NCBI GenBank assembly: GCA_049796395.1
Contig: JBARER010000351.1
Location: 898 to 64,897 of the forward strand
Length of the DNA: 64,000 nucleotides
Source: Xanthobacteraceae bacterium
GTDB taxonomy: Bacteria > Pseudomonadota > Alphaproteobacteria > Rhizobiales > Xanthobacteraceae
Direction of reading: 5' to 3'
This document shows positions 1-64,000 of the stretch, one piece after another. Positions within the stretch are counted from its first letter, which is position 1, and every line of letters starts with the position of its first letter. The notes beneath the pieces are model-generated. The model saw only the letters and a list, made by a program, of their open reading frames with translations. It did no database searches and was not told where the DNA came from. Both the position numbers and the translations under genes were made by a program.

Positions 1-2
1 AG

Positions 3-647
3 CCGGTGGTCTGGATCGACACGCTGGACTGGCCGCTGATGGAATTCCTCGATGCCGCCTGGGTCGATCACAACATGCCCGGCGCGCAAGGCAATACCAA
101 CGTGCAGGCCGTCACCGTCGAGGACGGCTATTCGCGCCATCTCTACGGTTACGGCGGCCTCAAGCCGACTTTCGTCAATCATCAGCGTGGTGTCGGCCAC
201 GCCCCCGCGCCGCTATTCCATTTCCGCGGCGAGAACGTGCTCGAAATGCTGCACGCGCTGCGCAAGGAAAAGGGCGACCCCTACGAGGGCATCAAGGTTG
301 ATTTCGTCAATCCAGTGACTGGCGAGCCGGTGTTCAAGACGCTGAATTACTCGGCACAGCTGCTGCGTCCCGGCGAAGAGACGCAATGGAAGCGCGAGAC
401 CGCCGGCACCTATTATGTCTGCATCGAAGGCTCCGGCGTCACCGAAGTCGGCGGCAAGCGGTTTGAATGGGGCCACAACGACCTGTTCGTGGCGCCGAAC
501 TTCCTGTGGCGCCGCCACATCAACGCCGGCAAGACCGACGCCGTGATCTATTCGGTGTCGGATGCGGCGCTGATGCGCAATATCGGCCAGTACTATGCGC
601 AAGGCCGCGCCAAGGGCGGCGAGGTAACGGAACTGGTGCTGCATTAA
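3..647 (+). CDS. gentisate 1,2-dioxygenase-family cupin protein, C-terminal part (5' end lies outside the window)
   Basis: The reading frame is open from the window edge. The translation (VWIDTLDWPLMEFLDAAW...HNDLFVAPNFLWRRH...YSVSDAALM) follows the pattern I know from the second cupin half of gentisate/1-hydroxy-2-naphthoate dioxygenases. A strong hairpin terminator follows the stop. Confidence 0.7.
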   Translation, partial: PVVWIDTLDWPLMEFLDAAWVDHNMPGAQGNTNVQAVTVEDGYSRHLYGYGGLKPTFVNHQRGVGHAPAPLFHFRGENVLEMLHALRKEKGDPYEGIKVDFVNPVTGEPVFKTLNYSAQLLRPGEETQWKRETAGTYYVCIEGSGVTEVGGKRFEWGHNDLFVAPNFLWRRHINAGKTDAVIYSVSDAALMRNIGQYYAQGRAKGGEVTELVLH

Positions 648-680
648 GCGGCAGCGCGCGACGGTACGGACTAAAGATAT

Positions 681-712
681 AAACGGAGCGCAGGTACCGC
701 GCTCCGTTTTTT
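681..712. terminator. bidirectional intrinsic terminator between convergent genes
   Basis: Perfect 11-bp stem AAACGGAGCGC (681-691) / GCGCTCCGTTT (699-709) with a 7-nt loop. It is followed by a T-run on the + strand and by TTTATATCTTT on the - strand. It lies between the stops at 647 (+) and 734 (-). Confidence 0.8.
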
Positions 713-733
713 CTTAGCCGTTTAGGCGGCGTG

Positions 734-988
734 TCAGGAAGCGTTGCCGCCGTTCTTCTTGCACTCGGATCTGAATTTTTTGCGGGCTTTGCCATGCAGG
801 GCTTTGGTATTGGCCTGATCGGTGCAAGATTTCGAGAGCGCCTTCTTATCCGTCCGACCGGCGGCAGCCGGCGGCGCGGCCGATTGAACTGACGGAGCCG
901 CGGGTGCGGGAGCGGGCGGCGGCGTTTGCGCGAAAGCGGCTGCCATTCCGAGGGCGAGCGAGAGAGCGACTGCGATGGAATATTTCAT
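734..988 (-). CDS. psiF: PsiF-family small secreted protein
   Basis: 84 aa with an N-terminal signal peptide (MKYSIAVALSLALGMAAAFA) and a Pro/Ala linker. The C-terminus has the PsiF-type motif C-x2-QA-x4-L-x-G-x-ARK-x-F-x3-C-KK. Confidence 0.6.
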   Translation of the reverse strand: MKYSIAVALSLALGMAAAFAQTPPPAPAPAAPSVQSAAPPAAAGRTDKKALSKSCTDQANTKALHGKARKKFRSECKKNGGNAS

Positions 989-1106
989 ACTGGAATCCTT
1001 TCTACAGGCGGTGGAAATGAATCGGCGGTGATAACCGGCGCAAGTTTGCTATACGTCTTAGCCGACGAAAAGCCGGCGGTCGCGCAATTTCGCACGGCCC
1101 AGCGCC

Positions 1107-1871
1107 TTATTGCTTCGGCGTGTGCGCGTGACCGTGCGGTTCGCCGATCATGTCGCCGCAGCCGGCGCGGTTCGCCCAATATTCCCAGGCGCGCCAAGTT
1201 GTCGCCGAATCCGGCCTATAGCTCTCGCCCTTGCTGCGCAAAGCGACCTCGCCCTTCGACAGCGGCTTCGGCTTACCGCCCATACGCAGCGCGTTCATCT
1301 GCACCCGCGCATTGCGCGGCAGATAGACCGACAGCCGCACCACGTCTACGATCGAGCGCCCTGCCGAAGCAAAGCCGTGGCCGCGCATCAACGCGACATA
1401 GCCCTTGCCCATGCATTTGGCCAGATCGCGGCCCTGGGCCATGTTGGTCACCAGCATATTGGTGTCGCCGAACTTCTTGCGGATGTCCCATACCGGTACT
1501 TTGCCGCCGATGAAGCTGCCGGAATGGATGACCGGCTCAAGCGGCTTGCTGATCAGTCCGAACGGCAGCGTGTCTTCCGCGTGAGCGTGAACCACCGCGG
1601 TGATGTCGGGACGCGCCGCGAAAATCGCCGCGTGGATGAAACGTTCCAGATAAGGCTGGCGCTTGTCACTGACCGGCTCGCCCTCCTGGTCGAATTCGAT
1701 CAGATCGTGGCGCTCGACCAATTCGGGCGCGCGCGAGCGCGACAGGAAGAACCGCTTCGGATTATCGGGATGGCGAACGCTGATGTGACCATAGGCATCG
1801 ACCACGTCTTCGTTGGACAGAATGCGGTTGGCGACGACGAGGTCACGCAATAGATCGTCGAGCTGGCTCAT
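1107..1871 (-). CDS. class II aldolase/adducin-family protein
   Basis: 254 aa with the N-terminal pattern LVVANRIL...DAYGHISVRHP and the HAH metal motif (AVVHAHAED), both typical of class II aldolase/adducin domain proteins. Confidence 0.75.
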   Translation of the reverse strand: MSQLDDLLRDLVVANRILSNEDVVDAYGHISVRHPDNPKRFFLSRSRAPELVERHDLIEFDQEGEPVSDKRQPYLERFIHAAIFAARPDITAVVHAHAEDTLPFGLISKPLEPVIHSGSFIGGKVPVWDIRKKFGDTNMLVTNMAQGRDLAKCMGKGYVALMRGHGFASAGRSIVDVVRLSVYLPRNARVQMNALRMGGKPKPLSKGEVALRSKGESYRPDSATTWRAWEYWANRAGCGDMIGEPHGHAHTPKQ

Positions 1872-1905
1872 GAGGCGGTCCTTTTCAGTGGGGGCTGCTT
1901 TTTCC

Positions 1906-1965
1906 GCTCATTCCCGCGTAAGCGGGAATCCAGTGCTGGGTCCGCCTGCGCGGGGACGAGCGGAG
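1906..1965. repeat. REP-like palindromic intergenic element
   Basis: Contains the hairpin ATTCCCGC-gtaa-GCGGGAAT followed by a second GC-rich imperfect palindrome (GTCCGCCTGCGCGGGGAC). I recognise the motif type as a common intergenic repeat in Bradyrhizobiaceae genomes. It lies in the 115-nt gap between two minus-strand genes. Confidence 0.5.
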
Positions 1966-1986
1966 TATATCGGATGGCACTGTTGC

Positions 1987-2967
1987 CTACCCGTAGGTCG
2001 GCACGAATAGATCGTCGACCTTCACCGGCGCGGCAATCAAGCCCAAATCCTGCTGGTATTGGATCAGCGCCTCCAGCGTCTGTCGGTTCGGCTCGATGCC
2101 GTACGGCCATGGATCGCCGTTGAACACCTCCCAGATATCGTCGATCTCGCGCATCAGAAACGGCGTCATGTAGCGCACTGCGCGCAGATTAAAGAGCTTG
2201 TCCAGCGCGATTTTCTTCGACCTGACGAAAGCGTCGTAAAGGCTGGTGGCGACGAACGGATAGCGCTCGTAGACGCTCTTCTTGATCGCAACCAGATGCA
2301 TGATTGGATAGATTTTCTTCCGCTTATAGAGGTCGATGTCGCGCGCCACATAGTCCGGAAACAGCCGCACGATGTCGGAATTGGTGCGGATTTCCTCGGG
2401 CAGACTCGTGCCCAGTGTCGCGTCGATCGCGCCTTCGGCGAGCAGCCGGCCGAGCGTCTTGCCAGTCCTGTTGTTCTCGATCGATATGCTCTTGAGCAGC
2501 GGCAGCACGGTCGGACTGCCATGCGCGCCCGCCGCATTCATCGCGCTCTGCACCCAATGGATTTTCGACAGGTCGACGCCGAATTCGCGGTACAGGATGC
2601 CGTTGATAAAGATGGCGGCCGTCATCGTATAAAGCGGCAGGCCGACACGTTTGCCCTCCAGGTCTTTCGGCGACTTGATGCCGGATTTGCGGTTGATAGC
2701 GATGAAGCCGAGGCGGAAGGCGATCGAAGGGAACACCGGAATTGCGACGAACGGGCATTCTTTGTTGGCGAAACGCTGGACGTATTCCGAACTCGAATAT
2801 TCCGCGACGTCGAACTCCTCGCCGCCGGACATGCGGTCGAAGATTGGCCGCGGCTGATCGATGGCGATGAAATTGAGGTCGATGCCCGCCGGCTTTACTT
2901 CGCCGGTATAGAGCGGCTGCATCCGGTCGTAGAGTCCGCACGCGAACGACAACTGTAATTTGGACAT
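1987..2967 (-). CDS. 4,5-dihydroxyphthalate decarboxylase-like protein (PhtD family, SBP-like fold)
   Basis: The translation from MSKLQLSFACGLYDRMQPLYTGEVKPAGIDLNF... matches the PhtD-family N-terminus. Start set at the ATG at 2967, which has GGGAGA upstream. The ORF-track extension to 3015 is Arg-rich and unlikely to be coding. Confidence 0.65.
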   Translation of the reverse strand: MSKLQLSFACGLYDRMQPLYTGEVKPAGIDLNFIAIDQPRPIFDRMSGGEEFDVAEYSSSEYVQRFANKECPFVAIPVFPSIAFRLGFIAINRKSGIKSPKDLEGKRVGLPLYTMTAAIFINGILYREFGVDLSKIHWVQSAMNAAGAHGSPTVLPLLKSISIENNRTGKTLGRLLAEGAIDATLGTSLPEEIRTNSDIVRLFPDYVARDIDLYKRKKIYPIMHLVAIKKSVYERYPFVATSLYDAFVRSKKIALDKLFNLRAVRYMTPFLMREIDDIWEVFNGDPWPYGIEPNRQTLEALIQYQQDLGLIAAPVKVDDLFVPTYG

Positions 2968-3052
2968 TGGGCGGCGTTCTCCCTGTCTTTTCCGGGAAGC
3001 GTTAGCACGGACCACCGGGAACCAGGAAGGCCGCGCACATGAGGGCGGTTCG

Positions 3053-4753
3053 TCAGTGCAACTCTTTGCGCAAAATCTTGCCGATATTGCTTTTGGGTAG
3101 ATCGTCGCGGAATTCGACGATGGTCGGGCGCTTATAGCCGGCGAGCCGATCGTGCAGGAATTTGCTCAGATCGATCTTGGTCAGCGCCGGATCGCGCCTG
3201 ACCACGAACAGTTTCACCGCTTGGCCGGTCCGCAAATCCGGCACGCCGATCACGGCGGCCTCCAGCACACCTGGACACTGCATGGCGACGTCCTCGACTT
3301 CGTTGGGAAAGACCTTGAAGCCGGAGACGTTGATCATGTCCTTCTTGCGATCGAGCAGCGTCAGGAAACCTTGCGTGTCCAACACGCCGATGTCGCCGGT
3401 TTTCAGCCAGCGATCGGCGGTCAGAACCTGCGCCGATTCCTCCGGCCGGCCCCAATAGCCCAGCATCACCTGCGGGCCGCGCACCCAGACCTCGCCCACT
3501 CCGCCGGTGGCAAGCGTGCTCCCGGCGTCGTCGCGGATGATCACTTCGGTCGACGGCACCGGTAAACCGACCGTGCCGACCTTCGGCTTGAAAAAAGGAT
3601 TGATGCAGACGACCGGCGAGGCTTCGGTCAGGCCGTAGCCCTCGACCAGCTCGCTGCCGGCGATTTCGCGCCAGCGACGCGCCACTTCGCTCTGCACGGC
3701 CGCGCCGCCGCCCACCGAGACGCGCAGCGCGCTGAAGTCGATCGTGGCAAATTCCGGCGTGTTGACCAGCGCGTTGAACAGCGTGTTGACGCCCGACATC
3801 CAGGTAATCTTGGCGCGCCGCATGATGCGGATAAGACGATGCAGGTCGCGCGGATCCGGAATGAGATAGTCCAATCCGCCCAACAGCGCGAAGGTCAACA
3901 GGTTCGCCGTGAGCGAGAAGATGTGATAGAGCGGCAGCGGGGTGAGTACCCGCTCATGTTCGAGCTGTGCACCGGCCCCGGTCCACGCCAGGCATTGCAA
4001 GCTATTGGCGACCAGATTGCGCTGCGAGATCATTGCGCCTTTCGGCACGCCGGTCGTGCCGCCGGTGTATTGCAGGAGCGCAATGTCGGCCGGGCGCACC
4101 GGCGCGTCCTGGTAACGCTCGCTCGGCGGGCGATCGCAAGCCTCCTGCAGCATGCTGAATTTGTCGAAGCTATAGGCCGGCACCGCGTGCGCGATATAGG
4201 AGTTGGCGAAATTGAATGCCCAGCGCTTGAGCATCGGCACGAAATCGCCAAGCCGTGCGACGACCACGTGACGGATATTGGTTTCGCCGATCACGCCCTG
4301 CAGCTTGTGGGCAAAGTTCTCCATAATCACGATGACCGTAGCGCCGGAGTCGGCAAGCTGCCCATGCAATTCACGTGGCGTGTAAAGTGGATTGACGTTG
4401 ACGACCGTCATCCCGGCGCGCAAGGCGCCCAGGAAGGTCACCGGATAGGCCAGCATGTTGGGCAGCATGATCGCGACGCGTTCGCCGCGGCGGCAGTCCG
4501 CCTCCTCGACCAGGAAGGCGGCAAAGTCGCGGCTGTCGCGCTCCCATTGCGCATAGGTCATCTGTGCGCCCAGGCATTCGAAGGCGGGGCGCGGCGCGTG
4601 CTGCCGGCAGGCCTCGATCAACATCGCCGGCAATGACGGATAGATGTCCGGATCGATGGTCGCCGGCACGCCGGCCGGGTAGGACGCAAGCCAAATGGGA
4701 TCGGTCCCGACGGCGCTGGCGGGCGACGCCTCGCTCGGCGTAATCAGCGTCAT
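3053..4753 (-). CDS. AMP-dependent acyl-CoA synthetase/ligase (long-chain-fatty-acid--CoA ligase-like)
   Basis: AMP-binding motif LQYTGGTTGVPKGAM, GYGLTE, and C-terminal GKILRKEL. The N-terminus WLASYPAGVP is like FadD. Start chosen at MTLITP (4753). Confidence 0.85.
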   Translation of the reverse strand: MTLITPSEASPASAVGTDPIWLASYPAGVPATIDPDIYPSLPAMLIEACRQHAPRPAFECLGAQMTYAQWERDSRDFAAFLVEEADCRRGERVAIMLPNMLAYPVTFLGALRAGMTVVNVNPLYTPRELHGQLADSGATVIVIMENFAHKLQGVIGETNIRHVVVARLGDFVPMLKRWAFNFANSYIAHAVPAYSFDKFSMLQEACDRPPSERYQDAPVRPADIALLQYTGGTTGVPKGAMISQRNLVANSLQCLAWTGAGAQLEHERVLTPLPLYHIFSLTANLLTFALLGGLDYLIPDPRDLHRLIRIMRRAKITWMSGVNTLFNALVNTPEFATIDFSALRVSVGGGAAVQSEVARRWREIAGSELVEGYGLTEASPVVCINPFFKPKVGTVGLPVPSTEVIIRDDAGSTLATGGVGEVWVRGPQVMLGYWGRPEESAQVLTADRWLKTGDIGVLDTQGFLTLLDRKKDMINVSGFKVFPNEVEDVAMQCPGVLEAAVIGVPDLRTGQAVKLFVVRRDPALTKIDLSKFLHDRLAGYKRPTIVEFRDDLPKSNIGKILRKELH

Positions 4754-4923
4754 GCAGCCCCCGGCGAATGCATCGATGGCATCCACGGCATCATGGGTGA
4801 TTCTATCACCGAAGGCATGAATAGTATCCTCGCGCCCCTGCGCCAAGGCGTACGGCACGGACTAAATTTAACCCCAGGGGAAGCCGCCGATGCGCCCCAT
4901 TTCCCCATTGAACACCGACTGCC

Positions 4924-5715
4924 TCACCGGGCTTGGCCGACCGGCTGGGCGAACGCACAGGCGTGATCCTGCAATTCCTCGCCACCGGCGTTATCGCCGC
5001 GCGCCGGATCAGCACGATCTTCCAAAATGACGAAACCGGGCACGTTACCGGCAAAGCGCATGCCGACAACGACCAGGGTGTATTCTCCCATGGCGGCTCG
5101 GGCTCCCGGTATGCCGGAAGCCAAAAGCGCGACTGGATCTTGCCCGACGAGCGAGCCTCCGGTCACGCGTAGGGCGCGATAATCATGACCGGCAAACGGC
5201 GTCTTAAGCCGCGCCCAGCGCGCGCCGATGGCGGCACGTTGGCGCAACAGCGCGTCGCGCACGTCGGCGCGAACACAATCGATGTGAATATGCAACTGGT
5301 TCTGCGAACGAGCATGTTCGGAATTCATGGCCAGACTGAGCGTGTCGCGCGGCATATCATGGCCAAGGACATGCTCGACGAATGAGCGTGCTTGCCACGC
5401 TTTGGCAAAATAATTGACGGCGTGCGGCGCGTACAGCGCGCGGCTTTCGATTCCGGAAATCCGTTCCGTCGGGATCAGCAGGAACTGTGTCGCGCCGTTG
5501 CGATCCTTAATGACGGCGTATCCTTCGCGGAGATCAACTGCGACGCACGGTGGCGTCAGAACGCGATGCTGCTGCTGTTCCGGGATGCATTGACCGTGAA
5601 CGATCTGCCAGAGAGCATTCGGATTTTGCGCCTGCGCGGCCGCAACAGGGCCGAGCAGCGCAACGGCCAATGCCGACGTCGCCGTCAGCCTTCGCGCCCT
5701 CCACCCGGGCCGCAT
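4924..5715 (-). CDS. cdh: CDP-diacylglycerol pyrophosphatase
   Basis: Signal peptide MRPGWRARRLTATSALAVALLGPVAAAQA, then LWQIV...CVAVDL..GYAVIKD..G..QFLLIPT..ISGIE and QLHIHIDC, which are Cdh-family hallmarks. Start at 5715, which avoids overlap with the upstream gene stop at 5727. Confidence 0.75.
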   Translation of the reverse strand: MRPGWRARRLTATSALAVALLGPVAAAQAQNPNALWQIVHGQCIPEQQQHRVLTPPCVAVDLREGYAVIKDRNGATQFLLIPTERISGIESRALYAPHAVNYFAKAWQARSFVEHVLGHDMPRDTLSLAMNSEHARSQNQLHIHIDCVRADVRDALLRQRAAIGARWARLKTPFAGHDYRALRVTGGSLVGQDPVALLASGIPGARAAMGEYTLVVVGMRFAGNVPGFVILEDRADPARGDNAGGEELQDHACAFAQPVGQAR

Positions 5716-5726
5716 CCGATGGGCGC

Positions 5727-6725
5727 CTAACTTGCCAGCCCGACGAATTTCTCCAGCGTCATGGGGTTGCCTTTCTTCTCCGGCTCGCGCGGCTCGATGC
5801 CGGCGAAGCGGCTCGCCTCGGCAAACCACTGCGCCCGCGCCGGCAATTGCCAGTTGCGGCGGGCGGCGTAGGAGGCATCCCAGCGCACCGGCTCGTCGTC
5901 GATATCCATGCATTGGTAGTGCGTATTGAACAATTCGATGCGGTGACCATCGGGGTCACGCATATAGACGAACAGCGCATGGCCGGGGCCGTGCCGGCCC
6001 GGGCCGAACTCGATATTGTCAGCAAATCCCATTTGCGCGGCGAGATCGCAGACATAGAAGAACAGATAGGATTCCGGAATGCTGAAGGCGGCATGATGCA
6101 GCCGCGGGCCAGCGCCATTGGCAAATACGATATCGTGTGGATTGCCCTTGCGCTGCAGGAACACGAACATCGGCACGTCGCTGCCGTCCGCGGCGATATA
6201 TTCCGACAGCCGGAAGCCCATCGCGGCATAGAACTCGAGCTCGCGTGCTACGTCAGGTACGAGAAGCTGGAAATGATCGATCCGCTGCGGCACCGCGCCG
6301 CGGTGATCCTTGAACGAAACGACGAGCCGCGGCTTGCGCTCCATCGTCGCGCAAAACTCGAGCGGTGCACCCAGCGGATCGGCGACATGAAGCGTGCGGT
6401 CCTGATGCGGCCGCTCGACCCACTGTGCCGGCAGACCGGCTTTTTCGAAATAGAATTTCGCCTTTTCTAGATCTTCCTCGGAGAAGCACCGCATACCGAC
6501 GCGTTCGGCGCGCGCCGCCTCGGCGCGCTTGAGCACCAGCGAATGGTGGCTCGCCTCGGCGACACCGCGCAGGTAGATCGCATCGTTGTCCTCGGCGCTG
6601 ACGATGAAACCGATAAGATCGACATAGAAGGCGCGGCTTTTGCCGAGGTCTTTCACGTGCAGCACCGAGTGACTGGCGCGCGTGACATTGAACGGCGGAT
6701 TGTAATTTGGCTTGGGGATGCTCAC
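5727..6725 (-). CDS. type I extradiol ring-cleavage dioxygenase (3,4-dihydroxyphenylacetate 2,3-dioxygenase-like, VOC superfamily)
   Basis: Closely parallels homoprotocatechuate 2,3-dioxygenases (RIDHFQL, GPRLHHAAF, GPGRHG..NA.F.Y..DPDGHRIE). GTG at 6725 has GGAG 7 nt upstream and gives a homologue-like N-terminus. The ATG at 6773 is the alternative start. Confidence 0.75.
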   Translation of the reverse strand: MSIPKPNYNPPFNVTRASHSVLHVKDLGKSRAFYVDLIGFIVSAEDNDAIYLRGVAEASHHSLVLKRAEAARAERVGMRCFSEEDLEKAKFYFEKAGLPAQWVERPHQDRTLHVADPLGAPLEFCATMERKPRLVVSFKDHRGAVPQRIDHFQLLVPDVARELEFYAAMGFRLSEYIAADGSDVPMFVFLQRKGNPHDIVFANGAGPRLHHAAFSIPESYLFFYVCDLAAQMGFADNIEFGPGRHGPGHALFVYMRDPDGHRIELFNTHYQCMDIDDEPVRWDASYAARRNWQLPARAQWFAEASRFAGIEPREPEKKGNPMTLEKFVGLAS

Positions 6726-6879
6726 GAAGGACTCCGGATTTAAATTTTTGTGGACCAATAGTTTAAGGAGCATAGCAAAAGCGCGAGCTATACGGCAGCC
6801 GCGTATAGAAGCAACCGAGCGATGCCGAAATAGCAGCCACCCATCTACGGGAGAATTGCCGAGTTAGTCGATGATAAAA

Positions 6880-6912
6880 TTGCCTGGGTTTCGCTGCGCG
6901 AAACCCAGGCAA
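6880..6912 (-). terminator. intrinsic terminator of the 6944-8506 gene
   Basis: Perfect 15-bp stem TTGCCTGGGTTTCGC / GCGAAACCCAGGCAA with a 3-nt loop. On the minus-strand RNA it is followed by UUUUAUCAUC, 32 nt after the stop codon. Confidence 0.8.
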
Positions 6913-6943
6913 ACTATGCCAAATCGCGCGATGCGGCTGCGGC

Positions 6944-8506
6944 CTAATTGTGGTTCTGAGCGAACAGCTGCCGGCCCATGGTGTTGAAACGCGCCTTCTG
7001 GTCGTCGCTGAGCGCGTTGTAGAAGTTCGCCAGCGCCGGCTGCACGGTCTCTACCGCCTGGAGCATCGCTTGCAACCGCTTGCCAACGGCGGCAAGCCGC
7101 TCAGGGGGCGTCGCCGGCGGCTCACTCGGGCAAGCAGCCTTGATTGTGTCGCCGGCTTGCGACAGCGCGGATTGCAGCGCATCGAGCTTGCTGCGCTGCG
7201 TATCGCTCGGATTCACGGCGCTGTCGATCTGATCGGTCGGCCAAGCCATGACTTTGGCGCCGCATTGCGCCTGGAGGCTGGGCGTATCCTGCGCATTTTC
7301 CGGCTTCGCATTGTTTTGCGTGGCCGGCGGCGCAATGTCGTTGAAACGGGCTTTTTGCTCGTCGGAGAGCGAGTCATAAAACTTTGTCAGCGGCGGGTTG
7401 ATGATATTCACCGCTTTGACGAGCGTCTGCAATTGCTCATGCATTTGATCGAGCCGGTCCGTCGGCGTGAAGGCCACGCTGGTCGGACAGTTCATCCTGA
7501 TCTGATGGCTCGCCTCGACGATGGCATTGCCGAGATCATCGAGAAGCGCGGTTTGCTGCTGATTCGGCTGAACGGCGTCTTGGATCTGATCGATCGGCCA
7601 GCCGGTCACCTCGGCCGCCTCGTCGTTGCAGCTTTGCGCCATGCCTTCCGTCAGCGTTGCCATGCGCGCCGGCGCGCCGGAACCCTGGACGTAGTCGCCG
7701 TAATCGTAAGGAGAGAACACCGCTTCATAGAGGTCGCCATAGCCGTAAACCCAGAAAGGATCAGCGTATTCGTAGTCGTCCGGCCACAGCGAATAATAGA
7801 AAAAGTCGCCATAGGCGTATGGCCAGAACAGCGGGCCGACCCAGCCGAGGTGGTCATAAGGGTGCCAGCCGTGGTGCTGCCAGTCGTGGCCCCAGAACGG
7901 CCGGAAGGCGGCATTGGTGGCCAACCGGCGACGATCTCTGAATCCTCTTGGACTGGCCGCGTTTGCCAGCGGCCGCACACGCGCATTGGTCAAGGCGCGG
8001 TTGTTGGCGTTCGCATTCAGGCCGCGGTTGCGCGCGTTCGACGTGCCGGCGGTGTTGTGAGCATGCCGATTACGACCGGGCGCGAACTGCGAAGCGGCAT
8101 TGGTCTTCACTGAAGAGCTTACGGCGCGGCTGCCGCGGGACCCCCGAACGTGCGCAATACGGTTTGCAGCGCCGAAATTATGATGATGCGCAACGGTGAC
8201 GTTACGGTGCGGAAGGCTGAGATTATTGTGCGCCGCTCTGACGCGTGGTGTGAAATGCGGGCGCGCGGCGCTGACATGCGGGGTGAAATGAGGCACTGCG
8301 GCACGAGGAGCGAAGTGAGGCACCGCACGGGGTGCGGCAATGTGGGGCGGGGCGTGCGGTGGCGGCGGATGCCCTCCCCCGTGGCTAGGAGCAGGACCGG
8401 GCTTTGCCGCCAGCGCAGTCCCCGTCACGCTGCAGAGCAATAAACCGGCCGCGGCTAGGACGGCGGCAGCTTTCCATTTTGTAATGTTGTCCGGCAATCT
8501 GCGCAT
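6944..8506 (-). CDS. secreted protein with a His/Pro/Arg-rich repeat region, an aromatic/acidic region and two tandem LTXXQ (Spy/CpxP-like) modules
   Basis: Start at MRRLPDNITKWKAAAVLAAAGLLLCSVTGTALA (signal peptide). It has repeats of the (A/V)PHF(A/T)P(R/H) type. A Trp/Tyr/Asp-rich block follows (WGHDWQHHGWHPYDHLGW...YGDFFYYSLWPDDYEYADPFWVYGYGDLY). It ends with two paralogous ~110-aa modules finishing in FY(D/N)(S/A)LSD(E/D)QKARFN. Confidence 0.7.
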   Translation of the reverse strand: MRRLPDNITKWKAAAVLAAAGLLLCSVTGTALAAKPGPAPSHGGGHPPPPHAPPHIAAPRAVPHFAPRAAVPHFTPHVSAARPHFTPRVRAAHNNLSLPHRNVTVAHHHNFGAANRIAHVRGSRGSRAVSSSVKTNAASQFAPGRNRHAHNTAGTSNARNRGLNANANNRALTNARVRPLANAASPRGFRDRRRLATNAAFRPFWGHDWQHHGWHPYDHLGWVGPLFWPYAYGDFFYYSLWPDDYEYADPFWVYGYGDLYEAVFSPYDYGDYVQGSGAPARMATLTEGMAQSCNDEAAEVTGWPIDQIQDAVQPNQQQTALLDDLGNAIVEASHQIRMNCPTSVAFTPTDRLDQMHEQLQTLVKAVNIINPPLTKFYDSLSDEQKARFNDIAPPATQNNAKPENAQDTPSLQAQCGAKVMAWPTDQIDSAVNPSDTQRSKLDALQSALSQAGDTIKAACPSEPPATPPERLAAVGKRLQAMLQAVETVQPALANFYNALSDDQKARFNTMGRQLFAQNHN

Positions 8507-8827
8507 CGAGGTCCCTCCATCGCACCACCCAAACGCTCGGCCGTCCGCTCTGTTCCGATACCTCCGGGTTAGTGATTGTTGCGACCCGCCGTCAGTGCAT
8601 CGCATATCGCTTAAGGCTCAATCGCCGCTTAGTCGATCATCAGAGCATGCGTGCCGCCCAACGAATTGCTCTCTTGTCCTTCGTGAGTTGAGCTATCGTG
8701 CCTCAAGCCTATGGCAGGCTTGGTGTTGGGAGGGAACTTAATGCACACCAGAAAGTTCGCTTCTACGCGGAGTGGCGCGCGGCGGGGCAATCGCGCATAA
8801 ATACGGTCAGACAACAAGCGAGCAATC

Positions 8828-9229
8828 ATGCGCGTCGCGCACTTTGTTGTTCTGGGGGCTTTGGCTTTCGGCCTCGCCAATTGTGGGCAAGGCTCAAAGG
8901 GCGATCCCGGCCCTACCGGTCCGGCAGGACCGAAGGGCGATCCCGGTCCGGCGGGTCCGGCGGGTGCTGAAGGCCCGCCTGGGCCAGCAGGTCCCCAAGG
9001 TGTGCAAGGACCGCCAAGTCCGACCCTACGCGTCGTCCGCGCCAACTGCTTGACGTCGGGAAATTGCGCTGTCGGCTGTCGGGAAAATGAAGTGCTGATC
9101 ATGGCCTATTGCGGCCCGACGCGGAATCCCGCGACTTTCGTCGGCGAACGGCAGGCAACATGCGGGGTGGAAGCGACGACTGCCAACGCGCCGGCGGTTG
9201 CAGTGTGCGTCGCGTCTCCGCCACCTTGA
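8828..9229 (+). CDS. collagen-triple-helix-repeat lipoprotein with Cys-rich C-terminal domain
   Basis: Lipoprotein signal with lipobox ([11 protein letters not shown]). 13 uninterrupted Gly-X-Y triplets follow ([39 protein letters not shown]), then a ~70-aa domain with 6 Cys. Confidence 0.7.
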
Positions 9230-9338
9230 GGAGCATATTATCACGCGGCGATTTCGTATAGACGAACCCGCATGAAGGACCCGTTGCGATCACCTTTTAA
9301 GGTTTTCGACGGTTGACCAGAGGAAATCCTTTATTTTT

Positions 9339-10559
9339 ATGAGAATTTCGAACCTGCTGCGCAGTCAACGCCGTGCCGTTTACGCAGGCGGCACCGTCCT
9401 TATCCTCGCGATCGTCGCAGTCGCAGCCGTACGACATTTTCATAAAGCTCCGCCCCCGCCGGCGCCGCCGCCGATTCCGGTGACCGCGGGAGTAGCGGAA
9501 CGTCAAAACGTGCCTGATGTTGTTGACGCTATCGGCACCGTTCAATCGATCGACAATGTATCAGTGCAGGCCCAGGTCAGCGGTCCGATCATCAAGGTCG
9601 AGTTCACGCCGGGGCAGGAAGTCAAAAAGGGTCAAGAGTTGTTCCTGATCGATCCACGGCCTTACCAGGCCGCGCTTGACTCGCAGGAAGCGCAACTGTC
9701 TCACGACCAAGGGATTCTGGCGGAAGCGCAGGTCGATCTTACGCGTTACCAGCTCCTGGCGCAGCAGAATTCCATCGCCAAGCAGCAAGCGGAGGATCAA
9801 GTCTATGTCGTCGAGCAGGACAAGGGCACGGTCCAGCTCGACCAGGCCAATGTCGAGACGGCGCAACTCAATTTGTCTTATTGTCACGTCATCGCGCCGG
9901 TATCCGGACGTGCCGGCACCTTGCTCGTCGATCTTGGCAATCTGGTCGGTCCGAGCGGCGGAGGCGCGGCAGCTTCGAGCGGCACATCGAGCACGAGCGG
10001 CCAGGCGACGACCGCGGCGATGGTGACGATCGCCCAAATCAAGCCGATCTACGTCAGCTTGAACGTACCGCAGACCTATCTCGACCAGATCAAGCAAAAC
10101 CAGCCCGTCTCGCCGCTCGAAGTCGATGCTTTTTCGCAGGCTGGAAAGCTCCTGGAAAAAGGCAAGCTCACACTCTTCGACAACCTGGTGAACACCAGCG
10201 CCGGCACGGTGCTCCTGCAAGCGACCTTCGCCAATACAGACGAGCAGCTATGGCCTGGAGAGTTCGTCCGCACGCGGCTGACCATCGACATGCGCAAAAA
10301 CGTCGTGACGGTGCCGACTTCCGCGGTGATGGTCGGACCGAACGGCTCATACGTTTACGTCATCAATCCCGACATGACTGTTAAGCGCGTCAACATCGAC
10401 GTGACAGTCAGTCAGGACGGCCTCTCGGTCATCGGCAAGGGCCTCTCCGGCAACGAGAAGGTGGTCGTCGACGGCCAATATCGGCTGGACAATGGCAGCA
10501 AGGTCGGCGTCGCACAGACAAGTGAACCCGCTCAGACAACCCAAGTCAGCGGCGAATGA
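9339..10559 (+). CDS. efflux RND transporter periplasmic adaptor subunit (MdtA-like)
   Basis: N-terminal membrane anchor plus lipoyl/coiled-coil motifs (LIDPRPYQAAL...[18 protein letters not shown]...YCHVIAPVSGRAG). The stop overlaps the start of the RND pump (ATGA at 10556). Confidence 0.9.
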   Translation: MRISNLLRSQRRAVYAGGTVLILAIVAVAAVRHFHKAPPPPAPPPIPVTAGVAERQNVPDVVDAIGTVQSIDNVSVQAQVSGPIIKVEFTPGQEVKKGQELFLIDPRPYQAALDSQEAQLSHDQGILAEAQVDLTRYQLLAQQNSIAKQQAEDQVYVVEQDKGTVQLDQANVETAQLNLSYCHVIAPVSGRAGTLLVDLGNLVGPSGGGAAASSGTSSTSGQATTAAMVTIAQIKPIYVSLNVPQTYLDQIKQNQPVSPLEVDAFSQAGKLLEKGKLTLFDNLVNTSAGTVLLQATFANTDEQLWPGEFVRTRLTIDMRKNVVTVPTSAVMVGPNGSYVYVINPDMTVKRVNIDVTVSQDGLSVIGKGLSGNEKVVVDGQYRLDNGSKVGVAQTSEPAQTTQVSGE

Positions 10560-13500
10560 ATATCTCCGAAATTTTTATTCGCCGGCCGATCGCCACCACG
10601 CTTTTGATGACGGGCATTCTGCTCTTCGGTTTTGTCGGTTACGAGCTACTGCCGGTTGCCGCCCTTCCCAATGTAGAATTCCCGACCATTTCCGTTACGG
10701 CGAAATTTCCCGGCGCCAGCCCCACGACCATGGCGGAAACGGTCGCGACGCCACTAGAGAACGAGTTCACCCAGATTCAGGGGCTCTCGCAGATGACCTC
10801 GACCAGCGGCCTGGGTCAGACCTCGATCACATTGCAGTTCGACTTGAACGTCGACATCAATGCCGCCGCAAGTCAGGTGCAGCAGGAAATCAACGCCGCG
10901 AGCGGCCTGCTGCCGAAGACCATGCCGACGCCGCCGACCTATCGTGAAACCAACCCAGCCGATCGGCCAATTCTCATTTATGCCGTCCATTCGGACGCCA
11001 TGCCGGTCTATCAACTGGATACCTACGCGAACACGGTCTTGGCGCAGTCTCTATCGACGGTGAACGGCGTCGGCCAAGTTTCGATCGGCGGCGAGGAGGA
11101 GCCGGCTGTCGCCGTGCAGATCGATCCGGGCGCAATCGCCTCGCGAGGACTGGGGCTTGCTCAAATCGCGAGTGCGCTCACCAGCGCTACGCTGGAGGCG
11201 CCGAAGGGCGAACTCGAAGGACCGCGCCAACAATACACGCTGCAAACCAACGATCAGCTCGTGACGGCCAATCAATTCAGCAACGTCATCGTCGCCTATC
11301 AGAATGGCGCACCGGTCCGGCTGAAAGACGTCGCGACCATCACGAATTCATCGCAGACGCCGTATGCCGGAGCCTGGTTTGATCGCCAGCAGGCCGAGCT
11401 TTTGCTGATATTCCGCGCTGCCGGCGCCAACACGGTTCAAGTCGTCGACGACATCAAGGCGAGGATGCCACAGCTCGAGAAAGCGATCCCGCCGTCGGTT
11501 CACGTCGATCTGTTGAGCGACCGTTCTCAGGACATCCGCGCATCCGTATCCGACGTCGAAGAGACCCTGATTATCACGATTATTCTCGTGGTTTTGATCA
11601 TTTTCGCTTTTTTGCGGAAGCCTTGGGCCACCGCCATTCCCAGTATCACCGTCCCACTTTCGATCGTCGCCACGTTCGCGGCGATGTACATTCTCGGCTA
11701 CAGCCTGGACAATTTGTCGTTGATGGCGCTGACGATCTCGGTTGGCTTCATCGTCGACGACGCTATCGTGATGATCGAAAATATCGTGCGCTATATCGAA
11801 GCGGGGCAATCCGCCTTCGACGCAGCGATCGAAGGCGCCGGCCAGATCGGCTTCACGATCGTTTCCATCACCTTTTCGCTGGTTGCGGTCTTTATTCCCC
11901 TCCTCTTCATGTCAGCCATTGTCGGACGGCTGTTCCATGAGTTCGCGATGACGGTGACCATCGCCGTCGTGGCTTCAGCGTTCATAGCGCTGACGCTCAC
12001 GCCAATGATGTGCTCTTTGTTCCTTTCCCGCGAGAGTGAAGAATCGCATGGACGGATGTATCGCGCGTTCGAGCGGTTCTTCGACAATATGCTGGCGGGT
12101 TACGATCGTGGCCTCAATTGGGTATTCCGGCACCAGTTGAGCACTCTGCTTTCGACGGTCGTGCTGATCGTGCTCACCGGTTATCTTTATTACTTAATTC
12201 CCAAGGGCTTTCTCCCCGAACAGGACACCGGCTTTCTGTTCGGTCAACTCGAAGCCCGGCAGGACGAATCGTTTGCGGCAATAAGCGCCCTGCAGGATCA
12301 GATCGCGAAAATCGTCCTTCCGGATCCCGCCGTCGCCGGGATGGTGAGCTTTGCCGGCGCCACGGGCGGAAATTCGAGCGAAAACACCGCCCGAATGTTC
12401 ATTCAACTCAAGCCGTTCGGAGAGCGCGCCGGCATCGAGCAGGTGATGGCGCGCCTGCGGCCGAAGGTGTCGCAAGTCATCGGCGCACGATTTTATATGC
12501 AGGCCGCCCAAGACATTACGGTCGGCGGGCGGTTGGAGCAGGCGCAGTACCAGTACACGCTGACCGACACGGATTCCGACGAACTCAATCATTGGGCGCC
12601 AATTCTGCTGGCAAAAATGCAGGCGATGAAAATTCTCACCGACGTCGCCTCCGATCAGCAGATCGCTTCGCCTGAGATCGACGTGGCGGTCGATCGCGAC
12701 GCCGCCTCGACCTATGGCGTGACGCTGTCGGCCGTCGATACCGCGCTTTACGCAGCTTTTGGCCAGCAAGAGGTGACGACGATCTATCTGCCCACCCAGC
12801 AGGCGAAAGTGCTCTTGGAGGTAAAGCCCGAATTTCAGGTCCAGCCGACCGACCTATCGACAATTTACGTGGCGGCAACGAATAGCGCCGGCGTGACCAC
12901 GCAAGTGCCACTGTCGGCGGTGGCGCACTACACCAACACGGTCGTACCGCTCACCATCAATCACCAGGGAGTCTTCCCGGCAGTCACGCTGTCGTTCAAC
13001 CTCGCCCCAAATGCGTCGCTGAGCCAGGCAGTGGACGCCGTCTCAAGCTTGGAGTCGCAGCTCCACACACCGGAAACGCTGACCGGCACCTTTCAAGGTA
13101 CGGCGCAAGCCTTTCAGGCATCGCTCACGACAACGCCTCTCCTGACGCTTGCCGCGATCTTCGTCATCTACATCGTTCTGGGAATGCTGTATGAGAGCTT
13201 CATCCATCCCATCACCATTCTTTCCTCGCTGCCGTCCGCCGGGGTCGGCTCGCTGCTCATGCTGATGCTATTCGGCTACGACCTGACGCTGATCGCCTTC
13301 ATCGGCATCATTCTCTTGATCGGCATCGTCAAGAAAAACGCCATCATGATGATCGACTTCGCGCTGATAGCCGAGCGCGACGAAGGCAAAAGCCCGCTTG
13401 AGGCAATCCATCAGGCCTGTCTGTTGCGATTCCGGCCAATCATGATGACCACGATGTGCGCGCTGATCGCCGGCCTGCCGCTGGCTTTCGGCCAGGGTGC

Positions 13501-13678
13501 GGGATCGGATCTGCGGCGGCCGCTCGGCATCGCCATCGTCGGCGGCCTTTTGGTGTCGCAATCGCTGACGCTGTTCACCACGCCGATCATCTATCTGTAT
13601 CTCGATCGGCTCAGCCGTTGGGTGGGAGGACGCTCCACTCCCGCGCGCGGCTCTCCGCCGGAGGCGTCGCCGGCCTAG
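10556..13678 (+). CDS. multidrug efflux RND permease (MdtB/MdtC family)
   Basis: 1040 aa with 12-TM RND architecture. Conserved motifs are [31 protein letters not shown] and [15 protein letters not shown]. Confidence 0.92.
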   Translation: MNISEIFIRRPIATTLLMTGILLFGFVGYELLPVAALPNVEFPTISVTAKFPGASPTTMAETVATPLENEFTQIQGLSQMTSTSGLGQTSITLQFDLNVDINAAASQVQQEINAASGLLPKTMPTPPTYRETNPADRPILIYAVHSDAMPVYQLDTYANTVLAQSLSTVNGVGQVSIGGEEEPAVAVQIDPGAIASRGLGLAQIASALTSATLEAPKGELEGPRQQYTLQTNDQLVTANQFSNVIVAYQNGAPVRLKDVATITNSSQTPYAGAWFDRQQAELLLIFRAAGANTVQVVDDIKARMPQLEKAIPPSVHVDLLSDRSQDIRASVSDVEETLIITIILVVLIIFAFLRKPWATAIPSITVPLSIVATFAAMYILGYSLDNLSLMALTISVGFIVDDAIVMIENIVRYIEAGQSAFDAAIEGAGQIGFTIVSITFSLVAVFIPLLFMSAIVGRLFHEFAMTVTIAVVASAFIALTLTPMMCSLFLSRESEESHGRMYRAFERFFDNMLAGYDRGLNWVFRHQLSTLLSTVVLIVLTGYLYYLIPKGFLPEQDTGFLFGQLEARQDESFAAISALQDQIAKIVLPDPAVAGMVSFAGATGGNSSENTARMFIQLKPFGERAGIEQVMARLRPKVSQVIGARFYMQAAQDITVGGRLEQAQYQYTLTDTDSDELNHWAPILLAKMQAMKILTDVASDQQIASPEIDVAVDRDAASTYGVTLSAVDTALYAAFGQQEVTTIYLPTQQAKVLLEVKPEFQVQPTDLSTIYVAATNSAGVTTQVPLSAVAHYTNTVVPLTINHQGVFPAVTLSFNLAPNASLSQAVDAVSSLESQLHTPETLTGTFQGTAQAFQASLTTTPLLTLAAIFVIYIVLGMLYESFIHPITILSSLPSAGVGSLLMLMLFGYDLTLIAFIGIILLIGIVKKNAIMMIDFALIAERDEGKSPLEAIHQACLLRFRPIMMTTMCALIAGLPLAFGQGAGSDLRRPLGIAIVGGLLVSQSLTLFTTPIIYLYLDRLSRWVGGRSTPARGSPPEASPA

Positions 13679-14167
13679 CCATCGCCGGCGCGGGGGTCCC
13701 GCGTTGGCACTTCCAATGGCGGAGCCACATGCCGCGATTCCACTCGTTCCGCCCTGCCCCGCAGTGCCGCCCGTCTGCAGCGCCGGGGCGACCAACTACA
13801 CAAAACCGGCGACATCAGCGCCAACGGAGTTCCCAGCGCGTGACCGCGCCCAATCTTGTGTGGATAAGCTGTAATGGCGGCTCATCTTCCGATTATGCAC
13901 ATAGTGTCGCCCGAATATCACAACACGCACAAATTCACAGGCGATGCAGCCAACGGCGACCGGTAGCGATATTCACCGCCACGTCAGCCGGGGCTATAGT
14001 CCGTAATCTCGCTCGGGGGATTTAGCGGAAGCGAAAACGAAGCACGGTTCCGCTGGTCTCTCCACCAGCGAAAATTCGTGCCGTATGATCTGGTTGCGTT
14101 TGGGGGCTTACTGAAGCGGGTCTGGATACAGGCGTTGACCCACGCTATTGGGCATTAGGGTGGTTGG

Positions 14168-15775
14168 GTGCGACGCAGAGCTTATCTCCCCGTGCGAGTC
14201 TGCGGCCGGACTTCGGTATTCCGCGTCGCATCTGTGAGCCTCGGTCTGGTGCTCGCCGGCTGCGCGGTCGGACCGAATTATTCACGGGCACCTGGGCCGG
14301 TACCGGCTGAATTCAAGGAATTGAAGGGCTGGAAGCTCGCTCGTCCGAGCGACGATCTCCGGCACGGCGATTGGTGGAAGGTCTATCGAGATCGCGCACT
14401 GAACGAACTGCTGCCTCAGGTCGAAATATCCAACCAGACGGTCGCTGCCGACGCCGCGGCCTATGAGGAAGCCAAGGCGCTGATCCGCGAGGCGCAAGCC
14501 GCACTATTTCCCACCGCAAGCGCGAGCTACACCGCAATGCGAACCCGAACCGGAGCCCTCGCCGGCACGACCGGCGGCAGTGCAGTCGGCACCGGATTGG
14601 GCACTCGGTATACGACCCAATACACCGCTCCAATCAGCGGTGCCTGGGACCTCGACGTCTGGGGCAGATTGCGCCGACAGGTCGAAAGCAACACGGCAGA
14701 AGCCCAAGCAAGCGCTGCCGACCTCGACAATGCCAAGCTTTCCGAGCAGGCGATGCTGGCGACCGCCTTTTTCAACCTGCGCGCATCGGACTCGCTGATC
14801 GACCTGCTCACCCGCACGATCGCCGAATACAAAAAAACCTATAACATCGTGGACAACCAATTCAAAGCCGGCTTTTCGGTCACCGGCGGCGATGTCGCCA
14901 CTGCGGATGCCAATATCCGGACGACCGAAGCGCAGCTTTACGCCACGCGCGTGCAGCGCGCGCAATTCGAACATGCGATCGCCATGCTGATCGGCCGGCC
15001 TCCCGCCGAACTCACGGTGGGACCGCACTTGCTGGGTCAGGCCCCGCCAAGCGTTCCGGTCAGCGTTCCCTCCGCTCTCCTGGAACGGCGGCCCGACATC
15101 GCCGCTGCCGAGCGCACCATGCAGGAAGAAAATGCACTGATCGGCGTGGAAGAAGCCGCTTACTTTCCGGATATTTCGCTGTCCTCGATGCTCGAATTCA
15201 TCGGCCCGATCCCTCTGCCGTTTTCGGCGGCGCGCTCCATCGGCTCGATCGGCGCGACCGGCACGCAGACCTTGTTCAACGGCGGTCTGACCTCGGCGCA
15301 AGTCGACGCCGCGCGCGCGGTGTACTGGCAAAGCGTCGCCAATTATCGGCAGACGTTACTGACCGCCTTTCAGCAGGTCGAGGACGAACTCGCCGCTATG
15401 CATTACTACGCCGGGCAAGTGGCCGCCGAGCGCAAGGCGGTCGCCGACGAGCGTGAAGCGGTCAAGGTATTCCTCAATCAGTTCCAAGCTGGCACGGTTG
15501 CATTCACGACCGTTGTGGTCGCTGAGATTGCGCTGCTGGCGGACCAGGAATCCGAATTGACGGCGCGGCAGAACCTGTATCTGGCCAGCGTCAGTCTGAT
15601 CGAAGACCTCGGCGGCGGCTGGGACGCAAGCCTGCTGCCGGATCAAGCTCAACTCCTCAAGGACTTCAGCTTCACGCCGCAGCTCGAATCGAACAAGCCG
15701 CTGGCTGTCGAGTTGATGCCGACAATCCAGAGCCCGTCCAATCCGCCGGCTGTACCGATCGGACCGCCGCAATGA
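14168..15775 (+). CDS. RND efflux outer membrane factor lipoprotein (NodT family)
   Basis: Lipobox LVLAGCAVGPNY, GDWWKVY and WDLDVWGRLRR motifs, and the two-repeat OMF architecture. The GTG start at 14168 is tentative. Confidence 0.88.
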   Translation: MRRRAYLPVRVCGRTSVFRVASVSLGLVLAGCAVGPNYSRAPGPVPAEFKELKGWKLARPSDDLRHGDWWKVYRDRALNELLPQVEISNQTVAADAAAYEEAKALIREAQAALFPTASASYTAMRTRTGALAGTTGGSAVGTGLGTRYTTQYTAPISGAWDLDVWGRLRRQVESNTAEAQASAADLDNAKLSEQAMLATAFFNLRASDSLIDLLTRTIAEYKKTYNIVDNQFKAGFSVTGGDVATADANIRTTEAQLYATRVQRAQFEHAIAMLIGRPPAELTVGPHLLGQAPPSVPVSVPSALLERRPDIAAAERTMQEENALIGVEEAAYFPDISLSSMLEFIGPIPLPFSAARSIGSIGATGTQTLFNGGLTSAQVDAARAVYWQSVANYRQTLLTAFQQVEDELAAMHYYAGQVAAERKAVADEREAVKVFLNQFQAGTVAFTTVVVAEIALLADQESELTARQNLYLASVSLIEDLGGGWDASLLPDQAQLLKDFSFTPQLESNKPLAVELMPTIQSPSNPPAVPIGPPQ

Positions 15776-15914
15776 CCGGCAGCTATCGCAAGTGGTTGAT
15801 ATCTAGTGCATTTCATGGATGCCGTGCAAATTAGCGATTATTCATTAGCGGCCTTGGGCAACGCATTTTATAAGTTCACGCAAGCAGATAGCCCGGAATC
15901 GATGAACGCCCACT

Positions 15915-17219
15915 ATGGACGAGCGGACGCGCAGAACTGGTGACGACTTAAGGCGGGCACCGGACGTCACGACGCGATCGCATTGGCGAGGCCGGATCGG
16001 CGCCGGACTGGTCGTGATCCTGCTTGTGCTGGCGGGTTACGAGGCAGTTCACTGGATCAAATCCACGCCATCTAGCGGCGGACGTTTTCCCCAAGGCGCA
16101 CTGCAGTCGGTCGGCGCCTCGACCGTGACCACCGGAAACGTCCGCGAAATCGTCAATGCACTGGGCACGGTCACGCCGGTCGCGACGGTGACCGTGCAGA
16201 CGCAGATCAACGGCCAGCTTACCGATGTCGGATTCACCGAAGGCCAGGACGTCAAGAAGGGCGACTTCCTCGCTCAGATCGATCCGCGTCCTTATCAGAT
16301 TTTGAAAGAGCAGTACGAAGGTCAGCTTGCGCACGACGAGGGCTTGCTTGCCCAGGCGCAAATGGATCTGACGCGCTACCAGACGCTCGCCCAGCAGAAC
16401 TCGATCGCCAAACAGCAGTCCGAGGATCAGGTTTTTATCGTCCAGCAGTATAAGGGCTCGGTTAAGCAGGATCAGGGATTGGTCGATTCCGAAGCGCTGA
16501 ACATTGCCTATTGCCATATCGTCTCGCCGATTGAGGGCCGCGTCGGCCTGCGCCTGGTCGATCCCGGAAATTACGTGCAGACCACGAGCGCCTCCGGCAT
16601 TGCCGTCATCACTCAAATGCATCCGATCACGGTGATCTTCTCTGTCCCCGAAGACGATCTGCCGGAGATCATGCCGCAGCTTAATGCCGGCACGCCGCTG
16701 GTCGTCACCGCCTACGATCGCGCCAATATTCATTTGCTGGCGACCGGCAAGGTGTCCGCCGTCGACAGCCAGATCGACACCACGACCGGTACGGTTAAGG
16801 TGCGCGCGCAATTCGATAACCCTGACAACGCGCTGTTTCCCAATCAGTTCGTCAATGCAAGGCTGCTGGTGAAAACGCTGGCCAACGTCGTCACTGTGCC
16901 GACCTCGGCGATCCAGCGCGGCGCCCCGGGGACTTACGTCTACGTCATCAATCCCAACAGCACGGTCTCGGTCCGGCAGATCAAGACGGCCGTCGTCGAT
17001 GACAATCTCACCGAAGTGACCTCCGGTCTGACTGCCGGCGAGCGCGTCGTTATCGACGGCACCGATCGGCTGCGCGACGGATTGAAGGTCGCCGTTGCCG
17101 CCGAAAGCGGCCAGCCGACAGCCGGCGGCGCTGCTCCGGCGAACGCCGGCAAGCCGGGCAATAGACAAGGCCATAATTCCGGCCAGCCGCAGGCTAAGCC
17201 TCCCGGCGGCGGCCAGTAG
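15915..17219 (+). CDS. mdtA: efflux RND transporter periplasmic adaptor subunit
   Basis: Paralogous to 9339-10559 ([10 protein letters not shown]...[18 protein letters not shown]...[13 protein letters not shown]). It is followed by two RND permease genes, as in mdtABC. Confidence 0.85.
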
Positions 17220-17257
17220 GACCGCCGCGGCGGCGGCGCGCGGCGAAAAGAGCTACG

Positions 17258-20200
17258 ATGAACGTCTCCGAGCCATTCATCCTTCGCCCGGTGGGCACGA
17301 CGCTCTTGATGGCGGCGATTCTGCTGTCCGGCATGGTGGCCTACAACTTTCTGCCGCTGTCCACCTTGCCGGAGGTCGATTACCCGACGATTCAAGTGCA
17401 AACGCTCTATCCGGGCGCCAGCCCGGAAGTCATGACCTCCTCGGTCACGGCGCCGCTCGAGCGGCAACTTGGGCAGATGCCCGGCTTGAACCAGATGACC
17501 TCGGCAAGCTCCGCCGGCGCGTCGGTGATCACGCTGCAATTCAGCCTCGATCTGTCGCTCGATATCGCTGAACAGGAGGTGCAGGCTTCCATCAACGCCG
17601 CCGGCAATCTGTTGCCGGCTGACCTGCCGACGCCGCCGATCTATTCGAAGGTCAATCCCGCGGATGCGCCGATTCTCGCGCTGGCGGTGACGTCGGACAC
17701 GCTCGCGCTCACCGATCTGGAGAATTACAGCGAGACGCGGCTGGCGCAGAAGATCTCGCAGCTGACCGGCGTGGGGCTTGTGAGCATCAGCGGCGGACAG
17801 CGGCCCGCGGTGCGCATTCAGCTCAATCCGGATTCGCTCGCCGCCTACGGTCTCAACCTCGACGACGTCCGCACCATCATCGGCAATCTCAACGTCAACA
17901 CCCCGAAAGGCAATTTCGACGGTCCGACGCAGGCGCTGACGATCAACGCCAACGACCAGCTCACCAGCGCCGACGAATATCGCAATCTCATCGTGGCCTA
18001 TCGTAACGGCGCGCCCGTCAAGCTTACCGATGTCGCCAGCATCGTCAGCGGCCCGGAAAACACCAAGCTCGGTGCCTGGGCGGACACGACACCGGCGATC
18101 ATCGTCAACGTGCAGCGCCAGCCCGGCGCCAACATCATTCAAGTCGTCGACCGCATTCAGACGCTGCTGCCGCAGATCATGTCGACGCTGCCGCAAGCCA
18201 TGAACGTCCGCGTGCTGAGCGACCGCACGGTGACGATCCGGGCTTCGGTGGCCGACGTTGAATTCGAGCTCGGCCTTGCCGTCGTACTGGTGGTGCTGGT
18301 GATTTTCGTGTTCCTGCGCACGCTGCCGGGTACGATCATTCCGAGCCTGTCGGTGCCGCTGTCGCTGGTCGGCACGTTCGGGGCGATGTACCTCTTGGGC
18401 TTCTCGCTCGACAATCTGTCGCTGATGGCGCTGACGATCGCCACCGGCTTCGTCGTCGACGACGCCATCGTCATGATCGAGAACATCGCGCGCTACGTCG
18501 AGGGCGGCATGGCCCCCGTCGAAGCAGCGCTGCGCGGTTCCGAGCAGATCGGCTTCACCATCATCTCGCTCACCATCTCGCTGATCGCCGTGCTGATCCC
18601 GCTGTTGTTCATGGGCGACGTGGTCGGCCGCCTGTTCCACGAATTTTCCATCACGCTGGCGGTCACCATCGTCATCTCCGCGGTCGTATCGCTGACGCTG
18701 GTGCCGATGATGTGCGCCAAGCTCATTCGCCACCGTGGCGAGGGCGAACGCAGAAATTTCGATCTCAAGGCCGAGGAAATCTTCAATGCGGTCATCGCGC
18801 GCTACGGCCAGGCGCTGAATTGGGTGCTCGACCGTCAACCGGCGACATTGCTGGTGGCCGTACTGACGCTCGCTTTGACCATCGTCCTCTACCTGCTCAT
18901 CCCGAAGGGATTTTTCCCGGTCCAGGACACCGGCGAGATCCAGGCCATATCCGAAGCTTCGCAAAGCGTCTCGTATGACCAGATGGCAAAATTGCAGAGC
19001 GATCTCGCCGAGGCCATCCTCAAGGATCCCGACGTCGTCAATCTAAGCTCCTTCATCGGCGTCGACGGCACCAATCAGACTCTCAATACTGGCCGCTTTC
19101 TGATCAGTCTCAAGCCGCACGATCAGCGCAATTTGAGCGCCAGCGATATCATCCGCCGGCTGCAGAACGAGGTTGCGGGCGTTGTCGGCATCGGCCTCTA
19201 TATGCAACCGGTACAGGATTTGACGATCGATTCGACGATCAGCCGGGCGCCGTATCATTTCGTGCTCGAAGACGCCAACGCCGCGGAATTCAGCACGTGG
19301 GTGCCGGAACTGGTGCAAAAGCTCAGCCAACTGCCGCAAATTACCGACGTGGCCAGCGACCTCCAGGAACAGGGCTTGGCAGCGGACATCGTGATCGACC
19401 GTGCCACGGCGAGCCGATTCGGCATCACGCCGGCAACCATCGACAACGTGCTCTACGACGCCTTCGGCCAGCGTATTGTCTCCACCATCTATACGCAATC
19501 CAATCAGTATCGGGTCATTCTGGAAGTCGATCCCGACCTGCAGGAGTCGCTGACCGCGCTGGAATCGCTGTATTTGCCATCATCATCGTCGTCGACCAAC
19601 GGTCAGGTGCCGCTCACTGCGATTGCGCATATCGAGCAACACGCCGCGCCGCTCTTGATCACGCATTACGGTCAATTTCCAGCGACGACGATTTCATTCA
19701 ATACCGCGCCGGGCTATTCGCTGGGTGCCGCTGTCACCGCGATCCAGCAAACGGAGAGCCAGGTCGGACTGCCGATAAGCTTCATCACCGCGTTCCAGGG
19801 CACCGCCGCCGCATTCCAGGCGTCTCTCGCCAATGAAGTCTTTTTGATCATCGCCGCGGTGGTGGCGATGTACATCGTGCTTGGCGTTCTCTACGAGAGC
19901 TTCGTCCATCCGATCACCATCCTGTCGACGCTGCCCTCCGCCGGAGTCGGCGCGCTCTTGTCGCTGATGCTGCTGCACTACGATCTCGATGTTATTGCCA
20001 TCATCGGCATCATTCTCTTGATCGGCATCGTCAAGAAAAACGCCATCATGATGATCGACTTCGCCCTGGATGCCGAGCGCACCGAAGGGATGGCACCGCG
20101 CGACGCTATCTATCAGGCCTGCTTGCTGCGCTTTCGGCCGATCATGATGACGACGTTCGCCGCCATGCTCGGCGCGTTACCCCTGATGCTCGGCACTGGA

Positions 20201-20377
20201 ACCGGATCGGAATTGCGCCAGCCGCTCGGCGTCGCCATCATCGGCGGCCTGATCGTGAGCCAGGCGCTCACGCTGTTCACCACGCCGGTGATTTACCTCT
20301 ATTTCGACCGGCTGGCGGTCCGTCTCATAGGCCGCCGGCCGTCGGCTCCGATCGTGCCTGAAGCACCGGCTGAATGA
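17258..20377 (+). CDS. mdtB: multidrug efflux RND permease, MdtB-like
   Basis: 1039 aa RND pump. It overlaps the next RND gene by 4 nt (20374-20377), the tandem arrangement typical of heteromeric MdtBC. Confidence 0.88.
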
Positions 20378-23300
20378 ATATATCCGCGCCATTCATCAAC
20401 CGGCCGGTGGCCACCACGCTGCTCACGCTCGGCATCGCGATCGCCGGCATTCTCGCCTTCTCGAAACTCCCGGTGGCACCGCTGCCCCAGGTCGACTTTC
20501 CGACTGTTTCGGTCAATGCCCAGCTTCCGGGCGCCAGTCCGGAGACCGTGGCGACCAGCGTTGCCGAACCACTCGAGCGCCATCTCGGCCAGATCGCCGA
20601 CGTCAGCGAAATGACCTCGAAAAGCGGCATCGGACAGACCCGTATCACGCTGCAGTTCGATCTCAACCGCGACATCGACGGAGCCGCGCGCGACGTTCAG
20701 GCGGCGATCAATGCTGCCCGCGCCGATCTGCCGGCAAGCCTCAAAAGCAATCCGACTTATCGCAAGGTCAATCCGGCCGATGCGCCGATCCTCATCCTGG
20801 CGATAACGTCGAAGACCCTCACCCAGGGCCAGATTTACGACGCCGCCAGCAACGTCTTCCAGCAGCAATTGTCGCAGATCGGCGGCATCGGACAGGTCAT
20901 CCTTGGCGGCGCGGCGCTGCCGGCCGTGCGCGTCGAGCTCAATCCGCAGGCTCTGTTCAAATACGGCATCGGTCTTGAAGATGTGCGCGCCGCGCTGGCC
21001 TCCGCCAACGCCAACAGTCCAAAAGGCACCATCGACGACGGCGGACGGCGGTTCCAGATCTACACCAACGATCAATCGACCAAGGCGGTCGATTACGCGC
21101 CGCTCATCATCGCCTATCGCAACGGCGCCGCGGTCAAATTGTCGGATGTCGCCCAGGTCAGCGACTCGGTCGAAGACGTGCGAAATCTCGGCCTGTCCAA
21201 CGGCCAGCCCTCGGTGCTGGTCATTTTGTTCCGGCAGCCGGGCGCCAACATCATCGACACCATCGACAGCGTGAAGGCGGAGCTGCCGCATCTCGAAGCT
21301 GCCATGCCGGCCGACGTCAATGTGACCATCGCCATCGATCGCTCAACCACGATCCGCCAATCGCTGCACGACACCGAATTGACGCTCGTCATCGCCATCA
21401 CCCTGGTGACGATCGTGGTCTATTTGTTCCTGCGCAATTTTCGCGCCACCATGATCCCGTCGGTAGCGGTGCCGGTTTCGATTCTCGGCACATTCGGCGC
21501 GATGTACCTGCTTGGCTACAGCCTGGACATCCTCTCGCTGATGGCGCTGACGATTGCTACAGGCTTCGTTGTCGACGACGCCATCGTGGTCTTGGAAAAC
21601 ATTTCGCGGCATATCGAAGCCGGCGTGCCACGGGTGGAGGCTGCTTTTCTGGGCGCCCGGGAGGTCGGATTCACCGTGCTATCGATCAGCCTGTCGTTGA
21701 TCGCAGTGTTTTTACCGATTCTGCTGATGGGCGGCATATTGGGCCGGCTGTTCCGCGAATTCACCATGACGCTGTCGCTCGCCATCATGATCTCGCTGGT
21801 GATTTCTCTGACCACCACGCCCATGATGTGCGCGCTATTCCTACGCAGCCAGCCGCCGCGCGAAATGCCAAGACGGCGCAGTCTGTTCGACCGCGTGCTT
21901 TCTGGCTACGAACGCTCGCTGATCTGGGCTTTGCGCCACAGCCGGGTCGTTCTCGTCGTTTTCTTCGGCGCCATCATTCTCAACGTCGTGTTGTTCTACA
22001 TCGTGCCGAAGGGTTTCTTTCCCGAAGAAGATACCGGCCGCATGATCGGCTCGCTGCAGGCCGATCAAAGCGTCTCATTTCAATTGATGACGCAAAAACT
22101 GCGGCAGATGATGGCCATCGTGCAGCAGGACCCAGCGGTGGAACATGTCGTCGGCTATACCGGCGTGGGCTCAGGCGGCGGCTTCGGCCAGATCAATACC
22201 GGTTCGGTATTCGTCTCGTTAAAACCGATCGGGCAACGGCCGCCGATGGATCAGGTAATCGCACGGCTGCGGCCAAAGTTGGCGAAAGTACCCGGTGGCC
22301 AACTATTTCTATTCGGGGTGCAGGACATCCGCGCCGGCGGCCGGCAAAGCAATGCGGAATACCAATACACCCTGCAGGCCGACGACCCGGACTTACTAGC
22401 CAAGTGGACTCCCTTGCTGGTTAAGGCGCTTGAACATTCGAAAGTCATGGCCGACGTGAACTCGGATCAGCAGCAACGGGGCCTCGAATCCGATCTGATC
22501 ATCGACCGGCCGACCGCGTCGCGGCTGGGAGTTACGCCGGCGCAGATCGACAACACCCTTTACGACGCCTTCGGGCAGCGCCAAGTCTCGGTGATTTACA
22601 GCGCCATCAATCAGTACCACGTCGTCATGGAAATAGACCCGCGCTACACGCAATATCCACAATCACTGCGGGACATTTATGTAGCGACCTCGGGCGGCGG
22701 CGCCTCCGGCACCCAGCTCAGCAACGCCCCAGCCGGCTCCGTGACGCCAGTTCAGGCCGCCAATGCCGCTGCTGCGTCGACCAGCGCGACGGCGGCCGCC
22801 ACCGCCAATAACAATTCGGCGCGCAATGCCGCCATCAATGCACTGGCTAATTCCGGCAGGGGCTCGACGTCCTCGGGCGCCGCGGTCTCCACCACGCAGG
22901 AGACGATGATCCCGCTCGCTGCGGTCAGCCATTACAGGCCGGGAAACGCGCCGCTCTCGGTCAGCCATCAGGGGCTATTCGTCGCCGACACGATTTCCTT
23001 CAATCTGCGGCCCGGCGCTGCGCTCGGTGATGCCGCTAGCGAAATCGACGCCGCGATCAAGAGCATCCGCATGCCGGCTTCGATTCACGGCGAACTCGCC
23101 GGCACCGCACAGGTATTCGCACAATCGCTCGCCAATGAACCGGTGCTGATCGCCACCGCAATTGCCGCCGTCTACATTCTTCTGGGGGTATTGTACGAGA
23201 GTTACATCCACCCGATTACGATCCTCTCGACGTTGCCGTCGGCGGGCGTCGGCGCGATCCTCGCGCTGATGCTGTTCCACACCGAGTTCAGCATCATCGC

Positions 23301-23724
23301 CCTGATCGGCGTGATTCTGCTCATCGGCATCGTCAAAAAGAACGCGATCATGATGATCGATTTCGCCGTCGAAGCAAAACGCTCGCGGAATTTGAGTTCA
23401 TACGATGCGATCTTCCAGGCATGCCTGTTGCGGTTCCGGCCGATCATGATGACCACGTCGGCCGCCATCCTGGGCGCCATCCCGTTGGCGGTGAGCTTCG
23501 GCAATGGCGGGGAGATTCGCCGGCCGCTCGGAATTTCGATCGTCGGCGGACTTTTGATCAGCCAATTGCTGACGCTTTACACGACGCCAGTGGTTTATTT
23601 GTACATGGACCGGCTCGGCCAGTGGTCGCTGCAGACGCGCGCGCGGCTGTTCCCTGGCCTGTTCGACACGCCGCCCATAACCCCAGGCGGAATGACTCCC
23701 GGCCGAATGACCCCAGCGGAATGA
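20374..23724 (+). CDS. mdtC: multidrug efflux RND permease, MdtC-like, with a low-complexity periplasmic insertion
   Basis: The N-terminal ~150 aa align almost residue by residue with E. coli MdtC as I remember it ([11 protein letters not shown]...LPGASPET...[16 protein letters not shown]). At 1116 aa it is longer than its paralogues because of an Ala/Ser/Asn/Thr-rich insert encoded at about 22690-22905. Confidence 0.88.
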
Positions 23725-23771
23725 CGCCAGCGGAGAACAACGCCAAGCGGCCCGGCAAATCTCGCGATGCT

Positions 23772-24119
23772 TCAGCGGACGTAGATCGGCGGCCGCGTGT
23801 AACAACAGGGTAAAGCGCCCTGATCCACTACCGGACCGAGAATCTTACGCAGGCGATTAATCTCGTCCCGCGCCGCGCTGATTTGCGGGCCCTTTATGCC
23901 GTCGTCGACGTACGGATCGGCCTCCAGCCGGTCGATCAACGTAATGTCGGCATAGATGGCGTCGCGTAGGCACTGGTAACAGGAATATTCGACTTGGCCG
24001 TAGTCGCCGGCAACGGCCGGCGCGGCAACGCCGAACGAAGCTGCAACGCCTCCCAGCGCTAGAACCAAGGATAGAATCGGAGATCGAATTGCGAGAGTAA
24101 TTTTCACCGTGCGCTCCAT
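23772..24119 (-). CDS. hypothetical small secreted protein (4 Cys)
   Basis: 115 aa with a signal peptide (ILSLVLALGGVAASFGVAAPAVA) and coding-like composition. No family recognised. Confidence 0.5.
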   Translation of the reverse strand: MERTVKITLAIRSPILSLVLALGGVAASFGVAAPAVAGDYGQVEYSCYQCLRDAIYADITLIDRLEADPYVDDGIKGPQISAARDEINRLRKILGPVVDQGALPCCYTRPPIYVR

Positions 24120-24274
24120 ATGCGATCATAGCCGAATTGGCGCGACAGTGAAGTACCCGCGCGGGCAAGATCGGCCTTGGGTTCGGGTCTTGTGTTCGGC
24201 CTTGGCCACGGTAGCGTGTCCGCTCCAATAGCGCCTATTATCGCAAGCATAAGCAGGATTGGGAGTGAATTGCC

Positions 24275-25912
24275 ATGAAGGGCGCCGAGGTCATTGCCGA
24301 GATTCTCAAGCGCGAGGGGACGGAGTTTCTGTCGTGCTACCCGCGAAACCCTGTGATCGAGCCCTGCGCCGCCATCGACATTCGTCCGATTCTTTGCCGG
24401 CAGGAACGGGTCGGGGTCGGCATCGCCGACGGCTATTCGCGCATCAAACGCGGTAAGAAGAACGGCGTATTCGCCGCCCAAGCCGGCCCGGGCATCGAAA
24501 ACGCCTTCCCCGGCATTGCGCAAGCTTTTGCCGAGAATGTGCCGCTCCTCGTCGTTTCCGGCGGGCTGCCGCTGCATCGGCAATATGTGCGTCCGGTGTT
24601 CCGGGCCGCGGAGGTCTACCGTGCGGTGACGAAATGGTCGGCGCTGGCGCACAATGTGCAGGAGTTGCCGGACTTGATGCGGCGCGCCTACCAGGCCATG
24701 CGCTCCGGTAAACCGGGGCCGGTATTGATCGAAGTGCCGGATGAGGTGTTCGAGGCGGAATTCAAGGGCGCGCTCGATTATCGACCGGTGCCGTTGCAGC
24801 GCGCGGCGCCCGATCCCGCGGCGGTCAAAAAAGCGGCCGAGACGCTGCTCGCGGCCAAGCATCCCTTGCTCTGGGCCGGGCAAGGCGTGCACTACGCGGA
24901 GGCCGGCGAACAGCTCGCGGCACTGGCAGAAATGCTGCCGGCGCCGGTTGTCGCCACCAATCCGGGCAAAAGCGCGATCCCCGACAATCACCCGCTGGCG
25001 CTCGGCGGTTCGACCCGCTCGCGCTCGAAAGTATTCGCCGACTTCCTCAATAAGTCCGACGTCGTGATGGCGATCGGCTCGAGCCTCACGGTCACCCCGT
25101 TCGGTCCCGCCGTGCCGCCGGGAAAAACCATCATCCACTCCACCAATGACGCCGGCGACATCAACAAGGAATATCGTGCAGATCAGGCGGTCGTCGGCGA
25201 CGCCGGCCTCGTCATCGAAGCGCTGATCGCCGAGGTCTCCAGGCAGAAGGGACCGGGCGGCGGCAACGCGCTTGCTTCACTGAAGGAGGAAGTGGCCGCC
25301 GGCAAAAAGGCCTGGCTCGACGAGTGGGCAAAGTTCCTCAATTCCGACGAAATGCCGCTCAATCAGTATCGAGTCATCCGCGAAATGATGCGCACGCTGC
25401 CGCGCGAAGACGTCATTATCACCCACGATTCCGGCAGCCCGCGCGAGCAGATGATCCCGTTCTGGGAGACCACGGCGGCCGGCTCCTACATGGGCTGGGG
25501 CAAGTCGACCCAACTCGGCTACGGTCTCGGCATCACCATGGGCGCCAAGCTCGCGGCGCCGAAGAAACTTTGCATCAACGTGATGGGCGATGCCTCATTC
25601 GGCATGACCGGCATGGACATCGAAACGGCGTCACGCAACCGTATCGCCATCCTCACGGTGGTGTTCAATAACGGCGTCATGGGCGCCGAGCGCGACGTGC
25701 TGACGATCTCGGATGCCAAATATGGCGCCATGACGGTCGGCGGCAACTACACCAAAATAGCCGAGGGGCTCAACGTCCCGGCACGGCGCGTCGAAAAGCC
25801 GAACGATATCGTCGGCGCCATCAAAGAGGCCGCCAACACGACCGAAAAGGGCGCGCCATTCCTGCTTGAGTTCATGGTCAAAGAAGGACGCGACTTTTCT
25901 CGTTACCCGTGA
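24275..25912 (+). CDS. thiamine-pyrophosphate-dependent enzyme (acetolactate synthase large-subunit-like)
   Basis: 545 aa. N-terminal TPP Pyr domain (GAEVIAEILKREG...GIADGYSR...QAGPGIENA) and C-terminal PP-binding motif GDASFGMTGMDIETA...NNG. Confidence 0.85.
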   Translation: MKGAEVIAEILKREGTEFLSCYPRNPVIEPCAAIDIRPILCRQERVGVGIADGYSRIKRGKKNGVFAAQAGPGIENAFPGIAQAFAENVPLLVVSGGLPLHRQYVRPVFRAAEVYRAVTKWSALAHNVQELPDLMRRAYQAMRSGKPGPVLIEVPDEVFEAEFKGALDYRPVPLQRAAPDPAAVKKAAETLLAAKHPLLWAGQGVHYAEAGEQLAALAEMLPAPVVATNPGKSAIPDNHPLALGGSTRSRSKVFADFLNKSDVVMAIGSSLTVTPFGPAVPPGKTIIHSTNDAGDINKEYRADQAVVGDAGLVIEALIAEVSRQKGPGGGNALASLKEEVAAGKKAWLDEWAKFLNSDEMPLNQYRVIREMMRTLPREDVIITHDSGSPREQMIPFWETTAAGSYMGWGKSTQLGYGLGITMGAKLAAPKKLCINVMGDASFGMTGMDIETASRNRIAILTVVFNNGVMGAERDVLTISDAKYGAMTVGGNYTKIAEGLNVPARRVEKPNDIVGAIKEAANTTEKGAPFLLEFMVKEGRDFSRYP

Positions 25913-25916
25913 CCTC

Positions 25917-26405
25917 CTAACCGGCGATTTGAGCTGCGGCCGGCGCCTCACTCGCGACGACGCTTTCCAAGAGCGCCCGCAACTCTTCGGCGCGTCCGAG
26001 ACCGAAAGAATTCTCAAAGTGCGCCTGCGCCGCCTGCCAAGCTCTGCTTGCCTGCCGAAGCCGCGCCATGCCGGCGGTGGTCAGCCGTATTTCCTTGCTG
26101 CGCCGATCGGATCTGCCACTACCGATCGCGATCACGCCGTCGCGCTGCAGCGGTAAAATATTGCGGCCAAGCGTAGTGCGATCCATCACCAGCTCGGCGG
26201 CGAGCGCATTGATAGTCATCGGTCCTTTGCGTTGCAGCCTTGCAAGAATGGAATACTGAGTCGACCGTAAGCCGCTCGGCGCCAGGAATTGATCATAGAT
26301 TTGCGTGAGATGTCGCGTAGCCTGACGCAGCGCCAGGCAATTACAGGCCGCCGGATTGGTCGAAGGTATTGGCATTTGCACCATTGCAGGACTGTGGTCT
26401 TTCAT
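25917..26405 (-). CDS. MarR-family transcriptional regulator
   Basis: Winged-helix pattern LRSTQYSILARLQRKGPMTINALAAELVMDRTTLGRNILPLQRDGVI...DRRSKEIRLT. Start at MKDHS (26405). It is divergent from the MATE gene. Confidence 0.85.
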   Translation of the reverse strand: MKDHSPAMVQMPIPSTNPAACNCLALRQATRHLTQIYDQFLAPSGLRSTQYSILARLQRKGPMTINALAAELVMDRTTLGRNILPLQRDGVIAIGSGRSDRRSKEIRLTTAGMARLRQASRAWQAAQAHFENSFGLGRAEELRALLESVVASEAPAAAQIAG

Positions 26406-26478
26406 ATAAGTGCATATACGCCTATATCGGCAGTCGTTCAATAGCCGCTCGCTTCCCGGTTTGGTCCGGAGCTCCCCG

Positions 26479-27948
26479 ATGTCTGTGCACAGCGTTGCAT
26501 CTTCTGAAGCGTTGCCGGTGGCTGAGGCGGAATCCGCGCCCGCGGTGAAGGCCGGTTTCGATTCCCGCACTCGCGCTTTGATCGACGGACCGATTGTCGC
26601 AACGCTCATTCGCCTTGCTGCACCGAACATGCTGGTGATGCTGGCGCAAAGTTCGGTCGGCCTGGTCGAGACCTATTTCGTCGGCAAGCTCGGCACCGAT
26701 GCTCTGGCTGGTGTCGCGCTGGTCTTCCCGTTGTTGATGCTCATGCAAATGATGTCGGCGGGCGCCGTGGGCGGCGGTATATCCTCGTCGATCGCCCGCG
26801 CGCTCGGCTCCGGCCGCCGCGCCGACGCGGATGCGCTGGTTTGGCATGCGCTGGTCATCGCGCTTGTCTTCGGACTGACGTTCATGGCGGCACTGCTGGG
26901 GGGCGGCAGTTGGCTCTATGCGGCAATGGGCGGCAGCGGCGCAACATTGCAGGCTGCCAATACCTACTCGACTGTCGTGTTTACCGGCGCGATCCTGGTG
27001 TGGCTGTTCAACACGCTGAGCAATGTGATCCGCGGCACCGGCAACATGATCGTGCCGGCGCTCGTGACCTGCGCCGGCGTGATCGTACTTATTCCACTAT
27101 CGCCGTGCCTCATCTTTGGCTTGGGCCCGTTTCCGCGATTGGGCGTCGCCGGCGGCGCCGTTGCGGTCGTGCTCTATTACGCCGCGGGAAGCCTGGTTCT
27201 CGCCGGCTATTTGCGATCCGGCCGCAGTATCGTGCAATTGGCGTTTGGCGGCATCACATTTCGCTGGTCGCTGTTTGCCGACATATTGCGGGTGGGCTTG
27301 GTCGCGGCCTTGATCACCGTTCAAACCAATTTGACCATCGCGATTGCCACCGGCCTTGTCGGCTCCTTCGGCCCAGCGGCGATCGCCGGCTACGGCACCG
27401 GCTCGCGGCTCGAATATCTCCTGATCCCGCTCGTGTTCGGAATGGGCGGCCCGCTCGTCGCCATGGTCGGAACGAATATCGGCGCCGGCCGACGCGATCG
27501 CGCTATGCGTGTGGCTTGGATCGGCGCCGCGATCGCCGCCGGACTTTGCGAGGTGATCGGCTCTGCGGCGGCGACCGCACCACGCGCGTGGCTGTCGCTC
27601 TTCGGCACTGCGCCGGCGATGATCGACGCGGGGTCGCGCTACCTGCACACGGTCGGGCCGGTTTACGGGCTATTCGGTCTCGGCATGGCGCTTTATTTCG
27701 CTTCGCAAGGCGCCGGTCGCCTGTTGTGGCCGCTGATCGCCAATATGGCGCGGCTTGTGATCGCGGCCGGCGGCGGCTTTATCGCCTTGCGCCTGACCGG
27801 TAATCTGACCGGTGTATTCGCCGCGCTGGCCGTAGCGCTCGCCGCATTCGGCCTGATTAACGCGGTCGCCGTCGCACGCGGCGTCTGGTTCGAGGATGGC
27901 CGCCGTCACTTCTCTGCCGTGCCGCCACGGGAGCACGTGAAACAATGA
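26479..27948 (+). CDS. MATE-family efflux transporter
   Basis: 12-TM protein with the MATE N-terminal pattern (PIVATLIRLAAPNMLVMLAQSSVGLVETYFVGKLGTDALAG). ATG at 26479. The stop overlaps the next start (ATGA at 27945). Confidence 0.85.
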   Translation: MSVHSVASSEALPVAEAESAPAVKAGFDSRTRALIDGPIVATLIRLAAPNMLVMLAQSSVGLVETYFVGKLGTDALAGVALVFPLLMLMQMMSAGAVGGGISSSIARALGSGRRADADALVWHALVIALVFGLTFMAALLGGGSWLYAAMGGSGATLQAANTYSTVVFTGAILVWLFNTLSNVIRGTGNMIVPALVTCAGVIVLIPLSPCLIFGLGPFPRLGVAGGAVAVVLYYAAGSLVLAGYLRSGRSIVQLAFGGITFRWSLFADILRVGLVAALITVQTNLTIAIATGLVGSFGPAAIAGYGTGSRLEYLLIPLVFGMGGPLVAMVGTNIGAGRRDRAMRVAWIGAAIAAGLCEVIGSAAATAPRAWLSLFGTAPAMIDAGSRYLHTVGPVYGLFGLGMALYFASQGAGRLLWPLIANMARLVIAAGGGFIALRLTGNLTGVFAALAVALAAFGLINAVAVARGVWFEDGRRHFSAVPPREHVKQ

Positions 27949-28415
27949 CTGTGCGCTATTTGGACGACTTCGCTCCGGGACAAGTGTTCAAGACCGGCAC
28001 TATCCGGGTCGACAAGGAAGATATTTTCGCGTTTGCGCGGCAGTTCGATCCGCAGCCGTTCCATATCGACGAAGCAGCAGCACGCAACTCGCCTTTCCAG
28101 GGCCTCGCCGCCAGCGGCTGGCACACGGCAGCGCTGACCATGCGTCTGATGGTCGACGGCGAGTTCAAACCGGCAGGCGGCATTCTCGGCGTCGGCTTCG
28201 ACGAACTGAACTGGCCGCGCGCGGTGCGGCCTGGCGATGAACTGCACGCCGCAAGCGAAATCCTCGACGTGCGGCCGTCGAAGTCGCGCCCTGACCGCGG
28301 CATGCTCCGCGTTCGCACGACGACGTTCAACCAAAACGACGAGGCGGTCATGATGTTCACCGGCAATCTTCTGGTGCCGAGACGCCCGTCACCCTCTCAA
28401 AACGGACAAAGCTGA
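27945..28415 (+). CDS. MaoC-family (R)-specific enoyl-CoA hydratase/dehydratase
   Basis: 156 aa hot-dog fold with the motif FARQFDPQPFHIDEAAA...FQGLAASGWHTAAL. Confidence 0.8.
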   Translation: MTVRYLDDFAPGQVFKTGTIRVDKEDIFAFARQFDPQPFHIDEAAARNSPFQGLAASGWHTAALTMRLMVDGEFKPAGGILGVGFDELNWPRAVRPGDELHAASEILDVRPSKSRPDRGMLRVRTTTFNQNDEAVMMFTGNLLVPRRPSPSQNGQS

Positions 28416-29359
28416 TGCGTATTCTCGTGGTCGGTGCCGGCGCAATCGGCGGCTATTTCGGCGGCAGGCTGTTGCAGGCTGGCCGCGACGTGACGTTCCT
28501 GGTGCGGCCGCGCCGGGCAACGCAATTGGCGAAGACCGGTCTGGTGATCCGCAGTCCGGTCGGTGACCTGACGCTGCCCAACCCGCCGATGGTGATGGCG
28601 GACGCGATTTCGGCGCCCTACGATCTCGTCCTTCTCAGCTGCAAGGCCTATGACCTCCCCGGAGCTGCCGACTCTTTTGCACCGGCGCTTGGGCCGGACA
28701 GCGCCATTTTGCCATTGCTCAACGGCATGGCGCATCTGGATTACCTCAAGGGACGGTTCGGCGAGGACAAAGTGCTCGGTGGTCAATGCGTGATATCGGC
28801 CACACTCGACGCCGAAGGCCGCGTCCTTCATCTGTTGGAGACGCACAGCCTCTCCTTTGGCGAATTGAACGGCGCCGTCTCACCTCGCGCCGAGGCGATC
28901 GCCGCGGCCTTTGCGGACGCCAAATTCGACCCCAGGCTGAGCACGGCGATCCTGCAGGAAATGTGGGAGAAATGGGTGTTCATCGCGGCGACCGCCGCGG
29001 CGACATGCCTGATGCGCGCCACTGTGGGTGACATCGTTGCCGCCGGTGCCGTCGATCTGCCGCAGCGGCTGTTCGACGAATGCGCGGCAATCGCCACGGC
29101 GCACGGGTTCGAGCCGCGCGAAGCGAGCCGTACGCGCAATCTGGCCATGCTGACCACGCCGGGCTCGAGGCTCGCAGCCTCGATGCTGCGGGACATCGAG
29201 CGCGGCGCGCCGATCGAAGCCGACCACATTGTCGGCGATTTGCTGCAGCGCGGCGCGAACCTCGGCAAGGATTTTCCGCTGTTGCGCATCGCCTATGCGC
29301 ATTTAAAGGCCTACGAGGCGCGGCGGCGGCGCGAAACCGCGACAGCGTCGGCGGCCTGA
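28415..29359 (+). CDS. panE: 2-dehydropantoate 2-reductase (ketopantoate reductase family)
   Basis: N-terminal Rossmann motif MRILVVGAGAIGGYFGG and a C-terminal ApbA/PanE-type domain (SMLRDIERG...E.DHIVGDLL). Confidence 0.8.
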   Translation: MRILVVGAGAIGGYFGGRLLQAGRDVTFLVRPRRATQLAKTGLVIRSPVGDLTLPNPPMVMADAISAPYDLVLLSCKAYDLPGAADSFAPALGPDSAILPLLNGMAHLDYLKGRFGEDKVLGGQCVISATLDAEGRVLHLLETHSLSFGELNGAVSPRAEAIAAAFADAKFDPRLSTAILQEMWEKWVFIAATAAATCLMRATVGDIVAAGAVDLPQRLFDECAAIATAHGFEPREASRTRNLAMLTTPGSRLAASMLRDIERGAPIEADHIVGDLLQRGANLGKDFPLLRIAYAHLKAYEARRRRETATASAA

Positions 29360-29408
29360 CTGGCACTTTCGCGGCAACCCATTATTATTCCGCGAAAGGA
29401 GAGCAAAA

Positions 29409-29648
29409 ATGGTCAAGGTCACCTATCATATTGTCCGGCACGAGGACGGCTGGGCCTATCAGGTCAATGGGGTATTTTCCGAAGCCTTTCCGACGCACGA
29501 CGCGGCCCGAAAGGCCGCGCAACGCGCCGCTCAAGAGCAACACGTGCCGGGCGATACCCGCACCATCTCGTGGGAAGACGCGAACGGCCAATGGCACGAA
29601 GAGACGGCACGCGGTGATGACCGGCCCGACACCGACGTCGAAGGCTGA
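29409..29648 (+). CDS. DUF2188-family small protein
   Basis: 79 aa. YHIVRHEDGWAYQVNG...FPTHDAARKAA is the DUF2188 pattern. Strong SD (AAAGGAGAG) upstream. Confidence 0.6.
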   Translation: MVKVTYHIVRHEDGWAYQVNGVFSEAFPTHDAARKAAQRAAQEQHVPGDTRTISWEDANGQWHEETARGDDRPDTDVEG

Positions 29649-29668
29649 GTACGCCCGGAGGAACGACA

Positions 29669-30913
29669 ATGCTCGAAGCCTTGTCAGGATGGACTAAAGA
29701 ACAAAAGCACGTCGTCGCCGCGACCTTTCTGGGCTGGACGCTCGACGCGTTCGACTTCTTCCTTATGGTGTTCGTGCTGAAAGACATCGCCCACGAGTTC
29801 AACACTCAGATCACCGACGTCACCATCGCGATCCTCCTGACCTTGGCAATGCGGCCGGTGGGTGCCTACATTTTTGGCCGCGCCGCCGACCGCTGGGGCC
29901 GCAGGCCGACTTTGATGGTCGACGTGCTGCTGTACTCGGCCATCGAATTTGCATCCGGATTCGCGCCGAACCTGATAACACTTCTTATCCTGCGCGCCGT
30001 CTTCGGCATCGCCATGGGCGGCGAATGGGGCGTCGGCGCTTCGCTCACCATGGAATCGATCCCGCCGAAAGCGCGCGGCTTCGTATCGGGATTGCTGCAA
30101 TCCGGCTATCCGACGGGCTATTTCCTCGCCTCGATCATTTACGGCCTGTTCTTTCAGTATATCGGCTGGCGCGGCATGTTCATGGTCGGCGTCATACCGG
30201 CATTGCTGGTGTTCTATATTCGTCGCAGCGTTCCAGAATCGCCGTCGTGGCGTCCGACGACGACACGCAGCAATACGCTTGCCGTCATTCGCTCGCATTG
30301 GCAGCTTGGCATCTATGCCGTGCTGTTGATGACGGCGTTCAACTTCTTCAGTCACGGCACCCAGGACCTTTATCCGACCTTCCTGCAGGTCCAGCACCAC
30401 ATGTCTGCGCATGAAACGAGCCTGATCGCGGTGATTTACAACATCGGGGCCATCGTCGGCGGACTGTCGTTCGGTTCGATGTCGGAACGGTTCGGCCGGC
30501 GGCGCATGATTATCATCGCGGCGGTGCTTTCGCTCTTCGTCCTGCCGCTGTGGGCCTTTGCCACGACGGCGATCTGGCTCGCGGTGGGCGCATTCCTGAT
30601 GCAGGTCACGGTGCAAGGCGCCTGGGGCGTCATTCCCGCGCACCTGAACGAATTGTCGCCCGACGACGCGCGCGGCACGTTTCCGGGCTTCGTCTACCAG
30701 CTCGGCAATCTCATCGCTTCGGTCAACGCCACGCTGCAAGCCGAAATTGCCACGCATTACGGCGGCAACTACGCGATCGCACTGGCGGCCGTCGCCGGCA
30801 CGGTTGCGGTGGCAATCGTGGTCCTCAGCGCCGTCGGCACCGAAGCGAAAGGCGTGGCATTCGGAAACGGCGGCCCCAGCGGCGGTCGCACCGCCCTAAA
30901 TCCCGCTATGTGA
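29669..30913 (+). CDS. MFS transporter (sialate/organic-acid:H+ symporter-like)
   Basis: 414 aa, 12 TM, with the MFS signature GRAADRWGRRP between TM2 and TM3. Confidence 0.85.
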   Translation: MLEALSGWTKEQKHVVAATFLGWTLDAFDFFLMVFVLKDIAHEFNTQITDVTIAILLTLAMRPVGAYIFGRAADRWGRRPTLMVDVLLYSAIEFASGFAPNLITLLILRAVFGIAMGGEWGVGASLTMESIPPKARGFVSGLLQSGYPTGYFLASIIYGLFFQYIGWRGMFMVGVIPALLVFYIRRSVPESPSWRPTTTRSNTLAVIRSHWQLGIYAVLLMTAFNFFSHGTQDLYPTFLQVQHHMSAHETSLIAVIYNIGAIVGGLSFGSMSERFGRRRMIIIAAVLSLFVLPLWAFATTAIWLAVGAFLMQVTVQGAWGVIPAHLNELSPDDARGTFPGFVYQLGNLIASVNATLQAEIATHYGGNYAIALAAVAGTVAVAIVVLSAVGTEAKGVAFGNGGPSGGRTALNPAM

Positions 30914-30984
30914 CGCGGTTGTCGCAAAAGTCCTATTGAACGGTCCGGCTGGCTTGTATCCTGTGGCCGGTTGGGACCGGGAGC

Positions 30985-32682
30985 ATGAACAGGAAAGACC
31001 CGCGCTACGTCGAGACGGCGCTGAGCGGCTATGAGCTGCTCAACGACCCGCTGCTCAATAAAGGCACCGCCTTCAGCGAAGACGAGCGCGATGCCTTCGA
31101 CCTGCATGGGCTCCTGCCGCCGCATGTCGCGGAGCTGGACTATCAGGTCAAACGCCGGCTCGATGCGTTCCGCGCTCTCGGCAGCGACATCCAGCGCTAC
31201 GTGTTTCTGCGCGGCCTGCAGGATACCAACGAAACCCTGTTCTACGCGCTGTTGACGCGAAATATCGAAGAGATGATGCCTGTCGTCTATACGCCGACGG
31301 TCGGCCTCGGCTGCGAGCTGTTCAGCCACATTTTCCGCAAGCCGCGCGGCCTGTTTTTGAGCCTTCCGCACAAGGAGCTCATTCGCCGTATCCTCGATCA
31401 TCCCCGCTTCGACGGCGTCGAAGCAATTGTCGTAAGCGACGGCGAACGCATTCTCGGCCTCGGCGACCAGGGCGCCGGCGGCATGGGCATTCCGATCGGC
31501 AAGCTGTCGCTCTACACGGGCTGCGCCGGCTTGCATCCCTCGACGACGTTGCCGATTCTCCTGGACGTCGGCACCGACAATGAGCAGCACCTTGCCGATC
31601 CGATTTATATCGGCTGGCAGCATGAGCGCGTCCGCGGCGCCGCGTACGACGACTTCATCGAGACTTTCGTGACCGCGGTTCGCGAGCGCTGGCCGCACGT
31701 ACTCCTGCACTGGGAGGATTTCGCGCTACGCAACGCCAACCGCCTACTGGCGCGCTATCGCGACAGCCTGTGCACCTTCAATGACGACATTCAGGGCACG
31801 GCGGCGATCGCCGTGGGCACGCTGTTGAGCGCCATCAACGTCACCGGCGTTGCATTGTGCGACCAGCGTATCGCCGTGCTTGGCGGCGGCTCCGCCGGCA
31901 CAGGCATCTGCGCGCTGCTCAAGCGCGCCATGGTCGAGGCCGGCTTGGGCGAGCGCGAGGCCCGCAGCCGCTTTTATATCGTCGACCGCCAAGGATTGCT
32001 GATCGAGGGCATGACTGATCTGCAATCGTTTCAAGCCCCGTTCGCGCAAAGCCGCGATGGTATCGCCGATTGGACACTCGAATCTTCCGGCTGGATCGGC
32101 ATTGCCGACGTCGTCGCCAATGCCCGGCCGACCGTTCTCATCGGCACCTCCGGCCAGCCCGGCGCATTTTCGCAAAGCGTGGTGCGCGCCATGGCGGAAA
32201 ATATGGACCGGCCGGTCATCTTTCCGCTGTCGAACCCGACGGACCGCGCCGAGGCTACTCCGCATGATCTCGACGCGTGGACGCAAGGACGCGCCGTCAT
32301 CGGCACCGGCAGTCCATTTCCGCCGCTCATGCGGAATGGCAAGAGCTTCCGCGTCGATCAGACCAATAACGCCTACGTCTATCCGGGCATCGGGCTTGGC
32401 GTCATCGCCGCCGACGCGCGGCGAATTTCTGACGGCATGTTCCTCGCCGCCGCCAGAACCATCGCGGAATTTTCGCCGGCGGCGCAAGATGTGAATGCCA
32501 ATCTCTTGCCGCCGCTAGTCGACATCCGCCAGCTCTCGTTTCGCGTGGCGCTCGCTGTCGCGAAACAGGCACAGGCCGAGGGTCTCGCCGATCACTTGCC
32601 GGACGAAATCCTCGCCGGTGCAGTGCGCAACAAAATGTGGGAGCCGCTCTATGCCCGCTATCGGCGGCTCTCCAACGCTTGA
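30985..32682 (+). CDS. maeA: NAD-dependent malic enzyme
   Basis: 565 aa. GYELLNDPLLNKGTAFSEDER, VYTPTVG, VVSDGERILGLGDQGAGGMGIPIGKL and FNDDIQGTAA are malic-enzyme signatures. Confidence 0.92.
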   Translation: MNRKDPRYVETALSGYELLNDPLLNKGTAFSEDERDAFDLHGLLPPHVAELDYQVKRRLDAFRALGSDIQRYVFLRGLQDTNETLFYALLTRNIEEMMPVVYTPTVGLGCELFSHIFRKPRGLFLSLPHKELIRRILDHPRFDGVEAIVVSDGERILGLGDQGAGGMGIPIGKLSLYTGCAGLHPSTTLPILLDVGTDNEQHLADPIYIGWQHERVRGAAYDDFIETFVTAVRERWPHVLLHWEDFALRNANRLLARYRDSLCTFNDDIQGTAAIAVGTLLSAINVTGVALCDQRIAVLGGGSAGTGICALLKRAMVEAGLGEREARSRFYIVDRQGLLIEGMTDLQSFQAPFAQSRDGIADWTLESSGWIGIADVVANARPTVLIGTSGQPGAFSQSVVRAMAENMDRPVIFPLSNPTDRAEATPHDLDAWTQGRAVIGTGSPFPPLMRNGKSFRVDQTNNAYVYPGIGLGVIAADARRISDGMFLAAARTIAEFSPAAQDVNANLLPPLVDIRQLSFRVALAVAKQAQAEGLADHLPDEILAGAVRNKMWEPLYARYRRLSNA

Positions 32683-32843
32683 GCAATACGGCGGAAATCC
32701 CACGAAAAATGCGAAGTTGAGGATTTCGACGCGAAGACCGTGCTCCAGTTTAGAATTAGAAGAATTATCTTCGGCGACCAAGATGCATTTTTCGCTTGGC
32801 GCACGAATTTAAGCTTGCTAGCAAATTATTGAAATATCTATAG

Positions 32844-32860
32844 TTTTTTATGGTTCTAAA
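32844..32860 (+). promoter_or_regulatory. possible Irr/ICE-like iron-control half-site region upstream of the TonB-dependent receptor
   Basis: TTTTTTATGGTTCTAAA matches the remembered Bradyrhizobium ICE consensus TTTAGAA-N3-TTCTAAA at 11 of 14 specified positions, with a perfect right half. A perfect left half, TTTAGAA, lies at 32749-32755. The region is conspicuously AT-rich. Confidence 0.25.
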
Positions 32861-32862
32861 CT

Positions 32863-35271
32863 GTGTCCAGCCGCTTCCCGACGCCGCAATTTTTCAATGC
32901 GCGAATCTCGCGGCGCGAACGCAGGTTCCGCCATGAGGCGGCGATCTGCGCAGTCGCCGTCGCGATCGGCTTGACCAGTGTCCATAAAGTCTATGCGCAA
33001 GCGCAACAGCCGTCGACCTCGCAGGATCAAGAAGCTCCGGCGCAGCAGGTAACGCCGCAATCGTCCGCGACCGCACCCCCCGCCGCGACGGCCGCAGCGC
33101 CAATTGCACCCGCCGCTCGTCGAACCCAGTTGCCGCAAATCACGGTCAACGCACCGAAACAAAAGCCAAAGACGGTACAACGGCGCACGCCGCAAGCGCC
33201 CCCGACTGTTGCGGCAACAATTAATCCGACGACGGCCGCCGAAAGAGCGCTCGACGCCAAGATGACCGGGCTCGATCAGGCCCGCAACAATCTGCTGCCC
33301 ACTATCGGCGCTTCGGCCTCGACCATCAGCCGCAGCGCGATCGAGAGATTGCCGCAAGGCGACAATACGCCGATCGACAAAGTTATCCTCCAACTGCCGG
33401 GCGTGTCCTACGATTCGGCAGTCTCCAATCCTTCTTTCCATGTCCGCGGCGAATACGCCAACGTGCAAATCCGGATCAACGGCGTCGTCTTGCCCGAGGG
33501 CGTTTCGGCTCTCGGTCCGTTCCTCGACACCAATTTCATCGGCAACATGTCGCTTCTGACCGGTTCGTTGCCGGCCGAATACGGCTTGCGCACCGCCGGC
33601 GTTCTCGACATCACCAGCCGGGCCTTTGCCGCACCAAGCGGCGAAGTCGGCCTCTATGGCGGCAGCCGGCAGACGTTCACGCCTAGCTTCGATTATGGCA
33701 GAGGAGTCGGCAACTCGGAGTATTTTGTCTCGGCGCGCGGCAATTGGAACGGCCTTGGCCTGGAAAATCCAACGCCGGGTTTAAACGCGATCCATGACGA
33801 AACCCAGCAAGGCCAGTTCTTCGGTTATGCCTCGACGCTACTCGACGAATCGACTCGGTTCAGCGTGATCTCGGCGGCATCCTACAGCGCGTTCCAAATT
33901 CCGAACACTCCCGGCCAGACGCCGCTGGGCGATTTTGGCCCCGCAACTTTGGATTCAACGGCGATCAACGAAAACGAATACGACTCCTACTACATGACAA
34001 TGGCGTCGCTACAAAAACACGGCACCGATGGCGATGCGCAACTCGCCGTCTATTCGCGCTACGCCGAAGTTCACTTCGTCCCAGACATATTAAACGACTT
34101 GGCATTCAACGACGTCGCCTCCGACGTCATACGGCAAAGCACGCTGACCGGCATGCAGGGCGATGGGTCGTATATCGTTAACGATCAACACACGCTGCGG
34201 GCCGGATTCGCGGTGACTGGCGAGCAAACCAACGTCACCAACGCGTCGACGGTGCTGCCTCTTGATGCCATGGGCAACCCACTGCCGACCCCGGAAGCAA
34301 TCACCGATCAAGCCTCGCTGCTCGGCTGGAATATCGGCACTTACATTCAGGACGAATGGAAGCTGACGAACCAATTGACGGTGAATATGGGCCTGCGCTT
34401 CGATCAACTATATCAGTTTGTCGATGCCAACCAGTTCAGCCCCCGTTTCGCCATCGTCTATAAGCCATTCGAAGGCACCACCATTCATGCCGGCTACGCG
34501 CGCTATTTCACGCCGCCGTACCAAGCACAAGCCACACAATCGAATATCGCTCTGTTCGCCAACACCACCAATCAACCGGATATTCCGATTGCCGATCCGG
34601 TCAAGCCTGAGCGCTCGAACTATTTCGATGCCGGCATCGATCAAACGGTGCTGCCCGGTCTCACCATTGGACTGGACGCGTATTACAAGGAAGCGAAGGA
34701 CATGCTCGACGACGGCCAGTTCGGCTCGGCCCTCGTGCTGACGCAATTCAATTATGCCCGCGGCTACAGCGAAGGCGCTGAATTTAAGCTCAAATATCAA
34801 GAAGGCAATTTCAACGCCTACGCCAACTTCGCCTACAATATAACAAGAGCGATCGACGTGGAATCAAACCAATACCTTATCGATATGGCCGATTACGAGT
34901 ATCTGCTCCACAATTATCACTACACCGACGACATGCAGCGAACGACCGGCTCGGCCGGTGTATCGTATCGCATCTACGATACGACGCTGACCGCGGACAT
35001 GATTTACGGCGGCGGCCTGCGCACCGGCGACCTCGAAGATAACGGCGTCCCGCCCAATTCGGAGCACACGACGCCCTATGCGGTCATCAACACCGGCATC
35101 GCACACGACTTCAAATGGTCGCCAGACTACAAACCGCTTACTGTGCGCTTCGACGTCGTCAACCTGTTCGATCAGATCTATGAACTGCGCACTGGTTCCG
35201 GCATCGGGGAGTTCGCTCCGCAATACGGCGCGCGCCGCGGCTACTATGTCGGGCTATCGCAAAAATTATGA
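32863..35271 (+). CDS. TonB-dependent outer membrane receptor
   Basis: 802 aa with a signal peptide ending VYA-QA and a Pro/Ala/Gln-rich linker. Plug domain motifs are present (IDKVILQLPGV..., RGEYANVQIRINGV, LP.EYG). It ends in the terminal aromatic typical of TBDRs (GLSQKL region after a beta-barrel). The GTG start is tentative. Confidence 0.85.
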   Translation: MSSRFPTPQFFNARISRRERRFRHEAAICAVAVAIGLTSVHKVYAQAQQPSTSQDQEAPAQQVTPQSSATAPPAATAAAPIAPAARRTQLPQITVNAPKQKPKTVQRRTPQAPPTVAATINPTTAAERALDAKMTGLDQARNNLLPTIGASASTISRSAIERLPQGDNTPIDKVILQLPGVSYDSAVSNPSFHVRGEYANVQIRINGVVLPEGVSALGPFLDTNFIGNMSLLTGSLPAEYGLRTAGVLDITSRAFAAPSGEVGLYGGSRQTFTPSFDYGRGVGNSEYFVSARGNWNGLGLENPTPGLNAIHDETQQGQFFGYASTLLDESTRFSVISAASYSAFQIPNTPGQTPLGDFGPATLDSTAINENEYDSYYMTMASLQKHGTDGDAQLAVYSRYAEVHFVPDILNDLAFNDVASDVIRQSTLTGMQGDGSYIVNDQHTLRAGFAVTGEQTNVTNASTVLPLDAMGNPLPTPEAITDQASLLGWNIGTYIQDEWKLTNQLTVNMGLRFDQLYQFVDANQFSPRFAIVYKPFEGTTIHAGYARYFTPPYQAQATQSNIALFANTTNQPDIPIADPVKPERSNYFDAGIDQTVLPGLTIGLDAYYKEAKDMLDDGQFGSALVLTQFNYARGYSEGAEFKLKYQEGNFNAYANFAYNITRAIDVESNQYLIDMADYEYLLHNYHYTDDMQRTTGSAGVSYRIYDTTLTADMIYGGGLRTGDLEDNGVPPNSEHTTPYAVINTGIAHDFKWSPDYKPLTVRFDVVNLFDQIYELRTGSGIGEFAPQYGARRGYYVGLSQKL

Positions 35272-35482
35272 CTTCCGAAACTGATGGGCGTTGATTCGGC
35301 GACAACAATCGAAAGGCCGCCGGTGCCTCGTCCTGGCTTCGTTGCCCCGGGTGGCGCGGCGACCGCTGCCTGCAAACCAGGATAAAGATCGGGCGGTTCG
35401 CCGAACCGCCGAGTTAGAACAAAATTTACCATACCGGAGGACGATCCCGGCCGACCTGATTGGACAGGCCGGGACCTCCCTC

Positions 35483-36649
35483 ATGCCGACATTTGCGCCG
35501 ACTACCGCTGCCGAAAAAGCCATCGCTCTGGGCGATCCGGTCCCATGGTTCGGCGCGCCGCTCGTCGGCGACGGCGCCTTTAATCTTTCAGTCGCAGCCG
35601 GCCGCTGGATCGTGCTGAGTTTTCTCGGCTCGCCGGAAAACCCGCGAGTTGAGCGCGAACTGACCCAGCTTCTCGCCGACATGCAAATTTTCGACGAGGA
35701 CAAGGTCATATTCTGCGGCCTCTTTACCGCGCCGCCCGCCGATGCGACGCCCTATATCGCGATGAGCGGCCCGGCGATTTCGTTTCTTGCCGATTATGAC
35801 GGCGCCATCAGTCGTCAGTTCGGCGCAGCGACGATGCCGCGCACGATCGTGCTGGACCCGATGTTGCGCGCGGTCGCCGACATTGCATGGGATCACCCCG
35901 GCGGCCATGCAGCGACCGTGCGCGCAGTTTTACAGGGCCTACCCACCATCGACGATTCCGCCGGCGTGCCGCTCACGGCGCCGGCGCTGATCGTGCCGCG
36001 GGTCTTCGACTTCGAACTCTGCGATTTTCTTATCAAGGTCTATGACAAGCTTGGCGGCAAAGACTCGGGCTTTCTGTTGGACAATAACGGCACCACGTCC
36101 ACCATGATCGACTACCGGCTGAAGCGGCGCAATGACCTCAGCATCCTGGTGCCCGAAGTGCGCGACCAGATCCGAGGTCAAATCGTGCGGCGTCTGGTTC
36201 CGGCAATCGACCGGTTCTTCCAATTTTCGCCGACGCGGATGGATCGCTATATCGTGGCCTCTTACGACAGTGCCATTGGCGGGCATTTCCATCGCCACCG
36301 CGACAACATCAATATCGGCGCGCAGCATCGCCGCTTTGCCGTCACCATCAATCTCAACAAGGACTATGACGGCTGCGATCTCGTGTTTCCCGAATTCGGC
36401 CGGCGCACTTATCGCGCACCGGCGGGCGGGGCGATTGTGTTCTCCTGCGGGGCGCTGCATCAGGTGACGCCGGTGACGCGCGGCACACGCTATGCCTTCC
36501 TTGCCTTTCTTTACGGGGAAGCCGATGCGGCCCTGCGCGAGAAAAACGATTCGAAAATCGTGCAAAGCGAATTCCGCTACAGCGGGGCCATGTCTGACCG
36601 GCTGTTTCCGGAGCATGCGGCGGCCCCGCTCGAGCGCCGCGCCGGCTGA
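35483..36649 (+). CDS. fusion protein: Cys-less redoxin (AhpC/TSA)-like N-domain plus 2OG-Fe(II) oxygenase (PKHD/prolyl-hydroxylase-type) C-domain
   Basis: The C-domain has HxD (HRHRD), a distal His (ALHQV) and RGTRYAF. The N-domain follows peroxiredoxin motif spacing (RWIVLSFLGSPENPRVEREL ... ISFLADYDGAISRQFG ... PRTIVLDP) but has no Cys at the peroxidatic position. ATG at 35483. Confidence 0.7.
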   Translation: MPTFAPTTAAEKAIALGDPVPWFGAPLVGDGAFNLSVAAGRWIVLSFLGSPENPRVERELTQLLADMQIFDEDKVIFCGLFTAPPADATPYIAMSGPAISFLADYDGAISRQFGAATMPRTIVLDPMLRAVADIAWDHPGGHAATVRAVLQGLPTIDDSAGVPLTAPALIVPRVFDFELCDFLIKVYDKLGGKDSGFLLDNNGTTSTMIDYRLKRRNDLSILVPEVRDQIRGQIVRRLVPAIDRFFQFSPTRMDRYIVASYDSAIGGHFHRHRDNINIGAQHRRFAVTINLNKDYDGCDLVFPEFGRRTYRAPAGGAIVFSCGALHQVTPVTRGTRYAFLAFLYGEADAALREKNDSKIVQSEFRYSGAMSDRLFPEHAAAPLERRAG

Positions 36650-36707
36650 AACTGGGCTGGCATCGCCGGCTTGTCATCGGCCAATTCCCAGGTAATATTC
36701 CATCAAT

Positions 36708-36756
36708 GGGGATGGGGTCCCCCTTATAACCGCCGATGAGGCTGATGACTCCTACC
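36708..36756 (+). promoter_or_regulatory. fluoride riboswitch aptamer (crcB RNA motif)
   Basis: GGGGAUGGGGUCCCCCUUAUAACCGCCGAUGAGGCUGAUGACUCCUACC reproduces the crcB-motif architecture. The parts are P1 GGGG/CCCC, conserved GAUG, the AAC junction, P3 GCC/GGC, conserved CUGAUGA, and the pseudoknot GGGGUC:GACUCC. It compares well with the T. petrophila aptamer GGGCGAUGAGGCCCGCCCAAACUGCCCUGAAAAGGGCUGAUGGCCUCUACUG. It sits upstream of crcB. Confidence 0.85.
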
Positions 36757-36792
36757 AGGCGCGTTGGCGTCGGTAGGAGCTTGCTTTTCTTC
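36749..36792 (+). terminator. riboswitch expression-platform terminator
   Basis: CTCCTACC (36749-36756) pairs with GGTAGGAG (36772-36779) and is followed by CTTGCTTTTCTT. The 5' arm overlaps the aptamer's 3' pseudoknot strand, so the aptamer and terminator folds are mutually exclusive (ON-switch logic). Confidence 0.7.
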
Positions 36793-36894
36793 CGCCGCCA
36801 CAAGCCAGTTTTGTGCCGTCCGCAACACGCAAACGCGTCGTTGCGCGCGATACGACCACGTTGCGGGTCACACCCGTAGAACTGGAGGACTTGA

Positions 36895-37269
36895 ATGGGC
36901 TTTTTGATTGTTTTTCTCGGCGGCGGCCTCGGTGCCGCACTCCGGCACGGCGTCAACCTTGCGGCCGCCCGCGTCGTCGGCGGAGGATTTCCCTTCGGCA
37001 CGATGGCGATTAACGTGCTCGGCTCTTTTTTGATGGGCTTGCTTGTCGAATATTTCGCGCTGCGCCGCGGTCTGCCGCAACACTGGCGGCTGTTTCTAAC
37101 GACGGGCATGCTCGGTGGCTTCACCACCTTCTCGGCATTCTCGCTGGAGGCGGCGCTCCTCTACGAGCGCGGTGCGATCGCCAGCGCGGCGGCCTATGTC
37201 GGCGGTTCAGTCGTTCTAGCGATCGCTGCGCTCTTTGCCGGGCTGGCGATTGTCCGTATGCTCGGCTGA
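36895..37269 (+). CDS. crcB: fluoride efflux channel CrcB/FluC
   Basis: 124 aa, 4 TM, with GGGLGAALR, GT..IN..GSF..G and GG.TTFS.F motifs. Confidence 0.92.
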   Translation: MGFLIVFLGGGLGAALRHGVNLAAARVVGGGFPFGTMAINVLGSFLMGLLVEYFALRRGLPQHWRLFLTTGMLGGFTTFSAFSLEAALLYERGAIASAAAYVGGSVVLAIAALFAGLAIVRMLG

Positions 37270-37296
37270 CCGAATAATAAAAGGGGAGACGCCGCG

Positions 37297-38106
37297 ATGG
37301 ACCTGGGGATGACCGGCAAGACAGCACTCGTCACCGGCGCAAGCGAAGGCATCGGCAAAGCGATTGCGCGCGCTTTGGCCCATGAAGGCGTCGATGTCGC
37401 GGTTTGCGCCCGCCGTAAAGGCCCGCTGGAAGAAACCGCCGCCGAGATCGCCAAGGAGTCCGGCCGCAAGATCGTGGCCATTCCGGCCGATCTCACCAAG
37501 CCGGACGACGCGGCGAATTTCGTCCAGCAGGCGCACGCCGCCTTGGGCCGGATCGATATCCTGGTCAACAATGCCGGTTCGTCACCGGGCGGTGTGCTCG
37601 ATCACTTGAGCGAGGCGGATTGGGCGCAGTCGTTGCAGCTCAAATTCATGGGCTATGTGCGCTGCATGAAGCATGTGCTGCCGATCATGCAGAAGCAGAA
37701 GAAGGGCCGCGTGGTCAACCTGATCGGCAACGACGGCGTCAAGGTCTCCTATTGGGAGATTGCGCCGGGCGCCGCCAATGCCGCAGGGCAGAACTTGACC
37801 AAATCGCTGGCCAGCCAATACGGCAAGGACAATATCAGCTTCGTCGTGGTCAATCCCGGGCCGGTGCGCACCGAACGCTGGGCCGGGTTGGTCAAGGCGA
37901 TGGCGCGTGACATGAAGCTTTCGTACGAGGAAGCTGACAAGCTGGCGCCGGCCTCTATTCCGCTCGGCCGCATCGCCGAATGCGAGGAGGTCGCCAATCT
38001 GGTCACCTTTCTCGCATCCGACCTCGCCTTCTTCGTCAACGGCACCATGGTCGAGATCGACGGCGGCCAAGACAAGGTGCTGATGGACCGCATGCGCGAT
38101 CGCTGA
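37297..38106 (+). CDS. SDR-family oxidoreductase
   Basis: TGASEGIGKAIA cofactor motif, NNAG, and classical SDR length (269 aa). SD AGGGGAG upstream of the ATG at 37297. Confidence 0.88.
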   Translation: MDLGMTGKTALVTGASEGIGKAIARALAHEGVDVAVCARRKGPLEETAAEIAKESGRKIVAIPADLTKPDDAANFVQQAHAALGRIDILVNNAGSSPGGVLDHLSEADWAQSLQLKFMGYVRCMKHVLPIMQKQKKGRVVNLIGNDGVKVSYWEIAPGAANAAGQNLTKSLASQYGKDNISFVVVNPGPVRTERWAGLVKAMARDMKLSYEEADKLAPASIPLGRIAECEEVANLVTFLASDLAFFVNGTMVEIDGGQDKVLMDRMRDR

Positions 38107-38140
38107 TCGCCACCCTTTTCCTCCACGATCTCAAATAACG

Positions 38141-38190
38141 ACGGCCTCTTTTCCTTCTCCCCCTGCCCTTGTGGGAGAGGAATGCCGCCC
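38141..38190. repeat. REP-like GC-rich palindromic intergenic element
   Basis: TTCCTTCTCCCcctgcccttgtGGGAGAGGAA is an imperfect hairpin of the CTCCCC...TGTGGGAGAGG type common in intergenic regions of related genomes. It lies just after the SDR stop. Confidence 0.4.
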
Positions 38191-38243
38191 CGCGTTTCGC
38201 CGCACTGTCGTTTATTGAGAGGCCGCTATTTCTTTGCAGCCGA

Positions 38244-38273
38244 TGATCCAGCCGCAGAAGCCAAACGTAGCAT
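38244..38273 (+). promoter_or_regulatory. candidate RpoE(ChrR)-type ECF promoter upstream of the DUF2177 gene
   Basis: TGATCC (38244-38249), then 18 nt, then TAGCAT. The architecture is the same as the two motifs in the rpoE divergent region. The -10-like element is 33 nt upstream of the ATG at 38306. Confidence 0.5.
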
Positions 38274-38305
38274 TTGGCCATTGCGCAGCAGGATTGAGGC
38301 CGCTC

Positions 38306-38707
38306 ATGACCTATTTTGCCGCTTATATTTCGATTCTTGTCGTGTTCGGAGCCATCGATGCGGGATGGCTGCGGATCATGGGCCACATCCTATATCGCCC
38401 GGTACTGGGTGATATCCTGCTGCCGGATCTCCGGCTGGCGCCGGCAATCGCGTTCTATCTGCTCTACCCCATCGGCATATTGGTGTTCTCGGTCATTCCC
38501 GCATTGCGCTCCGGATCGGCTTTCAACGCATTTTTGTACGCGGTTTTATTTGGAGCGCTCGCTTACGCTACCTATGATCTGACCAATTACGCGACTTTGC
38601 GAAACTGGACATTACAGATCACCATCATCGACATCTGCTACGGCGCGCTGGCCGCTGGCATCGCAGCGGCGGCGGCCTATCTTGTGGCCCACGCCTTTTC
38701 GCCCTGA
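38306..38707 (+). CDS. DUF2177-family integral membrane protein
   Basis: About 133 aa, 4 TM (MTYFAAYISILVVFGAIDAGWL...YATYDLTNYATLRNW). ATG at 38306 lies downstream of the promoter-like motif. The ORF-track start at 38234 lies upstream of the motif. Confidence 0.7.
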   Translation: MTYFAAYISILVVFGAIDAGWLRIMGHILYRPVLGDILLPDLRLAPAIAFYLLYPIGILVFSVIPALRSGSAFNAFLYAVLFGALAYATYDLTNYATLRNWTLQITIIDICYGALAAGIAAAAAYLVAHAFSP

Positions 38708-39744
38708 TTAGTGCCGCGGCCAAACGGTGTAAGGCGATAATGGCTCACGCCCCATTCCTCGCCACCGGCGTGACCGAACAATCCCATCGTCGCGAGAAAG
38801 AATAGCCGCCAGCGTCGGCGCCAGAGCCCGCCATCGCGGCCATAGACGCGTTTGAGAACCGCCTTCACTTCATCGGTATGATTGTCGAAGTTTTTCAGCC
38901 AATCTTCGGCGGTGCGGCGGTAATGCTCGCCATTCCATTGCCATTCCGCGTCGACCGTGAAGCAATCCGGAAATTGCCGGATCAATCCGTGGCTCGGCAT
39001 GATGCCGCCGGTAAAATAATGCTGCGCGATCCAGTCTTCCTTGTCTTCCGGGCGGAAGCGATACGATGCGTGCGCATTGCTGAAGACGTGAACGAACATA
39101 CGCCCATCGTGTTCCAGGCAATCGCGCATGCGTTGCAGAAGCGGCCGCCAATTGGACATATGCTCGAACATCTCGATCGAAACGACACGATCGAACTGGC
39201 CGGTGGGTAAAAACTCGTTCATGTCGGCGGTGATGACGTCGAGATTGGACAGTCCCCGCGAGTGCGCCACACACGCGATATAGTCGTGCTGCGACCGCGA
39301 ATTCGACACGGCGGTAATCTGAGCCGCCGGATAATGCTCCGCCATCCATAAAGACAAAGCACCCCAGCCGCAGCCGAGTTCAAGAATCCGTTGGCCGTCC
39401 GCGAGCGCGGCATGCGCCGCGGTCAGCTGCAAGGCCCGCTCTTCCGCCGCCGCCAGCGTGGCGATCCCCTCGTCGTAGTAGCAGCACGAGTATTTGCGCC
39501 GCGGTCCCAAGATCAGGGCGAAGAACTGCTCCGGTACCTCATAGTGCTGGGCGTTGGCTGCGGCGACATGGGTGGCGATAGGATAGGACGCCATGTCGGC
39601 GGCAAAACGCCGATCGGCGGAAGCCTCTTCGCCGCGAAGCCGCCCGCTCGTGCGCCCGACAAGCCAGTCGATCGTGGCCTGCGTCACTGTATCCGGCCAA
39701 GGCACGCGCTCGCCGACGCCAATCATCGATTGCAGAAATGTCAT
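38677..39744 (-). CDS. cyclopropane-fatty-acyl-phospholipid-synthase-family SAM-dependent methyltransferase (short paralogue)
   Basis: SAM motif ILELGCGWGALSLWMAE and CFA-synthase-family C-terminal region (SIEMFEHM...). ATG at 39744 overlaps the stop of the DUF1295 gene (ATGA). The 3' end overlaps the DUF2177 gene by 31 nt. Confidence 0.85.
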   Translation of the reverse strand: MTFLQSMIGVGERVPWPDTVTQATIDWLVGRTSGRLRGEEASADRRFAADMASYPIATHVAAANAQHYEVPEQFFALILGPRRKYSCCYYDEGIATLAAAEERALQLTAAHAALADGQRILELGCGWGALSLWMAEHYPAAQITAVSNSRSQHDYIACVAHSRGLSNLDVITADMNEFLPTGQFDRVVSIEMFEHMSNWRPLLQRMRDCLEHDGRMFVHVFSNAHASYRFRPEDKEDWIAQHYFTGGIMPSHGLIRQFPDCFTVDAEWQWNGEHYRRTAEDWLKNFDNHTDEVKAVLKRVYGRDGGLWRRRWRLFFLATMGLFGHAGGEEWGVSHYRLTPFGRGTNQGEKAWATR

Positions 39745-40574
39745 CTCCGCTCTCCTACCTTGGTCAGGCGCGGCGGCGCCGGAAAAAACGCATTGGTGCG
39801 CGCCCGATAAGCGCGAAATGCGCCGGGCCGCCGTATCAGCATGTGCGCTTCGAGCGGCGGGATGCCGGAGACATGCACCAGCAGCCAGTACATGCAAAGT
39901 GGGCCTCCCAGCGCAACGAATCCCCACGGATAGCCGCCACCGGGAGCGATGGCCAACAGCGGATAAGCGAGCCAGCCGAACCATTCGAAGAAGTAATTCG
40001 GATGCCGCGACCATGACCACAGTCCAGCGTCGCAAACCCGATCGCGATTGTCCGGGTCGGCGCGAAAGCGCCGCAGCTCGAAATCGGCGAGGCCTTCGCC
40101 GCCGATGCCGATCATCAGAACGACGACGCCGAGGAAATCCTGAACGCCTAGGCCCGGCGATGGATTAAACGCAGCGAGTATCATCGCCAGCGCCAGCGGA
40201 ATGCTGACCAATGCCTGTTTCTGCAACAGCCAGAACATTTGCCGCGACGCATCGTCCCCCCAGTCGCGAATGAGCTTGGCGTAGCGCGGATCATCGGTAA
40301 TGCCGGCCGTGCGCAGCGCGATATGAACGCCAAGCCGCAGCGACCAGATCGCGATCAACGAAGCCACCAGCGCCTGACGCTCGGTTATGCCGCCGAATAG
40401 CAGCCAAGGGGTCAGCGCACCGCCACAGCCGACAACGCCGAGACCGAAAGTCCAGATCGTATCGACCCATCCGGAGTTTCGCGTGCTGCGCCAAACCAGC
40501 CAGGCTCCGAACATGATTACCGAAAGCGCCGCGCTGACGGCAACAAAGACGGTTCCGAATTGCTGCGCCGTCAT
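39741..40574 (-). CDS. DUF1295-family membrane protein (steroid-5-alpha-reductase/ICMT-like fold)
   Basis: 277 aa polytopic protein with the signature GLWSWSRHPNYFFEWFGW. There are 4-nt overlaps with both neighbours. Confidence 0.8.
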   Translation of the reverse strand: MTAQQFGTVFVAVSAALSVIMFGAWLVWRSTRNSGWVDTIWTFGLGVVGCGGALTPWLLFGGITERQALVASLIAIWSLRLGVHIALRTAGITDDPRYAKLIRDWGDDASRQMFWLLQKQALVSIPLALAMILAAFNPSPGLGVQDFLGVVVLMIGIGGEGLADFELRRFRADPDNRDRVCDAGLWSWSRHPNYFFEWFGWLAYPLLAIAPGGGYPWGFVALGGPLCMYWLLVHVSGIPPLEAHMLIRRPGAFRAYRARTNAFFPAPPRLTKVGERR

Positions 40575-41512
40575 GGCTTAGCGGCCGCAGGTTCGGCCCG
40601 GGTACGGAGCGTTCCGACCATGAACCGGTCGGCGTCGCGTAATGCCGGCGCAAGGAAGCGCAGCGGGTCGGCGAACGATCCAATGATGGTGAGGTGGCCG
40701 ACACGCGGATAGGTCGCGACCTCCGCTCGGTCCCCAGAGGTGCGCAGGCGCGCCGCCAAGCGCGTGGCATTGCCTGGGTCTACCACATTGTCGTTGGCGC
40801 CCGTCAGCAGCAATGCCGGCGGCGCTCCGGGCGAGACATAAGAGATCGGCTGGGTCGTCGGCCGATCGGCACCGCCGAATATCGTCTGCAGCGTCGGATC
40901 GCGCAACGGCAGGAAATCGTACGGCCCGGAAATCCCGACCAGACCGGCGAGATCGCGGTCCGGCGCGAGGCCGACCTCCCCCAGCCAGCGCGGGTCGAGC
41001 GCGAGCATCGCTGCGATATAAGCGCCCGCCGAATGCCCCATGACAAAAAGCTCGCTGGGATTGCCGCCATAACGTGCTGCGTTGTCGCGGGCCCAGCGCA
41101 CCGCATGTGCGCCGTCCTCGAGAAAGGCGGGATAGCGAACCTCGGGGTAGAGCCGGTAATCTGGGACGACGGTCAGATAACCGCGCCGCGCCAATGCGGT
41201 GCCGAGAAACGTGTAGAGCGCCTTATCGCCGGTCTGCCACGAGCCGCCATAAAAGAAGACGACGACAGGCGCGTCAGTGGCGCCGGCGGGCCGATAGACG
41301 TCGAGCGTTCGCCGGGGTCCGTCCCCGTAAGCGACCGAGCGCGTGATCTCAACACCGGAGGTGGAGACTAAAAAGTTCAAGACCGAGGCGGGAGAGCACC
41401 CGGTAAGAAGCAAGCTCGCCAACACGCCGGCGGCCCATGGCGGGCCACGCCGGCCGCCGCGCGGTTTGGCGCTCGAGGCGGCGCCGGCCCGACACTCGCA
41501 AGCGCGACTCAT
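40571..41512 (-). CDS. alpha/beta-hydrolase (esterase/lipase-type) lipoprotein
   Basis: Signal plus lipobox (LASLLLTGCSP), oxyanion-type FFYGGSW, and nucleophile elbow GHSAGA. It starts 9 nt downstream of the chrR stop. Confidence 0.85.
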   Translation of the reverse strand: MSRACECRAGAASSAKPRGGRRGPPWAAGVLASLLLTGCSPASVLNFLVSTSGVEITRSVAYGDGPRRTLDVYRPAGATDAPVVVFFYGGSWQTGDKALYTFLGTALARRGYLTVVPDYRLYPEVRYPAFLEDGAHAVRWARDNAARYGGNPSELFVMGHSAGAYIAAMLALDPRWLGEVGLAPDRDLAGLVGISGPYDFLPLRDPTLQTIFGGADRPTTQPISYVSPGAPPALLLTGANDNVVDPGNATRLAARLRTSGDRAEVATYPRVGHLTIIGSFADPLRFLAPALRDADRFMVGTLRTRAEPAAAKP

Positions 41513-41521
41513 CGCGGCCGC

Positions 41522-42166
41522 TCAGAGACGGATGAAGGGTTGCAGCAGCCGGCCGACCCAGCTCTGCAGCTCGATATTGCCCTGCAACGCCACCAGGCAG
41601 ACGCAAGCCGCGCCGTCCTCGACGACCGGATTATGCTCGACCTGCTCGTCGGCTTCGTCGAAATCGCCGGCGCCGAAGCGGCCAAAATCGTGTCGGAAGG
41701 CACCCTCGAACACGCAGGTCCATTCCGTTCCGCTATGCCGGTGGCGCGGCAAACGCGTTCCAGCCGCAGCCTTCAACATGAAAACGCGGACGCCATCGTC
41801 CGAGGCGACGTCGATCGAACGCCACTGCACATTACGGCCGATCCAGCGCCATGAACCCAAAGCGTAAGCCGCCAGCGGCGCCGGCAGCGCGCCGGCTTCC
41901 GCAGGTTGCGGATGTAGCGACACCGGGACACTTTGGCCGGCCGTGGTCAGTTGCGCCATGGCGCGCTCCAGCGCGCCGGCGGACATCTCCGCGCGCGCAG
42001 CCGTCTCGAGCAGGACGCCGCCGACATGTTCGAACGACAACATCGCCTCCCGGCAATGCGGGCACAGCGACAGGTGCGCGGCAACCACGACCGCACGCCC
42101 CTCATCGAGCGTGCCGGAGGCGAACGCCGCCAATGTCAGATCGCTTGGATGATGCGTGATGCTCAT
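41522..42166 (-). CDS. chrR: ChrR-family anti-sigma-E factor (ZAS N-domain plus cupin C-domain)
   Basis: Zinc anti-sigma motif H-x3-C-x2-C (HLSLCPHC) and C-terminal cupin metal ligands (RHRHSGTEWT...VEHNP). The start overlaps the sigma gene stop (ATGA). Confidence 0.9.
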   Translation of the reverse strand: MSITHHPSDLTLAAFASGTLDEGRAVVVAAHLSLCPHCREAMLSFEHVGGVLLETAARAEMSAGALERAMAQLTTAGQSVPVSLHPQPAEAGALPAPLAAYALGSWRWIGRNVQWRSIDVASDDGVRVFMLKAAAGTRLPRHRHSGTEWTCVFEGAFRHDFGRFGAGDFDEADEQVEHNPVVEDGAACVCLVALQGNIELQSWVGRLLQPFIRL

Positions 42167-42732
42167 GTCGGCTCACCCAGGAGATTGTTCAAACGCGTCA
42201 TCGCCAAACGCAGCCGCGACTTGACTGTGCCCAGCGGCAGATCGAGAAGCTTGGCAATGTCGCCGTGGGCGCGGCCCTCGAAGAAGGAAAGCTGGACCAC
42301 ACGGACTTGTTCCTCGGGCAGTTCGCGAAGTGCGTCGCGTAGCCGCTGATCGCGCTCCGCAACGTCGAGCGAAGCGTCGGGCCGCTCGGGCGCGTCGGCT
42401 TCGATAGCCTCATAAAGCGAAAACAGCTTTGCCCGCCGATCTCTCCGCAAGCGGTCCACCCGCAGGTTACGGGCGATCGTGTAGATCCAGGCCGCCGGGC
42501 TGGCGCGCGTCCGATCGAATTGCCCGGCCTTTCGCCACACCATCAGCATCGTATCCTGCGCAATGTCCTCGGCCACCTCAGCCGCAGCGCCGCGCCGCAT
42601 CAGCATAGCTTTGATGCGGCCGGCATAACATTCGAACAGCGCAGCGAAGGCCGCGCGGTCCCCTTCGGCCGCGATCGCGCCGATCCATCGAGCCGGATCG
42701 GAACCCAAAGCGCCATTACCTTCATCGTGCAT
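42163..42732 (-). CDS. rpoE: ECF RNA polymerase sigma factor, RpoE (ChrR-regulated) type
   Basis: From MHDEGNG... the protein parallels R. sphaeroides RpoE as I remember it (DRAAFAALF..., QDTMLMVWRKAGQFD..RASPAAWIYTIARN, LPLGTVKSRLRLA). The longer ORF-track N-terminus (to 42900) would run across its own promoter-like motif. Confidence 0.9.
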   Translation of the reverse strand: MHDEGNGALGSDPARWIGAIAAEGDRAAFAALFECYAGRIKAMLMRRGAAAEVAEDIAQDTMLMVWRKAGQFDRTRASPAAWIYTIARNLRVDRLRRDRRAKLFSLYEAIEADAPERPDASLDVAERDQRLRDALRELPEEQVRVVQLSFFEGRAHGDIAKLLDLPLGTVKSRLRLAMTRLNNLLGEPT

Positions 42733-42842
42733 GCGCGCTCCATGCCACAGCCAATCCTGCCGGACGTAAAGCGGCCTGCAGTCGGCCTGTACCGGCGGCA
42801 ACGCAGGCTGCCATTGCCTTGTAATCGCGACTTGCATGCCCG

Positions 42843-42872
42843 GGGATACGACCGGCGGCAGCATTTGGATCA
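42843..42872 (-). promoter_or_regulatory. candidate autoregulated RpoE-type promoter for rpoE-chrR-hydrolase-DUF1295-methylase
   Basis: The minus strand reads TGATCC (42872-42867), then 18 nt, then TATCCC. Confidence 0.5.
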
Positions 42873-42886
42873 GGCCGAATTGGCGG

Positions 42887-42916
42887 TGATCCAAGCCCAA
42901 AAATCAATCGTAACTT
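42887..42916 (+). promoter_or_regulatory. candidate RpoE-type promoter for the FAD-oxidoreductase/DUF1365/methylase operon
   Basis: TGATCC (42887-42892), then 18 nt, then TAACTT, 59 nt upstream of the ATG at 42975. It lies back-to-back with the minus-strand copy, inside the inverted repeat TTGGATCA-N14-TGATCCAA (42865-42894). Confidence 0.55.
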
Positions 42917-42974
42917 CCTCGCCATGCAAAAAGCGGCCGATTTGACGCGGCGGTCTTTCAGGTGAAACGGACGA

Positions 42975-44330
42975 ATGATGCAGCGCAACGCTGTCCGGAG
43001 AAAGAATATTGCGGTCATCGGCACCGGCATTTCCGGGATGGCGGCGGCGTGGCTCCTGAGCCACGCCCACGACGTCACCGTATACGAGAGCGATCGCCGT
43101 GTGGGCGGACATTCCAACACTGTTAACGTTGCAACGGCAAACGGACCGATTGCCGTCGATACGGGGTTTATCGTTTATAACGAACTGACCTATCCCAACC
43201 TGACCGCCTTATTCGATCACCTCGGCGTACCGACACAACTGTCCGACATGTCGCTCGCAGTCTCTCTAGCCGGTGGCGAGCTCGAATATTCCGGCAGCCT
43301 GTCCGGTCTGTTTGCCGACAAGCGCAATCTGCTGCGGCCGCGATTCTGGTCGATGCTGCGTGACCTGCAACGCTTCTATCGCGAGGCGCCTCGCGACCTG
43401 GCGATGCTCGAACAGACGCACATCACGCTCGGCGAGTATCTTGAGGCCGGCGCTTACGGCATAGCCTTTCGCGACGATCATCTGCTGCCGATGGCGGCCG
43501 CAATCTGGTCGGCGCCAGCAACCAAGATCCTTAGCTACCCCGCGGCGTCCTTCATCCGCTTTCAAGACAGCCACGGTCTGCTCAAGCTGAGCAATCGGCC
43601 GCCCTGGCGAACCGTTCTTGGCGGCAGCCGCGCCTATGTCGAGCGCCTGACGGAATCCTTCGCGGATCGCATCCGCCGTGCGACGGCCGTCACCGCCGCG
43701 CGCCGAAGCGACGGCAAAGTCAAAGTCCGCGACAGCTCCGGGGCAATCGAGACGTTCGATCACGCGATCATTGCCAGCCACGCCGATCAAGCCTTGGCGA
43801 TGCTGGACGATCCGACAGCTGAGGAAAAGCGGCTGCTTGGGGCCTTCCACTACTGCAGTAATGTCGCGGTGCTGCATTCCGATGCGACTTTGATGCCAAA
43901 ACGACGCGCGGTGTGGTCAAGCTGGAACTATATCGGCGGCCGCGACGATGGCGATCGATGCGCAACCGTCACCTACTGGATGAACTCCTTGCAGCGCATT
44001 CCGCGGGACACGCCCCTGTTCGTCACGCTCAATCCGCCGCGTGCGCCACGCGCGGAGCACTACCGTGAGACTTATCACCACCCACTATTCGATACCGCGG
44101 CGATTTCGGCGCAGCGGCAGCTATGGTCGCTGCAGGGGGTACGCAATACCTGGTTCTGCGGGGCCTATTTCGGCGCCGGCTTTCATGAAGACGGACTGCA
44201 GGCCGGACTTGCCGTCGCCGAAGCGATCGGCGGCTGCCGCCGGCCATGGACCGTGGCGAACGAATCTGGGCGCATTGCCATCGGCCCCCTGCCCGCGTCG
44301 CAATTGCCGCAAACGGAGCTCGCGGCATGA
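42975..44330 (+). CDS. NAD(P)/FAD-dependent oxidoreductase (amine-oxidase-like, COG2907 type; UfaD-like candidate)
   Basis: Dinucleotide-binding motif IAVIGTGISGMAAAWLL...VTVYE...RVGGH. 451 aa. Confidence 0.85.
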   Translation: MMQRNAVRRKNIAVIGTGISGMAAAWLLSHAHDVTVYESDRRVGGHSNTVNVATANGPIAVDTGFIVYNELTYPNLTALFDHLGVPTQLSDMSLAVSLAGGELEYSGSLSGLFADKRNLLRPRFWSMLRDLQRFYREAPRDLAMLEQTHITLGEYLEAGAYGIAFRDDHLLPMAAAIWSAPATKILSYPAASFIRFQDSHGLLKLSNRPPWRTVLGGSRAYVERLTESFADRIRRATAVTAARRSDGKVKVRDSSGAIETFDHAIIASHADQALAMLDDPTAEEKRLLGAFHYCSNVAVLHSDATLMPKRRAVWSSWNYIGGRDDGDRCATVTYWMNSLQRIPRDTPLFVTLNPPRAPRAEHYRETYHHPLFDTAAISAQRQLWSLQGVRNTWFCGAYFGAGFHEDGLQAGLAVAEAIGGCRRPWTVANESGRIAIGPLPASQLPQTELAA

Positions 44331-45118
44331 GCCATCTTCGCTCTACGTTATACGTTGGATCGGTGATCCACCGGCGGCTGAAGCCACACCCGCATCGCCT
44401 GCGTTACCGGGTATTTTGGCTGCTGCTCGACCTCGACGAAATCGATCGCTTGAGCAAAAGCCTGCGGCTGTTTTCGCATAACCGCTTCAATGCCGTCAGC
44501 TTCCATGACGCCGATCATGGCGACGAGAGCGGCCGCCCGTTGCGCGACCAGGTCGAGCAGCATCTTATCCAAGCCGGTATCGGCTGGAGCGGCGGTACCA
44601 TCCGGCTCCTCTGCATGCCGCGGATTTTCGGTTGCGGCTTCAACCCGCTGAGCGTCTACTTCTGCCATCACCGCGGCGGCGAGTTCGCAGCCGTGCTCTA
44701 CGAGGTCCACAATACATTCGGCGAACGCCACAGCTATCTGATACCCGCCGGGGAAAACCCGGGCACGGTCATCGAGCAGCAATGCCGGAAGGTATTTTAC
44801 GTCTCGCCGTTCATGGACATGGACCTGACATATGAGTTCCGCACCGCCGTCCCGGATGAGCGCGTGTCGGTGGCGATCAGAGCGGCGGCGGCGGACGGCG
44901 TAATGCTCGCTGCGGCACTATCGGGACGACGCCGGGACATTTCGGACTTAAACCTGCTGAGCCTCCTCATCACTCATCCGCTGCTGACGCTGAAGGTCAT
45001 AACCGCAATTCATTGGAATGCGTTGCGTATGCTGTTGAAAGGCTACCGACTGCGCCCCCGGCCAACTCCTCCGACGCTGCCGGTCACCAGCGTGCGCGTC
45101 GGAGGCCGATCGCCATGA
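44327..45118 (+). CDS. DUF1365-family protein (UfaO-like candidate)
   Basis: LYVGSVIHRRLKPHPHRLRYRVFWLLLDLDEID is the DUF1365 N-terminal signature. ATGA overlaps with both neighbours. Confidence 0.85.
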   Translation: MSHLRSTLYVGSVIHRRLKPHPHRLRYRVFWLLLDLDEIDRLSKSLRLFSHNRFNAVSFHDADHGDESGRPLRDQVEQHLIQAGIGWSGGTIRLLCMPRIFGCGFNPLSVYFCHHRGGEFAAVLYEVHNTFGERHSYLIPAGENPGTVIEQQCRKVFYVSPFMDMDLTYEFRTAVPDERVSVAIRAAAADGVMLAAALSGRRRDISDLNLLSLLITHPLLTLKVITAIHWNALRMLLKGYRLRPRPTPPTLPVTSVRVGGRSP

Positions 45119-46341
45119 GTTTTTCCAATCCATCCTATCCATCGCACGACGGCGCCGGACAAGCGCGGCAGCGGCCGAGCATGCTCGGCCGGCTGCTCGA
45201 CCGATCTCTGCCGCGCTTGCAAACCGGACGACTCGATATCGCCTTGCCGAACATGGACATTATCGCACGCCGCGGCGAGCGCCTCGGACCGGAAGCGACA
45301 ATGGCGATGCGGCGTTGGCGCGCGCTGTGGCGCTTATTGTCCGAGGGCGAGGACGGCTTCTGCAACGGCTATATCGACGGCGACTGGACAACGTCCGACC
45401 TGGTGAAGCTTCTCGACCTCGGCATGGACAACGAAACAGCCCTCGATCCGCATACCAGGAAATGGCTGCTCAGCTTCCTGCGTAACCGTATCGGCCACAC
45501 GCTTCGCGCCAATACGCGAAACGGCAGCCGGCGCAACATCGCCGCGCATTACGATCTCGGCAACGATTTCTTCCGGCCGTGGCTCGATGCCGGCATGAAT
45601 TACTCTGCGGCGCTCTATCTTGGCGACGAGGCGCTCGAGCGCGCGCAAGAGCAAAAACTCGATCGGATCGGAGAGCTTCTGCAACTGCGGGGCGGCGAGA
45701 CCATATTGGAGATCGGCTGCGGCTGGGGGGCGTTGGCCGAACGGCTGATCCGGCATCATGGTGCGTCGGTGCGCGGCATAACACTATCCACCGAGCAATT
45801 GCGCTATGCCACGACGCGCTTAACCGCCGAAATTCACGACGGCCGCGCCGAAATGCGGCTGCAGGACTATCGCGACGTCACCGACCGCTTCGATCGCATC
45901 GCTTCGATCGAAATGGTCGAGGCGGTCGGCGAGCGTTATTGGCCGGTTTATTTCGCAAAACTCCGCGCCTGCCTCGCCGCCGGTGGCGTTGCGCTCCTGC
46001 AAGCCATCACCATCGATGACGCACGTTTCGCGCAATACCGCAAGCGGCCCGATTTCATCCAGCGCCGCATTTTCCCCGGCGGCATGCTGCCGACGCGCGC
46101 AATCCTCGAGCGCGAAGCGGCCCGGGCCGGGCTGAAGCTCACGTATCACCAATCGTTCGGCGACAGCTACGAGCGGACCTTGCACGAATGGCGCCGCCGC
46201 TTCTTGCAGGCGCGGCCGAAGCTCGAAGCCTTGGGACTAGATGCACGTTTTCAGCGGTTGTGGGACTATTATCTGGCCTATTGCGAAGTCGGCTTTCGTC
46301 ACCGCGTCGTCGATGTCGGGTTCTTTCAGTTTCGCGGCTGA
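45115..46341 (+). CDS. cyclopropane-fatty-acyl-phospholipid-synthase-family SAM-dependent methyltransferase (long paralogue)
   Basis: SAM motif ILEIGCGWGALAERL plus SIEMVEAVGERYW. 408 aa. It is translationally coupled to the DUF1365 gene. Confidence 0.88.
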   Translation: MSFSNPSYPSHDGAGQARQRPSMLGRLLDRSLPRLQTGRLDIALPNMDIIARRGERLGPEATMAMRRWRALWRLLSEGEDGFCNGYIDGDWTTSDLVKLLDLGMDNETALDPHTRKWLLSFLRNRIGHTLRANTRNGSRRNIAAHYDLGNDFFRPWLDAGMNYSAALYLGDEALERAQEQKLDRIGELLQLRGGETILEIGCGWGALAERLIRHHGASVRGITLSTEQLRYATTRLTAEIHDGRAEMRLQDYRDVTDRFDRIASIEMVEAVGERYWPVYFAKLRACLAAGGVALLQAITIDDARFAQYRKRPDFIQRRIFPGGMLPTRAILEREAARAGLKLTYHQSFGDSYERTLHEWRRRFLQARPKLEALGLDARFQRLWDYYLAYCEVGFRHRVVDVGFFQFRG

Positions 46342-46499
46342 GTAGCGAAAACGCGCGCTGGTGACAAATCGTCTCCCGCCGGGGTATGTCCCTTGGCAAG
46401 TCCTGCGCCTTCATTATAGTCGACGCCGCAAGCGCGCGGGCAGCAAACAGGAAACTTGCGGCCGAAAGACGCGTTGGGGTCGAACAAAGGGATGGGACA

Positions 46500-47522
46500 A
46501 TGTCTGGACATACGAAAGCAGTCTGGGCCGGCAGAGGCCTGAGGCTTGCTGCGGCCGGGCTCGGTTTCTTCGCCCTGGCCATTCCGGCGAACGCCGCCGA
46601 CTTCATCTTGAAGTTTGGCACCGCGACAATGAACGAAACGCAGCATCAGTTCATCAAATTCTACAAGGAAGAAGTCGAGAAGGATTCCGGCGGCCGCATC
46701 GAGGTGCAGGTCTACCCTGCGAGTCAGTTGGGGCCGATCCCGTCCGAAATTCAGGGCGTCCAGCTCGGCACCGTGCAGGGCTATATCGGTCCCGTCGACT
46801 TCTTCGTCGGTGTCGATCCCCGTTTCGGCGTGTTCTCGGCGCCGATGCTGTTCAAGAGCAACGAGAACGCCATCGCTACAGTTCAAGACGCGGCGATCCA
46901 GAAGGCGATGTTCGACATGGCCGCGCCGAAGCGCATGGTCGGCATCGCCACTATGAATATTGGCGCGTCCGACTACGGCGCCAAAAAGGGCATCATGTGG
47001 CTGTCGGATTTCCAGGGCAAAAAACTGCGTATCAACGGCACCGAGCTCGAGCGCGAGAAGATGGCGAAGCTCGGCGCCACCGGCATCGGTATGCCGCTGT
47101 CGGACGTCGTGCCCGCGCTTGATCAAGGCACGATCGACGGCACTATTTCCGGCCTGTCGGTGTTCGTCGCCTTCAAGATGAACGATTTGCTCAAGGTAAT
47201 CACCGTCACCAACGACACCTACATCATCTCCCTCGCCGTGATCAGCAAACCCTGGTTTGACACCCTGCCACCGGATTTGCAGAAGATCGTGATCGACGAC
47301 GGCGCCAAGGTGCAAGCCAAGACGCAAGCGTGGAACGTCAACTTCACCAAAAACCTGGTCGACACCTGGACCAAGCTCGGCGGCACCGTGCATACGCTGC
47401 CGGCCGACGACCTCGCCAAGCTGAAGACGCTGCTCGATCCGGTCGCCGACCAGGCGACCAAGGATCAGCCCGCGGTGCATGACATGCTGCAAATGGTGCG
47501 CGCGGCCGTCGCCAGACACTGA
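46500..47522 (+). CDS. TRAP transporter substrate-binding protein (DctP family)
   Basis: Signal peptide ending ANA-ADF, then a DctP-family pattern (LKFGTAT..., QLGPIPSEIQGVQLGTV). ATG at 46500 with an AAAGGGA SD-like sequence. Confidence 0.88.
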   Translation: MSGHTKAVWAGRGLRLAAAGLGFFALAIPANAADFILKFGTATMNETQHQFIKFYKEEVEKDSGGRIEVQVYPASQLGPIPSEIQGVQLGTVQGYIGPVDFFVGVDPRFGVFSAPMLFKSNENAIATVQDAAIQKAMFDMAAPKRMVGIATMNIGASDYGAKKGIMWLSDFQGKKLRINGTELEREKMAKLGATGIGMPLSDVVPALDQGTIDGTISGLSVFVAFKMNDLLKVITVTNDTYIISLAVISKPWFDTLPPDLQKIVIDDGAKVQAKTQAWNVNFTKNLVDTWTKLGGTVHTLPADDLAKLKTLLDPVADQATKDQPAVHDMLQMVRAAVARH

Positions 47523-47535
47523 AGCTTCTTCCGTT

Positions 47536-47650
47536 TCCCGGACGCGATGCACACGAAAGCCGTGCACCGCCGATCCGGGATCGTCACAGACTGAGTTTCC
47601 AACGATCCCGGCTCTGCGGCGCAGCACTTTGTGCCGCGTCGCGCCCGGGA
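47536..47650. repeat. cluster of three GC-rich stem-loops (REP-like) between dctP and dctQ
   Basis: The middle hairpin is a perfect 10-bp stem, CCGGGATCGT...ACGATCCCGG (47575-47584 / 47601-47610). It is flanked by imperfect hairpins TCCCGGACGCGATGCAC...GTGCACCGCCGATCCGGGA and CGGCGCAGCAC-tttg-TGCCGCGTCG. The latter resembles a repeat family I recognise from Rhodopseudomonas/Bradyrhizobium intergenic DNA. Confidence 0.5.
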
Positions 47651-47672
47651 AGCAGAATCGGCGGGCAAGCTG

Positions 47673-48188
47673 ATGACCGATATCCTCAGGCGCGTCGCGA
47701 ACGCGCTCGTTGCCGTGCTTCGCGTTGCCGCCGGCACCATGCTGATGCTGAGCGTCGGCATCAACTTCGCCAACATCATCGGCCGCTATGTGTTCTCGGT
47801 TTCGTTGTATTGGGCCGAGGAGGCGATGCTGTTCTTGATGATCGGCTGCGTCTTCCTCGGCGCCAGCCAAGCCGGCTGGCTCGGCCGCCATATCCGCATG
47901 GACGTTGTCATCTCGCTCCTGCCGCCACGCGCGCGCAAGGTTTTCGATGTGCTCGCCGATCTCATCACCATCGCCACCTGCATCGCGGTCGCAGTGTTCG
48001 CCTGGCCGGTCATGACCATGTTCTACGAGCTCGATCAGCGCAGCGAGACCGCGAACATCCCCCTTGTCATTCCCCAGTCCGCCGTGCCGATCGGCGTGCT
48101 GCTGACGGCACTGCTGATCGCGGCGCGGCTCGTCACCGTCGGCTCCCGCCACGACGACATCGTCGCCAGCCGGGATCTCGAGCACTGA
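47673..48188 (+). CDS. TRAP transporter small permease (DctQ family)
   Basis: About 171 aa, 4 TM, placed between the DctP and DctM genes. ATG at 47673. Confidence 0.85.
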   Translation: MTDILRRVANALVAVLRVAAGTMLMLSVGINFANIIGRYVFSVSLYWAEEAMLFLMIGCVFLGASQAGWLGRHIRMDVVISLLPPRARKVFDVLADLITIATCIAVAVFAWPVMTMFYELDQRSETANIPLVIPQSAVPIGVLLTALLIAARLVTVGSRHDDIVASRDLEH

Positions 48189-48189
48189 A

Positions 48190-49467
48190 ATGTCGACCTT
48201 CGTCTATTTCATCCTGCCGCTGATTCTGCTGATGCTCGGCCTGCCGATCTTCGTCGTACTGCTGCTGACCTCATTCGCCGCGATCGTGTTCGTCGCCCAC
48301 GTGCCGACTGATGCCGTGCAGACCTATATGTTCGGCAGCCTCGACAATTTTCCGCTGTTGGCGGTGCCGTTCTTCGTGCTCGCCGGCGAAATCATGGGTA
48401 AGGGCGGCATCGCCGACCGCGTCGTCAACTGGGTGGTCTCGATCGTCGGCGGGGTGCGCGGTTCGCTGGCAGTGACTACCGTCGCCTCTTCCGAACTGTT
48501 CGGCGCGATGGCGCATACCTCGGTCGGCACCGTAGTCGCCATCGGCCGGCTGCTGTTCCCGTCCCTGACCAAGCACGGCTACAGCGAGCGTTTCGCCATC
48601 AGCCTGATCACCTCGTCGGGCGCGGTTGCGGTGATCATACCGCCGTCGATCGCGATGATCCTCTACGCCATGACCGCGGAAGTCTCAGCGATCAAGCTGT
48701 TCACCGCCGGCATTCTGCCCAGCCTTTTGATTGGCATCGTCGACGCCGTCTACGTCATGGTCTACGCCAAGGTCAAAATGGTGCCGCTGTCGGCGCCGGC
48801 GCGCTGGAAGAATATCTGGGCCTCGACCAAAGAAGCGAGTTGGGCGATCGGCACGCTGGCCGTGATTTTCGGCGGCATTTACGGCGGGGTCTTCACGCCG
48901 ACCGAGGCGGCCGGCGTCGCTGTCGTCTATTCGCTGTTCGTGGCAATGGTGGTCTACCGCACCATCGGCCTGACCGAGCTCTGGCAGATCATCGTCAGTT
49001 CTGTAGTGCTGATCGGCCAGATCCTGATCATCGTCACCTCGGCCGGGGTCTATTCCTGGCTAATGACCACGAGCGGCATTCCGCAACGCCTGATCCACGG
49101 CATCGAGGCGATGCACCTGCCGCATTGGCAGACGCTGCTCGCCGTCAACGCCGGCTTGCTCGTGGCCGGCAGCTTTCTCGAGCCGGCGCCGGCGATCCTG
49201 GTGCTGACGCCGCTCCTGCTGCCGATCGTGGAGGCGGCCGGCATCGATGCCATCCACTTCGGCATCATCATGGCCGTCAATCTGTCAATCGGCCTTTACA
49301 TGCCGCCGTTCGGGCTGAACCTGTTCGCCGCGCGCGCCGTCTTCAACGTGCCGATGGCCGTCATCTATCGCGGCGTGCTGCCGTTCGTGCTGCTCAATTT
49401 CCTGGCACTATTGGTCATCACCTACGTGCCGGCGATTTCGACCGTGCTGATCGGAGGCGGCCATTAG
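48190..49467 (+). CDS. TRAP transporter large permease (DctM family)
   Basis: 425 aa polytopic protein. It starts 1 nt after the dctQ stop and has DctM-type motifs (FPLLAVPFFVLAGEIMGKGG). Confidence 0.9.
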   Translation: MSTFVYFILPLILLMLGLPIFVVLLLTSFAAIVFVAHVPTDAVQTYMFGSLDNFPLLAVPFFVLAGEIMGKGGIADRVVNWVVSIVGGVRGSLAVTTVASSELFGAMAHTSVGTVVAIGRLLFPSLTKHGYSERFAISLITSSGAVAVIIPPSIAMILYAMTAEVSAIKLFTAGILPSLLIGIVDAVYVMVYAKVKMVPLSAPARWKNIWASTKEASWAIGTLAVIFGGIYGGVFTPTEAAGVAVVYSLFVAMVVYRTIGLTELWQIIVSSVVLIGQILIIVTSAGVYSWLMTTSGIPQRLIHGIEAMHLPHWQTLLAVNAGLLVAGSFLEPAPAILVLTPLLLPIVEAAGIDAIHFGIIMAVNLSIGLYMPPFGLNLFAARAVFNVPMAVIYRGVLPFVLLNFLALLVITYVPAISTVLIGGGH

Positions 49468-49622
49468 CAACGGCAAGCCGCGCCGGTGTTTCGACCAGAA
49501 GTTGCGGGCGCGGCTGACAATTGTTCCAACAATCGATCACAACTCATTGTGATGCCCCCGGCAAAACCCAAAGCCGAATCCATTCGTAGCTACGTTGTGC
49601 GGCGGCCCAAGCGACCCATCCG

Positions 49623-49892
49623 TTGCGCTCACACGGGCGGAACATCGGCGGTCCCACCGACCGACGTCCTACCTGGCCGCTACACCACCAGAAGCTCAAG
49701 GAGGATATCCGGGCCGATGGCGGCAAGGCCACGATCAATACGGTGGAAGGAGAGCCCTTGACCTTTACCGAGCACGACGGCCGCATCCGCATTACCGACG
49801 AGAAGGGCGATGTCGCCGAGATCACGCAAGGTAACGTCATGCAATCGAACGGCGTTATCCAGGTTATAAACTCGGTGCTGATGCCGAGCTAA
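49623..49892 (+). pseudogene. fasciclin (FAS1) domain remnant, C-terminal half only
   Basis: The translation ends ...ITQGNVMQSNGVIQVINSVLMPS, the typical FAS1 C-terminal motif (NGViHvIDxVLlP). There is no signal peptide and no N-terminal half. The frame is closed by a stop at 49587-49589. The only candidate start is a TTG. Confidence 0.4.
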
Positions 49893-49953
49893 CGTCTGCA
49901 ATGATCCGGAACCCGTCGCGCCACGGCGGGTTCCATCATCCTTTAGGACAGAC

Positions 49954-50820
49954 ATGAGCGACCTCGCGGCACCCGCCAACGAAACTGCCCTCGATGCCGC
50001 CGATCGGATCGCCGTCGTTTATCGGCACAGTGTGACGGTGCGCCTGACTCATTGGATCGGCGCTTTCTGCATGGCAATTCTGCTGATGAGCGGACTGCAA
50101 ATACTCAATGCCCACCCCGCACTTTATATCGGCCACGCCTCTGACTTTGCTCATCCGATCGCGTCGATCGGCACTGCTCAACAAGGCAGCCGGGAAATCG
50201 GCGTCACGACGATTTTCGGGCACAGGTTCGATACCACCGGCGCGCTAGGTCTTTCTGGGAAGTCCGATTCCGACGAGCAGGCGTTTCCCTCATGGATAAC
50301 GCTTCCGGGCTATCAAGACCTCGCCACAGGGCGGCGCTGGCACTTTTTCTTCGCTTGGCTGTTGGTTTTCGATGGCGCCCTTTATCTGCTTTACAGCTTC
50401 GTCAGCGGACATTTCTGGCGCGATTTGGTTCCATCCAGGCGGCAGTTGTGCCGCATCGGCCGGTCGATCCTCGATCATCTGCGATTTCGCTTTCCGCGCG
50501 GCGAGGGAGCCAAACGTTACAATGTCCTCCAACGGCTGGCTTATCTCGCGATCGTCGTTATCGTTCTGCCGCTCCTCATCCTCACCGGCTTGACGATGTC
50601 GCCCGGTCTCGACGCCGCATTTCCCTTTTTGACCGTTATTTTCGGCGGCCGGCAGACTGCCCGCACCATCCATTTCATCTGCGCATTTCTGGTCGTCGGC
50701 TTCGTCATTGTGCATGTCGCCATGGTGCTGGTGTCCGGTGTTTGGAACAACATGCGCTCGATGATCACCGGCTGGTATGCGATCGAACCGGAGAGTACCC
50801 TTCATGGCGAATCAGCTTGA
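49954..50820 (+). CDS. cytochrome b (b561 / Ni-Fe-hydrogenase b-type) membrane protein
   Basis: 288 aa with the RLTHWIGAFCMAILLMSGLQI motif and conserved His in the TM helices. It overlaps the downstream molybdoenzyme gene by 17 nt. Confidence 0.8.
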   Translation: MSDLAAPANETALDAADRIAVVYRHSVTVRLTHWIGAFCMAILLMSGLQILNAHPALYIGHASDFAHPIASIGTAQQGSREIGVTTIFGHRFDTTGALGLSGKSDSDEQAFPSWITLPGYQDLATGRRWHFFFAWLLVFDGALYLLYSFVSGHFWRDLVPSRRQLCRIGRSILDHLRFRFPRGEGAKRYNVLQRLAYLAIVVIVLPLLILTGLTMSPGLDAAFPFLTVIFGGRQTARTIHFICAFLVVGFVIVHVAMVLVSGVWNNMRSMITGWYAIEPESTLHGESA

Positions 50821-51580
50821 CCGCCGACGCCTGCTGTCGGGCGCCGCCGCGATATTCGGCACGCTGCCGCTCGCCGGCTGCAATCTCGGATCGCAGAACC
50901 CGACCGTCGATAAGATCTTGGACAGCGCCGAGGCGCTGACAGAACGCGCACAACGCGCGGTCTTGAGTCAGAAATCGATGGCACGCGAATACCCGGGGAC
51001 GGATATTTCGAAGCATTTTCGTGCCAATGGATCGATCGATCCCGACGATCCGGGCTATCAGGCGCAGGTCCAATCCGGCTTTAAGGACTGGCGCCTCGAA
51101 GTCGGCGGTCTTGTCGACAATCCGTTGACTCTATCGCTGGACGACTTGCGCGCGCTACCATCGCGCACGCAGATCACGCGTCACGACTGCGTCGAAGGCT
51201 GGAGCTGCATCGGCAAATGGACCGGCGTGCCGCTCGGCACGGTGCTCAACCGTGCCGGCCTCAAGCCGAACGCCAAATATATCGTGTTTTATTGCGCCGA
51301 CAGTCTCGGCCAATCGCTCGATCAATCGAACCAGTATTACGAAAGCATCGGTCTCCTTGACGCATTCCATCCGCAGACCATTCTTGCCTACGACATGAAC
51401 GGCGCACCGCTGATGGTTCCCTATGGCGCGCCGCTGCGCCTGCGCGTCGAACGACAGCTCGGCTACAAGATGGCTAAATACATCATGAAAATCGCGGCGG
51501 TCGAGAGCTTCGCGAATATAGCAGGTGGCCACGGCAGCTACTGGGCCGACCGCGGCTATGAATGGTACGCCGGTATTTGA
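50804..51580 (+). CDS. molybdopterin-dependent oxidoreductase (sulfite-oxidase/YedY-like catalytic domain), Tat-lipoprotein
   Basis: Tat-like RRRLL signal with lipobox LPLAGC. The oxidoreductase molybdopterin-binding pattern is present (TRHDCVEGWS..GKWTGVPL, GAPLRLRVERQLGYKMAKY). Confidence 0.85.
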   Translation: MANQLDRRRLLSGAAAIFGTLPLAGCNLGSQNPTVDKILDSAEALTERAQRAVLSQKSMAREYPGTDISKHFRANGSIDPDDPGYQAQVQSGFKDWRLEVGGLVDNPLTLSLDDLRALPSRTQITRHDCVEGWSCIGKWTGVPLGTVLNRAGLKPNAKYIVFYCADSLGQSLDQSNQYYESIGLLDAFHPQTILAYDMNGAPLMVPYGAPLRLRVERQLGYKMAKYIMKIAAVESFANIAGGHGSYWADRGYEWYAGI

Positions 51581-51625
51581 TCCGCGCGCGGCGCTTACGC
51601 GCCGCCGCCTCTTCGGCGATAGGCG

Positions 51626-51715
51626 TCAGATGACGTTTCTATTGAAATAAATCGAACCCCACAGCACCATGGCCCCGACCGCAGCCAGCGTAACAAGCGC
51701 CCCAACAACAATCAT
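51626..51715 (-). CDS. candidate 29-aa single-TM small membrane protein (below the ORF-track cutoff)
   Basis: The minus strand reads GAGGGAGAGAACGAA-ATG ATT GTT GTT GGG ... TGA, giving MIVVGALVTLAAVGAMVLWGSIYFNRNVI. GGAG lies 8 nt before the ATG and there is one hydrophobic helix. Third-position GC is lower than in neighbouring genes, so this is tentative. Confidence 0.35.
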   Translation of the reverse strand: MIVVGALVTLAAVGAMVLWGSIYFNRNVI

Positions 51716-51944
51716 TTCGTTCTCTCCCTCGATAAACGGTCCTCCTGGACTTCAGTTTTTTATTTTTGGTCGGCGGCTCTGCCCGCCGTAATTGCTTTTA
51801 GACAAGCCGATCCGCATCGGCCTTTCGAAAGGACCACAGCGTGACTCGGTGGTTGCAGTTTTCACCTCTTGCCGCGGCTTAGCAAGCCGGCAGGCGTGCG
51901 CTGCAACATAACCTACGATTTAAAGCGGCGCCGTGTGCGGCGAG

Positions 51945-52775
51945 TCACGCCGGCGCAAGCGCTGCCGCAGGAACGGCCAGCACTTGCGGTAACGGTGTCT
52001 GCAACGTCGCCGCAATAAAAGCGTCGACGTCGCGCAGCACCGGAACAAATTCGCGCAAGATCGGCGCGATCGCGGCAACGATAATAAAATGCCCGACGCG
52101 CCGGTAGCTCTTGACGGTGGCGGCGTTGCCGGCGGCGACCAGTCGCGCCGCGAGCCGGACGGAATTGCCGGGCTCCACCAGTCGGTCGCGGCCGCCGGTG
52201 ATCAGCAAGGACGGCGGCGCTCCCGGCGCCACATGGAAAATCGGCTGCGTCTCGGGCCGGTTGGCGCCGCCGAAAATCACTTTCAAGACTTCGTCGCGCA
52301 ACGGCAAGTAATCGTAAGGACCGGCAAGGCCGATCAGGCCGGCGATGTCGCGGCCAGGATCGAGCCCGACCTTTTGCAGCCAACGAGGATCGAGCGCGAG
52401 CATCGCCGCAATATGGGCGCCGGCCGAATGACCCTTCAGAAATATTTTGCCCGGATCGCCGCCGAAGCCGGCGATGTTATCCTTGACCCAGCGCACGACC
52501 TGCGCGCCGTCTTCCAAAAATTCCGGATAAAGCACTTCCGGATAGATACGATAGTCCGGCAGCACGGCGACATAGCCGCGGCGCGCCAGCGCCTTGGTGA
52601 CGTAGCGGTAAAGCTTCTTGTTGCCGGACCGCCAAGCCCCGCCATAAAAAAACACCACGACCGGTGCCGGGGCTGCACCGACCGGCCGGCAGATATCGAG
52701 CCGGTGCCGCGATTGTGCGGCGTAAGCAATCGATTGCGTAAGTTTAATGCCGAAGCCCATGCGACCGCCGAACAA
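51945..52775 (-). CDS. alpha/beta-hydrolase (esterase/lipase-type), cytoplasmic paralogue of 40571-41512
   Basis: Collinear with the lipoprotein hydrolase (VVVFFYGGAWRSG, GHSAGAHIAAMLALDPRWL, GPYDYLPLRD, RVGH) but with no signal peptide or lipobox. Confidence 0.85.
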   Translation of the reverse strand: MFGGRMGFGIKLTQSIAYAAQSRHRLDICRPVGAAPAPVVVFFYGGAWRSGNKKLYRYVTKALARRGYVAVLPDYRIYPEVLYPEFLEDGAQVVRWVKDNIAGFGGDPGKIFLKGHSAGAHIAAMLALDPRWLQKVGLDPGRDIAGLIGLAGPYDYLPLRDEVLKVIFGGANRPETQPIFHVAPGAPPSLLITGGRDRLVEPGNSVRLAARLVAAGNAATVKSYRRVGHFIIVAAIAPILREFVPVLRDVDAFIAATLQTPLPQVLAVPAAALAPA

Positions 52776-52894
52776 CCACGCGATGACGACGAATTAATGG
52801 CGGTTGCGCCTGACCCACTCGTCTTCGCCGATAATCTTATGTTAAATGCGCGGCGCGGACATCAATAGTGGAACGTCGATACCCTTTGGAGCGG

Positions 52895-53302
52895 ATGATG
52901 AGAGCTGCCCTCGCAGTCATTATACTGTGCCTGACGGGCTTGATCGCACACGCCGAGACCATAGAAATTACCGGCGATTACGGCGGCTTCCTGGTGGCCT
53001 ATGAAGCGAAATTCGCCAAGCTCGCCGACGAGCACGCCAATATCCGCATCGCCGGGCCTTGCGTGTCCGCCTGCACAGTTTTCGCCAAGTTCATTCCACG
53101 CGACGATATCTGCGTAACGCCCAAAGGCTCGCTTGGATTCCACCAGGCGATTCCACCGTTTGTGACGCCGACTTTGTGGAAGGATTACCCGCCGGACATT
53201 CAAACCTGGATCACGCAAAAAGGCGGCCTGACCCATTCGCTGTTGTGGCTGCAAGCGCCGGAAATCTACAAATTCTTCAAGAAATGCCCGCAGGAGAATT
53301 GA
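52895..53302 (+). CDS. hypothetical periplasmic protein (COG3904-like pattern)
   Basis: Signal peptide MMRAALAVIILCLTGLIAHA, then ITGDYGG...IRIAGPCVSACT. The start could be 52895, 52898, or the GTG at 52868. Confidence 0.55.
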   Translation: MMRAALAVIILCLTGLIAHAETIEITGDYGGFLVAYEAKFAKLADEHANIRIAGPCVSACTVFAKFIPRDDICVTPKGSLGFHQAIPPFVTPTLWKDYPPDIQTWITQKGGLTHSLLWLQAPEIYKFFKKCPQEN

Positions 53303-53449
53303 GGCGCGACCGCAATTCCCGGTCGTCCGCAGCCTGCCCGCTCATGATCCATCGCAGTTTTCGGAAAATTTTATCCAATCCAACGCGACAATTTTAGACA
53401 ATTTGCGCCACCATGGCGCGATCAATACTGCCAAGAGCGGCACCACACC

Positions 53450-53749
53450 ATGAGCAACGCCATGAACGATTTCTGGGATAATTGGCTCGAAGCCGTACGC
53501 TTCACCTGCGAAGCGCAAAGCGTGATTTCGGCGCGGATGATGCTCTTGGCTTCGACGGCGCCGGACACGGCGGTCGAGGAAACCGCGCGCATGGTGACCG
53601 AAAAATTTCTCGCCTTCGCCAAGGCGGGATTAGCGGCCGAGCACGCGCTGGAAGAGGGACTTGGCTTTTATGCCGCCGCCGAGCGCGCCTATGCGCCGCT
53701 GGCCGACTGCGTTCACGCCAATAGCGACCGGTTGATCCGCGCCGCCTGA
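53450..53749 (+). CDS. hypothetical small protein
   Basis: 99 aa with coding-like composition. It resembles a small alphaproteobacterial family I have seen mis-annotated as 'antifreeze protein' (…RMVTEK..AF...). No function is known. Confidence 0.5.
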   Translation: MSNAMNDFWDNWLEAVRFTCEAQSVISARMMLLASTAPDTAVEETARMVTEKFLAFAKAGLAAEHALEEGLGFYAAAERAYAPLADCVHANSDRLIRAA

Positions 53750-53771
53750 AGAAAAATCGCTAAAAGCGAAT

Positions 53772-53795
53772 GGGGACGGGATTGACCCCGTCCCC
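53772..53795. terminator. hairpin between convergent genes (probable bidirectional terminator)
   Basis: Perfect 9-bp stem GGGGACGGG / CCCGTCCCC with a 6-nt loop. On the minus strand it is followed by AUUCGCUUUUAGCGAUUUUU. Confidence 0.6.
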
Positions 53796-53875
53796 ACTGG
53801 ATCGACTGACGGTTGCCGGGAGACGACGGCAGCACCGCCGCTGGTCGATCACTTCCGGCTATTTGGCGCCATGCG

Positions 53876-55447
53876 TTATGCCTTGCCGAGCGGCAGCGCC
53901 ACGAAGCGCGTGCCGTCGGCCATCTTGACCCGCATCAGCACGTCGTGCTTGCCCTGCGCCTTGGCCTCGACGAGCGCCTGGACAACGTCGTGGGCATTGG
54001 CCACCGACTTGCCGCCGACATCGAGGATCACCGCGCCGGTTTGAAAGCCGGCTTCGGCTGCCGGGCCGTCGGGATCGACGCCCATGACGACGACGCCCTG
54101 ATCGCCGGCACCGGACACGTCCTTGGCCGGCGCCACCTTCAGGCCGAGATGCGGCACGCCGCTCGGCTCGGCATTCTGCCCAGTGTCGTTGCTGGCGACC
54201 TGTTCGTTGTTCGACATTTGCGCCAGCGTCACGGACACGGTCTGCGGTTGACCCTGGCGGATGATGTCGAGTTTCACCGCGGCGTCCGGCGCCATCATGC
54301 CGATGGTGCGGGCGAGCTCGCGGGCATCCTTCACCGGCGTGCCGTTGACCGCCGTGATCACGTCGCCGGACTGGATGCCGGCCTTGGCTGCCGGGCTGCC
54401 GCTCTGGGGCTCGTCGACCATGGCGCCCTCGGCCTTTTTCAGCCCGAGGCTATCGGCAATGCCGGTGGTCACCGGCTGGATCTGCACGCCGAGCCAGCCG
54501 CGAGTCACATGGCCGTCCTTCTTCAACTCCGCGACGACGCGCTTGGCCGTGGCGGCGGGGATATCGAAGCCGATGCCGACCGAACCGCCGGACGGTGAAT
54601 AGATGGCGGTGTTAATGCCGATGACGTTGCCGTCGACGTCGAAGGCCGGTCCGCCGGAATTGCCTTTGTTGATGGGCGCGTCGATCTGAATGTAATCGTC
54701 ATAGGGCCCCGAGCCGATATCGCGGCCCTCGGCCGAGACAATACCCGCTGTCACCGTGCCGCCGAGCCCGAACGGATTGCCCACCGCGACCACCCAATCT
54801 CCGACCTTGGGCCGTTGCGAGGCGAACTGCACGTAGGGGAAATCGCCTTTGCCGTCGACCTTGATCAGAGCGAGATCGGTCTTCGGATCGGTACCGACCA
54901 CCTTCGCCGTATGAATCGTGCCGTCGGCAGTCGTCACCTGCACCGATTTGGCATGATTGACAACGTGATTGTTGGTCACCGCGTAGCCGTCCGGCGAAAT
55001 GAAGAAGCCCGAGCCTTCGCCGATGATGGTCTCATGCGAATTGGGGGCGTTCATTTGCTGGCCGAATTGGTTGCCGAATTGCTGAAAGAACTTGTAAAGC
55101 GGCGAACCGGGCTCCGCCGGAATTTGCTGCTGGTCGTTGTCGCCGTTCAATTGCTCGGCCATCGCTGGATCGGCGGAGGCAGGGATTTTCACCCGCACGG
55201 AAATCACCGCGGGCTTTACCTTGGTGACCAGATCGGCGAAGCCTTGCGGATGGGCAATCGGGCCCTGCGCCACCGGCGCGGTTTCCGCGGCGTTGGCGGA
55301 CGGAGTTCCGAACGCGCCGTTCCAATAGCCGCCCGGTCCGGCGATCAACAGTGCGCCACCGACCGCGGCGACGGAGGCCAGAAGGACGAGACGGCGCCCT
55401 GACAGGGCTCTCACTTTTTCGGACTGAGGGGGATTTGTTTGGTTCAT
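53876..55447 (-). CDS. degP: Do/DegP/HtrA-family periplasmic serine endoprotease with two PDZ domains
   Basis: Signal/anchor, catalytic triad context (TNNHVV, DLALIK, GNSGGP), and two PDZ-like C-terminal segments. 523 aa. Confidence 0.9.
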   Translation of the reverse strand: MNQTNPPQSEKVRALSGRRLVLLASVAAVGGALLIAGPGGYWNGAFGTPSANAAETAPVAQGPIAHPQGFADLVTKVKPAVISVRVKIPASADPAMAEQLNGDNDQQQIPAEPGSPLYKFFQQFGNQFGQQMNAPNSHETIIGEGSGFFISPDGYAVTNNHVVNHAKSVQVTTADGTIHTAKVVGTDPKTDLALIKVDGKGDFPYVQFASQRPKVGDWVVAVGNPFGLGGTVTAGIVSAEGRDIGSGPYDDYIQIDAPINKGNSGGPAFDVDGNVIGINTAIYSPSGGSVGIGFDIPAATAKRVVAELKKDGHVTRGWLGVQIQPVTTGIADSLGLKKAEGAMVDEPQSGSPAAKAGIQSGDVITAVNGTPVKDARELARTIGMMAPDAAVKLDIIRQGQPQTVSVTLAQMSNNEQVASNDTGQNAEPSGVPHLGLKVAPAKDVSGAGDQGVVVMGVDPDGPAAEAGFQTGAVILDVGGKSVANAHDVVQALVEAKAQGKHDVLMRVKMADGTRFVALPLGKA

Positions 55448-55668
55448 GACGCGATCTCCTTTGCGAGCCCTCCAAAATGGGCCGTTTCATCTAGAACGCT
55501 TAAATGGCCAATCGCGCGTTACGGCGACCTGAAGGTGAGATTAATTCGAGGAAAGCTTGGTCGTTGTGCGATGTTCCGCCCGCCGCAGGCCGGTGCGGTG
55601 CGGAACGGGCGCGGCGCTCGGCGGTTGACAGATTGACGCAGGCGGACGCCGAATGAAGGATTTTGCCA

Positions 55669-56115
55669 ATGCAGCACAAACAAATCCACCGGAGCGACGA
55701 CGGACAGCGCACCTACGCGGTGGTGCTGGAAACTGGCGAAGAAGCCTTCCAATGCCTCAACCGCTTTGTCTCTGCGGAACGGATTGGCGCAGCGCAGCTC
55801 ACGGCCATCGGCGCATTCAGTGACCTCGTGCTGATGTATTTCGATTGGGAGAAGAAAGCCTATTCGCGCATTCCGGTGCGCGAGCAAGTCGAGGTCGCGT
55901 CGCTGATCGGCGACGTTGCAACCGGACCGGACGGCAAGCCGTCGCTGCACATCCATCTGGTCGTCGGCAAGCGCGACGGCAACGCCATGGCCGGCCACCT
56001 CGGCGAAGCCCACGTGCGGCCGACGCTGGAAGTCATTGTGACCGAAAATCCGGCTCATTTGCGGAAAGTGAAAGACGAAACCTCCGGGCTGCCGCTGATC
56101 CGTCCGGCCGCGTGA
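55669..56115 (+). CDS. PPC (DUF296) domain protein
   Basis: About 148 aa with the pattern YAVVLETGEE...AIGAFS...GDV......LHIHLV.G..DG...GHL, characteristic of PPC/DUF296. Confidence 0.7.
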   Translation: MQHKQIHRSDDGQRTYAVVLETGEEAFQCLNRFVSAERIGAAQLTAIGAFSDLVLMYFDWEKKAYSRIPVREQVEVASLIGDVATGPDGKPSLHIHLVVGKRDGNAMAGHLGEAHVRPTLEVIVTENPAHLRKVKDETSGLPLIRPAA

Positions 56116-56139
56116 TCGCGCTGGGCGAATCCCGGCGGC

Positions 56140-58206
56140 TCACACCGTCCGGGTTGCGCGCTTGCGTCGCCGCCGCAATACGTTGCGCAAACGGAGTGGC
56201 TCCTTGGCCTCTTCTTCGGTCAGGGCATCGGCGATCTTCGGCGGCGTCAGGTACCACGGCACCATGATGACGACGACGCGCGGACCGCCATATTCGAGCA
56301 CCGCGCGGCGCAGCCGCTGGGCGCGCTGAGTGCTCAGGAGATATTCCCACCAGTGCGTCTTGACGAGTTCTGGGATCAGCACGGCGACGGAGCGGTCGGG
56401 ATGCTTTTCGATCAGCTCCTTGATCAGCTTGAGAAGCGGAGCGTGAATGCGCCGGAACGGCGCGCTTAAAAAAACCAGACCCGGCTTGCGGCCGGTTTGC
56501 TGCACCACCGCCGATTTGTCGACCTCCTTGGTCCAGCGGTCACGCAGGCGTTTCTCCTCCGTCTGCACATCGGGACCTTCAAGCGCCGCGAGATGCACGG
56601 CGATGACGTCCGGCGATATCTCCATGGCGAAGCACAGCGCCTTGTCGGTCAGCTTGCTCCACTGGCGCGTCATGACCAGCACGAGCGGCGGCTTGGTACT
56701 GCAGGCCTGCAATTGCTCGTCGTCGCGCAACGCCTGTTCGCGCTTGGCGTAATACCCGTGGATGGCCTTGAGCAGCCAAATCACGCATGGGATCGTGACG
56801 ATCGTGATCCAACCGCCTTCGATGAATTTGGCAACGACGATAATCGCGAGCGCCGCCGCGGTCGCAGTGGCACCGACGGCGTTGATGCAGAGCTTGCCGG
56901 TGATGCGCCGGCGCTCGCCGCCTTTCGCCTCGCCGAGTTGCTTCCACCAATGCGCCACCATCCCGGTCTGCGAAATGGTAAAGGTCAAAAACGCGCCGAT
57001 GGCGTACAGCGGAATCAGGCGGTCGGTGATGCCGCCGAATACGATCAGCAAAACACCGGCGGCGATCGTCAGATAAAGTATGCCGACCGATTCGACGAGA
57101 CGCCGGCCGACCAGCGCGAACGGCGCCGGCAGGAACTTATCCTGCGCCACCGTGCGGCAAAGCCGCGGCAGGCCGACAAAACTGGTGTCGGACGACAGGC
57201 AAAGAAGGACAATCGTGCTTGCGATTGCGACATAGTAAAACGCACCGCGTCCCATCACCGCGCCGACGATCTGCGACAACACGCTCTGATAGCCCGGCTG
57301 CGTTTGATCCATCGCCATGACGCCATAAGCCGAGGCGAGATAGGTGACGCCCGCGAGCAGCACGATGAGCGTGGCGACGATGGCGCTCAGTGTGATGCGC
57401 GCATAAGTAACTTGCGGCTCGCGAAAGGCGTTGACGCCGTTCGACACCGCCTCGACACCGGTCATCGCCGTGCAGCCCGACGCGAAGGCGCGCAACAGGA
57501 GCCACCAGCCGACCGCCTCGACGGCTTTGGGTGGATGCGGCGGCGGCATCACCGGATGCGGATGGCCGCCGCCGCTCAGCGCGGCGTAACCGCCGACGGC
57601 GATCACGATCAAAAAGCAGAGAATGAACAGATAGGTCGGCAGCGCGAACAAACGGCTGGCGTCGGCAAGGCCACGCAAATTGGCGAGCGTCAACAGCGCG
57701 AGAATGCCTAGGCAGAGCGCAAGCGTATAGGAGTGCAGCATCGGTACCGCCGAGACGAGCGCGGCGACGCCCGCGGAAATACCGACGGCGACGGTCAGCA
57801 CGTAATCGATCATCAAGGCCGCCACGGCAAGGAGGCTGGCGTTCACGCCGAGATTGGCTTGCGCCACGGTGTAGGCCCCGCCGCTCTTCGGATAAGCCGC
57901 GATCGTCTGCCAATAGGAGACGAAGAGAATCCCGAGCAGCGCCAAAATCAGCAGCATGATCGGACCGAGCGCGGCGAGCCCTGCGGCGCCGGCCGCGGTC
58001 AGGATGGTCAGCGCCGCCTCCGGCCCGTAAGCGGTCGAGCTCAGCCCGTCGAGGCCGAGCGCGGGAACGCCCTCGAGCAAGCCGATTTGGTTGGTTTTGC
58101 CCTCACGGTTAGCGAGCGGACGGCCCAGCACGACACGGGCGCAGGCCGTCAGCAGCGACGGCGCCGGGGATTTTTCGGATTCGCTGTCTTGCTCCGCCTC
58201 AACCAT
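56140..58206 (-). CDS. APC-superfamily permease with a large C-terminal cytoplasmic domain
   Basis: 688 aa. The N-terminal 12-TM amino-acid/polyamine-type permease region (LGLDGLSSTAYGPEAAL) is followed by a ~200-aa soluble extension. Confidence 0.75.
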   Translation of the reverse strand: MVEAEQDSESEKSPAPSLLTACARVVLGRPLANREGKTNQIGLLEGVPALGLDGLSSTAYGPEAALTILTAAGAAGLAALGPIMLLILALLGILFVSYWQTIAAYPKSGGAYTVAQANLGVNASLLAVAALMIDYVLTVAVGISAGVAALVSAVPMLHSYTLALCLGILALLTLANLRGLADASRLFALPTYLFILCFLIVIAVGGYAALSGGGHPHPVMPPPHPPKAVEAVGWWLLLRAFASGCTAMTGVEAVSNGVNAFREPQVTYARITLSAIVATLIVLLAGVTYLASAYGVMAMDQTQPGYQSVLSQIVGAVMGRGAFYYVAIASTIVLLCLSSDTSFVGLPRLCRTVAQDKFLPAPFALVGRRLVESVGILYLTIAAGVLLIVFGGITDRLIPLYAIGAFLTFTISQTGMVAHWWKQLGEAKGGERRRITGKLCINAVGATATAAALAIIVVAKFIEGGWITIVTIPCVIWLLKAIHGYYAKREQALRDDEQLQACSTKPPLVLVMTRQWSKLTDKALCFAMEISPDVIAVHLAALEGPDVQTEEKRLRDRWTKEVDKSAVVQQTGRKPGLVFLSAPFRRIHAPLLKLIKELIEKHPDRSVAVLIPELVKTHWWEYLLSTQRAQRLRRAVLEYGGPRVVVIMVPWYLTPPKIADALTEEEAKEPLRLRNVLRRRRKRATRTV

Positions 58207-58318
58207 CGGCCAATCGTCTCACAGTCACGCGCTATAACGCGCGGTCGTGGACATAGTGCCAGACCAGCGGGTCGTCGCCTAACCGCCTTCGACCCGATAC
58301 CAAACCGCGTGAACGGAG

Positions 58319-59920
58319 CTATTCGGCGGGTATTGCCGCCGCCAAAGCCTCGTCGTCGGCCATAGTCCCCGTCAAAGCCGGCGCCAGCGCCGGATAGCGG
58401 CTAAGTGCGAACAGGAAGACCGCCACAATTGCATAGGCGACCGCGACAGTCGGCGTCACTGCGATACCGACCGCTTGGCCGTGCATGAAGCCAAAGAACG
58501 TCAACACCGCGCCCGCGAGCGCGAACGCCGCCGCGTTGACAAACTTCTTGTCGATGATGTTGGCGCCGATGGCTGCGAGCACCAGCCCGGTCAGGATGGC
58601 GCCCCCGCCCATTGTCTCCAGACCCGGATAAAGCACGCCGACGTTGGCGAGCTTGTCGAAACCCAGCGTGTGTGCGTCGGTGCCGGCGACTTGCAGCGCG
58701 CCATCCATCAAGGTCTTGGCCCAGGCCGCGACATGCGGGGTGAGCGCCAGGATAATGACGGGTGCGTGGACTTTCGGCGTGGTCTGGAAGGCCTGCGCGC
58801 CGATCAGCATGCCGATGTAAAGCAGAATCGGCGAGATCGCGACGACCGGCACGACGGCCAGCAGCAGCGCGATGATGCCAAACCACGACAGCACGATGAC
58901 CATGACACCGACCGCGGCCGAATAGCCGATGCGCCCACCCATGCCTTTCCAGCCCGGGTGCCCAATATAGACAGCGTTGATATAAGGATTGCCCATCAGG
59001 CAGCCGATCAGGCTGACGATGCCGTCGGCGGTCAGCACGCGGGTGGTCGGATACGGATCGCCGCCGGCTTCCGCGCTTTCGACATTATCCATCGCCTCGA
59101 CGAGGTCGTAGATGCCGAACGGCACCGCGGTGACAAGGATCACGCCGAGATATTTGAAACCCGAAAATACCTCATGAAAGGCAGGTAGCGGCACGTTGAA
59201 GCCAAAATTCGAAAATGCGTCCATCACGCCTTTGCCGCTGAGGCTGCCATAATTGAGACCGAACAGATTCGAGCCCCAGGCGATGAGCATACCGACGGCG
59301 ATAGCGACGAGGCCGGCCGGGATACCCATCGGATATTGGAAGCCGCCGAGCCAGTTCACCAGGATGATGGCAAAACACGTGAGCCCGATCACCGGCGTCA
59401 TATACATCTGCAATGCCGGAGTCATCGAAATGAAGGTAATCGACACGCCGGCCAGCGTTCCGAGCAGCGCGGCGCGCGGCGTAATCTTGCGGATGATCGG
59501 CGCGATGAAGCCGCCGATCATCAGGATGAAGCTCTGGAAGAACACCCACACCAAGCCGGCTTCCCAGCCTTGGATCGGATCGCCGGTCTTCAGTTTGATC
59601 GGCAGCATGATGACCAAGGTCACAATAAACATGTGTGGAACGCTGATACCCGATGGCAGCGCACAAACGTCGTTGCGCCCGGTCCGCTTCGCCAGCCGAT
59701 AGGCGAGAAATGCATAATAAAACGTCGACAGGCACATCATCAGGCCCATCGCCGGCAAGATGCGGCCGAAGACGATCGCGTCGGGCATTTTCAGCACGAA
59801 ACGCAATAGGATGGTCAACGTCAGCATGTTGACCAGAATGTTGGTGCCGAAGCCGAAAAATGCGTTCCAGTCGCCGGGCGACCACAATGTCGGCCGGAAC
59901 GTGCTCGTGGATGTCGTCAT
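58319..59920 (-). CDS. NCS2/AzgA-like (COG2252-type) nucleobase-family permease
   Basis: About 533 aa polytopic protein. The N-terminus FFGFGTNILVNMLTL and overall pattern resemble xanthine/uracil/vitamin C permease-superfamily proteins. It lies 22 nt downstream of the cysteine-hydrolase gene. Confidence 0.6.
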   Translation of the reverse strand: MTTSTSTFRPTLWSPGDWNAFFGFGTNILVNMLTLTILLRFVLKMPDAIVFGRILPAMGLMMCLSTFYYAFLAYRLAKRTGRNDVCALPSGISVPHMFIVTLVIMLPIKLKTGDPIQGWEAGLVWVFFQSFILMIGGFIAPIIRKITPRAALLGTLAGVSITFISMTPALQMYMTPVIGLTCFAIILVNWLGGFQYPMGIPAGLVAIAVGMLIAWGSNLFGLNYGSLSGKGVMDAFSNFGFNVPLPAFHEVFSGFKYLGVILVTAVPFGIYDLVEAMDNVESAEAGGDPYPTTRVLTADGIVSLIGCLMGNPYINAVYIGHPGWKGMGGRIGYSAAVGVMVIVLSWFGIIALLLAVVPVVAISPILLYIGMLIGAQAFQTTPKVHAPVIILALTPHVAAWAKTLMDGALQVAGTDAHTLGFDKLANVGVLYPGLETMGGGAILTGLVLAAIGANIIDKKFVNAAAFALAGAVLTFFGFMHGQAVGIAVTPTVAVAYAIVAVFLFALSRYPALAPALTGTMADDEALAAAIPAE

Positions 59921-59942
59921 GTCGCGCCCCCTCGATCGCGTC

Positions 59943-60635
59943 TTAAGCGATCTTTTGATTGCCGACGGACGCCAACGCTCCCAGCAGTTCATTGGAGCCC
60001 GTCACCGAGCCAAAAATGCCGCCCTGCGCCTTGATCATGGCGAGTCCGGCTTGATGAAATTCAGGAAAATAGGATGCGCAGCAGTCGCTGAGCACGATGC
60101 AGCGCAAGCCGCGATCATTGGCCTCGCGCACCGTGGTGTTGACGCACACCTCTGTCGTCACTCCGGCGACGAATAAGGTGTCGATGCCCCGATTGCGCAG
60201 CATCAGCTCGAGATCGGTCTGATAGAAAGCGCCCTTGCCGGGCTTGTCGATGACCGGTTCGTTTTCCAGCGGATAAAGCTCGGCAACGATGTCGTGACCG
60301 GGTTCGCCGCGAACGAGAATGCGACCCATCGGACCGGGCGCGCCGATGCGCATCGACGGATCGCCGCGCTCGACCTTGTAGCGCGGCGCGTCGGACAAAT
60401 CGGGCCGATGACCTTCGCGGGTGTGGATGATCGACAGTCCCAGCCGGCGCGCCTCGTTCAGCACGGCCCGGCACGGCGCCACCGCCGCTTGCAGCATCGT
60501 GACGTCATTGCCGAGCGCCGCGCCAAAGCCGCCCGGCTCCAAAAAGTCGCGCTGCATATCGATGATGATGAACGCCGCGCTATCGAGATCGATCGCAAGC
60601 GGTGAGGGCTGGGCTTCCAGTCTGACGCGTGGCAT
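59943..60635 (-). CDS. isochorismatase-family cysteine hydrolase (RutB/BiuH-like amidohydrolase)
   Basis: IIIDMQRDFLEPGG, KPGKGAFYQTDLELMLRNRGIDTLFVAGVTTEVCVNTTVREANDRG. The Asp-Lys-Cys triad context is conserved. Confidence 0.8.
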   Translation of the reverse strand: MPRVRLEAQPSPLAIDLDSAAFIIIDMQRDFLEPGGFGAALGNDVTMLQAAVAPCRAVLNEARRLGLSIIHTREGHRPDLSDAPRYKVERGDPSMRIGAPGPMGRILVRGEPGHDIVAELYPLENEPVIDKPGKGAFYQTDLELMLRNRGIDTLFVAGVTTEVCVNTTVREANDRGLRCIVLSDCCASYFPEFHQAGLAMIKAQGGIFGSVTGSNELLGALASVGNQKIA

Positions 60636-60842
60636 GTCCGTCTCCTGCCTCGCAACAGCAATGAACTTGCAAGATTGGGGCCAGCAGTTTCAAGCCGTCG
60701 GCAAGGCGTCGGCGGCCGATTGCTGCCTAATAATTGAGCGGCAACTTCTTAAGTCGCACAGCAAGCGCACTCGCCGGGGCCACAAAGCGGCCCGTACCGC
60801 GACAAACACGCGGTTAAGACGCTGCAACCACGCCCGGCGGTT

Positions 60843-60857
60843 TGGCACGCCCTTTGC
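60843..60857 (+). promoter_or_regulatory. candidate sigma-54 (RpoN) -24/-12 promoter
   Basis: TGGCACGCCCTTTGC matches TGGCAC-N5-TTGC exactly. It lies about 45 nt upstream of the ATG at 60902 of the ABC substrate-binding protein gene. Confidence 0.5.
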
Positions 60858-60901
60858 GGAGGACTCGCCCAGACAACGACGCGCCAGCCTGGGAGGCTTC
60901 A

Positions 60902-62518
60902 ATGAAGCGCCGCGACTTTCTCAAATCGATGACTGCGCTAACCGCAACCGCAGCAATACCGGCCCCTGCCATATGGTCGCCGGCGAAAGCACAGTCGCAC
61001 CAGGACACGCTGCTGATCGTTTCGGAAAGCGGGCCCAACAATCTCGACATCCACGGCGTCGGTACCAACGTGCCCGGCTACGAAGTCTCGTGGAATTGCT
61101 ACGACCGGCTGATCAGCCATGAGATGAAGACGCTGCCCAACGGCACGCCTTATTACGACAAAAGCAAATTCAAGCCCGAACTCGCCGAGGACATGAATGT
61201 CGGCGACATGTCGGCGACCTTCAAGCTGCGCAAGGACGCCGTGTTCCAGGACGGCACCCCGGTCACCGCCAAGGACGTGAAGTGGTCGTTCGACCGCGCC
61301 GTGACGGTCGGCGGCTTTCCCACCTTCCAGATGAGCGCGGGCTCGCTGAGCAAGCCCGAACAATTCGTCGTCGTCGATGATCACACATTCCGCGTCGACT
61401 TCATCAAGAAGGACCGGCTGACGATTCCGGATCTGGCCGTGATCGTGCCCTGTGTCATCAATTCCGAGTTGGTGAAGAAGAACGCTACTCCGCAGGACCC
61501 CTGGGGCTTGGAATACACCAAGCTCAACACCGTCGGTTCGGGCGCCTACAAAGTGACGAACTGGACGGCCGGCGCGCAGATCGTTCTGGAGCGCAACGAC
61601 AAATGGACCGGCGGACCGATGCCGAAGATCAAGCGCGTGGTCTGGCGCATCGTCCCGGACTCGGGCAACCGGCGCGCGTTGCTCGAACGCGGCGATGCCG
61701 ACGTATCCTACGACCTGCCCAACAAGGACTTTGCCGAGCTGAAAAGCGACGGCAAGCTCACCATCATCTCAACGCCCTACTCGAACGGTATCCAATATAT
61801 CGGCATGAACGTGCAGCATCCGCCGTTCAACGACGTGAGGGTGCGAGACGCGATCGCCTATGCCATACCCTACCAGAAGATCATGGACGTAGTGCTCTAC
61901 GGCCTCGGCAAGCCGATGTTCGGCGCGGCGGCGGATACGCCGACCGAAGTCGCCTGGCCGCAGCCGCACAAATTCAACACCGATCTCGATAAGGCGAAGA
62001 AACTGCTCGCCGAAGCCGGCGCCAGCAATATCAACGTGCCGATCTCGTTCGACCTCGGTTTTGCCGGCGTCAATCAGCCGATCTGCGAATTGGTGCAGGA
62101 GAGCCTGCAGAAGATCGGCGTCACCACCACCATCAACAAGGTTCCCGGCGCCAACTGGCGCACCGAGCTCACCAAAAAGTCCATGCCGCTGTTCACCAAC
62201 GTATTCTCCGGCTGGCTCGATTATCCCGAATACTTCTTCTACTGGTGCTACCACTCCGGCAAATCGATCTTCAACACCATGGACTATCAGTCGCCGCAGA
62301 TGGACACTTTCATCGACGGCGCGCGCGCCGCGGCGGCGACCGCCGATTGGGACACTTACAACAAAGACGTGAAGGGCTTTGTCGATCTCGCCTTCACCGA
62401 CATGCCGCGCATCCCGCTCTATCAGCCTTACGTCAATGTGGCGATGCAGAAGAACATTAGCGGCTACCAATATTGGTTCCATCGCCGGCTCGATTATCGA
62501 ACTTTCGCGAAGGCGTGA
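60902..62518 (+). CDS. ABC transporter substrate-binding protein, family 5 (peptide/nickel/opine type), Tat-signal
   Basis: MKRRDFLKSMTALTATAAIPAPA twin-arginine signal and a ~540-aa family-5 SBP pattern. SD GGGAGG upstream. Confidence 0.88.
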   Translation: MKRRDFLKSMTALTATAAIPAPAIWSPAKAQSHQDTLLIVSESGPNNLDIHGVGTNVPGYEVSWNCYDRLISHEMKTLPNGTPYYDKSKFKPELAEDMNVGDMSATFKLRKDAVFQDGTPVTAKDVKWSFDRAVTVGGFPTFQMSAGSLSKPEQFVVVDDHTFRVDFIKKDRLTIPDLAVIVPCVINSELVKKNATPQDPWGLEYTKLNTVGSGAYKVTNWTAGAQIVLERNDKWTGGPMPKIKRVVWRIVPDSGNRRALLERGDADVSYDLPNKDFAELKSDGKLTIISTPYSNGIQYIGMNVQHPPFNDVRVRDAIAYAIPYQKIMDVVLYGLGKPMFGAAADTPTEVAWPQPHKFNTDLDKAKKLLAEAGASNINVPISFDLGFAGVNQPICELVQESLQKIGVTTTINKVPGANWRTELTKKSMPLFTNVFSGWLDYPEYFFYWCYHSGKSIFNTMDYQSPQMDTFIDGARAAAATADWDTYNKDVKGFVDLAFTDMPRIPLYQPYVNVAMQKNISGYQYWFHRRLDYRTFAKA

Positions 62519-62585
62519 CGCAAGTGAGGCTGCGTCAGACACTCTCCCGCCGCGCCTGCGGAGGGAAAGATGATGCGAGGTGTGC

Positions 62586-63599
62586 ATGCTGACACTGATC
62601 CTCAAGCGCTTGGCGATGGCGATCCCGTCACTGATCGGCGTGGTCGTCGTCACCTTCCTCTTGACCCGCGCGCTGCCCGGCGATCCCGCCGTCTATTTCG
62701 CCGGTCCCGCCGCGACCCCGCAGGCGATCCAGGAAGTACGGGTCAAGCTCGGCCTCGACAAGCCGCTGATCCAGCAGTTCGGCCGTTACGTCGTCGATCT
62801 CGCCCACGGCAATCTCGGCACCTCGCTCACCACCGGCCAGGCGGTCACGACCGAGCTGAGGAACCGCCTGCCGGCGTCCGCCGAGCTGACGCTGCTCGGG
62901 CTCATCGTCTCGATCGTGATCGCGGTGCCGCTCGGCATCCTGGCCGCGACCAAACCAAATTCCCTCATCGATCACGCCTGCCGGGTGGTCTCCACGCTCG
63001 GCGTTTCGCTGCCGGTGTTCTTCACCGGCCTGATCCTGGTCTACGTGTTCTATTATCTTTTGGGCTGGGCTCCGGCGCCGCTCGGCCGGCTTGACGTGTT
63101 CTCCACCGAGCCGCCGCATGTCACCGGCTTCTATCTGATCGACAGCCTGATCGCCGGCGATTTCGAAACCTTCGTAGCGAGCCTCAAGCAACTGATCCTA
63201 CCGGCGCTGACGCTCGGCATTTTCTCGCTGGCACCGATCGCGCGCATGACGCGGGCGTCCATGCTTGCCGTGCTGTCGTCGGATTTCGTACGCACGGCGC
63301 GCGCGAGCGGGCTGTCGAGCTACACCGTGATCGTCACCTATGCCTTCCGCAACGCGATGCTGCCGGTCATCACCACGCTGGGCATGGTGTTCTCCTTTCT
63401 GCTCGGCGCCAATGTGCTGGTCGAGAAGGTATTCGCCTGGCCGGGAATCGGCTCCTATGCGGTGGAAGCGCTACTCGCCTCCGACTTTGCGCCGGTGCAG
63501 GGTTTTGTGCTGACCATGGCGGTGCTGTATGTCACGCTCAACCTTGTCATCGACGTGCTCTACGGCCTGATCGACCCGCGTGTGAGACTTGAAGCATGA
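62586..63599 (+). CDS. ABC transporter permease (DppB/OppB type)
   Basis: MLTLILKRLAMAIPSLIGVVVVTFLL N-terminus and the EAA-loop region (ARASGLS...). The stop overlaps the next start (ATGA at 63596). Confidence 0.9.
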   Translation: MLTLILKRLAMAIPSLIGVVVVTFLLTRALPGDPAVYFAGPAATPQAIQEVRVKLGLDKPLIQQFGRYVVDLAHGNLGTSLTTGQAVTTELRNRLPASAELTLLGLIVSIVIAVPLGILAATKPNSLIDHACRVVSTLGVSLPVFFTGLILVYVFYYLLGWAPAPLGRLDVFSTEPPHVTGFYLIDSLIAGDFETFVASLKQLILPALTLGIFSLAPIARMTRASMLAVLSSDFVRTARASGLSSYTVIVTYAFRNAMLPVITTLGMVFSFLLGANVLVEKVFAWPGIGSYAVEALLASDFAPVQGFVLTMAVLYVTLNLVIDVLYGLIDPRVRLEA

Positions 63600-64000
63600 C
63601 CGATATTGCCGCCGCACCGGTACGCGACAGCGGCCTGTCCGCGATCGTCCGTCATTTGCGCTACGTCATGGGCGAGAACCCGGTCACCGGATTTGCCTTT
63701 GCGCTGTTCGTGCTGATCGTCTTGGCGGCTGCCTTCGGGCCGCACATCGTGCCTTTCGACCCGCTGCAAAGCGACACCAGCGAAGCCTTAAAGCCGCCAA
63801 GGCTGCATCATTTGTTCGGCACCGATCAGCTCGGACGCGACGTGTTCAGCCGCGTCGTCGTCGCCACTCGGCTCGATTTCTTCATCGCGGTGGCGTCGGT
63901 GGCTCTGGTTTTCGTCATGGGCGGCTTCGCCGGCGTCGCCGCCGGATTTTTCGGCGGCTGGACCGACCGTATCGTCGGCCGCATCGCCGATACCATCATG
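63596..64000 (+). CDS. ABC transporter permease (DppC/OppC type), 5' part (runs off the window)
   Basis: My translation is MTDIAAAPVRDSGLSAIVRHLRYVMGENPVTGFAFALFVLIVLAAAFGPHIVPFDP...LFGTDQLGRDVFSRVV, the typical DppC N-terminus. It is absent from the ORF track because there is no stop inside the window. Confidence 0.85.
   Translation, partial: MTDIAAAPVRDSGLSAIVRHLRYVMGENPVTGFAFALFVLIVLAAAFGPHIVPFDPLQSDTSEALKPPRLHHLFGTDQLGRDVFSRVVVATRLDFFIAVASVALVFVMGGFAGVAAGFFGGWTDRIVGRIADTIM

Follow-up and report, generated by a model that had tools for sequence, protein, structure and literature searches.

Which neighbours does an RpoE/ChrR stress switch control when it lies among lipid genes, and what might they do to the membrane? 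We addressed this question at a ten-gene locus within a window of 64,000 nucleotides, the whole stretch of DNA that was analysed. Our reading, to which we give a probability of about 0.7, is that an ECF11 sigma-E (RpoE)/ChrR module for photo-oxidative stress controls furan fatty acid (FuFA) synthesis here, with companion proteins that would act on the same acyl chains.

Results

The switch and the divergent ufa operon

All ten genes, five ATGA start/stop overlaps (42163-42166, where the chrR start meets the rpoE stop, 40571-40574, 39741-39744, 44327-44330 and 45115-45118) and one 9-nt gap from the chrR stop to the hydrolase start (41513-41521) lie where the original prediction placed them. Independent gene calls on L082, a near-identical public contig, agree in gene length with two exceptions: the minus-arm methylase, whose stop comes earlier there (345 aa), and ufaD (450 aa). 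The most likely start of rpoE is ATG 42732 rather than the start codon that opens the long ORF; the resulting length is also called in L082, as is that of the DUF2177 protein. The start of ufaD may alternatively be ATG 42978. The source is an uncultured member of the Xanthobacteraceae, and metagenome assemblies are its sole record.

Table 1 Genes and predicted promoters of the rpoE-chrR region, in window coordinates.
Feature	Position	Strand	Evidence
SDR	37297-38106	+	adh_short 2e-51 (Pfam)
Predicted sigma-E promoter, DUF2177 gene	38244..38269	+	exact TGATCC-N16-CGTA, 36 nt upstream of ATG 38306
DUF2177 small membrane protein, 133 aa	38306..38707 (ORF start 38234)	+	DUF2177 2e-37 (Pfam)
FufM-type SAM-dependent methyltransferase (candidate), last gene of the rpoE operon	38677..39744	-	CMAS 3e-42 (Pfam)
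DUF1295 integral membrane protein, candidate NADPH-dependent ene-reductase	39741..40574	-	DUF1295 2e-59 (Pfam)
Alpha/beta-hydrolase, exported esterase (Abhydrolase_3/BD-FAE type)	40571..41512	-	BD-FAE 2e-30, Abhydrolase_3 1e-24 (Pfam)
chrR, anti-sigma factor, 214 aa	41522..42166	-	zf-HC2 + Cupin_7 (Pfam); TIGR02451
rpoE, ECF11-type sigma factor, 189 aa	42163..42732	-	Sigma70_r2 + r4_2 domains (Pfam)
Predicted sigma-E (ECF11) promoter, rpoE operon	42847..42872	-	exact TGATCC-N16-CGTA, ~115 nt upstream of ATG 42732
Predicted sigma-E promoter, ufaD-ufaO-ufaM operon	42887..42912	+	exact TGATCC-N16-CGTA
ufaD, FAD-dependent fatty-acyl desaturase candidate	42975..44330	+	Amino_oxidase + NAD_binding_8 (Pfam)
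ufaO, DUF1365, furan-ring-forming oxygenase candidate	44327..45118	+	DUF1365 2e-80 (Pfam)
ufaM candidate, two-domain CFA-synthase-family methylase	45115..46341	+	CMAS 6e-79 (Pfam)

The best PDB match of the sigma factor is R. sphaeroides RpoE (2q1z_A, E 1.6e-36), and the next ECF sigma factor follows at 2e-19. ChrR aligns over its full length with R. sphaeroides ChrR (2z2s_B; 43% identity, E 8e-37) and scores 202 bits against TIGR02451, whose cutoff is 124.5. Both of its zinc sites are intact, with H6, H31, C35 and C38 at one and H142, H144, E148 and H178 of the cupin at the other. Matches to the R. sphaeroides structures, eight metal ligands and a score above the family cutoff thus establish a true RpoE/ChrR (ECF11) module, as had been proposed. 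Inactivation of ChrR by singlet oxygen or organic hydroperoxide is established in the R. sphaeroides and Caulobacter homologues.

On the plus strand, UfaD shares 47% identity over 416 aa with the RSP1091 orthologue of Cereibacter johrii, and UfaO is 34% identical to the RSP1090 orthologue of the same species. The third protein has E. coli CFA synthase as its best PDB match (6bqc, 1.3e-48, residues 67-400). The order ufaD-ufaO-ufaM is that of R. palustris RPA2571-2570-2569, experimentally shown (Lemke 2020, PMC7380195). These identities and this gene order bear out the prediction that the divergent operon encodes UfaD and UfaO orthologues followed by a CFA-type methylase. The UfaM and FufM assignments are candidate ones, drawn from subfamily, synteny and a primer of 18 nt.

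Three predicted sigma-E promoters and the extent of the island

The promoters predicted for rpoE and ufaD stand back to back, their -35 boxes 15 nt apart, and match the consensus of a P. syringae ChIP-seq study (PMC5507510) and of a Shewanella study (PMC4336711). In the window as a whole, TGATCC-N15-18-CGTA occurs four times against 0.27 expected. We compared 80 related loci, picked by ChrR N-terminal peptides; since this set is peptide-selected and phylogenetically clustered, its counts are not independent events. TGATCC-N16-CGTA precedes rpoE in 67 of 79 loci, ufaD in 51 of 71 and the DUF2177 orthologue in 33 of 48, the last spread over several families and including Gemmobacter. The island arrangement itself was found again in dozens of genomes; because it recurs, and because the motif exceeds expectation in the window, we regard the island as more than a chance assembly.

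The DUF2177 gene converges on the rpoE operon and shares its last 31 nt with the 3′ end of the methylase gene. With its own promoter and this orientation, it lies outside the minus-arm transcription unit, contrary to the earlier view that it shared a unit with the sigma and anti-sigma genes.

DUF2177 and an SDR gene had also been described as flanking the island. Both genes are in fact on one side. Identity of the SDR to the RSP1087 orthologue is only 27%, which leaves orthology undemonstrated, and no sigma-E motif was found for the SDR gene. That gene comes after a fluoride riboswitch and crcB, and adjoins the island in the closest relatives only. For these reasons, we dropped it from the island.

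Conservation of the companion genes

The layout chrR-(hydrolase)-DUF1295-methylase with a convergent DUF2177 is kept across several alphaproteobacterial families, with hosts in Xanthobacteraceae, Hyphomicrobium, Bauldia, Rhizobium, Phyllobacterium, Ancylobacter/Starkeya, Geminicoccaceae, Novosphingobium and Rhodospirillales. DUF2177 accompanies DUF1295 in 28 of 28 loci, and DUF1295 the methylase in 24 of 24; in every DUF1295 locus, ufaD/ufaO are found on the opposite side of rpoE. The hydrolase is less strictly kept: 19 of the 57 full loci have it, 18 of these 19 together with DUF1295, and 10 of the 28 DUF1295 loci lack it. It is an optional island member. The expected conservation next to chrR is therefore found for DUF1295 and DUF2177, and more loosely for the hydrolase.

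Could the companions be mere inherited synteny, without shared regulation or function, the functional unit being only rpoE-chrR and ufaD-ufaO-ufaM? A single order does account for most of the full-layout loci, and related metagenome-assembled genomes for many of these; the hydrolase is also dispensable. Yet 4-nt start/stop overlaps run from rpoE through the methylase gene, with no terminator-like site above background along this stretch; DUF2177 carries its own exact motif in several families; and the layout reaches Novosphingobium, Geminicoccaceae and Rhodospirillales. We therefore give this explanation hardly any credence, and favour a regulated island that includes the companions.

A probable FufM-type methylase in the rpoE operon

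The minus-arm methylase has as its best PDB match a coclaurine N-methyltransferase (6gkv, 1.6e-59), with CFA synthases at 5e-23, and is 28% identical to the other methylase of the window; the published identity between FufM and UfaM is 26% (PMC7380195). By sequence, it is placed in the coclaurine-N-methyltransferase/LIME1-like branch, that of FufM, for which 38% identity to Arabidopsis LIME1 is reported. Its family conserves the C-terminal motif G-[ED]-E-W-G-V-S-H-Y, here G-E-E-W-G-V-S-H-Y. Published R. palustris deletion primers reveal that RPA0923 overlaps RPA0924 by ATGA and, through one 18-nt primer, that D-E-W-G-V-S is encoded about 1 kb into RPA0924, matching the position of the family motif. 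The branch, the low identity between the two methylases and this primer motif favour the FufM-type assignment originally put forward.

A different reading takes the enzyme not to be FufM but to reduce and methylate, together with DUF1295, another membrane lipid, so that only the plus arm would be furan-related. Its closest solved relatives are indeed plant alkaloid N-methyltransferases rather than lipid methylases, it strictly co-occurs with DUF1295, and one assembly (L020) has the two as a single in-frame ORF. That contig, however, has further frameshifts; FufM itself belongs to the LIME1 branch; and the primers put both the motif and the ATGA-overlapping upstream gene at RPA0924. We consider such a role quite unlikely, and retain the FufM-type assignment. 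A second apparent DUF1295-methylase fusion, in P0223, was rejected as a frameshift artefact.

FufM by itself is enough for 9D5-FuFA formation, both in R. sphaeroides and in vitro (PMC7380195), so DUF1295 is dispensable at that step. The same study constructed an RPA0923 deletion in R. palustris, for which its text gives no phenotype.

Candidate functions of the companions

The AlphaFold model of DUF1295 (pLDDT 88.7) has delta14-sterol reductase 4quv_B as its top fold match (probability 1.00, TM 0.54), with SRD5A2 lower at 0.45/0.50 and the methyltransferase ICMT at only 0.36; by sequence alone, SRD5A and ICMT score about equal. Residues D164, R171, N193 and E197 align with the NADPH-binding residues of SRD5A2. 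A sterol/steroid-reductase fold is thus predicted from the model, shared with MaSR1, SRD5A2 and UsgR, a fungal DUF1295-like membrane protein and proven ene-reductase (PMC8597850). The identity to the steroid/sterol reductases is only 16-18%, the comparison being made at the cofactor-binding residues, and whereas these reductases act on a sterol or pyrone, DUF1295 would take an acyl chain. A branch that repairs or remodels oxidised membrane lipids, as first proposed, is plausible, with indirect support from the conserved promoters, this reductase fold and the joint induction of DUF1295, DUF2177, DUF1365 and CFA genes by singlet oxygen in Chlamydomonas.

The hydrolase is probably a lipoprotein, judging from its L-T-G-C39 lipobox. 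Its best PDB matches are esterases (4zrs_A, 1.8e-27); Ser161, Asp241, His273 and the YGG motif are invariant across 22 orthologues, most of which have the lipobox Cys.

Discussion

Cereibacter (Rhodobacter) sphaeroides has in common with this locus the sigma/anti-sigma type, the zinc ligands, the promoter motif and the divergence of rpoE-chrR from ufaD-ufaO. There, ufaM (RSP2144) is unlinked, and the genes after ufaO encode an MFS transporter, a DUF3833 lipoprotein (RSP1088) and an SDR; the content originally given for RSP1087-1091 errs at one point, RSP1089, whose orthologue is an MFS_2 transporter and not a CFA-synthase-like protein. Here, ufaM directly follows ufaO, the rpoE-chrR operon adds the esterase, DUF1295 and FufM-type methylase, and a sigma-E-driven DUF2177 gene lies alongside.

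R. palustris CGA009 is alike in the order of RPA2571-2569, the methylase subfamily, the ATGA-overlapping gene upstream (RPA0923/RPA0924) and the predicted products, 9M5- and 9D5-FuFA. Its two gene sets have distant locus numbers, whereas both flank rpoE-chrR here. P. syringae PSPTO_1043/1042 and Shewanella oneidensis RpoE2/ChrR use the same TGATCC-N16-CGTA promoters (PMC5507510, PMC4336711), and amine oxidase, DUF1365 and cfa genes occur in each regulon; the targets in P. syringae also include the esterase/lipase PSPTO_4843. The lipid genes of these gammaproteobacteria belong to a long phrB operon away from rpoE-chrR, while no photolyase gene is linked here. Finally, Chlamydomonas reinhardtii induces DUF1295, DUF2177, DUF1365 and CFA1/CFA2 genes together in response to singlet oxygen (PMC4067076). 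This SAK1-dependent acclimation set comprises the same families as the island, but as unclustered genes of a eukaryotic nuclear regulon with another regulator.

Alternatively, the three companions, though members of the sigma-E regulon, would handle singlet-oxygen damage unrelated to FuFA, DUF1295 reducing oxidised quinones, carotenoids or isoprenoids, for example, and the hydrolase cleaving N-formylkynurenine or other oxidised esters. [quoted passage not shown] DUF2177 and DUF1295 also co-occur beside heliorhodopsins, in a cluster that includes DegV in Firmicutes, Chloroflexi and Actinobacteria; DUF2177 adjoins chrR without DUF1295 or the methylase in eight loci; and the hydrolase also matches kynurenine formamidase (4e11, 5e-14). 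Weighing against this are the constant presence of ufaD/ufaO across rpoE from DUF1295, the invariable pairing of the FufM-type methylase with DUF1295 through an ATGA overlap, and the joint induction of these families with DUF1365 and CFA genes in Chlamydomonas. On balance, we find a FuFA-independent role rather improbable.

We propose the following pathway, with companions acting on FuFA-bearing membranes. At rest, RpoE would be held by the zinc-binding N-terminal domain of ChrR. As in the homologues from R. sphaeroides and Caulobacter, ChrR would be inactivated by singlet oxygen or organic hydroperoxide, and free RpoE would transcribe from the three promoters the units rpoE-chrR-esterase-DUF1295-fufM-like, ufaD-ufaO-ufaM and the DUF2177 gene. 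From homology and synteny, UfaM would methylate cis-vaccenate on phospholipids, UfaD desaturate the product and UfaO insert O2, closing the furan ring to give 9M5-FuFA; a second methylation, probably by the FufM-type enzyme, would yield 9D5-FuFA. The companions may work on these membrane acyl chains too, downstream of the pathway or in parallel with it. As a membrane-bound ene-reductase, DUF1295 would reduce an activated C=C bond, its likeliest substrate, on chemical reasoning only, being the dioxo-ene left after a furan ring quenches singlet oxygen. DUF2177 may be its small membrane partner, and the optional exported esterase could strip damaged acyl chains from the periplasmic side.

An RpoE/ChrR switch beside furan fatty acid genes is of a known type. 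What seems to be new is the set of three conserved companion genes, for an esterase, DUF1295 and DUF2177, apparently under the same RpoE control.

Gene layout and source genome

ORF listing and Pfam scans recovered every gene named in the original prediction, and the junctions that it described, five ATGA overlaps and a single 9-nt gap, are exact. The minus arm runs rpoE-chrR-hydrolase-DUF1295-methylase; the plus arm, ufaD-ufaO-ufaM, diverges from it.

Features of the island and of its surroundings, in window positions
Feature	Position	Strand	Basis or remark
TonB-dependent receptor	32863-35271		
Fourth motif match	33454-33478	-	15-nt spacer; rejected as promoter
452-aa ORF	35291-36649	+	AhpC/TSA-like and 2OG-Fe(II) oxygenase domains
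Fluoride riboswitch	36699-36761	+	RF01734, 57.8 bits, E 5e-14
crcB	36895-37269	+	3' of fluoride riboswitch
SDR gene	37297-38106	+	ORF listing, Pfam; left of island
Predicted sigma-E promoter of DUF2177	38244-38269	+	TGATCC-N16-CGTA; 36 nt upstream of DUF2177 start
DUF2177 gene	38306-38707	+	ORF listing, Pfam; left of island
Minus-arm CMAS-family methyltransferase	38677-39744	-	ORF listing, Pfam
DUF1295 protein	39741-40574	-	ORF listing, Pfam
Alpha/beta hydrolase (esterase)	40571-41512	-	ORF listing, Pfam
chrR	41522-42166	-	ORF listing, Pfam
ECF sigma factor (rpoE)	42163-42732	-	ORF listing, Pfam
Predicted sigma-E promoter of rpoE (autoregulatory)	42847-42872	-	TGATCC-N16-CGTA
Predicted sigma-E promoter of ufaD	42887-42912	+	TGATCC-N16-CGTA; back to back with rpoE promoter
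FAD amine-oxidase-family protein (ufaD)	42975-44330	+	ORF listing, Pfam; divergent from minus arm
DUF1365 protein (ufaO)	44327-45118	+	ORF listing, Pfam
Second CMAS-family methyltransferase (ufaM candidate)	45115-46341	+	ORF listing, Pfam
TRAP transporter	46386-49467	+	DctP, 46386-47522; DctQ and DctM as called on L082
Sigma-70-like promoter match	46393-46420		at TRAP transporter

A ChrR alignment, used to scan a single genome of each species, gave a set of 80 loci, which were searched for the ten window proteins by tblastn. The ChrR of the window itself was found only on a 6.3-kb assembly from a public sequencing run. The closest genome, at locus L002, is a metagenome-assembled Xanthobacteraceae that carries all ten genes in identical order, at 78-96% amino-acid identity; the source organism is an uncultured Xanthobacteraceae. 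Gene calls on L082, a near-identical public contig, match those of the window, bar small differences at the methylase and at ufaD. In the window the minus-arm methylase and DUF2177 genes are convergent and overlap at their 3' ends by 31 nt (38677-38707); on L082 the methylase gene ends 10 codons sooner, leaving the two genes adjacent but not overlapping.

An ECF11 switch with three predicted promoters

The window ChrR can be aligned from end to end with its R. sphaeroides counterpart (2z2s_B; E 8e-37, 43% identity) and scores above the TIGR02451 cutoff. All four residues of the N-terminal zinc site, H6, H31, C35 and C38 in R. sphaeroides numbering, are identical. The C-terminal cupin is present (Cupin_7, 3e-15), its H142, H144, E148 and H178 aligning with the R. 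sphaeroides pattern H-x-H-x3-E...H. Among solved structures, the window RpoE is closest to that of R. sphaeroides (2q1z_A, 1.6e-36), the next ECF sigma factor following at 2e-19. The rpoE and chrR genes overlap by ATGA, in line with co-transcription.

The consensus of the ECF11 group is TGATCC-N16-CGTA, as found by ChIP-seq in P. syringae (PMC5507510) and by transcript mapping in Shewanella (PMC4336711). With spacers of 15 to 18 nt, this motif occurs four times in the window, against 0.27 matches expected; three of the four have the canonical 16-nt spacer, and these three precede genes. The exact motif stands 5' of rpoE in 67 of 79 loci, of ufaD in 51 of 71 and of DUF2177 in 33 of 48, when about 8 chance matches are estimated, from motif length and for both strands, in the whole 1.4 Mb of loci. 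From its recurrence 5' of DUF2177, direct control of this gene by sigma-E is predicted in several families, Gemmobacter among them. At the level of sequence, these features establish an ECF11 switch and its three cognate promoters.

The fourth match was rejected as a promoter: it lies antisense within the TonB-dependent receptor gene, with a 15-nt spacer and no downstream target gene. It is common only to the window and L082, and probably arose by chance, an antisense transcript being possible. Matches with one mismatch are not clearly enriched in the window (9 against 3.0 expected; 1 of 100 shuffles reached 9). The ROS-inducible Bradyrhizobium sigma factors EcfQ and EcfF belong to other ECF groups and have no bearing on this locus.

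The predicted furan fatty acid arm

In R. palustris, RPA2571, RPA2570 and RPA2569 are ufaD, ufaO and ufaM, and together they suffice for production of the monomethyl furan fatty acid 9M5-FuFA (Lemke et al. 2020, PMC7380195). The gene order of the window plus arm is identical. Its UfaD shares 47% identity over 416 aa with the Cereibacter johrii orthologue of RSP1091; its DUF1365 protein, UfaO (Pfam DUF1365, 2e-80), is encoded directly 3' through an ATGA overlap and shares 34% identity with the C. johrii RSP1090 orthologue. The ufaM candidate, assigned by family and position, encodes a full two-domain relative of CFA synthases (best PDB match 6bqc, 1.3e-48) and occupies the place of RPA2569.

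In C. johrii, five genes, of 430, 276, 401, 186 and 245 aa, make up the operon divergent from rpoE. RSP1089, RSP1088 and RSP1087, published at 402, 186 and 245 aa (PMC7380195), agree in length with its last three. RSP1089 had been taken for a CFA-synthase-like protein; its orthologue proved to be a transporter of the MFS_2 family, and RSP1088 belongs to DUF3833.

The core of the original prediction was right, and orthologues of UfaD and UfaO, identified by sequence comparison, lie beside an ECF11 switch. Two of its details were wrong, the nature of RSP1089 and the role of the SDR. Orthology of the SDR to RSP1087 found no support: the SDR shares only 27% identity over 194 aa with the RSP1087 orthologue, and the window motif scan placed no sigma-E motif upstream of its gene. 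The gene starts 27 nt after crcB. Only the closest relatives have it next to the island; at loci L023 and L029 crcB borders the island directly, with no SDR gene in between. Lying behind a fluoride riboswitch and crcB, the SDR may be fluoride-regulated; it most likely belongs to a fluoride-controlled unit, as an unusual passenger for a crcB unit.

Two further neighbours were noted. Just 3' of the TonB-dependent receptor, a single 452-aa ORF is whole at L020, L023 and L029 and divided into two genes on L082, where the split is probably an assembly frameshift. Directly 3' of the ufaM candidate lies a TRAP transporter that appears unrelated to the island.

A putative FufM-type methylase in the minus arm

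The best PDB match of the minus-arm methylase is a plant coclaurine-type N-methyltransferase (6gkv, 1.6e-59), with CFA synthases far behind (5e-23), and its identity to the plus-arm methylase is 28%. FufM of R. palustris (RPA0924), which converts 9M5-FuFA to the dimethyl 9D5-FuFA, is 26% identical to UfaM (Lemke et al. 2020, PMC7380195) and 38% identical to Arabidopsis LIME1, of the coclaurine-N-methyltransferase-like branch (PMC10940516). From the published R. palustris deletion primers, the end of RPA0923 overlaps the start of RPA0924 by ATGA, as the DUF1295 and methylase genes do in the window. The one stretch of RPA0924 compared is an 18-nt primer some 1030 nt beyond RPA0923, which encodes D-E-W-G-V-S of the C-terminal family motif where it would be expected. 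In 16 loci, methylase orthologues match this primer with at most 3 mismatches at their conserved C-terminal G-[ED]-E-W-G-V-S-H-Y. On the strength of the coclaurine/LIME1 branch, the 28% identity and the primer data, we place the minus-arm methylase, with moderate confidence, among the FufM orthologues; RPA0923 probably encodes a DUF1295 protein. We infer UfaM and FufM functions, and hence mono- and dimethyl furan fatty acids, from homology and synteny.

The R. palustris locus is absent from the 80 loci of the ChrR scan, and none of the 120 methylase homologues listed carries the name R. palustris. In metagenomes, the 24-nt RPA0923/RPA0924 junction rebuilt from the deletion primers had no match, and the 18-nt primer gave 32 chance matches, none of them in a methylase.

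Apparent fusions of DUF1295 with the methylase were rejected in two cases: P0223 (518 aa) is a frameshifted read-through, and the tblastn match at L025 contains a stop codon. At L020 (11594-13447), DUF1295 and the FufM-type methylase share a single uninterrupted reading frame. Since other genes on the same contig are broken, we left this fusion out of the evidence; it may be an assembly error.

Conservation of the layout

The divergence of ufaD and ufaO from rpoE-chrR is seen in almost all loci, Cereibacter included. The order chrR-(hydrolase)-DUF1295-methylase with a convergent DUF2177 recurs in about 30 loci, from Xanthobacteraceae, Hyphomicrobium, Bauldia, Rhizobium, Ancylobacter/Starkeya, Geminicoccaceae and Rhodospirillales; Phyllobacterium and Novosphingobium have it without the methylase.

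Among the 57 loci with complete flanks, DUF1295 is present in 28, always with DUF2177 (28/28), and the minus-arm methylase in 24, always with DUF1295 (24/24); the hydrolase is present in 19, 18 of them with DUF1295, and is missing from 10 of the 28 DUF1295 loci; DUF2177 is present in 36, eight of them without DUF1295. These counts are not independent events, as many loci are related and all were picked by ChrR N-terminal peptides. The expected conservation beside chrR is borne out for DUF1295 and DUF2177 and, less strictly, for the hydrolase (18 of 28 DUF1295 loci). A search of the loci for further conserved island genes returned only Rhodobacterales-specific synteny.

Cultured relatives with the layout include Ancylobacter lacus, Phyllobacterium species and Rhizobium sp. 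BK251, and R. palustris probably carries it as well. The layout is common in public genomes, and we found no description of it in the literature.

Companion genes: esterase, DUF1295 and DUF2177

In 22 orthologues of the hydrolase, the triad of S161 (the GHSAG nucleophile), D241 and H273 and the oxyanion Y-G-G are invariant, as in Abhydrolase_3 / hormone-sensitive-lipase-like esterases. In the window protein, as in most orthologues, a signal peptide is followed by a lipobox cysteine (L-T-G-C39); on this basis it is read as an exported esterase, probably lipid-anchored. It falls far below the cutoffs of all NCBIfam equivalog models, so that no named enzyme fits. Esterases recur in the sigma-E regulon: in P. 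syringae, PSPTO_4843 is a sigma-E target, and at L016, where no esterase is linked to chrR, a sigma-E-type motif divergent from DUF2177 precedes the start of an unrelated alpha/beta hydrolase gene (13067-14354, plus strand; Abhydrolase_1, 5e-29) by about 300 nt. The equivalent place at L065 is taken by a DUF2147 gene. At L012 a second esterase copy (3124-3876, plus strand; 59% identity) lies about 7 kb from chrR, and neither ufaD nor ufaO occupies its usual position.

Sequence profiles did not discriminate between steroid reductase (0.014) and isoprenylcysteine methyltransferase (ICMT; 0.022) as relatives of DUF1295. AlphaFold gave a useless model from the single sequence (pLDDT 48), as against pLDDT 88.7 from a 54-sequence alignment. 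The best fold match of the latter model is delta14-sterol reductase (4quv_B; probability 1.00, TM 0.54); it matches SRD5A2 (7bw1) at TM 0.45/0.50 and ICMT at only 0.36. The model thus suggests that DUF1295 shares the fold of the steroid/sterol C=C reductase superfamily. In a HMMER alignment, D164, R171, N193 and E197, invariant or nearly so in the family, coincide with SRD5A2 residues listed as NADPH-binding; N160 of SRD5A2 is replaced by E, and its R227, H231, Y235 and catalytic E57 and Y91 are unaligned. UsgR, a DUF1295-like fungal membrane protein, is an experimentally demonstrated ene-reductase acting on an activated double bond (PMC8597850). About as good a match to the model as the reductases is chain G of the Arabidopsis chloroplast Ycf2-FtsHi motor complex (8xku_G; TM 0.50, 18% identity), which may be a plant member of the DUF1295 family.

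During singlet-oxygen acclimation of Chlamydomonas, genes for CFA1/CFA2, DUF1365, DUF2177 and DUF1295 are co-induced (PMC4067076). DUF2177 and DUF1295 also co-occur with the fatty-acid-binding protein DegV beside heliorhodopsins. Our literature search returned no paper assigning a function to DUF2177 or to bacterial DUF1295, and NCBIfam has no models for UfaD, UfaO, UfaM, FufM, DUF1295 or DUF2177.

A possible repair branch for membrane lipids

Three facts speak against a biosynthetic role of the companions and favour one downstream of synthesis or parallel to it: FufM alone suffices for the second methylation (PMC7380195), R. sphaeroides makes furan fatty acids without a chrR-linked copy of any companion, and no phenotype was reported for deletion of RPA0923 (Lemke et al. 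2020).

Judging from fold, context and chemistry, DUF1295 would reduce the activated C=C of an acyl chain, DUF2177 would work with it, and the esterase would act on the periplasmic side. With roughly one chance in five, DUF1295 and DUF2177, joined in some lineages by the exported esterase, might make up a conserved branch, switched on by light or singlet oxygen, for the repair of membrane lipids. In that reading DUF1295, as an NADPH-dependent ene-reductase, would saturate a reactive dioxo-ene, the remnant of a furan fatty acid that has quenched singlet oxygen; DUF2177 would be a membrane partner, and the esterase would excise the spent chain. If true, such a branch would explain the Chlamydomonas co-induction with DUF1365 and CFA genes and the clustering beside heliorhodopsins in Gram-positive bacteria. 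The extra branch is a reasonable, testable lead and not a finding.

The switch and four enzymes were already described, and what the locus chiefly adds is an occurrence of this known system in an uncultured soil lineage. The useful lead is a set of three conserved genes predicted to depend on one sigma factor, DUF1295 and the esterase in the rpoE operon and DUF2177 with its own conserved promoter. They could offer a handle on the fate of furan fatty acids after singlet-oxygen scavenging, and on any lipid signal that may feed back on ChrR.

Follow-up and report, generated by a model that had tools for sequence, protein, structure and literature searches.

Three conserved TGATCC-N16-CGTA motifs as predicted ECF11 sigmaE promoters around rpoE-chrR in a soil Xanthobacteraceae bacterium

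We analysed a 64-kb stretch of DNA (the window) from a soil Xanthobacteraceae metagenome-assembled genome, in which an rpoE-chrR gene pair lies back-to-back with a ufa-like lipid operon and close to a DUF2177 gene. The features of the locus are as follows.

38244..38269, plus strand: predicted sigmaE (ECF11) promoter of the DUF2177 gene, site (iii); exact consensus, PWM 24.3 bits; TGATCC 38244-38249, N18, TAGCAT 38268-38273
38306..38707, plus strand: DUF2177 membrane protein gene, 133 aa; Pfam PF09945, E = 1.1e-37
38677..39750, minus strand: second CMAS-type SAM-dependent fatty-acyl methyltransferase; Pfam CMAS, E = 2.8e-42
39741..40574, minus strand: DUF1295 membrane protein gene; Pfam PF06966, E = 2.2e-59
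40571..41512, minus strand: BD-FAE / alpha-beta hydrolase (esterase) gene; Pfam PF20434, E = 2.4e-30
41522..42166, minus strand: chrR, anti-sigma-E factor; TIGR02451, Pfam zf-HC2 and Cupin_7
42163..42837, minus strand: rpoE, ECF11 sigma factor; Pfam Sigma70_r2 and Sigma70_r4_2; 224 aa from ATG 42837
42732, minus strand: internal rpoE ATG with a GGAG ribosome-binding site; 189 aa
42847..42872, minus strand: predicted autoregulatory sigmaE promoter of rpoE-chrR, site (i); exact consensus, PWM 33.0 bits; TGATCC 42872-42867, TATCCC 42848-42843
42865-42872 and 42887-42894, between the divergent genes: perfect 8-nt inverted repeat, TTGGATCA-N14-TGATCCAA
42887..42912, plus strand: predicted sigmaE promoter of the ufaD-ufaO-ufaM-like operon, site (ii); exact consensus, PWM 23.5 bits; TGATCC 42887-42892, TAACTT 42911-42916
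42975..44330, plus strand: FAD-dependent amine-oxidase-type oxidoreductase, UfaD-like (fatty-acyl desaturase); Pfam Amino_oxidase, NAD_binding_8, DAO
44246..45118, plus strand: DUF1365 protein, UfaO-like; Pfam PF07103, E = 1.7e-80, model from residue 35
45112..46341, plus strand: cyclopropane-fatty-acyl-phospholipid-synthase-family methyltransferase, UfaM-like by position; Pfam CMAS, E = 5.5e-79

RpoE has the group IV layout, with regions 2 and 4 only. Its best match among solved structures was R. sphaeroides sigmaE (2q1z_A, 'RpoE, ECF SigE'; E = 1.6e-36). The two proteins align collinearly across residues 12-183, and their region 4.2 helices are near-identical (LPLGTVKSRLRLA here vs LPLGTIKSRIRLA). 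In the NCBIfam search no ECF11-specific model for RpoE reached its cut-off. ChrR scored 202.3 bits against TIGR02451 ('ChrR family anti-sigma-E factor'; cut-off 124.5) and combines an N-terminal zinc-binding anti-sigma domain with a C-terminal cupin. Its best structural match was R. sphaeroides ChrR (2z2s_B, E = 8e-37), with which the HH, H-x3-C-x2-C and H-x-H-x3-E motifs align. The chrR gene overlaps the rpoE stop codon, the esterase gene starts 9 nt past the end of chrR, the esterase and DUF1295 genes overlap by 4 nt, and the second methyltransferase gene, which begins before the DUF1295 gene has ended, is the last of the operon and conserved in synteny; it could be FufM-like or RSP1089-like. 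The esterase gene is absent at this position in two related loci (L047 and L053). The first predicted transcription unit, rpoE-chrR-esterase-DUF1295-methyltransferase, would be autoregulated.

The divergent operon, which we predict as the second unit, begins with the UfaD-like gene, which matches R. palustris RPA2571-2569 in gene order (PMC7380195) and RSP1091 in position (PMC3546557); family and gene order together suggest orthology with UfaD. The DUF1365 gene, of a family linked to UfaO (PMC7380195), likely starts at ATG 44327, overlapping the ufaD stop codon. For the UfaM-like methyltransferase the NCBIfam matches stayed under the equivalog cut-offs, and its synteny is conserved. The Pfam families of UfaD, UfaO and UfaM are thus all present, in the R. 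palustris order, which suggests that the operon may serve furan fatty acid synthesis.

The DUF2177 gene is predicted to form a single-gene third unit, with transcription starting near 38279-38280. The shorter of its possible starts (38306), favoured in the original prediction, is supported: the Pfam model spans residues 4-126 of the product, ortholog matches begin at residue 1, and neither the GAG of the ribosome-binding site nor the ATG varies among the aligned sequences. DUF2177 orthologs with 62-95% identity carry their own motif in 11 related loci (L001-L004, L006, L007, L013, L016, L041, L045 and L047); in L011, L014 and L060/L061 it sits behind chrR instead, in the same orientation.

The original prediction had described three copies of TGATCC-N18-TA, one in front of each unit, and all three were confirmed with the sequences and positions listed above. 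The same sites are captured by TGATCC-N16-CGTA, and all three have the longer pattern TGATCCA-N15-CGTA in common. Exact TGATCC-N16-CGTA occurs three times in the window vs 0.12 expected, and at least three copies were reached in 0 of 100 shuffles of the window. Each exact site is intergenic and oriented toward the adjoining gene, with 36 nt (DUF2177), 62 nt (ufaD-like) and 9 nt (rpoE ATG 42837) between the CGTA end and the start codon. The looser TGATCC-N18-TA has five matches vs 0.82 expected. The two extra ones, at 14481(+) and 16474(-), had been overlooked when all other TGATCC copies were said to be intragenic, and a TGATCC-N15-CGTA variant lies at 33478(-); these three fall within genes, in an OEP efflux protein, in an HlyD-type protein and antisense in a TonB-dependent receptor, so the conclusion that only the three sites are intergenic stands. 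A further TGATCC, previously placed at 7767-7772, is found at 7758-7763(-). A PWM trained on orthologous sites only and then run on the window ranked the three sites as its top three matches; the next match was intragenic and scored 15.5 bits, and the shuffle maximum was 17.8 bits. The orthologous sites also revise the -10 element, which is not a hexamer starting with TA but a conserved CGTA, after which A or G is weakly preferred. None of the three intergenic regions yielded a sigma-70-like promoter.

Conservation was followed across some 25 related loci, in whose intergenic DNA only TGATCC(A) and CGTA are invariant. In 9-10 loci from genomes and about 12 from metagenomes, with RpoE identities of 45-89%, the motifs hold their position and orientation while spacers and flanks diverge, as all three promoters do in related genomes. 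Apart from TGATCC(A) and CGTA, hardly any intergenic column is invariant there except ATGCA and the ribosome-binding site with its ATG. In the alignment of the DUF2177 site (A1, 10 sequences), ATCC of the -35 element and CGTA are invariant, the spacer is variable, and nine sequences retain the T and G of TGATCC, L005 having CAATCC. In the second alignment (A2), TGATCCA, CGTA and ATGCA are invariant on the rpoE side, as are the reverse-complement blocks TACG and TGGATCAC on the side of the divergent operon. Some orthologous sites carry a single mismatch (TGATCT, AGATCC), and the L005 DUF2177 site carries two. The rpoE promoter motif is conserved in all related loci with upstream sequence. Motif presence and significance, conservation, gene content and the family membership of RpoE and ChrR are direct observations.

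The upstream region of rpoE also bears on its start codon. Motif (i) had been taken to argue against the long rpoE reading frame; it does exclude TTG 42900, but the short start at 42732 does not follow from it, since the predicted transcription start coincides with an in-frame ATG (42837) that is conserved. This ATG follows CGTA by 9 nt, as it does by 8-9 nt across orthologs, and 20 of 20 orthologs keep it in frame with rpoE (sigma region 2), over stretches of 13 different lengths with no stop codons. In the N-terminal stretch before the sigma domain the amino acids are unconstrained and the reading frame is strictly kept. Read from the sequence, the 9 nt between CGTA and ATG 42837 contain no evident GGAG-type ribosome-binding motif. 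The position and frame of this ATG therefore suggest a leaderless rpoE mRNA, and a start there would add a 35-aa N-terminal extension relative to 42732. The internal Met with its GGAG is also conserved among orthologs. We slightly favour the reading that the autoregulated transcript of rpoE lacks a leader in this Xanthobacteraceae-centred clade, with its AUG at +1 (42837) and a 30-47-codon stretch leading into the sigma domain, that a shorter isoform may arise from the RBS-led internal start at 42732, and that DUF2177 has become a sigmaE target in its own right, with a separate promoter. Were this so, cells would induce the stress sigma factor through leaderless (70S-type) initiation or by choosing between two isoforms. 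This possible leaderless start is the only element of the locus beyond routine annotation.

We hold with high confidence that the three motifs are promoters for RNA polymerase carrying the locus-encoded ECF11 RpoE of an RpoE-ChrR system. The original assignment of TGATCC as a sigma-E -35 element agrees with the published ECF11 consensus: TGATCC-N16-CGTA for P. syringae PSPTO_1043, defined by ChIP-seq (PMC5507510), TGATCC-N16-CGTA for S. oneidensis RpoE2, where primer extension located the start sites (PMC4336711), and 'TGATCC(N15)GCGTA' for R. sphaeroides (PMC5036791). The proposed regulon of autoregulation plus targets is likewise supported by promoter conservation in related genomes and by its match to the core R. 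sphaeroides regulon, which includes rpoE-chrR and the divergent RSP1091/UfaD-family operon (PMC3546557; PMC7380195); the RSP1091-type operon and a CFA-synthase homologue count among the described core genes (PMC3546557), and here motif (ii) precedes the FAD-oxidoreductase, DUF1365 and CMAS genes.

The promoters might be real ECF-type promoters but be read, alone or together with RpoE, by a paralogous ECF sigma encoded elsewhere, and the visible genome is limited to 64 kb. ECF families can have similar -35 and -10 motifs. We consider this improbable. An ECF sigma usually activates its own gene through a promoter immediately before it, and here a motif of that type lies directly upstream of rpoE; in addition, the sites match the ECF11 consensus exactly, the motif accompanies rpoE-chrR in every related locus, and region 4.2 of RpoE is near-identical to that of R. 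sphaeroides sigmaE. Still less probable is that the inverted repeat is the operator of a dimeric transcription factor, a repressor or activator, for both divergent operons, with the third copy as a half-site. The repeat is present as originally described, perfect over 8 nt, with a 14-nt gap and between divergent genes, and gaps of 13-14 nt are the commonest among relatives. However, the repeat itself is not conserved: the TGATCC-TGATCC gap in orthologs is 3, 8, 13, 14, 26, 32, 44-46, 68 or 93 nt, with no helical periodicity, which makes the N14 arrangement a by-product of two divergent promoters. An operator would also leave unexplained a CGTA that is spaced at exactly 16 nt and varies no more than TGATCC, and it fits poorly with the single oriented copy at the DUF2177 site and with a motif that is a published ECF promoter consensus (PMC5507510, PMC4336711, PMC5036791). 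Chance occurrence of short motifs in GC-rich DNA, for which the frequency of TGATCC alone could speak (53 copies in the window vs about 39 expected), is hardly credible and was refuted by the three exact composite matches, the shuffles, the PWM ranking, the intergenic and correctly oriented placement of all three sites, and the strict conservation of the motif amid diverging flanks in more than 20 related loci.

With the three motifs read as RpoE promoters, the system would work as follows, the transcription start sites, RpoE dependence and inducing signals being taken from homology. Without stress, the zinc-binding anti-sigma factor ChrR would keep RpoE inactive. Singlet oxygen or organic peroxides would lead to the loss of ChrR, by analogy with R. 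sphaeroides and Caulobacter, and the freed RpoE would contact the -35 TGATCC through region 4 and the -10 CGTA through region 2, with transcription expected to begin some 8-11 nt past CGTA. The rpoE operon, the ufaD-ufaO-ufaM-like operon and DUF2177 would then be activated together; the back-to-back repeat would act as two divergent promoters with their -35 elements facing apart. The rpoE-chrR unit would thus combine positive autoregulation with built-in negative feedback through chrR, and the ufa-like operon would, by homology, place furan fatty acids in membrane lipids. No RNA runs with the sequence were found; it was seen only in four soil-metagenome DNA runs.

The regulon prediction is correct but ordinary, since the motifs are conserved promoters of the well-known RpoE-ChrR (ECF11) singlet-oxygen/peroxide system, and it leaves knowledge of ECF11 promoters unchanged. 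With it, the regulon of an uncultured Xanthobacteraceae lineage from soil can be annotated confidently; this lineage appears to couple the conserved RpoE-ChrR response to lipid modification of the furan-fatty-acid type. DUF2177, DUF1295, the BD-FAE esterase and the second CMAS-like methyltransferase are co-regulated candidates that merit functional study; in Chlamydomonas, singlet oxygen induces genes of all four kinds DUF1365, DUF2177, DUF1295 and CFA synthase (PMC4067076).

Among known systems, the sigmaE-ChrR system of R. sphaeroides (rpoE P1 and the divergent RSP1091-RSP1087) shares with this locus the sigma and anti-sigma families (2q1z, 2z2s), the consensus TGATCC-N15/16-(G)CGTA, an autoregulated rpoE-chrR, as predicted here, and a divergent operon led by FAD-oxidoreductase (UfaD) and DUF1365 (UfaO) genes. 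Unlike in R. sphaeroides, the CFA-synthase-type gene here directly follows ufaO, an order shared with R. palustris RPA2571-2569; rpoE-chrR, and not the divergent operon, carries the esterase, DUF1295 and second methyltransferase genes; DUF2177 is served by a separate predicted promoter; the 64-kb window contains no photolyase or rpoHII target; and rpoE may be leaderless with a 35-aa N-terminal extension. The host may also differ in being non-phototroph-like. The P. syringae PSPTO_1043-ChrR and S. oneidensis RpoE2-ChrR systems, both autoregulated, have a consensus identical to that found here (TGATCCnnnnnnnnnnnnnnnnCGTA), derived from ChIP-seq with qRT-PCR and from primer extension, respectively. 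Among their targets are genes of the CFA-synthase type and others linked to photoreactivation, plus, in P. syringae, an esterase/lipase; in contrast to the locus described here, their regulons are gamma-proteobacterial, larger and differently organised, with katG, photolyases and glutathione peroxidase as extra targets. The furan fatty acid pathway, UfaM/UfaD/UfaO, is matched here by the same three families in the order of RPA2571-RPA2570-RPA2569; the ufa genes of R. sphaeroides are under sigmaE control, and the corresponding enzyme functions are predicted here from family and synteny.

Re-checking of the sequence placed the three predicted sigmaE (ECF11) promoters exactly where the original prediction had put them, upstream of the DUF2177 gene, rpoE and the ufaD-like FAD-oxidoreductase gene. 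The TGATCC-N18-TA form that it gave is present, but the better form is TGATCC-N16-CGTA, with CGTA as the -10 element. An A directly after TGATCC is common to all three sites.

Predicted sigmaE promoters in the window, all exact matches to TGATCC-N16-CGTA
TGATCC 38244-38249, CGTA 38266-38269, plus strand: DUF2177 site
TGATCC 42872-42867, CGTA 42850-42847, minus strand: rpoE site
TGATCC 42887-42892, CGTA 42909-42912, plus strand: ufaD-side site

Across both strands of the 64 kb, TGATCC-N16-CGTA matched three times versus 0.12 expected from dinucleotide-preserving shuffles, and 0/100 shuffles reached three copies. Two extra matches to the looser TGATCC-N18-TA, at 14481 (+) and 16474 (-), had been overlooked, and an N15-CGTA variant was found at 33478 (-). 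All of these lie within Pfam-supported genes (encoding an OEP efflux protein, an HlyD-type protein and, antisense, a TonB-dependent receptor), so the claim that all other copies are intragenic and only three intergenic still holds. A PWM trained on 32 orthologous sites, with the window excluded, scored the three sites at 33.0, 24.3 and 23.5 bits; since the training sites had themselves been found with the pattern, what these scores mainly show is that the window contains no other sequence like them. The next-best match in the window, within a 1116-aa ORF, scored 15.5 bits, the maximum over 50 shuffles was 17.8 bits, and no further regulon member in the window rose above that maximum. Scans of the three intergenic regions found no sigma-70-like promoter, and an Rfam search in and near them found nothing. 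Terminator-like matches were not above shuffle expectation and were all intragenic. A search of a plasmid collection with the 8.3-kb locus returned only a 93-nt match, to a Rhizobium cfa-family gene.

TGATCC-N16-CGTA is the published consensus of the RpoE/ChrR-type (ECF11) sigma family. The ChIP-seq consensus of P. syringae PSPTO_1043 is written in exactly this form (PMC5507510), and S. oneidensis RpoE2 uses TGATCC and CGTA(A/T)T, with starts just downstream by primer extension (PMC4336711). The assignment of TGATCC as the R. sphaeroides sigmaE -35 element was borne out by the consensus 'TGATCC(N15)GCGTA' of that species (PMC5036791).

The genes around the three sites were mapped with Pfam, NCBIfam and solved-structure searches.

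Genes of the locus
38306-38707, plus strand: DUF2177 gene, left of the locus
Stop at 42163, minus strand: rpoE, first gene of the minus-strand unit
42166-41522, minus strand: chrR, minus-strand unit
41512-40571, minus strand: BD-FAE esterase gene, minus-strand unit
40574-39741, minus strand: DUF1295 gene, minus-strand unit
39750-38677, minus strand: CMAS-like methyltransferase gene, minus-strand unit
42975-44330, plus strand: FAD amine-oxidase-type oxidoreductase gene, right of the locus
Probable start 44327, end 45118, plus strand: DUF1365 gene, right of the locus
45112-46341, plus strand: CFA-synthase-family methyltransferase gene, right of the locus

The minus-strand unit is tightly packed from rpoE to the CMAS-like methyltransferase gene, neighbouring genes overlapping by 4-10 nt or lying 9 nt apart. 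Among solved structures, RpoE was most similar to R. sphaeroides sigmaE (2q1z_A, E = 1.6e-36), with an almost identical region 4.2 helix, and ChrR to R. sphaeroides ChrR (2z2s_B, E = 8e-37). The H-x3-C-x2-C and H-x-H-x3-E motifs of ChrR align with the R. sphaeroides sequence in the 2z2s_B alignment, and the protein passes TIGR02451. The DUF2177 and CMAS-like methyltransferase genes are convergent and their 3' ends overlap by 31 nt (38677-38707), so that the sigmaE-driven transcripts of DUF2177 and the rpoE operon would be antisense to each other over that stretch, where no intrinsic terminator was found.

RpoE-based scans of genomes (39 loci) and metagenomes (50 loci) yielded about 25 ECF11 relatives with RpoE 45-89% identical, the closest genome locus being that of a Xanthobacteraceae metagenome-assembled genome (L001; 89%). 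Loci of the Xanthobacteraceae type (L001-L007, L013, L016, L041, L043-L047, L050 and L053) have the gene order of the window and carry the motifs at the same three places in the same orientations; a few orthologous sites deviate at one position (TGATCT or AGATCC), and that of DUF2177 in L005 deviates at two. In the alignment of the rpoE/ufaD spacer, TACG and TGGATCAC, which represent the ufaD promoter in reverse complement, are invariant, as are TGATCCA, CGTA and ATGCA. Upstream of DUF2177 the invariant blocks are ATCC, CGTA, GA(G) in the ribosome-binding site, and ATG, and in both alignments the other intergenic columns vary. The published consensus, the similarity of RpoE and ChrR to their R. 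sphaeroides counterparts and the conserved sites thus support the original reading of a sigmaE regulon. GC content (0.57-0.68) and skew do not differ from those of the flanks, and synteny of the locus extends across the family; the idea of a horizontally acquired island was rejected, and "island" is used only figuratively. In a run search, the window sequence was present in four sequencing runs only, all soil-metagenome DNA.

The predicted 8-nt inverted repeat formed by the rpoE and ufaD promoters, TTGGATCA-N14-TGATCCAA, is present. The gap between the two -35 hexamers is 14 nt in the window and several relatives and 3, 8, 13, 26, 32, 44-46, 68 or 93 nt in others, a range that rules out a conserved palindromic operator. 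Because the gap varies, the repeat is incidental, both divergent promoters starting with TGATCCA. In one relative (L003:5801-5870), about four tandem copies of a ~18-nt unit, CAGGTCTGGATCACCTGG, lie between the divergent promoters, so that the GGATCA -35 element is multiplied and the gap grows to 68 nt. A second back-to-back TGATCC-N16-CGTA pair, with a 16-nt gap, is present in Rhodospirillaceae-type relatives (1427-1494 in L008 and L009; 427-494 in L056), so this placement recurs in the regulon; one member faces an SDR gene, reminiscent of RSP1087. A 13-codon ORF, MQKAADLTRRSFR, at 42924-42965 (+) starts 11 nt past the CGTA of the ufaD promoter. Its ATGCAAAAAGCG start is common only to the closest relative, L001, and absent from other orthologs, and the ORF is probably insignificant.

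The short DUF2177 start at 38306, as originally proposed, agrees with Pfam coverage beginning at residue 4, ortholog matches starting at residue 1, and the invariant GAG of the ribosome-binding site and ATG. In more distant relatives (L011 from Rhizobium, L014 from Caulobacteraceae, and L060/L061), DUF2177 has no motif of its own and lies directly after chrR in the same orientation. This makes the link between DUF2177 and the regulon an old one, which in the window's clade is provided by a separate promoter. Between the SDR gene (end 38106) and this promoter lies an imperfect inverted repeat of ~20 nt (38129-38149 / 38207-38225; TCTCAAATAACGACGGCCTCT / AGAGGCCG..GTCGTTTATTGAGA, spacer ~60 nt), which could be a terminator or REP-like element. 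It fails to align with the upstream sequence of the orthologs, several of which instead have a palindromic GGTGAC-N2-ATGTCAAG block.

For rpoE, the longest ORF had been judged unlikely, and the position of the promoter indeed excludes its TTG start at 42900. An in-frame ATG at 42837-42835 (-) lies exactly 9 nt past CGTA. An ATG (as ATGCA in the spacer alignment) 8-9 nt past CGTA was conserved in 20/20 orthologs (L001-L006, L013, L040-L060), in every case in the reading frame of sigma region 2 and without a stop, although 13 different distances to the region-2 anchor occurred (56 to 80 codons). In an untranslated stretch, each independent length change keeps the frame with a probability of ~1/3, so retention across 13 lengths by chance is very unlikely (roughly 1e-5 by our estimate). 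Substitutions in the 30-47-codon extension fall about equally on the three codon positions (13/9/11 and 15/11/13), ruling out a conserved domain: the frame alone is constrained, not the peptide sequence. Nucleotide identity between the window and L001 is 0.69 in the extension and 0.90 in the core. An internal Met at 42732 (-), with GGAG five nucleotides upstream, is conserved in 19/20 orthologs. The 189-aa product of such a start is collinear with sigmaE of R. sphaeroides (184 aa). Judged from these alignments, rpoE probably starts at 42837, and the internal start at 42732 may also be used. The pattern suggests a leaderless rpoE mRNA with AUG at +1 and an unconstrained N-terminal extension. 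No ATG of this kind is conserved across orthologs at the ufaD and DUF2177 promoters.

Two features of the window lie apart from the sigmaE locus. A second BD-FAE/alpha-beta-hydrolase gene at 51945-52775 (-), a paralog of the rpoE-operon esterase, has no sigmaE motif nearby. The sole Rfam match, a fluoride riboswitch at 36699-36761 (+; RF01734, 57.8 bits, E = 3.8e-14), precedes a crcB/FluC fluoride channel gene at 36895-37269 (+; Pfam CRCB) and, like that gene, is unrelated to the locus.

Beside the motif, conservation, gene families and operon packing observed here, the behavior of the family points to a regulatory circuit. ChrR would sequester RpoE until singlet oxygen or an organic hydroperoxide removes ChrR, and RpoE holoenzyme would then fire the three promoters. 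RpoE would thereby raise the synthesis of itself and ChrR and induce lipid-modifying enzymes and membrane proteins without an assigned role.

The closest parallels are found in known furan fatty acid and singlet-oxygen systems. Furan fatty acids are made by UfaD (RSP1091), the DUF1365 protein UfaO (RSP1090) and the methylase UfaM, whose genes lie side by side in R. palustris as RPA2571-2569 (PMC7380195), the same gene order as in the window. Divergent sigmaE promoters between rpoE and an RSP1091-type operon, as in the window, have been described in R. sphaeroides, where the RSP1091 (UfaD) and RSP2144 (UfaM, the CFA-synthase homologue) products promote the turnover of ChrR during exposure to singlet oxygen (PMC3546557). 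By analogy, this feedback loop may also operate here. Singlet-oxygen acclimation in Chlamydomonas likewise induces DUF2177, DUF1295, DUF1365 and CFA-synthase genes (PMC4067076). The leaderless-start pattern is the sole modestly novel aspect; the locus is a further case of a well-described system, which helps annotation and holds little surprise for the specialist.
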